Source: Jimgerdemannia flammicorona (Eukaryota). Taken from it: a stretch of DNA of 35,320 bases. The notes below the pieces were generated by a model. The model searched no databases, was not told the DNA's origin, and saw only the letters and a list, made by a program, of their open reading frames with translations. The translations under genes were made by a program, and so were the position numbers. This document shows positions 1 through 35,320 of the stretch, piece after piece. Positions within the stretch are counted from its first letter, which is position 1, and each line of letters opens with the position of its first letter. The stretch lies in the NCBI GenBank assembly GCA_003990765.1, contig RBNJ01000253.1, forward strand, positions 1-35,320, given 5' to 3'.

Positions 1-1672
1 AAAAAAAAATCAGAGTATCTAACGCCGAACAGCATCAAAGGTCGCCCCACACAATTGACAAACTCCCACCCATCGCAGACCCTTTCCAGCCCAGATATAT
101 CCGAACAAATAGATCAATTACTCCCTCGCTGTTTGCAACATCGCAACGAGCAACATATCATTTCGCTCTCTCCCTACAACTTTCCCTGTGGAATTCGCTT
201 ACGTCACACGACGCGTCGTTGATATTCCGTTTTGCTGGGATGTTCCCCACAAATAACTAATTAAACATATATATACAAGTCGAGGGCGCACAGTTTCTTG
301 GTGTATTCTACACGTTTGTAATAGGCTCCGAATATCGTACCATCAGCACGTCGCTTTCATTATTATTTATTTATTTATTTTTTTGATGGATACCACCGGA
401 ACATGTGTATTTATGGAAATTTACCGTTTTTCCAACATATGTGCCACGACAGATAAAACAGTGCCATCACCGGAGAAGCTAGTCGGTTCAATAAAATTGC
501 GAGAAAAATTCAAATGCAGTGTTCCTTGAGGTTCTCTACCACAAATTCAATGCTGTGGTGACAGAACCGCCAGAGACCTCCAATGAAGATCCAGGGGCTT
601 AGGGGAGAATGACAAAAAAAAAAAAAAAAAAAAAAAAAATTGAGTATGTAACGCCGAAGAGGTAACAAAAGTCCTCCGCACAATTTACAAAACTCTTCGA
701 TTTCGTCAATGTGCTGTACTAGGAGTTTCAAACCACGATACAAATCGCACCGCACGTCGAAACGCTGGATACTGGGACAGTTAGGTTATATGAGCGCATA
801 TGCATCCTCTGGTTACCGGCACCGTTACGTTATACGAGTAGAAGGTATCCCGATACCCGATGGATATACCGTACCACCTCACTAGCGCCGTAGCCATTTT
901 GTTCTCCGCGTCGGGGCCACAACTGTTGCTCGCCCCGTCCCATTGTTTGAAGCTCCACAGCTCCGGGCAGAGGGACTTGCAAAGGTGTAATCTGAATTTG
1001 ATTGCGGCTTATGGTCACCAGCATTAATATCACAACCAACAATTTCGCAATTATCCTTATAACAAAATCGTGAACATAGCACACAAGTAAATGTGGGCAT
1101 TGGGTGCTTACACATACAAGAATCAACCTTGAGTTGTGATCGTCAATTCGTCTTTTAGTGTATCACGGCCCTCGAGTAATTATATACAAAAATAGCACAC
1201 AAGAAATTGATGCACTTGCGTGGACACAGCACACAAGAAATCGTATTGGGAATTCTTTTGAGTGGTATCCTGTGGAGGACGGATAGTTCAAGGACCGCAC
1301 CCAACTAATACTGAGCGGCGTAGTTAAAATTTACACATATCCGTACCACATTGACACACTGTTGTCCTGAAATTTATACCGCAATTCTAGTGAGTTGTTT
1401 TCGTATGTTTACAGTATCGCTACCATAATGTGGCAGATGACGTGTATTCCATACAGTCAAATTTCATTGAAGTTCAAGACCTCTCCTCTACGCTCCACCT
1501 TCAATGGCTGATCAGGGTTCATTTCAAGCTGTGTTTGGTCAAGTCCTGGTCGCAAATGGTTGATTATTAATTTATAAAAGAAAACGAAACTTGAACATAC
1601 CAGGCATAGGCGGTTTTCAGGTTGCAATCGAAATTCGAATGATTTTCACGTTGGCGAGGTAACCATCCTGAC

Positions 1673-1678
1673 TATAAA
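1673..1678 (+). promoter_or_regulatory. TATA box of the secreted-protein gene
   Basis: TATAAA (context CTATAAAGG) 50 nt before the ATG at 1729. Confidence 0.6.
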
Positions 1679-1728
1679 GGGGCTCTTTTCCACTCAGAGC
1701 CACAATTCCCACAAAAACCAATCACATC

Positions 1729-2250
1729 ATGTTTATCAACCGCTACTTCAAGTTCGGCAGCCTCTTGGCGACCTTCCTCATCGTTGCCGCCTTTGCAACG
1801 AACGCCATGGCCAGGGCGGAAGGTAAATCGAGGTGGAAACCTTTCAGAATTGCTGTATTTGGTATGAATGTACCCGGCGGCACACTATTTGGATCCTTTG
1901 AAGGGAAAGGCCGTTCCATCGATAAAGTCCGCGGCCGTTTCTTCAGCGACGGCAAAATCTGCACCTGGTAAGCTGATGTTCTTTTTAAGTCGACATGAAC
2001 AGTCGATCACCTTTTTCTCATCTTCGGTTTTTCATTTCCACCACTGTTGTTTAGGCACATGGAAGTCGTCGTTTACAACGAAACGGCTTATGAGGTGGAT
2101 CGCAAGAGGGGCAAATTCCACTATGATTGCAGTACAAATGGCGTTGAAAACTTTGTCCTCGATCGCAATGTGCAGAGCGGCATGGTTTGCGTGACTCTGA
2201 CGAAGTCTACTCGAGAAATTACGGAAGTTTGCCACAAATTTCACAAGTAA
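1729..2250 (+). CDS. Two-exon gene for a 144-aa small secreted protein with 4 Cys (exons 1729-1967 and 2055-2250)
   Basis: Hydrophobic N-terminus (LLATFLIVAAFATNAMA). GTAAGC donor at 1968 and TTTAG acceptor ending at 2054 give an 87-nt intron that joins the two track ORFs in frame (TG|G = Trp; ...KICTW-HMEVVVY...VCHKFHK*). CpG-normal composition; TATA box upstream. Confidence 0.85.
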
Positions 2251-2500
2251 CTTGGGAAGGCGTTACAGAAACCAGTTTTTTTAGTTTAGGGATTTTTTAA
2301 TCATTAGGACAACTTTAAACATGTGGTCATCAATTGATGAAATTTGATTAAATTTTAGAGTTTATTTTCACTCTCTCGACAGCTAGTTTAATTGATGTAT
2401 GATTATAAACTATAGAGTAATTATGCATAATATATTCAATTGAATCTACGGGATTACACACTGTTTGCAATTGCCTTAAGACTTGGTATTAAAGGAAAAT

Positions 2501-2979
2501 CTAAAGAGCGCAAAGTACAATGAGGTCTGTGAATGTCTGGTCTGAATTGCCAATTGCCCCTGGAGCACGTCCTAGAGTCCTTTGTCTTGAATTTCTGCAT
2601 ACTCGATGTCTACGAAATTCGATAGCTCGAAATGATTGGTGTCTTTACATACCTGTCCCCATTTCTTAATGCATTGAAACTCATGTGCCCTTTTTTGTCT
2701 GGAGTCAGATAGTATCTTGTAACCCATGTTCCCTTGTTTTGGATTTCCTTTGTCTCGAATTAATTAGAATTAAATACTGCAACAATATGTTAACAGATTT
2801 AGATATATAGAAATTAAATAATCTCACCTTTTTATATTTATTTATTTCTCTAAACTATTGGGCATATTGCAGGTTATGTAGGTTGGAGCCATTGATTGTT
2901 ATTCTCAATTAATTCTCTATTCAACTTCTCACTTTGTGTAATTTTACTCATTGATCCAGAACCCTCTTCAGTATTTATC
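2501..2979 (-). pseudogene. 3' exons of a spliced, nonsense-riddled gene of unknown function (exons 2979-2828, 2776-2653, ~2594-2501)
   Basis: Minus-strand introns GTGAGA...TTAAC...TTGCAG (2827-2777) and GTATGT...CAG (2652-2595), plus a CTCAG acceptor ending at 2980. Phases join into one frame (INTEEGSGSMSKITQSEKLNRELIENNNQWLQPT*PAICPIV*RNK*I*KVFNSN*FETKEIQNKGTWVTRYYLTPDKKGHMSFNALRNGDR...). The five internal stops are all TAA/TAG. Confidence 0.6.
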
Positions 2980-2989
2980 CTGAGATCAG

Positions 2990-3820
2990 AAAAATATAAA
3001 ATAAAATATATATTATATTCTAGATCAAAAATAATATATGAGTATATCTCTTTAATAGATTGAATACTTTGGATACTCTAAATATATTTACAAATATAAT
3101 TACAAGTTATCTATATCCTAGTATCTATATATATATATTACTATATATATATCTATAGTAAAACTCTTATTATAATAAATATATATATTATAGAGAACAA
3201 TTACACTTATTGAAGTATAAGAGTGCTTTGATATAGTTAAGTCAGATCAAATCTGATACTTAGACTATATGTTAGTAAATGTCTAAATAGAAATATATAA
3301 CTAAATTCAGAAAATTTAAGTAATTGTATCATAACTAACTAGACTGATCTTTATTGAAGTATTTAGAGAAGGTATTTATATATAAGAAATAGAAAAAAAA
3401 AAGAAATAAATAGAACATTACTAAGTTAGATACTGAGCAATAAGTCATGCTTAGCAGAACTTAATAGAATATTATAGAGAGTTACTAAGCATTGATTAGT
3501 AATTAATAGAATCTTGACAGAACTATTTAGAAAACAAATTCTTAGTAAATGGCTAAGTAATTCTATACTATTCTAAGCTATTCTGAAATATTCTACTGAG
3601 TAATATAATAAAGAAAAAGATAATAATTTAGTAAAAGAAAATAAAATATAGAGGATTATTTTACTTAAAGATTATTAAATTTAGTATATTTTAGTACTTA
3701 TAGATTATCTATCTTACTATTCTACTAAATATATATAGTATATTTTGTAGCTATTTTTTATAGAATTTTATATATTAAGAGACTATTAGATATATATTTA
3801 TTTATACTAATAGTAGTTAT
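2990..3820. other. Extremely AT/TpA-rich degenerate sequence at the border of the repeat block
   Basis: Essentially no CpG, many TATA runs, no recognisable ORF. Consistent with saturation C-to-T mutation. Confidence 0.6.
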
Positions 3821-6423
3821 TGTGAGTATTTAATAATAAATATTAACCATTTATTATTTATATATTTATATAAAATATAGAGTATTATAATAAGCCAGCA
3901 GAGAAATATACCAAGTTATCATCTAAATTAGTCATTATAATTTTGCTATATATTATATCAGATATACTAAACAATCAGACTATCTTATTATACTAACTTG
4001 TATAAATAACTTAGATAGTTAAATAAGGATACAAAGAGTTCCAAGCTAATATACTATATCAGAATTTGAGATTAGTATTCTTAGCTAATATACTATACCA
4101 GAATTTGAGATTTATATTCTTAATAAGAATAGCTAAACTTTATCAAAAACAGTAATCTATAGTTAGTTATATAGTAACTTGATAGTAATTATAATTGTAT
4201 AAAATACTCCAGAGATAAGAGTTAATAAATCTTAGTTCAAAAAGTTCAAAAGCAAATTATAAGTCTACTCAATATACTTTGAGATATATATATATATCTA
4301 CCAAAAGTTACTTGATTCAGAAAGAATTACAATACTTAAAATATTGTAAGCTTTGTCTTATTCTCACTCTGATCTACTTTCTGATAAAAAGCCTAATTTA
4401 CTACTAAGTTTAAGTAAAGAGCTTTATTATTATTTTAAGAAGTAGTCTACTACTTAAAGATAGCCTAGTATCAGATATACTTTTATAGTAAATCTGTTTA
4501 TACAAATGAAAGAGTCTTTGATATACATAACTCTGATAAGTCTGTCATTTTCAAGTGATCTGCTATTTATAAAAAGCTGCTATTTTCAAGAAGTCTACTA
4601 ATTTAAAAAGAATTAGTACTAGTCAAGTAATTTAATAGTTTAGAAAGAATCTATATCAATCTAGTAATCTGTTAATTTAGAAAGAAATCTGTATTACTTA
4701 AGTTATTTAGTTTATTTAAGAAGTCTATCAAAATTATTATATTATATCAGACTACCAAATTAAGAAATTACTAAAATCATCTATTATATAAACTAGAGAA
4801 CTTACTCAGAAATCCAGTATTGTCTTTATACTACTAAATACTAATAAGCTGAAACCATTGAACATTTTGTTGCTTTTGACAAAGTAACTAGAGACTTAAG
4901 CTAATCTTCATAGTAGCTCTAATCTTATAATTTATCTCTATTGAGCTAGCATATTACATTTGGAGACTTAACTAAGAAGATTTTCTTTAAATATATATGA
5001 CTTTTCAGCTCACAAGCACTCAATAGCCAAACTGAATATATTAGATATAATATCAATTTTGCTTCTATAGAAAAATAAGTCATTATCAGCATTTAGACAG
5101 AAAGAGAAATAATTATCTCAAGACTTATCAATTATTTAGTATTAAAAGGATCTCAACCAGAAGTCAGTATAGTATAGAATTCTCAACCAGTACTAACAGA
5201 CTTATCACCAGGAGATCTGATTCAATTAGATCAATTAGATAATATAGATAGCTCTATCAGAAACTTCAATAAGTTTATATAAGAATTAGAAAACTTCATT
5301 GTATAATTCCAGTTTTTCTCAGAAGCTCTACTAGTCTCTCTCATTAAACTATTATTAAGACTAAAAATATTCCCTTCAAGAATACTCAGATCTACTATAT
5401 CTTATCTATCAATAATACTATCTTCAGGATATCCAAGCATCCTAAGTTCTGACAACAACTCAGAAAGTAAATCAGAACCAGAATCAGAACAAGAAGATAG
5501 TGAAACAAAACAACCACCTCAATGCTAACTTTTGCAGAATATTTAGAAGACTCAAGAGAATTTCTTGATAAAATTGAATAAATAGCAATTCTAAAAAATC
5601 TCTCTGGCTAGAGAAAAATTGACATCTTCAAAGTCTAATTTAGAGAACTAGTTAAGGGAATTTTCAACTGAATAGGAAGTAATATACATTTGGACCTTAG
5701 AGCAATTATTTATATAGTACTATTCTAGAAAGAATAATATGAAGTCATGATCTACTAACTTATAGAAAAATATGCAAAAAATGAAATGTGCTACAAGGTT
5801 CAAGAATCCATTATAAGAATAAAAATAAATCTTAAAAAATCACCCAGAGTATTCTTTACTAGAATTTAGAAAAGAATATATATAGCTGAGTTCAATACTA
5901 CTAACTAAGACATTATAGATTTAATGACTTTTATAAATAAGATCTCTCCAACTATTACTCAGTATATATATTTATATTCTAAATATCAGAAAGTCTGAAG
6001 AATATATAGATATAGCTCAAGAATTTTTTGATATTAGATAAGAAACTACCTGGAGTAATTATAATAAGAAGAATGATAAGAAAGACCTCTTGGTTAAAAC
6101 CCTATAAGAACTTCTTTAAAAATGTAGTAAATCAGAAAAAAGAAAGCCAGCTATAGAGAAAAATAAAATCCAAGACCTCAACTCCAAGTTGGACTGATTG
6201 GTTGAGCAAATTGAAAAACTTACTATATATAAAATTAGAACTACTTACAGAACAACAGAGATTATATACTGTAAAGAAACCAAGACTACTCACTGAGAGA
6301 TAACAGGAGTTATTTATTACAAGAAGATAGAAGATACTAAGTCTGAGATAGAGCCCAAGTCTAATACTTCTACTGTAGATAGTTTGGACACTATATTATA
6401 GAATATAATAATAGGAGAAGTAA
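3821..6423 (+). mobile_element. Relic D: 5' LTR/leader and gag of an element related to B, truncated just after the zinc knuckle (5' boundary tentative)
   Basis: ~4150-4240 matches the B LTR core (tgtataaaatacCccagagaCaagagtGaataaaCctCag). ~4850-6420 aligns to B 19230-19404 plus 26086-27485. The degenerate knuckle *YFYCR*FGHYIIEY (6362-6406) corresponds to B QCFHCGQFGHYATEC. TGTGA at 3821 is a possible LTR start. Confidence 0.7.
4044..4121 (+). repeat. 2 x 39-bp tandem repeat within the putative LTR of relic D
   Basis: agctaatatactata(t/c)cagaatttgagatt..tattctt at 4044 and 4083. Confidence 0.8.
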
Positions 6424-6946
6424 TGAGAATACAGTCTACCTCACTACTGAAGAAGTCAATTGGGTGAAAGCTGAAGTTACTAATTACCTCAGAAGCAACT
6501 GTGTTACTGTAGGAAGTTAATAAACTGAACTTACTCTGCCAGTCTTTCATACTACCCATTTCCAAGACAACTATCAAGATCATCTGATGAGTCTCATGGA
6601 AATATTCAAAGAACTACCCATTATTGTCAAAGCACCTACAGGAGCTACTATAGCTACCCACCACTCTATCAGTTATATGTCACATTACATTATATAAGAG
6701 CTGAACCAAGAAGTTTCAGAAGCTTCTGTCCAAAAAGAAGAAGAATACTAAGACTCTACCATTGAAACTACTGTAGTACCTCAAGATGCCCAAACTGATG
6801 AATTCTTAGAAGAAGAACAACAAAGGATCTACTAGTCTTCAGTCTGCCTTCAAGCTGTGCAAGGGTTAGAAAAAGTCATTGAAGATAATTGACCATTATT
6901 CTATTCTCTCATCTCTTGGTCAGTACTTTTTCTCTTTGAAGAGCAG
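6424..6946 (+). repeat. Duplicate of the 3' internal region (ORF3 C-terminal half) of element A, lying upstream of A's 5' LTR
   Basis: Colinear with 16556-17078 at a constant offset of 10132 nt; differences are mostly transitions. Confidence 0.85.
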
Positions 6947-8038
6947 TATGATGAAGTCACAACCCAGCAAGATGATTCACTTACCACTGGCAAAGAGTAC
7001 TATATCTTTTAAGGCAGAGATCAATATTCCTTATCAGCAGTACAGAATAAAGATATTTCAGTCTTATCTGATTTAGTTAGTACTACTCTCTATATAAGTG
7101 TACTATAGTTCAGTCCAAATATAGAACAGCCCCTCCATTATCTAAACATTCTTTATCAGTGATATAGAATAAGAGTGTTCTGACCTTACCCTATTAGTAT
7201 AGTCTTTGCTACTGATATACTATTACTGGCAAATCAATAGTATATCAAGATCTTACCACTAGGACATAGCAGAAATATATATAAATACCCCCAAAGATAA
7301 GAGTGAATAAACCTCAGTTAGTTTGAGTTTGAAGTAAAAAGAATTACAGAGAACCCACTATCTCTAAGATATAGGAATAATTCTAAGAAATTAGATAACT
7401 AGAGCAATGATTGCTTGAGATTTGAGTTTGAAGAATTTTTCTTGCCATGGACTGCTACTATGAAAACTGTTATAAAACCCATTAGCTAAGGAAACACTAC
7501 TATGAGAATTGGATACAAGACTTATAGAAAATATCAGAACATTGCCAGGAAACTTAGCCAAGGATACCAGAATAATCACCAATCTGCCAAGAAGCTCTAA
7601 AGACTCACAAAAATGATTGCCAGTCAGAAACTCAAGAACAACTCAGTTAATACTACTTTGGAAAATCATTATGAAGCCCAAGAAACAAGATAATCTGCTA
7701 AATAATTGCTGGAAACTCCAGAATAATGTGAGAATCACCAATCTACCAGAAGATAACAGAGTGCAGCCAAGAAGTACAGAGAATCTATAACTTATATTCT
7801 TCAACCTTTTTGCCATTTGGAATAACTGGTTACATGACCAATGACTTGTAATATATAAACTTCAGCAACACATAAACTCCAACCTGATGCAAATGAGAAA
7901 TACAAATAAATTGAACAGTAGTTGAATTGAATATTGAGCCAGAACATTATCAGATAAAAGATAAATAGTTTATAAGATAACTAAGTGACATATCAAGTAG
8001 TATATTCTGCAAACAAGATATAAATATTGTATGTCACA
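6947..8038 (+). repeat. 5' (shared) LTR of element A
   Basis: Ends GTCACA at 8038, followed by a PBS. Begins TATGAT (mutated TGTGAC) after purine-rich GAAGAG. Contains the tatataaata...gagtgaataaacctc core. Direct repeat of 17079-18097. Start is inferred. Confidence 0.8.
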
Positions 8039-8041
8039 TTT

Positions 8042-8059
8042 TGGGAGCTTAACTGAGAA
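8042..8059 (+). promoter_or_regulatory. Primer-binding site of element A, tRNA-Pro-like
   Basis: TGGGAGCTTAACTGAGAA, 3 nt after the LTR. Reverting transitions gives TGGGGGCTCGACCGGGAA, close to the tRNA-Pro PBS TGGGGGCTCGTCCGGGAT. Confidence 0.6.
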
Positions 8060-8099
8060 AATTTTTTCTAAAGACTTAACTATTTGGCTCAAGAACTCA

Positions 8100-11000
8100 G
8101 TGGCCATCTATAGTGGAGAATTCAGGAGAAACTAGCCAGCAACAAGACTAGGGCCAACAACTGCCCTCCTCAGAAGGAGAAGTTCACACCATTGTCAAGA
8201 CAGCCCTCACTCTATTTAGAACTAGCAACCAGACAACTGAATCAGAAGGAAGAAGTGACCCAGACTATAGTTTAATCTCAAAGAAAAGAAGAAGACTTAA
8301 GGACAACCTGAGCCCATTTCCATTTAAAGTCCAGAACCAGCAGAAGACTTTTCTGAAAAATGCCAGACTCTAATCTACAGAAAAAATTCAGATAGAAGTA
8401 ATTATATTACTACTGTCATCACTCAAACAACTCTACTAGATTAAGCATACTTTGAAACATCTGAAGGAGAAGAAGACTACCATCCCTACCTTTTAGAATC
8501 AGAAGAAGACAAAGATTAGAGAAGCCAACTAGATCAACTAAGATATGTATGAATTCAACCTTTATTATTACTCAGACAGCAATATAGACTCTTGGTAAGA
8601 TAAACAGAACCCTACTGCTTTACAACAGCAAGGGGTAGACAAATTGAACATCAGCTATATCAGTTCTATCCTAGTTGTCTGAACTTCAGTCTTTTGGTCT
8701 TTTATACTCTATTACTACTTATAAGAAACAAATAGCTCCAGCTCTCTCAGAACCTTAGTATTTAGTGATTATTATCACTCAATCAGAGAACTACCACTAT
8801 CAAGAACCTCTATACTAACTTTAATTAGAAGGGTCAGACTCTCTATACCTTCACCAAGATATCATTTCCTACCAGCACCACCAGTTTATCAAGTACCTCT
8901 ACTATCTCCATCTCAAGCATCATTAAGAAACTCTACTTCAGAACCAGACTCAGATTGTGAAAACAAACTAGAGATAAGCTATCTTCAGAAATTCCATAGT
9001 ATAGATAGTGAAGATATTGAGGAATTTCTTGGAGAAATTAAAGTACAAGTAGCTGCCAAACAATGAGTAGCCTAAAGAAAGTTCAGAATCATAGAATTAT
9101 TACTGAGAGGTCCTTCCCTACAGAAGTACAACCAAGTAAGGCAAATTGGAGGAGAAATCTATATAACAAAACAAGCTAACAATCTTTGAGCAAATGGAGA
9201 TCTTACAGACAGATATATTATCTATAAGATCTGATTCCATACTCAGTTTAATAGTCTTGAGTATTAACAAGAAGTATAAAAAGCTTTGACCTATATGAGC
9301 CCAGCTGCCAATAAAACCCCTAAGGCTTTCTACCATCAGATTCAAGCCCAGATGATTAAGGTAAACTTGCAACCTACAGTCTAACTGGTCCTGGCCTCAA
9401 CCACCTTCCTCAATAAAATATTTTCAGAGCTTTAGAGATAAGTTATTAGGATGAGTTACTGAAGCATTGAGCAGCAAGTTGCTAGAGTACATAAATGCTG
9501 AGAAGCAGACTATAGATTACTCCAGCAGATTCCAGAACATTGAGAACTAACTTAAGCTGAAATTTCAAAGATTCATAGAATGACTACAAAACAAGAGAAT
9601 GCTTACTTAAGAGCACAGTTGGCCAACTATGAGACCAGACCCCCACCCTCAATTTCAACTCAGTATAGGCAGCAACAGCAGCAGCCCCTACCAAGAGTCT
9701 AAGAAGACTCTATAACAATACTCACCAAGCAAATAAAGGATTTGGCCATTGTAGTTACTCAGCTAAAGAACCAAGGAGGAAGACAGCATTATTATTACTA
9801 TGATAGTAAACTAGACTACTGGTAGCAAGACAATAGAAGTTTCACTCAGACCCTACCAGCTATCACTATAAGCCTATTAACAACAAGTACTTATGTCTCC
9901 AAATATTGCAACTATGGAAACCAAGGCTATATTCAGAGATTCTACCTAAAGAAACAACTCCCACCCAATGACAGAAATGTCAATCTCATTCAAATAGATA
10001 AAGAGACTTAAGAAATAGAGGAGGAAGCTATCTGGCTTCATAGATAAGAGAATACCTACTATGAAGTCTTCTCTTCTAAGATGACTTGAAATGCTGCCCC
10101 TGCACAGACCAGAGGACAAGGAAGACCCTCTAGAACCCCACTTCTACTACTACTATCAGTTACAGTATCTACAGGCAAGCACCCAAGACATAGTCACTCC
10201 TCCTCAGACACTCCTCAGGAAAATAACAAGTGAGTCAGAAGAGACACCTCTGAACTGAAGACCAGGCCTTCAAGGATATCAAGAAGTGCTTTCTTACCTA
10301 ACCTTGAAGAAGATGAGCATATGAGTATAGAATCTTCAGCTGATGAAATGTCTAACAGAAATGAGAGGACTCATCATAAGAGACCTAGACATTGAAGAAA
10401 TAGTAGACCCCATGAAGCAGCATCTCTTTGGAAATATATCCATATATAGAATATAGGCCTTACATTCAAACAAGTCCTCAAAAATGCCTCAGAAGTTTGG
10501 TGAAAATTCCTGAAGAAAGCCAAAGAAGATACCAAGAGAATTCCTATTCAAGGACTATATATACTAGAGCCTAGCACTATCTATATAGTCCATGAAAACC
10601 AGTGCCAAGAACATCAATCCACAAGACTTGTCAATGGAAAAGTACATAGTGAAAATGCCAGAATCCTTATTAATACTAGAGTGGCAGTTTGCATTATTAC
10701 CCAGTAAATGCTAGAGAGGATTGGATGGGAAATTGATGAAGAAACTAAAGCAATAGTCATTATGGCAGATGGATCAGCATCTACTCTCCTTGGACTAGTC
10801 AGAGATATATCTATTTAAGTTGGAAAAGTCTGCCTCAATATACCATAAGCTGTGGTAACTCCAGCAACCTCTTATGATCTGAACTTAGGAACTAATTGAT
10901 TATACTAAGTTGGAGCCAATATAGATATCAAGAAATAGCTCCTAGTCTTCACCTTCTATAGACAGAAGCACAAGGTACCAATTGAATCAAGAGAATTCTC

Positions 11001-14000
11001 AAAGAAAGCAAGTCAGACCTCTGAAATAAAATGGTAAGAATATGGAGATATATCTACTTCTATAGAAGATGAAAGTGAAGCCAATTTTCTATAAGAACTA
11101 AGAAGTGATTTTGATGTCCTCCAAGACTCTGAAAGTGGTCAAGAAGATTCTTTTATTGGAGTTGTTGACACTGAGGATCTAGAGGAAAGCATTGAATGAA
11201 CTATTAGTAAATATACAATACTCGAGTTTGCAAGACCATCTATACAACCACTACTATCTCTGAAAGAAAACAGAATTATATAAGTCTTCCACTTAGGCAT
11301 ATGTGAATACTATAACTATTTCCACTCACTAAGAGATAATTGTAGTAACTATTAAATCCTTGATCTTAAGAAGATTTCAATATTACTAATAGAAGATAAA
11401 GATGAGTTGAAATAAGCCCCAGTACTCATATGAATACAACTACCAACCCCAAAGATATTCAAGAAAACCTATAAGAAAGAACAAAAGATCCTCTCTTACC
11501 AATCTCTGGAAACTCTTACAATCAAAGAAGATAATAACAATATCTACACTAATATCTGAGCTCTTTAGATTACCCTATCCACTTATGATAAATATCAAAA
11601 GAGATACCCTATAAGTAAGGAAGTCAAGCAGCAGAATGAGGAGTTTGTTAAGTAAGGACACTGTAATTATGGAAAGACCTTTACCTGTTATTGGTATAAA
11701 TATCAAAGTATTTATCTCAGTGATGATATCTATAAGAGTCAAGTCAAGAGAAAGGATCCTACTCTGCAAGAACTACAGATTTGCTGGGCCTATCAAAAAT
11801 GCAAACAGATCAACCACAAAGAAGACTGCAAAGCTAAGAGTAAGACCTCTATTTGAGATCTGTTATTAGAATTACTTATAATTATTCACTAATATTACTA
11901 TCCTTTTTAAGACAACTAAGAAGTCAACCTTGCCTTTGCTTTCATGGAAGCCCTGGATCTACTTAGAAGAACAGGATTAAATTATACAAGAAATCCAAAG
12001 ACTGGAGTATATTGACTATTCTTTAAGCCAGAATATATAGAGTTTTTATTTATAATAGCAACTACAGAGGTACTATTTCTCAAAACTCAGCCAGTTATTC
12101 AAGTCAAGTTACTATCACTCTGGATACAACCCACTCTTATACAAATAGAAGAATTGATTAGATATGATCTCTGTCTTCTCTACTAGGCAATGCTGTGTCC
12201 CAGAACTACAAAGACCTTTGATCTTCAAATTGCACTCACTATATCATCTAGACACTATGGTTAACTAGCATCAAGATCATTCTGGCAGTCAAAGAAGTTA
12301 CTGTAGAAGGAGAAGTTATTGACTAAGATTATCAAGACCCACTGAAGGTTATCATCTACAATAGTAGCAAAAATCACTGAGTCTTAAATCTCTTAGAAGC
12401 CATCTGTCAGATCCTGTTTATTAAGATATCACAACTAACTATCTAAGTAGTATACTAACTCAGCAGTACCAAGAGAGGACAAGGAGGCTTTGAAAGTACC
12501 AATAGAACCCAACTACCTATTGAAGTCCACCTAGCAACAGTGGCTCAGTTCTATCAAATAAAACCATACTTCTGCTGTCTTATTTGAATAAGAGAAGATG
12601 TTATCCTCCAGTCTTATCAACAAAGAAGCCTAGACATATATCTACTAGAAGATACCAATAATCTGATATTTGAGCCTTCAATCAAACTTTAAGAAAAATA
12701 TCACCTCCTCTAAGCCAAAGAATAAATTCATTATCAGATGTCACCAATTTATATCTCTATTAGAAATTTGGGCTTTGAAGTAGTAAAAATTTCCAAAGAA
12801 ACAACACTGGGATACTTTGAACTACTGATAGATACTTATGAGAAAGAAGTCTTTGAATTTTTGGGAAATAGCAAGCCCTTTCTGGTGAGACTGACAGTAT
12901 TAGGAAAGAAGACTCAGTAATCAAAGCCATCAATATTGAGATAACTCTAACAGAGGATCAGCAACAACAGATACAAAAGTTGATAGAAGAATATAAAGAT
13001 ATATTTACCACAATATATAATAACTTCTCATCATATCAATATGAAAAGCATACTATATATACAGGAGATGAAAAACTAGTCTGATAGTGCCCATACTGAA
13101 CACCATACCACCTGATTGAGTTTGAACAATAACATATAGAAGAAATAATATGAAATAGAGTTATCAAGCCCTCATTAAGTTCTTGGACTTTACTAGCAAT
13201 TATAGTACTAAAGAAAGGAGGATGAATACTAGTTGTAGACTTCAAGAAACTTAATAAGATCACTATAGAAGATGTCTACCCACTACCAAGAATTGATGAC
13301 CTCCTCAATACTTTTAGAAAAGCCAAGTATATAACTACAGATCAATTTCAAGAATTCCAAGTAATATCTATTGCTAAGAATAATATCTGCAAGATAGCTT
13401 TTATTATCAGACCAGAATAGTATAAATACCTTCATATACCATTTGGACTTTACAATATATCAGCCTCATTCCAATAAATAATAAACTATATCTACCAAGA
13501 CCTCATTGGAAGAAATGTACTAGTATATATAGATGATGTAATCATCTACTCTGAAATGTTCAAATAACATCTACAAGATCTCTGTGAGATGTTTGACACT
13601 ATTTAAAGATCAGAACTTATACTTAATACTAAGAAATACTTCTTTGGAAAACACCAAGTTGAATATCTGAGATATGTTATCTCAGCCCAAGGAATCCATG
13701 CTGACTCTTGTAAGGTAGAGAAAGTCAAGAACTACCCAACCCCAATCTCAGCAAAGGAGACCCTATCCTTCCTCATATTAGCATCTTACTATCAGCAATT
13801 TATCTCAAGATTTTCTAATAAAGTACTACTACTATGAGATATTACCAAGAAGGACTAACTATTTCACTAGAAGGAAGACCAATAGAAGTTATTTGATCTA
13901 CTTAAGAAGGCTCTTACTGAAGCATCTGTTCTGGCTTGACCAAACTTCAACAAGTCATTTATTCTGATAACCAATGCCTCAGCTCTAGGACTTAGACCAA

Positions 14001-14383
14001 TTTTGTCCCAGCATGATAACTAAAAGAGAGAGCATATTATCAAATATGCTAGTAATACTATAAATGAATTGCAAGCAAACTATAGAGCCACTAAGTTGGA
14101 ATACCTAGCAGTAGTATAAGCAGTAGACCATTTTTAACACTATCTCCTGAGAAAGAAATTTACTCTCATTACAGACCATCAAGCCCTACAATGATTGTTC
14201 AACATGCTAGAACCTTCAGGAATCTTTACTAGATAGATCATATCCTTACAAGAATACCAGTTCACTATCATCTATAAGAAAGATACTAAAAACAATATTA
14301 GTACTCTGTCAAGAATCTCACAGAATTAATAAGAAAGAAAAGAACCTTCACAAGAGAAGGCTGCTTTCCACTCTCCTAAATGA
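8100..14383 (+). pseudogene. Element A gag-PR-dUTPase-RT-RNaseH (start approximate)
   Basis: Knuckle remnant KYCNYGNQGYIQRFY ~9901-9945; protease ILINTRVAVCII ~10663-10698; dUTPase ~12100-12500 (VEGEVID*DYQD, TKRGQGGFEST); RT VYIDDV 13523-13540; RNaseH LITNASALG ~13964-13990. Confidence 0.85.
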
Positions 14384-15602
14384 ACTAAGAATTATGCCTT
14401 GCTCTCATCTAGAGTCTGAACTATAGGAGCTTCAAGAAAGGAATTCAGCTAGCTCATAAGCTATTTATCTAAAAAAACTTCAAAAAATTTCAGAAAGATG
14501 ATAGTGAACTTTAGAGAGTAGAAGGAGATCAATATACCCATATCCTAAGAGAAGAAGAAATACCTAAAATCCTGACAAAAAACTATAACTAGAATATACA
14601 TCAAGAAATTGGTACCACTATTGTATAAATCAAGAAATGATACTAATGGCCTAAATGAGAAAATAAATTTTAACACATATTCAACAATGTGATATCTGCC
14701 AAAGATACTAACAAAAGCCAAGTGATAAAGTATCTCTAATACTGATTACAGTACTAGCTAGAGTCTTTCAAAGACTGGGAATAGACATTATTGAGCTCCT
14801 CCCAATAACTAGCTAAGGAAAATGCTATATTCTTACCATCAAAGATCATCTGACAAAATGATCTGAAGTTTTTACCATTAAGACTGCTGATGCCTAGACA
14901 ATTATTGGAATTCTGTATAATGAAATTTTCAGCTATCATGGTGTTTCCAAAGAAATCATTGTAGATCAAGACTAGAAATTTATCAACAAAGTCATAAAAA
15001 CCTTCATAACAACTTTAAGATCAAGCTATAGCCAATAACAGCTTACCACTCTCAGGTAAATGGACTCACTGAGTAAATAAACCAGACCATCAAGCAAGGT
15101 CTCAGTAAAACCCAAGATCAACTTAACTGGGATATCTATCTTCTAGCAATCTTGTTCAGTATTCAAACTTCAAAAATAACTGCTACTTGATAAATCTCTT
15201 TCTATCTAGTATATGACCAAGAAGTACAGAACCCTACTGAACCAATCCAGCTAAATTTGACAAAATGAGTTACTGAAGAGATCATCTAGTTATACAAAGT
15301 ACACTAGCAGGTATGAGGATTTATTACCAAAATACAAGAATGGTAAAAGAAATACTATAACTGTAAAGCCAACCTCAAACCCCTGTTTATTAGACAACAA
15401 CTCTTAGTATACCATACTATTATGTATAGAAGGAAACTAGAGTGCCAAACTTGAACCAAAATAGAAAGGACCTTATCTCATATACCAAGTATTCATAAAT
15501 TACATCTACTAGCTCAAGACCATGAATGGACTCTTACTTAAGACCAAGATATACTGTAACCACATATGACTCTACTACTTAAGAGAAGTAAAATATATTT
15601 AA
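14380..15602 (+). pseudogene. Element A integrase, separate ORF
   Basis: Starts ATG AAC (MN*ELCLALI). CDIC at 14688, GIDII, VDQD, QVNGLTE, KGPY ~15466. At least one internal frameshift (~14655). Confidence 0.8.
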
Positions 15603-16169
15603 ATAACTCCATTCACTTTATCTATATCACCTCTATTAGAGAATGATGGATACTTTATCTGGAACTCAAAAAGTCAACATTATTAGAACTATTCTCAAGC
15701 TCATCTATATGATAGATGTTGTTACTAGAAATTGTCTTGAATTATAGAAAATATTATTTCTGAGAGATTTGAACTCCCAGTCATAATAATGGGAGCCCTC
15801 ACCCTAGACAAAGATGGCCAGTTATCACAAATATACTAATATTCTACTTGTCTCTAGAGTTAAGATCACTCAATCCTGTATAACTATCACTGCTGAGGAT
15901 GGCTCTAATTTTACAAAGAGCAGATGTGACATATATAACTAAAAATACTGAAATAAGGAACAATAATAACTGATCTCATAATTATCTTAATCAGATATTA
16001 ACCCCAACCTTATGATATAATAATCAGATAATACTGTCTGATGACCCACCCAACCCATTAGGTGATCTGACCAAAAGAAGTAATAATAATCTGAGCTAAA
16101 ATGAAGACCACATTATTTAAAGAACCTAGACCCAGTGTATCAAGAAGAATTAGAATAAATAAGAACACA

Positions 16170-17080
16170 ATGCCTTCTTTTCACTACTCTAATCAGACCT
16201 TCTGCTACAGCACTTCTTTACCAAGTCTAAAGAGTCTTATCCTTAAAGCCATCAAAATAGCTATCTGGTACCCTGATACTACTGAACATCTGAACTTCTA
16301 TACTGAAGACCTTAGATATTTTATCAACTACTACTATATAATAATCTAGTAGCTTAATAACACTACTGACCAAATAACTCTCTGATATGACTATGAAATT
16401 AGATACCACCTCTATAATAAAACTCAAGAAGATGACTGGAAAGACCTTATTGCTGAACTATTAACCACCAACCAGCTGATCAAGAGAGCTCTTCATGTCT
16501 ACCAAATCTTCTGCCATATACTCTAGACTATAGCTCACTTATAAGGAGTTATTACTAGGAACATAGTCTGCCTTACTACTGAAGAAGTCAATTAGGGGGA
16601 AGCTGAAGTTGCCAATTACCTCAGGAGCAACCATATAACTATAGGAAGTCAACAAATTAAACTCACTCTGTCAGGCTTCCATACTACTCCTCTCTGAGAC
16701 AACTATCAAGATGATCTAATGAGTCTCATGGAAATCTTCAAAGGACCACCTATTACAGTCAAAGTACCTGCAGAAGTTACTATGACCACTCATTACCCCA
16801 TTAGTTATATATCACATTACATTATATGAGAATTAAACCAAGAAGTCCTAGAAGCTCCTATTTAAGAAGAAGAAGAATATCAAGACTCTACCATCAAAAC
16901 TGCTATAGTATCTCAAGATGTCCAAACTGATGAATTCTTACAAGAAGAATAATAAAGGATCTACCAGTCTTCAGTCTGCCTTCAAGCTGTGCAAGAGTTG
17001 GAAAATGTCATTGAAGATGATTGGCCACTATTATATCCCCTCACCTCTTGGTCAATATTTCTTCTCTTTGAAGAGTGGTA
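16170..17080 (+). pseudogene. Element A ORF3 (unknown function)
   Basis: One frame from ATG 16170 containing YEIRYHL...KRALHVYQIFCHIL*TIAHL*GVIT, alignable with ORF3 of C and B; acidic C-terminal half. Confidence 0.65.
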
Positions 17081-18097
17081 TAATCTAGTAAGATGATTTA
17101 TATACTTACTACTAATAATGAGTACTATATCTTTTAAGGTAGAGATCAATATTTCTTACCAGCAGTACCAAATAAAGGTATTTCAGCCTTACCTGATTTA
17201 GTTAGTATCACCCTTTATATAAGTATATTATAGTTTAGCCTAAATATAGAATAACCCCCCTATTACCTAAATATTCTTTACCAGCAGTACAGAACAAAAG
17301 TGTTCTGACCTTACTCCATTAGTATAGTTTTTATTACTGATATACTGCCACTGATAAATCAATAGTATATTCAGACCTTACCACTAGGGTATAGCAGAAA
17401 CATATATAAATACTCCTAAAGATAAGAGTAAATAAACCTCCAGTTTGAGTTTGAAGTAAAAAGGATTATAGAGAAATACACTGCCTTTAAGAAATAGGAA
17501 TAATTCTAAGAAATAAGATAACTAGAGCAATAATCACTCAAGGTTTGAGTTTGATAAATTTCTCTTACCACAGACTACTACTAAGAAAACCACTATGAAA
17601 CTTATCAGATATGGAAATACTACTATTAGAATTAAATATAAAACCTCTGGAAAATATCAAAACATTATCAGAAAACTTAGCCAAGGATACCAGAATAATT
17701 ACCAATCTGTCAGGAAGTTCAGAAAACCTGCAAAAATGATTACTAGCCAGAAACTCAAGAACAACTTAATTAATACCACTTCAGAAATCATCACAAAGCT
17801 CAAAAAATAAGATAATCCACTAAACAATTACTGGAAACTCCAGAACAATATAAGAATCACCAATCTGCCAGGAGATAACAGAGTGTAGCCAAGAAGTACA
17901 GAGAATTTTTGACTTATATTCTTCAACCTTTTCCCTATTCTGAATGACTGGTCACATGACCAATAGCTCATGATATATAAACTTCAGCAATACATGAATT
18001 CTAACCTGATGTGAATAAGAAATGCAAACAAATTGAACAGTAGTTAAACTGAATATTGAGTCAAAACATTATCAGATAAAAGATAAATAGTGTATAT
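17079..18097 (+). repeat. 3' LTR of element A, cut ~63 bp before its end by element B
   Basis: Aligns to 6947-7974; homology stops exactly where TGTGAC of B begins (18098). Confidence 0.85.
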
Positions 18098-18655
18098 TGT
18101 GACAAACTACAAAACATAGCAATCTCAAAACCTAACCAGGTAACATGAACATTAGCATAGCAACCAGTAACTATTACTATAGAAAATGTATAAATAACCA
18201 GATAACCAAAGAAGGGAATAATGTGAACAGTGGCTGTCCTCTAGACAGTAGCTGTCTGCCAGACAGTGACTGTTCACCCAAACACACCATAAATAGCAAA
18301 CCTATAGTTAGTCAGATAAGTAACCAGATAGCAACCACAATGTATAAAATACCCCAGAGACAAGAGTGAATAAACCTCAGTCTGAAATTCAGAATATATT
18401 TCAATTCCAGTTCACTTTCCAATATAAAGAAGAGTCTGAAATACAAATATCAAAGAAGCCTCTAAAGATTGAGCATTGGTCTCCTTTCCACTCTGGTCCA
18501 CTTTCTGATACAAAGCTTGAAGATTTTACCATCAAGTTTGAGTGAAGAACTTTGCCACCTTTGGAATTATTGGTATGCCTGCCAGACTAAGCCTAAAGAA
18601 TTCGAGTTTGCCACCAAGTTCAAGAAAGAACTTCACTACCATTTCTAAGTTATCT
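18098..18655 (+). repeat. 5' LTR of element B (minimum extent; may end at TTCACA 18718)
   Basis: Colinear with 34750-35307 at a constant offset of 16652; contains 3 x 18-bp acagt(g/a)(g/a)ctgt units at ~18227-18275. Confidence 0.85.
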
Positions 18656-19404
18656 GCCACATTCCCAGAATAGCTCACCTTTCTTGCCACAAGCCTGTCT
18701 TTCTGACACAACTTCACAGTAGAGCCAGTCTAATGACATAACTCTGCACAAATGAAGCCAGTCTTTGACACAACTTGCCAAGAATCTGAGTTAATTTCCA
18801 GTTAAAAACATTATTTCCAAGTCATCTGCCATTCCCAGTAAAGCCCATCACCTGAGTTATTATTTCCAGAGAGCCTACTACATTCTTATCTGAGTTATCT
18901 GAATTATCTGCCTCACCCGATTTATCTGAATTGCCCACCAAATCAAGTTATCCACCAGATCACTATATTCTCAGTTGACCTGCATAAGGACTCACACTAT
19001 ACAAGAGATCATCATATTAGAAATTGTATACTTTTAGAGATTGTCTTACTACACAAAATTATAGTATTCCCAGTTGATCCAAATAAGGAACCCACTCATG
19101 CTACATACAAATTAACTGCTATCCAAGAAGGAAACCACTCACACAAACTGCTGCTACATCCAAGAACCTGTCCCAAAAAGGAAACTGCTCACACAGTATC
19201 CAGATCTTGACTATTATACCACTAAACACCAAGAATATTTTGTTGCTTTTAACAAAGTAACTGAGGGGTCAAGCCAAACTATATCAACCCTCAAGCTTAT
19301 AATTTGCCTCCATTGAGCCAGGTATGTTAAATTTGGGGACTCAACTAGAAAGATTTCAAAATTGACATAACTCTTCAGCTCACAAGAACCTACAGTCAAA
19401 CTGG

Positions 19405-19871
19405 TGTGACAGTATAGCCAGATTCAGAAGAAGGAAATAGGGAACAGATATTTGATCACACCCAGTCCCAAAGTAGTATAGCCACATAGTTAGCAGTCCT
19501 CAATTTTGCCACTTGCTAAATATTTTGCAAAGTGTGAGATCGAGCTTCTCGATATAGTATAGCATTTTGCAACTGGCAAAATATTTCACAAAGTGTTAAA
19601 TGACTCATAACCTAGCCATATAACTTAGTAACCATCTCATAGCTAGCAAACTTGTATAAATAACCCAGTATCTTTGAGTGAATAAAACCTCAGATCGAAA
19701 TAGTTCAAAGCAAAGAGATAGTAATGGAACTAGTAAGCCTGTGGGCAGATACACTTCAAACTCACCCACCCTCCCCTGCAACTCAAAGGACTCCGAGGAG
19801 TCAGAGAAGATCAAGTTTTCAAGATACAGAAATCCAATATACTTTCAAGAGTAAGTGTCTGCTACATTACA
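19405..19871 (+). repeat. 5' LTR of element C
   Basis: TGTGAC...TTACA; ~95% identical to 25619-26085 with no indels; contains TATAAATA and AATAAA. Confidence 0.95.
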
Positions 19872-19874
19872 ACT

Positions 19875-19891
19875 TGGTGCCCATTGGCTGG
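19875..19891 (+). promoter_or_regulatory. Probable primer-binding site of element C (tRNA unassigned)
   Basis: TGGTGCCCATTGGCTGG, 3 nt after the 5' LTR, the same spacing as in A. Confidence 0.55.
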
Positions 19892-19985
19892 TGATTCAAG
19901 ATAAATCCCTCACTTTCAAGCTGAATAATGAACAATCACCCCTACCCGAACAACCATACAAACTGAGCCCCAATACCCAGACAAG

Positions 19986-22900
19986 ATGGATATGAGACCA
20001 CCAGTATTCCATGGATATACCTCAGATGAATCAATCATCACATTCATTGATGATTTCAAGCAGTATGCTGCTGTAAGGACCCTGACAGCAGTACAGCAAG
20101 TAGCTCTCATACCCTTCAGCCTATGAGATCCTGCCAGAGCAGCATTCACAGCTGCAACCCATGCAGGAAATGATACTGATGCTATACTGACAGTACAGAA
20201 GACCTGGCTCCAAAATACATATTATACAGATGAGATCAAGCAAGCCCTGAAGGATCAGCTCAATACAATATGTCAAGGAATGAGTGAGAATCCAAACACA
20301 TTCTATACCAGAATTCGATATCAGATAATCCTTGCAGATTATGCTGCTGCTATGTATCTGAGATCAAGTAGCCAAAGCAACCTTTATGAAAGGAGTCCAT
20401 CCAGAAATAGCCATGGCTATCCACTCATCACCAGTGATTCTGGATCTGCCACAGAAGGTCACCTATGCTCAGTGATACTAGATAGCCAGACATCCACAAG
20501 ACTATACAATGGAAAGGGTCACAGAAGTCAAAATTGAAGCACCCAAGACAACTAGTGTGATCCCTATCACAATGATCAATTGAAACACACCTCAGCAAAA
20601 AGCTACAGAGCAGCAACAGAACAGTGACCCTATGGAGGAACTCACCAAAAGGTTTGCCAAAATGACTGCCCACCTGGGAGATGTGGTAAAGGAAATTTGA
20701 GGAAGAGACCACCGCCCTGTTCAGAAGTTTGCTACCACCTCAGACAAGAAGAAAGGTACCTACTACAGCTATGGAGAAGAAGGCCACTACTCATATGAAT
20801 GTATGAGTGAAACTAAGTGCAAAGCCCAACCAAGCAATGCTACATGAAATGAGGAGCAGGCCAATACAATTACCTTTGAGAAAATTGGAGATTCTGATGA
20901 AGAAGAATGAAAGGCCTATCCTGCTCAGACTACCAAGAAGGATGTTCACAAGGAACCCTACAAGAGACCACCAAGGAGACCCAAGAAGAACTCAGTAGAA
21001 AAGCAGATGGAAATGGCCACCAAAAGCCAAGCTGAAGAGATGGACCAAGATATGGAGCTGGAACAAGCAGTTCAAGATATTATCTGAGGAACTACTCCAG
21101 CCAGTGAAGGAGAAAAAGAAAAGAAACTTCGTAAGACCAAGACTTTCAAGTATGATATCTTCAAGGACCTTAGCCAACAAAAGGTCAATGCAACCTTTGG
21201 TCAGCTCGCAGAAATCCTAACATTCAGACAACAAATGAGGTTCAGACTTGCCAAAACAACCAAGGAGCAAGAATGGAAGATAACTGAGGCCAATAACATT
21301 CAAGAGGACTCAGGAGAAGAAAGTGAAGACAATTGCAAAACCTCTGCCTATGCTACCTGCCAGATCGAGGACTGAGTCTTTGAAGCCATCATCAATATAG
21401 GAGTAGGAGGATATCTCATCACTAAGAAAGCAGTAGACCACCTAGGCTGGGAGATAGAAGAAGCTACCAAATTGATGTTCATCACAGCCAATAGCACAAG
21501 AGCCACACCTCTGGGAAAGATCCAGGATGTATCCATCAAGTTTGGAGAAGCCACCATTCCAGTAGATGTCATCATCACCAATGCAACCAACTATGATATC
21601 CTCATTGGCAACCAATGGCTTCACAAAGCCAAGGCAATGATCAATCTCAGTATACAGAAGATGCAAATCGTCTACCAGGGAAAGAAGATCAGAATTCCCA
21701 TCAATGTCAACAAAGGAGTCTGCCCAGAAATGGAGAAAGAGCAAGAAGAAGAAGCCTACATGGTTACCATGAAGAAAGGAAAAGATAAGCAGTGGACAGA
21801 GGAAGAATGGTACAAAAGGATTGTAGATGGATACACCCCACTAGGAAGGTGCCCCCATGGTGAAAGAATGTACTGTGCCCAGCACTTGGATTGCTGCTAC
21901 TCCTGCATCATTGAAGTGAAAAGATCTCCAACAAGCCAAAGAAGAACCAGGAGGAACCAGAAGATGGACCACCAGAGCTATTGAATAACAGTGATGATGA
22001 AGAAGACATCACAGTCAAGATATGAAGAATTCACCCTGATGCAGTCTTACCACAGTACAAATTAGAGAATGTAGCAGGAATGGACCTATCTACCACAACA
22101 TACACAATCCTCAAACTGCAAACCACTACTATGCTGGGAACAGGAATCAAAGTAACCATCCCACCAAATCATGTTAGAATCTTCAAGACAAGGAGCAGCT
22201 TGGCAAAAGCGAAATATCCATAGAAGGAGGAGTCATTGATTCAGACTATACAGGAGAAATCCTCCTCCTTACCAGGAATCATAATCCAACAATTCCATTT
22301 GAAGTATAGAAGAAGGATCAGCTGGCACAAATGCTCATCCTATCTGTCCTTAACCCAAGAATCAAGGAAGTCACAAACATCAGACAAACTCAGCAAGGAA
22401 GAGCTGGATTCAGCTCTACAGGAAGAGGAGTTCTCGCAGCAACCAAGATTACAGAATTGGAGTACAAGAAGGAGGAAAGCCAAGACAAATACACTTATGT
22501 AATCAGAAAGAACTTTCCCCTCAGGAAGGAGTTGCAGAACCTCTTACATACATTTGAAGATGTACTGGTTACAGATTTCAAGGACATCAAGACCAAGAAA
22601 CCCTTGTACTATCATGATGTCAATACTGGAGATGCGAAACCAATCTATCAAAAAGCCCACCCCATTCCACTAGCATACAGGGAATGGCTCAAGACTGAAA
22701 TCAAGGAAATGGAGGAATCTGGTATCATCAAGAAAGCCAGCAGCCCTTGGTCTTCATCTATTGTCCTTGTACCAAAGAAAGGAAGCTGACCAGAAGAATT
22801 TGCACCAAGACTCTGCACAGACTATAGAAGACTCAATAAGGTCACAGAGAAGGATAGACAATCATTGCCCAACATTGATGACATTCTTATTATGCTGGAG

Positions 22901-23929
22901 AATGAATCACAATTTTACACCACTCTGGATCTGTTCTCAGAATTCTACCAAATTGGCCTTACACCTGAAGCCAGCAAAAGATCAGCCTTCATTACTCCTG
23001 ATGGAACCTATGTCTATCTCTGCATATCCTTTGGAATGTGCAATGCATCAGCAAGCTTCCAGCAAATGATAAATAGCATCTTCAGGGATGTTATGGAAAA
23101 ATGGATGATGATATATATGGATGATGTAATCAACTTCAGCTGAACAGCTAAGGAGCACTTGGAATATATCAAGGAAATCCTCAGAAGGCTTCACAAAAAT
23201 GGCCTCTACATCAAGCCTAAGAAATATAAATTTAGAGAAGAAGAAATCACATACCTCGGATACATCATAAACTGCAAAGGAACACATACAGATCCCACAA
23301 AGATCAAGGCAGTAGCAGCATACCTGGTACCTACCAGTGTCACTGAAGTCCGAGCCTTCATAGGACTAGCATCCTATTATAGGAGATTTATTTGAAGATT
23401 CTCCCACATTGCCAGCCCTATCTACAATCTGTTCAGAAAAGAGATCAAGTTCCAGTGGACACAACAACAGCAACTAGCCTTTGATGAACTCAAGATCAGG
23501 CTGACCCAGGCCCCAATCTTGAGAAGACCTGACTGGATGTGAGAATTTATTCTACAGACAGATATCAGTACAATGGGACTTAGAGCTATCCTTGTATAGA
23601 AGAAGAATGGCACCGAGTATGTAGTAGCCTATCTCAGCTGAGGTACTCGCAGAGTGGAGCAGTCCTATGAGTCATACAAGCTAGAATGTCATGCAGTCAT
23701 CTGGGCTGTAGAGAAGTTCCACTATTACCTGGTAAGAAGATACTTCACCATCTAGACAGACCACTCAGCACTCATCTGGTTGCTCACTACCAGTGAACCC
23801 AAAGGAATCTACACCTGATGGATCATGAAGCTGCAAGTATATGATGCCACAATCACTCACTGCCCTGGAAGAACCAATGTCAATACTGACACTCTCTCAT
23901 AGACACCCCAAAGGACCCCACCCCAATAA
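19986..23929 (+). pseudogene. Element C gag-PR-dUTPase-RT-RNaseH
   Basis: MRPPVFHG gag start; knuckle remnant TYYSYGEEGHYSYEC 20758-20802; protease AIINIGVGG ~21385 and ILIGNQWL; dUTPase ~22014-22423 (EGGVIDSDYTGEI, GRAGFSSTG); RT IYMDDV ~23111; RNaseH QTDIS and TDHSAL. Confidence 0.9.
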
Positions 23930-23936
23930 AATCATC

Positions 23937-25130
23937 ATGAATAGAGAGCTGTACTATAGAATCATCAGCTATCTGGGGCAGCGAAAGATACCCCTGCATC
24001 TGGAAGAATGGACAAAAACAATTATTAGTTGGATATGGAAACAATTCGAAACTGATGGAGAAATACTCAAGAAAGGACAATAATTAGTTATCTCTGAGCA
24101 TCGGAAGAATCAAGTAATGAAAGAAGTACATGAATAAGGCTATATAGGAGGAATAAATACATATAACAAAGCAAGAAGAACCATGTGGTGGTCTGGAATG
24201 GAAGAAGATATCAGACAATTCATCAGAACCTGTGACAAATGCTAGAAATAGAAATAAGACCAATAAAACCAGGCCCCAGGATCAGCACACATAGAACCAG
24301 TACCATTTGTCCACATAGCAATGGATGTAATCGGCCCTCTACCCTTGACCCTGACTGGTAACTGATATATCATTGTCATCATAGACCTTTTTACAAAGTG
24401 GATAGAAGTGGGACCCCTCAAGGAAGCCAATACACAGTCAATCACTGATTTCTTCCACAAGGAAATCATCTGTCAGTTCAAGACCCCAACATAAGTAACT
24501 ACAGATAGAGGAACAGAATTCATGTATCAGTTCTTTGAAGTTCTCTACAAGAAGTATAAGATCCAGCACATTCAGGCCACAGCCTATTACCCCCAAGGAA
24601 ATGAATAAGCAGAAAGGACCAACAAGACCCTCAAGAATGTTATCGCCAAGATCTGTGATAACTATGAAAACTGAGATCACTATCTGCCAATAGCATTATC
24701 TGCTCTCCAAAATATCAGATCACAAAGTACCCACTTTACCCTCCAGGAGATGCTGTTCAGAGAAGAAAGTTCTAGTGGAAGTTTGTCAGCAAATAATGAT
24801 GCAGTCTAGAAGCATGTGGACATAGAGATATGGAGATTATATCAAATTAGAAAAAAGGCAGAGGATTATATAATCAAGGCACAGGCACTACAATGGAGCA
24901 ATGCGGAAAAGATTCACAAGCCCCTGGAGATTATTAAGATAGGAGACAAAGTCCTGATATACCGGAACATGATAGAAGCTTCTTGGTCATGAAAACTGGA
25001 GCCCAAGTAGGAAGGACCTTACCTGGTGCAAGATATAAAAGAGACCACTTTCTGACTACAAAAGCCCTCAGACACAATAATCCCCACCACTATTTACTGA
25101 AACTAACTCAAGAAATATCATGGCCAGTAA
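23937..25130 (+). pseudogene. Element C integrase, separate ORF
   Basis: MNRELYYRIISYL start; CDKC 24231; IAMDVIGP 24315; TDRGTEF; PQGNE*AER; EGPY 25011; single frame throughout. Confidence 0.9.
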
Positions 25131-25581
25131 CCAAAGTACTGCAATGGCACTCAAGAGCACTAGTGCTGCCCAAAGAGCCATCAAGAGACAATGGTGCACC
25201 ACTGAGCCTCCGACCATAGAGGAGTCTTATGACAGTATTCAAAGCATTATGCAGACTCATCTCTCTTGGATCTCATACTTCAAGGCCTATCAGCATTGAA
25301 ACAAATTTCAAGAGTACTTCAAACTTGGCCAAGTACTCAACTAAGACCCAGAAATGACCAAAGAAAATTAGATTGCAGAATGCCAGCTCTCCTATTCCCA
25401 GATCACCATTGCTAAGAGAATCTACAAGCTATTCCAAGAGAATGAACCAGCACTAGCCCACCTGTGAGGAGTGACTCCCTCAGACTTCGACTGAGTCAGG
25501 CGATACCATTGGGAAACAGTAATACAACAAATCGCACAATACAAGACCATACAGACCATTGAAGCCTGGAAGTTTGAATAG
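25120..25581 (+). pseudogene. Element C ORF3 (153 codons, unknown function)
   Basis: MASNQSTAMALK...EYFKLGQVLN*...ITIAKRIYKLFQENEPALAHL*GVTPSDFD*V...AWKFE*. ATG overlaps the integrase end; five internal stops, all transition-revertible. Confidence 0.7.
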
Positions 25582-25608
25582 ATGCTTTAAGGATGAGATC
25601 ATCTATTC

Positions 25609-25617
25609 AGGAGGAAG
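25609..25617 (+). promoter_or_regulatory. Polypurine tract of element C
   Basis: AGGAGGAAG 1 nt before the 3' LTR. Confidence 0.65.
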
Positions 25618-25618
25618 T

Positions 25619-26085
25619 TGTGACAGTATAGCCAGATTCAGAAGAAGGAAATAGGGAACAGACACTTGATTGCACCTAGTCCCAAAGTAGTATAGCTATA
25701 TAGTTAGCAGTCCTCAATTTTGCCACTTGCTAAATATTTCGCAAAGTGTGAAATCGAGCTTCTCGATATAGTATAGCATTTTGCAACTGGCAAAATATTT
25801 CACAAAGTGTTAAATGACTCATAACCTAGCTATGTAACTCAGTAACCATCTCATAGCTAGCAAACTTGTATAAATAACCCAGTATCTTCAAGTGAATAAA
25901 ACCTCAGATTGAAATAGTTCAAAGTAAAGAGATAGCAAAGGAACTAGTAAGCCTGTGGGCAGATATACTTCGAACTCACCCACCCTCCCCTGCAACTCAA
26001 AGGACTCTGAGGAGTCAGAGAAGATCAAGTTTTCAAGATACAGAAATCCAATGTACTTTCAAGAGTAAGTGTCTGCTATGTTACA
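25619..26085 (+). repeat. 3' LTR of element C
   Basis: TGTGAC...TTACA, 467 bp, followed by TSD CTGG. Confidence 0.95.
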
Positions 26086-26568
26086 CTGGATACATTTGAT
26101 ACAATACCAATCTCTGCTACCACAGGAGAACCAGTTATCACCAGCATCTGGACAGAAAGAGAAGTAATCACATCAAGACTCACCAACTATCCAGAATCAG
26201 AAGGAGCTCAACCAGAAGGCAGTACAGTCCAAAATCCCCAACCAGATTAACCAGACAATACAGGCAGCCCTGCTAGAGATTTTGAAGAACTTATACAAGA
26301 ACTAGCAGATCTTATCACATGAACCCAAGACCTTACAGCCAGATGTTCCATATCAGTCCCATCAATTTCACTAATAGAACCTTTACCACAACCTCTTGCA
26401 GAGTTGGATATAGCTCCTATAAGAATACCTAGGCTTATTCCACTTCATCTAAGGTCCAGAAAACCATCCTCCAGATACCCAAGCACCCCCATCTCCAGTA
26501 ATAGTTCAGAAAGTGAATCAGAATCAGAATCCGAACCTGAACCAGAATCAGAAGAAAGTGATGACAAA

Positions 26569-29500
26569 ATGGCCACCTCATTGCCAATCTTTGCAGGATA
26601 CCTGGAGGAAGACCCCAGAGAATTCCTTGATAGAATTAAGGAATCACAGCCTTGAGGAATCTCTCAGATGAAAGAAAAATCACCATCTATAAGACTCAGC
26701 TCAGAGAACCAGCCAGAGGAATTTTCTATTGAATAGCAAATAACCCAAATTCAGAACTGGTAAGACAGATATAAGCAGCAATATCTTATGAGCTAGAATA
26801 TGAGGCCAGGGTCCACTGGCTCATTGAAAAGTATGCAGGAAATGAAACCTGCCACAAGGCTCAAGAATCCATCATAGGGATGAAGATGAATCTTGGAGAA
26901 TCACCCAGAGCCTTCTTTATAAGAATTCAGAAGAGAATACATACTGTCGGGTTCAATGCCACTAACCAGGATATCATTGGTCCAATGACCTTCATAAATG
27001 GAATTCCCCCAAACATTGCCCAGTATGTCCACACTCTAGGCATCAGAAGGTCTGAAGAGCAAGTAGATGCAGCTTAAGGATTCTTTGATATCAGACAAAG
27101 AACTACCTGGAGTGATCATGATAAGAAAGAAGATAAAGAAGACATCCTGGTCAAAGCCCTACAAGGGCTCCTTCAAGGACAAGAAAGATCCAAAGAAAGA
27201 AGGTCAGCCAAGAAAGGAAAGGAGGACAGAAGTGAAATCTAAGACCTTAGCTCCAAGTTGGACTGATTGGTTGGACAAATTGAAAAACTCACTACATGCA
27301 AAAACCAGGGCTACCAAGACAACAGAGGATACCCACCACAGAGGAGCCAAGGTTATCCACAAAGAGATAACAGGAATTATTAGCAAGAAGAAAGAAGATA
27401 TCCTATCCAAGATAGAGCCCAAGTCCAATGCTTTCACTGTGGACAATTTGGACACTATGCTACTGAATGTGACAATAAAGAAGTAACTAAAGAGACTCAG
27501 AATCATCAAACTGAAGGAATGAGACCTACTACAAAAAGGCTGAAGCTCATCCTGTTGAAGATTTTGAGGAGGCAAGCAATAGTGAAGACTACAGTGATCT
27601 GGATTTGTACCCTACTAAGGTTACTACTCAGAAAACAGTCTATCCAGCAGAAAAAAGAAAGAGACCTATAGGAAGGCCATCCAGGAATATCAGTAGAAGA
27701 ATTATCCAAGAGGAGGACAAAGAACATGAAGAGGAGCAGGTAGAAACACTTCTCCAAACCCTCTCATCTTTTGTCTCTGAGACAAATGAGTTGCCACCAG
27801 AGGATGAGGAAATAGAACAAGAATGGGAACCTGTTGCCCCAAAGCTCAAGAAAAAGTATACCCCAAAGATCATGCCTAGAGACATCTACAATGAAGCCTG
27901 GCAGAAGATCCAAGAGACCAAGATGGAAGTCCCTTTCCTGCAGTTCCTGCAACTGACACCAGCTAGAGTCTGAGAATCATCAGGTCTAGCACTGGCCAAG
28001 TTCCAATTATACAGTAAGAACCAGTTTCCATCTCTGTCCAAGTAGCTGAAAGACATGTCAGCATCTACCTATATAGAGACATTGGAGGACAAAAGGCAAA
28101 AATCCTCATAGACACTGGAGCAGCTGTCTGTGTCATTGCCAAATGGTTCCTAGATACCCTCCAATGGCCTATTGATGGACTCTCCAACCTCAGCATCATA
28201 GTAGCAGATGGAGCCCAAACCCAACTCTTTGGAGAAGTATGAAATATCACTATCTCTCTTGGACACATTCAGTTCTCTATCCCAAAAGCTATTGTCACTA
28301 ATGCTGTCACCTATGACATGATTCTTGGCACCAACTGGATGAAGGAAATGAATACAGTTGTTTATATTGGTCAACAAGTACTCAAGTTTGACTACTAAGG
28401 TAAGAAGTACAGAGTTAAGATGACTAGCTATGAGCAATCAAAGAAGAAGAAGCTCACTATTCAGGAAGAATATACCAGTAGTGAGGAGTCTACCACAGAG
28501 GAGAAAGAAGAGTCTGAAGGTGGAAATGATCCCAGACTCAATCCCCAAATTAACCTGGTAGATGACAGACCAGAAGACAATGTGTGGGCCAAGAACACCA
28601 TTCCTATTACCATCAGAGCCATTTCAGGAGAAATCAAAGGATGCCCTACCTACCTCAAGAGACACAAGTGTCCTGAGCATTCCTCCATGATCATGGGAAC
28701 CAGGAAATCGCCTGGCACAGCCTGCCCAGAGTGCAGAAAAAAGAAGAAGAAGAAATGGAGACATGTTCCAGAAATACCTGCAACTGAAGCTGCAGAAGTA
28801 CAAGCAATTTGGGGTCAAGAATCATCTGAGGAAGAAGAAACTTCTGACCAAGAAGTCCCTGAACAAGAAGCACCTAAAGAAGCAGAGGTCTCTGAACTCA
28901 TTCTCTGGGATGATCCTCACTGGACACCACCTGAAGACAATAATCCTTGGAATACAGAAGAAGGACCCAGTATAATCACCATTATTCCCAAGAAAGAAAC
29001 TTACCAAGAAAAGGCCTTTCAGCTAGGAAGATGTCCACACCAAATGATTTTCCACTCTCCTTAAAACTACTGCTATCAGTGCCATTTACTAGACCAATAG
29101 AAGAGACAGAGACTCCAGAGACCAGAACCCCCAAACATACTTATACAATCAACTATCTTCCAAGAAGTTACCACTAAGTTGCAAAGCTGATTCAGGGGAC
29201 AAGGCTTCTTCACCCAGACAGAAATATATCCCTTGTCTACACTAATACCCACTTATGACCAAGATGGGTACCAATTCCCAAAATAACAAGAGATTAACAA
29301 CCAGTAACATCATTTTCAAGCAATGGGATATTTCAACCATAGAAGATATCCAGATTGCCAAGACTGCAGACATCAGAAGATCCATCTCAGTCATGATGTT
29401 GCAGTTCACACTTTGAAGAGAGGAGATAACTGAAGTCAGATCCGAAAAAGCCAGACCAAAAAGCCAGAAAGAAGGACCCTCAAGATCTACAATTTAGGAG

Positions 29501-32500
29501 AAGACATCCTAGCTCTCATCAGACATACAATCTGCCAAGGATGGGCCAAAGATGCCACCAACTTTATAGAAGCCCTAGACCCTATAGGAAGAAGAGGAAT
29601 CAACTATCTCTAAGACCCCTCTACTGGAGCCAGATGGCCACACCTTAACCTCAGAGCATGGAGGCTCTCTGCTAGTAGAGCTTCAGCCCTAGAACAGCCT
29701 GAACTCAGCAAGAACATTGCCCAATATGCCCTGCTACATCCCAAGGCCAAACCCCCACCCAGAAGATATAGGGTATAATCTTCACAGTCTAGAGGATGAA
29801 TCTATTAAACCTGGAAAGACCTTCATGATCAGAACTAGATTAGCCATACAGCCACTCCAAGGAGCTTACATCTAACTAACCTCAATGTCTGGACTTGCCA
29901 GATAAGGAATAATGGTAGAAGGAGGAACCATTGACCCAGGATATACAGGCAAAATCAAGGTCATTCTATACAACAGTAGTATAGAATGGTACTGAATCAT
30001 TAGAGGACAGAAGATGGCCCAAGCATCATGCTCCTTTCTCTGCTACTTTACCAGTCACAAGGTTTGATAGGCGACCTTCTGAGTCCCCTTTCCCCTATTA
30101 TTACCCCCTCTACCTTGGGTTGGTTTGCTGTACCTGCAAGGGCATGGTGGGAGGAGGGCAACAGTGATGAGTTGCCCCTTTATCAGTGTCGGATTGGTGC
30201 TTCCTCTACTTTTTTGTGGATTCTGGTGCCTTTGGCTACATCTGGGGTATATCCGTTTTGGTGCAGCACCTTCTTCCTTTTGCTGTTGCCAACAAGGTGT
30301 TGTCTCAGTATGTCTCAGGCTATGTATAGAGTCAGCCAACCTTGGGCATCAAGTGCTCAGTGTAGGTTACCTGTAGGTCCTCAGTGCCTGTAGTGGGGCC
30401 CTCTGGCTTTGGCAAGCTTCCCGGTGAGCATGGTTCTGGCATAGGTGACTGCTTTTCAGGTGTTGTTGGGATGGGAGGAGAGATGGCCGTCACAGATACA
30501 TAGGAGGAAGGGTGATAATGGTGAACCAGTAGGGTGCCAGGCTGGGGGCAGTTATTGGGGCTGGGGCAGATACTGCTTCGGTGTGGCCTTTTGATTGGTG
30601 TGGCACAGTTAGGTGGTAGGTGTCACTATCAGCTTCTTTTGGCGGTCAGTGAGGTTGGGCCCCAGTCATCAGGGGGGGTCAGGAGGCCCAAGGCTACCCA
30701 TTTAAGGTATCTTGGCTGCACTCAACTGGAACCAGGAGCTGACATGGTAATGTGATCGAGGCCCACAGGCTTGAGTAGTGGGGTATTGGGGGTTTCCTCC
30801 TGCCTCACATGTAAGTCCTTTACTCACCTCAACTGGGAGAACCAGGCCCTACCCACTATGTTGTGCTTTGATGAGGGTTTTTTCTTTACCTATCATTCTC
30901 TTTGGGATGGCAGGGGCTATTCTATTCAGCTTGGGCATGGCCTTGTACATACGTTGGGTTCTCAGGCATGCGCTTTCAGTCATTGGCATATGGTTGGGTT
31001 TCCCCTGATGGTAGGGAGAGCATGGTGCACAGAATAAGGTGTGGGCCTAATCAGCCCTGCTGCGCCTGGCATGGTTGAGCTACTGGACAATAGCTAGCCT
31101 AGGTTAATGGGGGGGCAGTGCTTGGTGGGTGGTGGGGGAGGGTTTTGGCCTATAGTCTAGGTTCCCTTTCAATAAAAATCCGCCAGACATGAGTCCATTA
31201 AAAAAAAAAAAAAAAAAAAAGATGGCCCAAGCAGTCTTCATGAAGGTCAAGACCCCACAATTGCAAGAAGTTTCTGAACTAACTGAAGGAACAAGACAGG
31301 CCAAAGGATTTGAAAGTTCAGATATAAAGGAAGTACACCTCCTTCAAGTCAACTACCTCAAGAGGAATACTCTCTAGCAAGTATATCAGTAACTAGTCAG
31401 ACCATATAAGAATATGATTCTGGAGTCTGGAGAACAAACTATCTTCAAAATCTTTGCACTACCTGACCCCAGAAATCTTTTCTTTAAACCCAAAGAAGAT
31501 ATCCTACACCTGGACATAGAGGGATACACATTCTCTGATAAGATAGATCCAGTACACTCCTGAGCAACCAACCAAAGTTGGGAGACCATCATCTTGCTGA
31601 AAGGAACCATCATAGGACATCTAGTGCCTTTTCTCAACTGAGCTCATAGGGAAGTTTATAAACTAAATATATCAGGAAATGGCAAAAGGTCCCAGAAGAA
31701 AGGAAAGGCCCCTCTGTGATCCAGGAGACAGTGAAGTCTTCTATCAATATTGGAGAAGAATTGATACCCCAACAACAGCAACAACTAGTAGAACTTCTCA
31801 ACAAATATCAAGATATCTTCACCACTGATTATGGTAACCTGCCATATAATCCATCATATCACCATAATATAAATACAGAAAATGCAACACCCATCTAACA
31901 GAAACTCTACAGAATACCCCATCACTTGAAAACATTCAAAAAGGAGTACATTCAAGAACTCTTAGATAATGGGATTATCTAACCCTCTACCAGCCCCTGG
32001 GCTAGCCCTATACTTATTGTACCAAAGAAAGGAAGATGGAGACTCTGTGTGGATTACAGGAAACTCAATTCATTCACTAAAAAGAATGCCTATCCTTTGT
32101 CCAGAATCAATGACCTTTTGGATCAGTTACAAGATGCCAGATACTTCAGCAGTATGGACCTCTTTGTAGGATTCTATGAGATCTCCATAGACCCCAAGGA
32201 CATTCAAAAGACAGCCTTTTTTGCTCTAGGAAAACTGTTTGAGTACCTCTGAATGCCCTTTGGACTCTGCAATATACCCCCCACCTTTCAGAGGATGATT
32301 AACTCAGTCTATGCCCCCTTGATCTACTACTGTCTGATTGTATACATGGACAATTCCAATATCTATTCAGCAAATTTTGAAGAATACCTACACTACCTAG
32401 AGAAATTCTTCAAGCTCACCCACAAGAATCACTTGAAATTGAATGCAAAGAAATGCTACTTTGGGAAACAGAAACTTGAATTCCTTGGATTCATAGTTTC

Positions 32501-33146
32501 GAAGGAAGGAATCCATGCAAACCCAAAGAAAACTGAGAAGATCAACAATTGGCCAATATCCAAGACCCTAAAGGAAATACTATCATTTCTGATACTAGTA
32601 TCCTACTACAGAAGATTTATCAAGGACTTTGCCCAAATCACTGCCCCAATCCGAATCCTTCTCAAGAAAGAAGTGACATTTAAGTGAATGAAATTACAAG
32701 AAATAGCCTTTTAAGAACTTAAGAACTACATGACTATAGTACTAATCCTTATATGCCCCAATCTACAGAAGCCATTCATCTTGAACACAGATGCTTTCAA
32801 AGATGGCCTAGGAGCAGTTCTAGCCCAAGAAGGATCTGACCAGCAACACCATGTGATAGCTTATGCAAGTAGAGCTATTAATCAGCAGCAGATGAACTAT
32901 GGTAGCACCAAACTGGAATATCTTGCAGTCATATGGGTGGTCACCCTGTTCAAGTATTACCTTATCAGAAAAAGATTCACCCTGATCACAGACCATATAG
33001 CCCTCAAATGGTTATTCAACTGTAAGGAACCCACTAAAATCCTAGCCTGCTGGATTCTTATCCTTCAGGATTACAAAATCACCATTATCTACAAAGCAGG
33101 GAAAGCTCACAACAATGTTGATATACTTTCCCACCAGCCCCAATAA
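26569..33146 (+). pseudogene. Element B gag-PR-dUTPase-RT-RNaseH (interrupted at 30026-31218)
   Basis: MATSLPIFAG start; intact knuckle CFHCGQFGHYATEC 27429-27470; protease ILIDTGAAVCV (DTG 28111-28119); dUTPase ~29722-30025 plus 31234-31320 (VEGGTIDPGYTGKI, RQAKGFESS); RT DYRKLN, MPFGL, YMDN 32343; RNaseH NTDAF, TDHIAL. Confidence 0.9.
30026..31218 (+). mobile_element. Poly(A)-tailed retroposed insertion (5'-truncated LINE, SINE-like element or retrocopy)
   Basis: 15-bp TSD AAGATGGCCCAAGCA (30011-30025 and 31219-31233); AATAAA at 31171; poly(A) from 31200; G/T-rich composition unlike the flanks; splits the dUTPase of B. Confidence 0.9.
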
Positions 33147-34207
33147 ACCAGAAAAAGGGTGTCCCAGGGAACTACACCCTAAAGGAAGCTCCTCAGATCA
33201 TTAAGACACAAGATGATCTTATCTGAAAAGAACATCAGAAAGTCCATCAAGGACAGGTGAATATAGAAAAGAAGTTGTGAACAATACACCAACATTGGCC
33301 CAACCTCAGAACATAAGTCCAGGACATACTCAAGAAATGTGACATATGTCAGAAGTATCAAGGAAGGAAGAACTATCAAGCACTATTGCAACCAATCACA
33401 CCACTAGACAACATCTTTCAGAGATGGAGAATAGATGTAATTAGACCTCTACTAGTTACACCAAGAAGAAACAAATATATTCTTATATTTGTAGAACATC
33501 TGACCAAGTGGCCCAAGGCTTTCCCAATGGAAATTGCAGATATCTTAACCATTGTAGGCCTTCTCTATAGACTTACACTCAGATATCGACTCCCAGAAGA
33601 ACTCATCTCTGACCAAGGCACAGAATTCATCAATAATATAATCACAAGTTATGTTCAAATTCACAAGATCTACCTCAAGCAGACCACATCATACCACCCT
33701 CAAACCAATAGCATGACAGAGAGAATGAATCAGACCATTAAGAAAGGACTTGCCCAAGTCAATCCTACCAATTGGGACCTCTGCTTACCCAAGATCCTAT
33801 GGGAAATTTGGAACACCTCTGCTGCCTCCACCAAACAGAAGCCATTTGAAATGATGTTTGCCAAGAAAACCAAAACTGCTGACCACAAGAATCTTGGAGA
33901 CCTCCTCAAGAAGGCAGAACAGTTATGTAATCAAGCCTGAGGTCAGATTATCAAAGCCCAAGAAAGACAGAAGAAGTACTATAACCAAAAACAGAAGGAT
34001 CAGAAGATCAAGATTGGAGATCAAGTACTAGTTTGAAGAAGCATGATTGAAACAAATTTTGCTGCCAAATTGGAACTCAAATGGGAAGGATCTTATCTCA
34101 TATATAATATTAGAGGAACCAGCATCTATTTAAGTATAGATAGATGAACCCTGAGAATACCAGTATACATCAATCACCTCAAACTATATCTCCCCTCTAC
34201 ACCATAA
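33143..34207 (+). pseudogene. Element B integrase, separate ORF
   Basis: HQKVH...CDIC; WRIDVI; SDQGTEF; HPQTNSMTERMN; WEGSY (GPY) 34082. Single frame, -1 relative to RNaseH; start codon ATA (inferred ATG). Confidence 0.85.
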
Positions 34208-34698
34208 GCTAAAGAATTGATCAGTGCCTCCAGACATTGGTCCTCAGCTCCTTCCAGGCCCTACCAGTTCCCTTACCCCAGTTCTGCCAACTTGAAGGAA
34301 CCCCAATACAATTGATCCAGAAGCATCAAGAGAATCTTACCATCATCTATAGATTGTTACAAATCCACCATCTATAGGTCTTCTACAATATCAGACAACT
34401 ACTTCAAGAACAGCTATATATTGAAGGACCAGCTGGCATAACCTGGTGAGAAGCAAGAACTGTCAAATAAATCTACACCTTGTATAAACGAAATGTTGGA
34501 GCCCTGGTGCAGTCTCACTTCTACCTCAATGATATTCACCAGATGAATGAGACCACCTTTCAGAGTATTCTTCAACAAGTAGACATCCTGTTTCCTGAAG
34601 AACAAGAAGAAGATCCAGAGTTAGAATGGAGTGACCCTGGTACAGATAATGAAGATAATGGAATGGGTATAGATACAGAAGCAGCTTATGCTTATTAG
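34204..34698 (+). pseudogene. Element B ORF3 (unknown function)
   Basis: FYNIRQLL...EARTVK*IYTLYKRNVGALVQ aligns with ORF3 of C and A; acidic tail; start ATA (inferred ATG) overlaps the integrase stop. Confidence 0.6.
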
Positions 34699-34749
34699 GA
34701 TGATGACTGAAGAACAGTCTGAGACAGACTATCCTTCAGTCAGAGCTGA

Positions 34750-35307
34750 TGTGATAAACTACAAAATGTAGCAATCTCAAAACCTAACCAGGTGATGTGA
34801 ATATTAGCATAGCAACCAGCAATCATTACCATGGAAAATATATAAATAACCAGATAACCAAAGAAGGGAATAATGTGAACAGTGGCTATCTCCTAGACAG
34901 TGGCTGTCTGCTGGACAGTAACTATCCACCCAAATATACCATAAATAGCAAACCTATAGTTAGCTAGATAAGTAACCAGATAGTAATCATAATATATAAA
35001 ATACCCCAGAGACAAGAGTGAATAAACCTCAGTCTGAAATTCAGAACATATTTCAACTCTAGTTCACTTTCTGATACAAAGAAGAGTCTGAAATACAAAT
35101 ATCAAAGAAGCCTCTAAAGATTGAGCATTGGTCTCCTTTTTACTCCAGTCCACTTTCTAATACAAAGCTTGAAGATTTTGCCACCAAGTTTGAGTGAAGA
35201 ATTTCACCACCTTTAGAATTATTGGTATGCTTGCCAGACTAAGCCTGAAGAATCTGAGTTTGCTGCCAAGTTCAAGGAAGAACTTTGCCATCATTTTCAA
35301 GGTATCT
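34750..35307 (+). repeat. 3' LTR of element B (truncated by a poly-T run and the window end)
   Basis: Colinear with 18098-18655. Confidence 0.9.
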
Positions 35308-35320
35308 TTTTTTTTTTTTT

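Follow-up and report, generated by a model that had tools for sequence, protein, structure and literature searches.

Evidence for a separately encoded integrase in a clade of Ty3/gypsy LTR retrotransposons with three members in Jimgerdemannia flammicorona

We found that a clade of Ty3/gypsy LTR retrotransposons carries its integrase (IN) in an open reading frame of its own, which opens at a conserved ATG that overlaps or adjoins the stop codon closing the RNase H (RH) frame before it. This separate integrase gene is almost certainly a trait of the lineage. Three decayed members of the clade are present in a 35,320-nucleotide stretch of the Jimgerdemannia flammicorona assembly (contig RBNJ01000253.1), referred to here as the window. 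Textbook LTR retroelements bring integrase into the particle within Gag-Pol. A large clade with a separately encoded integrase breaks this rule of delivery and raises the questions of how integrase is dosed and by which route it reaches the reverse-transcribed DNA. The group is apparently undescribed; a literature search, conducted outside Repbase and the subscription journals, returned no account of LTR retrotransposons that have IN in a separate ORF or that use reinitiation.

The three copies, termed A, B and C, are Ty3/gypsy elements on the forward strand, and in each of them RT-RNase H and IN occupy differing frames, with the start of IN at the RH stop. Pfam matches follow the order PR-RT-RNase H-IN on a single strand in all three, and likewise in the metagenome loci L014, L009, L036, L019 and L031; A, B, C, L014 and L009 also have a dUTPase domain between PR and RT. 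LTR pairs were detected for each copy, and a short target duplication, as is characteristic of Ty3/gypsy elements, is represented by five shared letters in C. The Chromo domain at the IN C-terminus by which chromoviruses are recognised had no Pfam match in the window frames of A, B and C. The integrases of the copies are 32-41% identical to the protein P0010, in keeping with the original prediction that they belong to three different families. All three are dead members of these families and, since they fall in one clade, they do not represent three independent origins. Elsewhere in the window, the ORF lists of positions 1-3200 and of a GC-rich insert in element B (approximately 30023-31300) contained no recognisable host gene, and a search of the whole window against Rfam gave no match.

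Element A (6427..18090, forward strand) is an old and heavily mutated copy, delimited by direct repeats D3-D6 together with Pfam matches. Its LTRs, at approximately 6427-8080 and 16559-18090, are 81-85% alike, and its PR, dUTPase, RVT_1, RNase H and rve domains are spread across three frames. The RT and RNase H domains (13229..14257) are in the frame of 10502; in the translation from that position, RVT_1 covers residues 910-1057 and RT_RNaseH/RT_RNaseH_2 residues 1125-1252. The RH tail that follows contains two in-frame TAA codons (14327..14332), which are probably nonsense mutations specific to this copy; with both read through, the tail past the LSR motif measures 22 aa, within the 4-23 aa seen in relatives. 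Both codons, as well as a TGA at 14381-14383, are in the RT-RH frame (that of 10502 and 12002), and this TGA overlaps the IN ATG at 14380-14382, so that the ATGA noted earlier at the RH/IN junction of this copy is indeed present at 14380..14383. The -1 frame that opens there begins MN*ELCLALI, and the N-terminus is collinear from residue 1 with a profile of stand-alone integrases (profile A1; hhalign, residues 1-102 against 1-104, E 2.3e-4). The IN N-terminal region (frame of 10501) and the rve core (frame of 10500) together span 14380..15017, and are interrupted by stops and by at least one additional frameshift.

Element B (18098..35320, forward strand; direct repeat D2) has a 5' LTR that starts at 18098 and a 3' LTR that begins at 34750 and continues to the window's end. 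By composition and Pfam, it is split by element C (19400-26084) and by the GC-rich insert, and the joint of 19399 to 26085 is present in contigs of the X1 set. The RT and RNase H domains lie at 32019..33074 in the frame of 29502, the translation from which has its RVT_1 match at residues 840-999 and its RNase H match at residues 1066-1191. The codons CAA-TAA (33141-33146) close the RH frame, and ATA-AAC-CAG from 33143 continues as the IN frame, such that the first IN codon (ATA, 33143-33145) overlaps the RH-frame stop (TAA, 33144-33146) in an ATAA junction (33143..33146) with IN in the -1 frame. It had been suggested that this ATAA was formerly ATGA. The related locus L017, which is 74-76% identical to element B in RT-RH and IN, has ATGA at the equivalent site in a junction that is otherwise near-identical, and the protein P0001 begins MSQRKGVP where element B reads INQKKGVP; the ATAA is therefore consistent with a decayed ATGA. 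The IN ORF (33143..34207) comprises approximately 354 codons with seven in-frame stops, the seventh of which (34205-34207) ends the ORF, and contains Integrase_H2C2 (33209-33361) and rve (33419-33700) domains.

Element C (19400..26084, forward strand; repeat D1) is nested in B and measures 6685 bp, including one copy of its 5-bp target duplication. Its LTRs (approximately 19400-19870 and 25614-26084) are 95% alike, and its empty site can be seen in four X1 contigs that skip 19400-26084 with five letters common at the joint. The X1 contigs, which are soil metagenome DNA and have a word share of 0.10, were placed on the window as 5496 short pieces; the differences and indels listed for these include none at the three junctions, and have no bearing on the junctions either way. 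The frame of 20000 holds the RT and RNase H domains at 22772..23842; in its translation from that position, RVT_1 covers residues 925-1090 and RNase H residues 1153-1281. For this copy, the original prediction had the RH frame end at TAA 23927 and IN open downstream of that stop at ATG 23937. Both codons are in place and the ATG does open MNRELYYRII, but the geometry differs. The locus L011 has a sense codon at the position equivalent to the TAA (23927..23929), and the octamer ATGAATAG (23937..23944), identical in element C and L011, joins the IN ATG (23937-23939) to an RH-frame TAG (23942-23944) at an offset of -5 with IN in the +1 frame. Judged from this comparison, the partner stop of the IN start is TAG 23942, and TAA 23927 is an extra, premature stop in the RH tail. 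The IN ORF (23937..25190) has 20 in-frame stops (24 when translated to 25250), with Integrase_H2C2 at 24099-24254 and rve at 24303-24593. Frame breaks farther upstream, between PR and dUTPase and within dUTPase, also occur in this element. Within RT-RH-IN, the claim that B and C undergo no other change of frame holds, as RVT_1 and RNase H share one frame and Integrase_H2C2 and rve share another in both copies.

An integrase that starts with Met-Asn (ATG AAY) always brings a TGA one base past the A of its ATG, and a single copy is thus informative only in that the RH frame happens to be the frame of this TGA. The weight of the evidence rests on the relatives. We identified 34 metagenome loci containing both an RH tail and IN residue 1. 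In 30 of these, the aligned IN start codon lies -11 to +2 nt from the RH stop, out of frame and in a separate ORF, as would be expected if the separate integrase were the lineage trait that had been proposed. Relative to the first nucleotide of the RH stop, the offsets are -1 (nine loci), -5 (eight), -8 (seven), -7 (three), +2 (two) and -11 (one), and ATG is found at the aligned start in 33/34 loci. The junction words of the clade include ATGA (as in L009), TAATG (L036), ATGNNTRR, ATGN5TRR and similar forms, with ATGGATAG in L031. The remaining four loci have a spacer of 44-91 nt between the RH stop and the IN start that contains no ATG in any frame; one of them, L019, has an intact ORF1 and IN despite the 88 nt between them, which indicates that strict overlap is not universal.

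Many of these relatives are open throughout. ORF1 of L014 has 1651 codons and includes zf-CCHC (Gag), PR, dUTPase, RVT_1 and RNase H; that of L009 extends over at least 1746 codons from stop to stop and is followed by an IN of 418 aa; and L036 has ORFs of 895, 859 and 426 codons, with TAATG linking the second to the third. Nineteen loci have IN ORFs of 354-428 aa, intact ones of 405-428 aa among them, and Gag and PR-RT-RH form separate ORFs in one subclade. Stand-alone integrase proteins tell the same story. Among the best 120 (42-100% identical to P0010), 101 have Met at profile position 1, in four more a short extension precedes a Met at that position, and the other 15 are truncated, which places the start Met at IN position 1 in 105/105 informative proteins. 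Their precomputed Pfam domains are essentially rve and Integrase_H2C2 only, with occasional rve_3, zf-H2C2 and SH3_Tf2-1.

An alternative reading of the window is that its frame breaks are indels specific to dead copies whose ancestors had an ordinary fused Pol. The many stops in A, B and C and the other frame breaks in A and C would agree with such decay, but the same junction recurs in intact relatives from many separate metagenome records, and the 101 of 120 stand-alone integrases that begin with Met do so at the same position. The chance that copy-specific indels account for the junction is negligible, and we regard this reading as refuted by its retention in the 30 metagenome loci and in the stand-alone proteins. 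Intact relatives with one continuous RH-IN frame, named beforehand as the observation that would count against a separate integrase, were absent among close relatives. Fused RH-IN proteins are 27-38% identical in IN, apart from one that reaches 43% over 53% of the query, and the in-frame RH-IN loci L059, L071, L072, L076 and L079 are 25-30% identical.

Split integrases were grouped in a clade with an SH-aLRT value of 99. The free tree placed three fused proteins (P0088, P0090 and P0095) on a long branch at the base of this clade; a constraint that held all 21 split integrases together gave a better likelihood (AU p 0.77), and the split forms can be one clade. We conclude that the split Pol arrangement is ancestral to the clade and has been retained in intact elements. 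The class of the IN frame (-1 or +1) switches at least six times within the clade. As the frame flips six times yet stop and start stay adjacent, it is the proximity of the two that is conserved and not any particular frame. The clade is a large group of LTR retrotransposons, probably of Mucoromycota-type soil fungi.

Conventional Ty3/gypsy elements (Ty3, Tf1 and most Metaviridae) carry IN at the C-terminal end of the Pol polyprotein, from which the protease frees it. The present elements resemble them in their LTRs, 5-bp target duplication, CCHC Gag, PR-RT-RH-IN order and HHCC and rve integrase, but differ in that IN is unfused and is opened by an AUG of its own; the closest proteins with a fused IN are distant relatives, at 27-38% identity in IN. 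Instead of lying within a single Pol polyprotein, IN occupies an adjacent out-of-frame ORF with its own ATG in 30/34 loci, and one set off by a spacer in the other 4/34; we place the clade inside Ty3/gypsy, as a variant of it. Annotation pipelines that expect a single Pol ORF would score its elements as broken. The dUTPase domain is shared with fungal Gypsy elements such as PosPlaTy3-5 of Postia placenta, elements of Phanerochaete chrysosporium and Tmt1 of Tuber. Excerpts of PMC2864245 place the dUTPase of PosPlaTy3-5 between PR and RT and describe these elements as bearing a chromodomain, and they do not mention IN as a separate ORF; no Chromo domain was found in the present elements.

The arrangement suggests how integrase could be produced. 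ORF1, consisting of Gag-PR-(dUTPase)-RT-RH, ends just past RNase H, and integrase has its own ORF of approximately 350-430 codons, whose conserved AUG overlaps the ORF1 stop or lies up to about 11 nt from it in the -1 or +1 frame. The full-length RNA would serve as the template for integrase, with a ribosome that has finished ORF1 staying on the RNA and restarting at the adjacent AUG. The output would be free integrase, in a molar amount presumably low relative to the ORF1 products, and this integrase would reach the particle or the cDNA through binding and not as part of Gag-Pol. On the strength of the junctions, such coupled termination-reinitiation appears the likeliest route to integrase, and we favour it with some confidence. 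The stop and AUG are overlapping or near, and out of frame, in 30/34 loci, an arrangement that A, B and C also fit; excerpts of the literature give AUGA and UAAUG stop-start overlaps as a known signature of termination-reinitiation (PMC10275272, PMC5972666, PMC5902531).

RNA-virus reinitiation sites (calicivirus VP1/VP2, influenza B M1/BM2, the victorivirus CP/RdRp AUGA and the hypovirus CHV1 ORF A/B UAAUG) are alike in that a long upstream ORF ends at or beside an out-of-frame AUG. The overlap words ATGA and TAATG are common to the present clade and to such sites as these appear in the excerpted sources (PMC10275272, PMC5972666, PMC5902531, PMC2699510). According to the same kind of excerpts, the viral sites require an upstream element, either a sequence complementary to 18S rRNA (PMC10275272, PMC5972666, PMC5902531) or, in victoriviruses, a pseudoknot. 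The present clade differs in that neither TGGGA nor a conserved structure was found, in that the genome is that of an LTR retroelement and in that the downstream product is integrase. The closest parallel among retrotransposons is offered by SART1, a Bombyx non-LTR retrotransposon in which ORF1 and ORF2 are coupled by UAAUG and ORF2 is translated by reinitiation, as outlined in excerpts of PMC10275272, PMC5972666 and PMC5902531. SART1 likewise links two ORFs through a stop-start overlap, but it is a non-LTR element, needs a hairpin downstream of the overlap in the excerpted accounts, and is split between ORF1 (Gag-like) and Pol and not between RH and IN.

Several features count against reinitiation, namely the absence of the sequence features that enable known cases after long ORFs, an ORF1 of approximately 1600 codons and the gap of 44-91 nt in 4/34 loci. 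Reinitiation after an ORF of that length is normally very inefficient. TURBS motif 1, expected in the roughly 100 nt upstream of such sites, is UGGGA, and TGGGA was absent from all 19 non-redundant junctions. Mean fold z-scores at the junctions were 0.08 upstream and 0.19 downstream, compared with -0.12 in the control, and the RNAalifold consensus of the junctions amounted to -0.19 kcal/mol with two pairs, these tools covering structures other than pseudoknots. The fuller proposal, in which the clade took integrase out of Pol, reinitiates after a ~1600-codon ORF without a TURBS-like tether or stable RNA structure, and recruits the enzyme in trans, stands in our estimation evenly balanced between true and false.

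A spliced or subgenomic mRNA dedicated to integrase might instead be its template, with the conserved AUG as the ordinary first AUG of that RNA. Foamy viruses (for Pol) and retroviruses (for Env) use a separate mRNA, although the Pol made from the foamy virus mRNA still includes IN. Such an mRNA would account for the conserved AUG at IN residue 1, for the absence of a TURBS-like motif or structure and for the intact but separated ORFs of L019. It offers no reason for the ORF1 stop to have remained no more than 11 nt from the AUG in 30/34 loci through six frame flips, and no conserved pyrimidine tract and AG acceptor was seen before the ATG when the junctions were inspected by eye. We consider this route unlikely, though the most serious competitor to coupled reinitiation. 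Foamy viruses and Caulimoviridae resemble the present clade in being reverse-transcribing elements whose Pol functions are not all made within a Gag-Pol fusion; foamy viruses differ in that IN stays within Pol, and caulimoviruses in that they have no integrase. In excerpts of PMC5902531, the pregenomic RNA of CaMV is polycistronic and translated by reinitiation that depends on the viral TAV protein.

Internal ribosome entry at the IN AUG, whether IRES-like, through an unstructured A-rich landing site or by shunting, would be independent of ORF1 termination. It would suit the weakly structured flanks, as the 90 nt upstream often fold with a minimum free energy of -4 to -9 kcal/mol compared with -10 to -26 kcal/mol in controls from the same ORF. 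The proximity of stop and start would be left without explanation, however, and no conserved sequence or structure was detected; we rate this route as improbable, below a separate mRNA.

Frameshifting is used at the Gag-Pol junctions of other LTR elements, and a programmed -1 or +1 shift just before the RH stop would yield an RH-IN fusion. The ORFs do overlap out of frame, and an XXXYYYZ heptamer lies within the overlap in L012, L014, L042, L064 and L075, but it is missing in 24/29 loci. Both -1 and +1 arrangements occur among close relatives, with six changes on the tree and no fixed direction. The stretch in which both frames are open measures only 4-11 nt in L036, L003, L047, L021 and L032, which argues against frameshifting, and at TAATG junctions no more than 6-9 nt of open IN frame precede the ATG. 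Frameshifting also requires no AUG, yet the AUG is kept in the 33 loci and the 105 informative proteins. A programmed frameshift is thus very improbable in the present clade. For LTR retrotransposons in general, an excerpt of PMC5902531 states that they use frameshifting instead of reinitiation.

If coupled reinitiation is indeed the route, a mechanism of RNA viruses and one non-LTR element would be extended to LTR retrotransposons, and the clade would become the first known case of an LTR retroelement lineage that makes a separate integrase by reinitiation. Its dozens of natural stop-start variants (ATGA, TAATG, ATGNNTRR, ATGN5TRR) would then offer material for studying restart after very long ORFs in fungi.

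Two further observations concern the relatives. Candidates for a third ORF after IN occur in several loci; these resemble one another within families but not between them, and Pfam gives no match. Stand-alone integrases of the clade carry bacterial-type transposase labels (InsO or IS30 family) in metagenome records.

The RNase H and integrase domains of A, B and C, the three plus-strand Ty3/gypsy copies in the window, are split between separate reading frames. This arrangement is real, and the original prediction, which had described a separately opened integrase in each copy, holds at the coordinates it gave. In A, the junction is an ATGA (14380-14383, + strand), in which TGA lies in the RT-RNase H frame and ATG opens MN*ELCLALI in the -1 frame; TAA TAA is found in the RNase H frame at 14327-14332 (+). 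The RNase H frame of B ends CAA-TAA (33141-33146, +), and its integrase frame reads ATA-AAC-CAG from 33143. C (+) has TAA at 23927 and ATG at 23937, and its junction is ATGAATAG, since the RNase H frame, when read through this TAA, stops again at TAG 23942-23944. Pfam places RT and RNase H of both B and C in one frame and the integrase zinc finger and core together in another. Additional frame breaks occur within the integrase of A, the frame of which aligns from residue 1 with the profile of stand-alone integrases, and, in C, upstream, in and before the dUTPase.

Stand-alone integrases with the same start were found among related proteins. A search with the integrase of B gave 32 matches among 1342 candidates (195-623 aa). 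The best (P0001; 354 aa, 74% identical) starts with MSQRKGVP, exactly at INQKKGVP of B, and seven further matches of 409-429 aa start with MN(R/L/S)xLY or MEVELY, resembling MNRELYY of C and MN*ELC of A. With the stand-alone integrase P0010 as query, 312 proteins were retrieved at E ≤ 1e-30 from 2685 candidates (227-725 aa). The best 120 of these 312 carry integrase-type Pfam domains only; Met at profile position 1 is the first residue in 101 of them (MN 57, MD 34, ME 9, MK 1), four keep this Met behind an N-terminal extension of 7-18 aa, and 15 are N-terminally truncated. All of these come from metagenomes or read assemblies. The nearest ESM Atlas clusters (417 and 392 aa) are mostly Mucoromycota, with phylum known for 10-11 members each; this host group is a lead rather than a finding. 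Several of the metagenomic proteins (P0007, P0009, P0280, P0295 and others) are annotated as 'transposase InsO family protein' or 'IS30 family transposase', an annotation that mistakes a stand-alone eukaryotic retrotransposon integrase ORF for a bacterial insertion-sequence gene.

JGI metagenome contigs were scanned with integrase-internal patterns, none of them from the junction; 479 stretches matched, 88 were confirmed and 80 loci were kept, 34 of which have both an RNase H tail and an integrase match from residue 1 by tblastn. Counted from the first base of the RNase H stop, the integrase start codon lies at -1 nt (nine loci), -7 nt (three) or +2 nt (two) with integrase in the -1 frame, and at -5 nt (eight), -8 nt (seven) or -11 nt (one) with integrase in the +1 frame; four loci have a spacer, with offsets of +47 to +94 nt. 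Stop and start are adjacent in 30/34 loci, and the aligned start codon is ATG in 33/34, the sole exception being L055, a degenerate member of B's family that reads ATAA, as B does. The closest relative of B, locus L017, has ATGA within a near-identical junction, and the junction of L011, ATGAATAG, is identical to that of C. A copy-specific accident is rejected, since the separate integrase start recurs in the stand-alone integrases and in 30 of the 34 loci, many with intact ORFs. Many relatives, independent and partly intact, support the proposal that the split characterises the lineage and is no product of decay.

Among these relatives, the ORF upstream of integrase (ORF1) spans 1651 codons in L014 (zf-CCHC, protease, dUTPase, RVT_1 and RNase H) and, measured between stops, at least 1746 codons in L009, where integrase has 418 aa. 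L036 has gag, protease-RT-RNase H and integrase ORFs of 895, 859 and 426 codons, the last two joined by TAATG, and integrase ORFs of 354-428 aa occur in nineteen loci. In the L009 and L036 contigs the two ends are repeats of one another (99-100% across 139-140 nt), the outcome expected of near-identical copies that collapse into a single assembled unit. L031 (363-3173) carries a 1003-codon NUDIX-protease-RT-RNase H ORF. It lacks dUTPase, and its NUDIX domain, which precedes the protease on the N-terminal side (Pfam E 4.4e-12), gives a subclade sister to the dUTPase-bearing elements another kind of nucleotide-sanitising enzyme. B's family has, in a different frame, an ORF that overlaps the integrase 3' end and continues toward the LTR (34081-34461 in the window; 3729-4101 in L017), with 61% protein identity over 128 aa between the two. 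Other families have ORFs of 93-230 codons after integrase; the post-integrase ORFs show similarity within a family only and no Pfam match.

Fused forms are more distant. A search of longer proteins (768-2190 aa) with P0010 gave 493 matches among 4664 candidates, the best 120 of which are 27-38% identical to the query, except for one that reaches 43% across 53% of it; absence among long proteins in this search is weak evidence. Among the loci, just the most distant (L059, L071, L072, L076 and L079; 25-30% identity) carry RNase H and integrase in a single ORF. An integrase tree was built from 66 rows, namely 19 split loci, B and C from the window, and, out of 105 fused proteins, the 45 with the best scores, the remaining 60 being left out. 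All 21 split rows fall inside a clade of 24 (SH-aLRT 99); its base, which is unresolved, holds the remaining three rows, fused proteins with a long branch. The tree holding the split rows together beats the free search (+12.3 lnL, AU p 0.77), so a single origin of the split is not rejected. The clade comprises a dUTPase-bearing subclade, which holds A, B and C, and another that lacks dUTPase and has gag as an ORF of its own; as the split is common to both, it is older than the dUTPase gain. The integrase frame class (-1/+1) changes six times inside the clade.

What is conserved, regardless of frame, is an AUG at integrase residue 1 and an adjoining ORF1 stop. The overlap words are the same as those at termination-reinitiation sites of caliciviruses, influenza B, victoriviruses, hypoviruses and the non-LTR element SART1, as described in passages of three reviews (PMC10275272, PMC5972666, PMC5902531). 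Frameshifting is what LTR retrotransposons use according to passages of the third of these (PMC5902531). Here it fits poorly: it requires no AUG, yet the AUG is conserved; its direction is fixed; and both frames must be open over a common stretch, which measures 4 nt (L036), 7 nt (L003, L047), 10 nt (L021) and 11 nt (L032). An XXXYYYZ heptamer is missing from the doubly open stretch in 24 of 29 loci. In the four spacer loci, no ATG occurs in any frame within the 44-91 nt gap, across which a 40S subunit could scan on to the integrase AUG; these ATG-free gaps, three independent cases, weakly favour reinitiation. TGGGA is missing upstream in 19/19 non-redundant junctions, the fold z-scores of the upstream and downstream flanks are both close to zero, and ten aligned junctions gave no consensus structure in a pseudoknot-free folding, all of which counts against a calicivirus-like mechanism. 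Weighing the evidence for reinitiation with that against a calicivirus-like mechanism, we favour termination-reinitiation as the probable source of integrase; a separate spliced or subgenomic integrase mRNA is a distinctly less likely source, other internal ribosome entry is unlikelier still, and frameshifting is very improbable. The fate of free integrase, including its packaging and dose, is a matter for speculation.

Two of the spacer loci, L019 (3457-3550) and L053, form one sub-lineage with an untranslated spacer of 88-91 nt between the RNase H stop and the integrase ATG, itself free of ATG; the RNase H-side and integrase ORFs of L019 are both intact. Spacer blocks common to the two, such as AACGGACTACCCAT and AACCCAACATG, may be functional or may merely reflect relatedness.

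The elements classify as Ty3/gypsy on their LTRs, target duplication, Gag knuckle and domain order. In textbook Ty3/gypsy elements integrase is part of Pol, and the present clade departs from them in this one feature. No chromodomain was found by Pfam in the window frames or the listed stand-alone integrases, so the clade does not belong to the chromoviruses. A dUTPase between protease and RT is common to A, B and C (Pfam) and to PosPlaTy3-5 of Postia placenta, for which passages of the source make no mention of a separate integrase ORF (PMC2864245). Retrotransposons in passages of two reinitiation reviews are non-LTR only, SART1 and LINE-1 (PMC5972666, PMC10275272). Full-text searches gave no description of the arrangement; Repbase notes and subscription journals lay outside this scope, so an earlier description is possible. 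The elements are best filed as a Ty3/gypsy clade whose layout is bicistronic or tricistronic and whose integrase gene is putatively stop-start coupled, the mechanism being a proposal.

The three pol regions in the window, all on the + strand, were located by Pfam scans of X-masked three-frame translations, and the element layout by repeats and by contigs of a soil-metagenome DNA set (X1). Element A spans ~6427-18090 (LTRs 81-85% alike). B opens with an LTR at 18098 and closes with another that runs from 34750 to the window end; nested inside it is C (19400-26084), with LTRs that are 95% alike. Four X1 contigs skip 19400-26084 exactly, joining 19399 to 26085 across 5 shared letters, which indicates the empty site of C with a 5-bp target duplication and the presence elsewhere of B-family copies lacking C. 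A, B and C are all dead, with many in-frame stops each, and transitions predominate between the window and the X1 contigs (1279 against 150 transversions, counted by place). Composition and Pfam mark a GC-rich insert (~30023-31300) that cuts the dUTPase of B, with 52% GC against ~40% in its surroundings, an A-run at its end (~31191-31230), no recognisable ORF and no Rfam match. Its summed X1 contig depth is 1172-1389 against ~160-270 in its neighbours (5-8x), so it is a high-copy repeat in its own right and may be retroposed. The window is very AT-rich at 3000-6000 (19-28% GC), and short pieces at 5060-5201 and 5967-6119, which resemble 26115-26256 and 27024-27176 in the 5' region of B at 74-75%, are probably remnants of a fourth related element.

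Follow-up and report, generated by a model that had tools for sequence, protein, structure and literature searches.

ORF3, an accessory gene under purifying selection downstream of integrase in a dUTPase-bearing, chromodomain-less clade of Ty3/Gypsy retrotransposons

Does a Ty3/Gypsy retrotransposon carry, in the position that env would occupy, a gene of another kind, and if so, what would its product do for the element? For simple retrotransposons, gag and pol are commonly assumed to suffice. The question is raised by a 35,320-nucleotide stretch of Jimgerdemannia flammicorona DNA (hereafter, the window), for which an initial annotation had proposed that a non-env reading frame, here called ORF3, follows integrase in three strongly diverged element families and encodes a soluble, helical accessory protein under selection.

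The window is eukaryotic repeat-rich DNA that holds a nested set of Ty3/Gypsy elements, as seen from self-comparison and from the junction sequences. The carrier of ORF3 is a Ty3/Gypsy (Metaviridae) element: it displays the order protease, reverse transcriptase (RT), RNase H, integrase, together with a CCHC gag, TG...CA long terminal repeats (LTRs), a primer binding site (PBS), a polypurine tract (PPT) and a short target duplication. Element C is nested in element B, and the sequences on its two sides adjoin one another in D (4860-5201), a relic similar to B. It is delimited by a 5′ LTR at 19405..19871 (plus strand, 467 bp), followed by the PBS, and by a 3′ LTR at 25619..26085 (plus strand, 467 bp, TG...CA) that is 94.9% identical to the former, and it is surrounded by a 4-bp target duplication, CTGG, at 19401-19404 and 26086-26089. 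The 3′ LTR of element B (34750..35320, plus strand) reaches the end of the window and shares 89% identity over 558 bp with a 5′ partner that begins at 18098. In element A, the 3′ terminal repeat (16559..18096, plus strand, LTR start approximate) is 1.5 kb long and 82% identical to its partner at 6427-7974. A dUTPase lies between protease and RT in all three families, and their RT-RNase H regions have diverged to 34% identity between C-type and A and 40% between C-type and B, while gag is recognisable between families at the zinc knuckle only. Families A, B and C are old. The observed/expected ratio of CpG is approximately 0 over positions 4000-35320, versus approximately 1 at 1-2000.

In element C, integrase occupies 23901..25130 (plus strand) and comprises a zinc-binding domain, an rve core and a GPY/F-SH3 tail, with the pol stop codon at 25128-25130. 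Pfam recovers Integrase_H2C2 (9.9e-14) and rve (2.5e-11), whereas SH3_Tf2-1 stays under the cut-off (0.19). The absence of a chromodomain, on which part of the initial argument had been built, was confirmed by Pfam, which places none after GPY/F in the integrase (23901-25130) or in ORF3. ORF3 itself was found where it had been claimed, at 25120..25581 (plus strand), as a decayed frame of 153 codons with 5 in-frame stops that begins with an ATG at 25120, is shifted by +1 against pol, shares its first 11 nt with the pol frame (which closes at 25130) and terminates in a stop codon at 25579-25581. The polypurine tract AGGAGGAAG (25609..25617, plus strand) follows 27 nt past this stop, and ORF3 lies in the interval between the end of integrase and the PPT with the 3′ LTR. 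An upstream in-frame stop precedes the ATG by 13 codons both here and in a related metagenome locus described below (L001), the ATG contexts being ATCATGG and ACCATGG, respectively. No convincing conserved splice acceptor was detected ahead of the ORF3 ATG among C, L001 and B.

Element B carries its copy at 34204..34710 (plus strand), which is offset by -1 from pol and stops 39 nt ahead of the 3′ LTR. This copy is decayed, with a mutated start and in-frame stops, and belongs to a subfamily of 169-183 aa with an acidic tail; its limits were set at 34204-34710 because the read-through product matches the subfamily of protein P0039. In element A, an ORF3-like frame at 16170..16667 (plus strand) is heavily decayed, with a profile match at 16293-16586, and runs across the start of the terminal repeat at 16559. 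Within the repeat of element A, the number of stops in the ORF3 frame is 7 against 11 and 11, and 6 against 12 and 9, which does not fix where the LTR starts. The peptides quoted initially from A (16400-16560) and B (34381-34510) are indeed present, but they represent only parts of these longer copies. All three ORF3 copies of the window are dead relics, marked by stops and CpG decay.

Intact relatives were recovered from protein databases. A word-indexed search of 5.8 billion proteins with the element C frame yielded 4 proteins among 12 candidates, the best being P0001, a 153-aa protein that is 76% identical to the query across 99% of the latter (E 9.7e-72). Three intact relatives of this length (P0001, P0006 and P0010) align with the C frame without gaps and have ordinary residues at all 5 stop positions. 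A full HMMER pass of the C-type profile over 1.84 billion representative proteins returned only 4 proteins at E ≤ 0.001 and no relatives outside the own group; one of the 4 is a distant 165-aa protein, P0012 (E 9.8e-8). The subfamily around P0012 (152-169 aa) comprises 11 proteins at E ≤ 0.01 among 38 candidates, together with cluster members, and the B-type subfamily, searched with the B copy read through its stops, comprises 5 proteins at E ≤ 0.1 among 15 candidates, including the intact, 183-aa P0039, which is 74% identical to the B frame over 99% of the latter. Intact members span 52-87% amino acid identity in three subfamilies.

At the DNA level, at least one relative was confirmed among the 590 pattern matches examined, a metagenome contig of 6479 bp (L001) that shares 79.1% identity with element C over 6331 columns. 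Its order is LTR, gag, protease, dUTPase, RT, RNase H, integrase, ORF3, PPT and LTR, and Pfam recognises zf-CCHC, aspartyl protease, dUTPase, RVT_1 and RT_RNaseH in its pol. ORF3 is intact in this contig (153 codons, 5795-6253), and its gag-pol has a frameshift and stops. The proposed linkage of ORF3 to Gypsy integrase was observed at each of the four loci with DNA (A, B, C and L001), of which only L001 lies beyond the window. No related locus was found in viral contigs (queries A2 and A5) or in prokaryotic genome contigs.

Compared directly with one another, the window copies are only marginally alike. In Smith-Waterman alignments, 11 of 1000 shuffles reach the C-A score and 19 of 1000 the C-B score, and the A-B similarity is not significant (175 of 1000). 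The C-family profile alone, run over the window, likewise scores A (i-E 0.3) and B (4.8) without significance, and ORF3 gives no tblastn match between families, whereas their RT-RNase H regions are 34-40% identical. With intact relatives as queries, none of 1000 shuffles reaches the score of P0016 against A (z 7.6) or B (z 5.0), its z against C being 16.9, or that of the B-type protein P0040 against C (z 6.0). Profile-profile comparison with hhalign links C-type to P0012-type at a probability of 97.6% (E 4.7e-12, 109 columns) and P0012-type to B-type at 90.3% (E 1.5e-6, 92 columns), while C-type and B-type compared directly reach only 40% (E 3e-4, 46 columns). A 26-member profile run over the window in six-frame translation (70,636 residues) retrieves C at 3.6e-45, A (16293-16586) at 2.2e-4 and B (34366-34593) at 4.6e-3, the next match standing at 2.6; on 40 shuffled six-frame sets its best score was 2.6 bits, versus 9.9 for A and 5.5 for B, so that no shuffled set equalled either copy, and the reversed set gave -3.5. 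By way of these intact intermediates, the subfamilies are shown to be homologous. The signal that had been noticed in the window was true but faint, because the copies there are barely alike, and P0016 beats all shuffles.

Are these frames genes? Aligned without gaps, ORF3 of C and L001 has a pN of 0.186 and a pS of 0.701, giving a pN/pS ratio of 0.265, versus 0.40-2.04 in the other five frames of the same alignment. Transversions, put forward at the outset as a check, tell the same story, with changes at 12 of 35 fourfold sites versus 24 of the 296 sites at codon positions one and two. After Jukes-Cantor correction, dN/dS between C and L001 is 0.12 for ORF3, 0.12 for gag, 0.11 for RT and 0.14 for the C-terminal part of integrase; the corrected ORF3 value is rough, and C and L001 may be mosaic, because pS approaches saturation (0.70) and lies above the divergence of the LTRs (0.23). 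Estimated from this one pair, the pattern indicates that ORF3 is a real gene under purifying selection, which upholds the proposal of a selected gene (pN/pS 0.27) in strongly diverged families.

The encoded proteins are 150-180 aa long. A 21-sequence alignment shows no variation at L104 and A111 and hardly any at R100 and F105, and the first two remain nearly invariant in a 17-row alignment that includes decayed copies. The best-kept stretch reads T-I-A-x-R-[IV]-Y-x-L-[FY]-[RK]...A-[LI]-x-H-x-[KR]-G, and the shared motif noticed in the window agrees with the most conserved columns. Structure prediction suggests a globular, all-helical domain of approximately 140 residues. For P0016, AF2 yields helices only, with a pLDDT of 78.0 (five models, 76.4-78.0) that is mostly above 85 for residues 1-140 and below 50 for the tail (142-167); for P0001, the best pLDDT is 82.9 with a pTM of 0.79, the five models ranging from 82.9 down to 50.5. 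No membrane segment was detected in the 11 intact members tested, whose maximum 19-residue Kyte-Doolittle means are 0.17-1.36, and no envelope or fusion protein family was matched in Pfam by any of 26 members. ORF3 proteins are therewith predicted to be soluble and all-alpha, and the original description of a soluble, helical, non-env product with neither signal peptide nor transmembrane segment is sustained (hydropathy at most 1.36 in 11 of 11).

Searches for known relatives of this fold were negative. No Pfam family fell under E 0.01 for the 26 members (best E 0.01); TBK1_ULD, matched by 6 of the 26 with a best E of 0.016, and TFIID subunit 1, the best match when solved structures were searched by sequence (E 0.2), were taken as noise. 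Foldseek returned no PDB match at E ≤ 0.001 for the P0001 and P0016 models (best 0.71 and 0.45), the best E in BFVD was 0.6, and the ESM Atlas offered no usable match for P0016. A HEPN-type R-x(4-6)-H was discarded by eye, the spacing from R to H being too long and the R not conserved.

The subfamilies differ at the C-terminus. In P0012-type and B-type proteins, the final 30 residues sum to a net charge between -10 and -13 (8 of 8 members tested), and these tails have conserved tryptophans, end in EWD[LV] or YW[ND]DD and are disordered in the model; overall pI is 4.5-5.0 in the two subfamilies. C-type proteins end in EAWEFE, and the net charge over their last 30 residues lies between -2 and 0 in 3 of 3. 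The composition of an acidic activation domain of the Tas, VP16 or Gcn4 type (disordered, rich in D/E with W/F/L) would accordingly be attributed to the P0012-type and B-type tails and not to the C-type. Patterns of LIR/AIM, nuclear export signals and SUMO interaction were also tried on the tails, and each fits one or two subfamilies only, so that none of them is put forward.

No prior description of the ORF3 protein family was found in the open-access literature text, and neither there nor in Pfam or the PDB was a match to a described Gypsy accessory protein obtained, a match that the initial annotation would have counted as refutation. Extra ORFs of LTR retrotransposons are a familiar kind of feature, to which ORF3 adds a new protein family. 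To our knowledge, the function of such extra genes, beyond the env-like ones and the Cer1 protein CERV, is almost always unassigned. Novikova et al. (2010, PMC2864245) draw an additional ORF of unknown function in some fungal Gypsy elements and also describe a dUTPase placed between protease and RT; this ORF can be compared with ORF3 by description only, and the two may overlap. Another extra gene of a fungal Gypsy element, brtn of Botrytis Boty (BcGypsy1), is antisense according to the title of the paper (cited in PMC7264820, 10.1101/2021.04.13.439636), whereas ORF3 is sense, again as far as descriptions allow. Among the additional ORFs (aORFs) of plant elements, the sense ones are env-like and the others antisense, as stated by Vicient and Casacuberta (2020, PMC7264820). 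As a kind, fungal and plant, aORFs resemble ORF3 in lying between pol and the PPT or 3′ LTR, in occurring in most copies of a family and in having no function assigned; the plant sense aORFs are nevertheless env-like, while ORF3 has no signal peptide, membrane segment or Pfam match.

A precedent in kind is found in C. elegans, where CERV of the Gypsy/Ty3 element Cer1 is needed for nuclear export of the genomic RNA (Sun et al. 2023, PMC10309623). Among non-env accessory proteins of Ty3/Gypsy elements, CERV is the only one characterised in the literature consulted. The same authors describe a 517-aa protein translated from a spliced, five-exon mRNA that shares gag exons, with H, ring-forming M and GTPase-like G domains, and report no homologues beyond the host group (PMC10309623). 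ORF3 is like CERV in being a non-env protein encoded by a Ty3/Gypsy element and, as far as that description goes, unlike it in its length of 152-183 aa, in its single frame after pol and in its helices without strands.

A further comparison is offered by the retroviruses. Foamy-virus Tas/Bel1, HTLV Tax/Rex and HIV Tat/Rev are retroviral transactivators or export adaptors encoded 3′ of pol/env, and Tas and Tax carry acidic activation regions. ORF3 shares with Tas, Tax and Rev the small gene near the 3′ LTR and, in two subfamilies, the acidic tail composition, but no sequence or fold similarity to them was detected (BFVD best E 0.6), and the C-type has no acidic tail.

Taken together, ORF3 appears to be a vertically inherited accessory gene of a dUTPase-bearing, chromodomain-less Ty3/Gypsy clade. 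Translation would start at a separate ATG, 0-40 nt away from the stop codon of pol, in a frame that depends on the family (+1 in C, -1 in B). The best explanation overall, held tentatively, is a selected accessory gene of this Gypsy clade that regulates its own element in trans. A regulatory role is favoured because the gene adjoins the 3′ LTR, the protein has a globular domain and the tail is acidic and aromatic in two subfamilies; as a molecular role, control of the expression of its own element by ORF3, as a trans-acting adaptor or regulator, is possible, if uncertain. In this view, binding to nucleic acid of the element, or to a viral protein, would fall to the helical domain, and recruitment of host machinery to the acidic aromatic tail; ORF3 could act on the LTR as a transcription activator, like Tas of foamy viruses and Tax of HTLV, or serve as an adaptor in RNA export, like Rev and Cer1 CERV. 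Among the roles suggested by the initial annotation, that of a transactivator would fit the acidic aromatic tail best, by composition only. The C-type lacks a strongly acidic tail, which implies that a mechanism based on the tail would not be the whole story, and fold searches found no nucleic-acid-binding fold for ORF3.

The LTRs offer a potential counterpart. Tandem palindromic repeats, different in each LTR family, precede a TATA box: ACAGTNNCTGT occurs three times, 18 nt apart, in the B LTRs (18227-18273 and 34879-34925), and L001 has TGCCAAATGGCA. These U3 palindromes are a candidate DNA target of ORF3, and they could equally be sites for host factors. It is conceivable, though doubtful in this detail, that a helical DNA- or RNA-binding domain of ORF3 reads the family-specific U3 palindromes (or RNA), that the tail recruits the transcription or export machinery, and that this arrangement predates the split of families now at 34-40% RT identity.

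Several other explanations were weighed against this one. ORF3 might counter host defence: as a small adaptor of helical fold, comparable to lentiviral Vpr, Vpx and Vif or foamy-virus Bet, it would bind and neutralise a restriction system such as RNA silencing, DNA methylation, deaminase-type mutation or uracil repair. Such a function would suit a protein that is small, helical, fast-evolving, confined to these elements and as diverged as gag, and that accompanies a dUTPase in all three families; the host clearly attacks the elements, since CpG observed/expected is approximately 0. We nonetheless consider a counter-defence factor unlikely, given that searches of Pfam, the PDB and predicted folds gave no motif or fold link to a known antagonist and that the one pair analysed bears the mark of purifying selection with no sign of an arms race. 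Rather more unlikely is a cofactor of integrase or Gag that resides in the pre-integration complex or particle and steers integration in place of the chromodomain. Its appeal lies in the placement of ORF3 directly after an integrase that ends at GPY/F without a chromodomain, in its retention in all three families, and in the clustered and nested insertions of the window, as targeted integration predicts; yet position is the sole tie of ORF3 to integrase, and nesting is also expected from relaxed selection in repeat-rich DNA. Targeting by Ty1, Ty3, Ty5 and Tf1 works through integrase itself. A complex prediction for the L001 integrase (P0044, residues 105-253) with the L001 ORF3 protein scored 0.00, with the verdict 'no answer', which counts neither for nor against the idea.

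A packaged structural protein or nucleic-acid chaperone, serving as a second Gag-like component, is improbable. ORF3 is helical, rich in long helices and about as divergent as gag, but its profile shows no similarity to the accompanying gag, scoring at the three ORF3 sites alone, it has no zinc knuckle or basic cluster, and a pI of 4.5-5.0 in two subfamilies makes it a poor fit for coating nucleic acid. Most improbable of all is that ORF3 is not a separate gene, being instead a C-terminal extension of Pol made by frameshifting, or a frame kept open by chance or by constraint at the nucleotide level on the PPT or packaging signals. The overlap of its start with the end of pol and the adjoining cis-acting sequences would be expected under such a scenario, and the shared starts of the database proteins prove little here, because gene callers always begin at an ATG. 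The offset from pol is however +1 in C but -1 in B, for which one frameshift signal could not account, and selection is specific to the ORF3 frame (0.265 versus 0.40-2.04). Nucleotide identity between C and L001 is lower in ORF3 (0.71) than in the LTR (0.77), which argues against constraint at the RNA level. Finally, in neutral simulations a 153-codon frame stayed open in 11% of trials at 79% amino acid identity and in 4% at 70%; against these 4-11% expected under drift stand the intact frames found at 52-87% identity.

A selected accessory gene acting in trans on its own element accordingly remains the reading we favour, with the tentativeness stated above. On the evidence of the C-L001 pair and of the database relatives, ORF3 appears to have been kept under purifying selection across families at 34-40% RT identity, and it is intact in three subfamilies. 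For annotators, it provides a clade marker and explains a recurrent 'hypothetical protein' in metagenome gene calls. At 150-180 aa, it is also a small, testable candidate for a retrotransposon regulatory or counter-defence protein. That Ty3/Gypsy elements can need an accessory protein is shown by CERV of Cer1 (PMC10309623). Should the proposed regulatory role of ORF3 prove true, this clade would possess a retrotransposon counterpart of retroviral Tas/Tax or Rev.

Over all the retroelement DNA in the window (4000-35320), the CpG observed/expected ratio falls between 0.00 and 0.17, and it is 1.08 in positions 1-2000. The TpA/ApT ratio is also higher, at 1.0-1.2, in the older copies, namely the Ty3/Gypsy element A and the relic D. 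CpG loss together with this rise is the pattern expected of methylation-linked or RIP-like C-to-T decay directed at repeats. The CpG-normal flank itself contains a 26-nt poly(A) at 614-639 and a possible two-exon gene on the forward strand (1729-2250), whose small predicted protein has a signal-peptide-like start, MFINRYFKFGSLLATFLIVAAFATNAMA...

The elements are nested and closely packed. Element C lies within element B, flanked by a CTGG duplication (19401-19404 and 26086-26089). D, a B-like gag relic spanning about 4150-6423, ends abruptly just past its zinc knuckle and is followed by element A (junction 6423-6427). The 5′ LTR of B begins only 1-2 nt beyond the end of the A 3′ repeat (18096-18098), so that three insertions come to lie directly against each other, with no more than a few bases at the joins.

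A dUTPase located between protease and reverse transcriptase is common to all three families, at 12120-12530 in A (Pfam E = 6.8e-13), 29753-30052 in B (Pfam E = 2.5e-14) and 22100-22420 in C; L001, a metagenome contig carrying an element related to C, gives a Pfam match with E = 2.7e-28. In B, the domain is interrupted at profile position 98 of 129 by an insertion of ~1.15 kb (about 30040-31220), which is G+C-rich (0.48-0.58), T-skewed and terminated by a 21-nt poly(A) (31200-31220); it resembles a retroposed sequence.

Upstream of the TATA box, U3 carries family-specific tandem repeats. Those of B (18227-18273 and 34879-34925) consist of the palindrome ACAGTNNCTGT repeated three times at a spacing of exactly 18 nt. 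In L001, the motif TGCCAAATGGCA is found inside four repeat units (about 180-300), and the U3 of C (19505-19581 and 25719-25795) holds two decayed copies of it. The end of L001 holds a second LTR copy, in which another tandem repeat, of 20 nt, is present.

In element A, the family alignment of the ORF3-like frame, the accessory gene following pol, runs on beyond 16559, where the 1.5-kb terminal repeat begins, and the 5′ repeat opens at 6427 with the same ORF3 tail (the two stretches concerned are 16559-17100 and 6427-6970). Either U3 is overlapped by ORF3 in the A family, or the LTR is shared with an upstream partial copy in a tandem arrangement. L001 likewise starts with an ORF3 tail and polypurine tract ahead of its LTR (positions 1-80).

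Comparison of C with L001 revealed a nucleotide identity of 0.71 in both gag (20127-21037) and ORF3 (25120-25578), lower than in pol (0.80-0.86) and the LTR (19408-19878; 0.77). These values suggest either mosaic (recombinant) elements or far faster synonymous change at both ends of the coding region.
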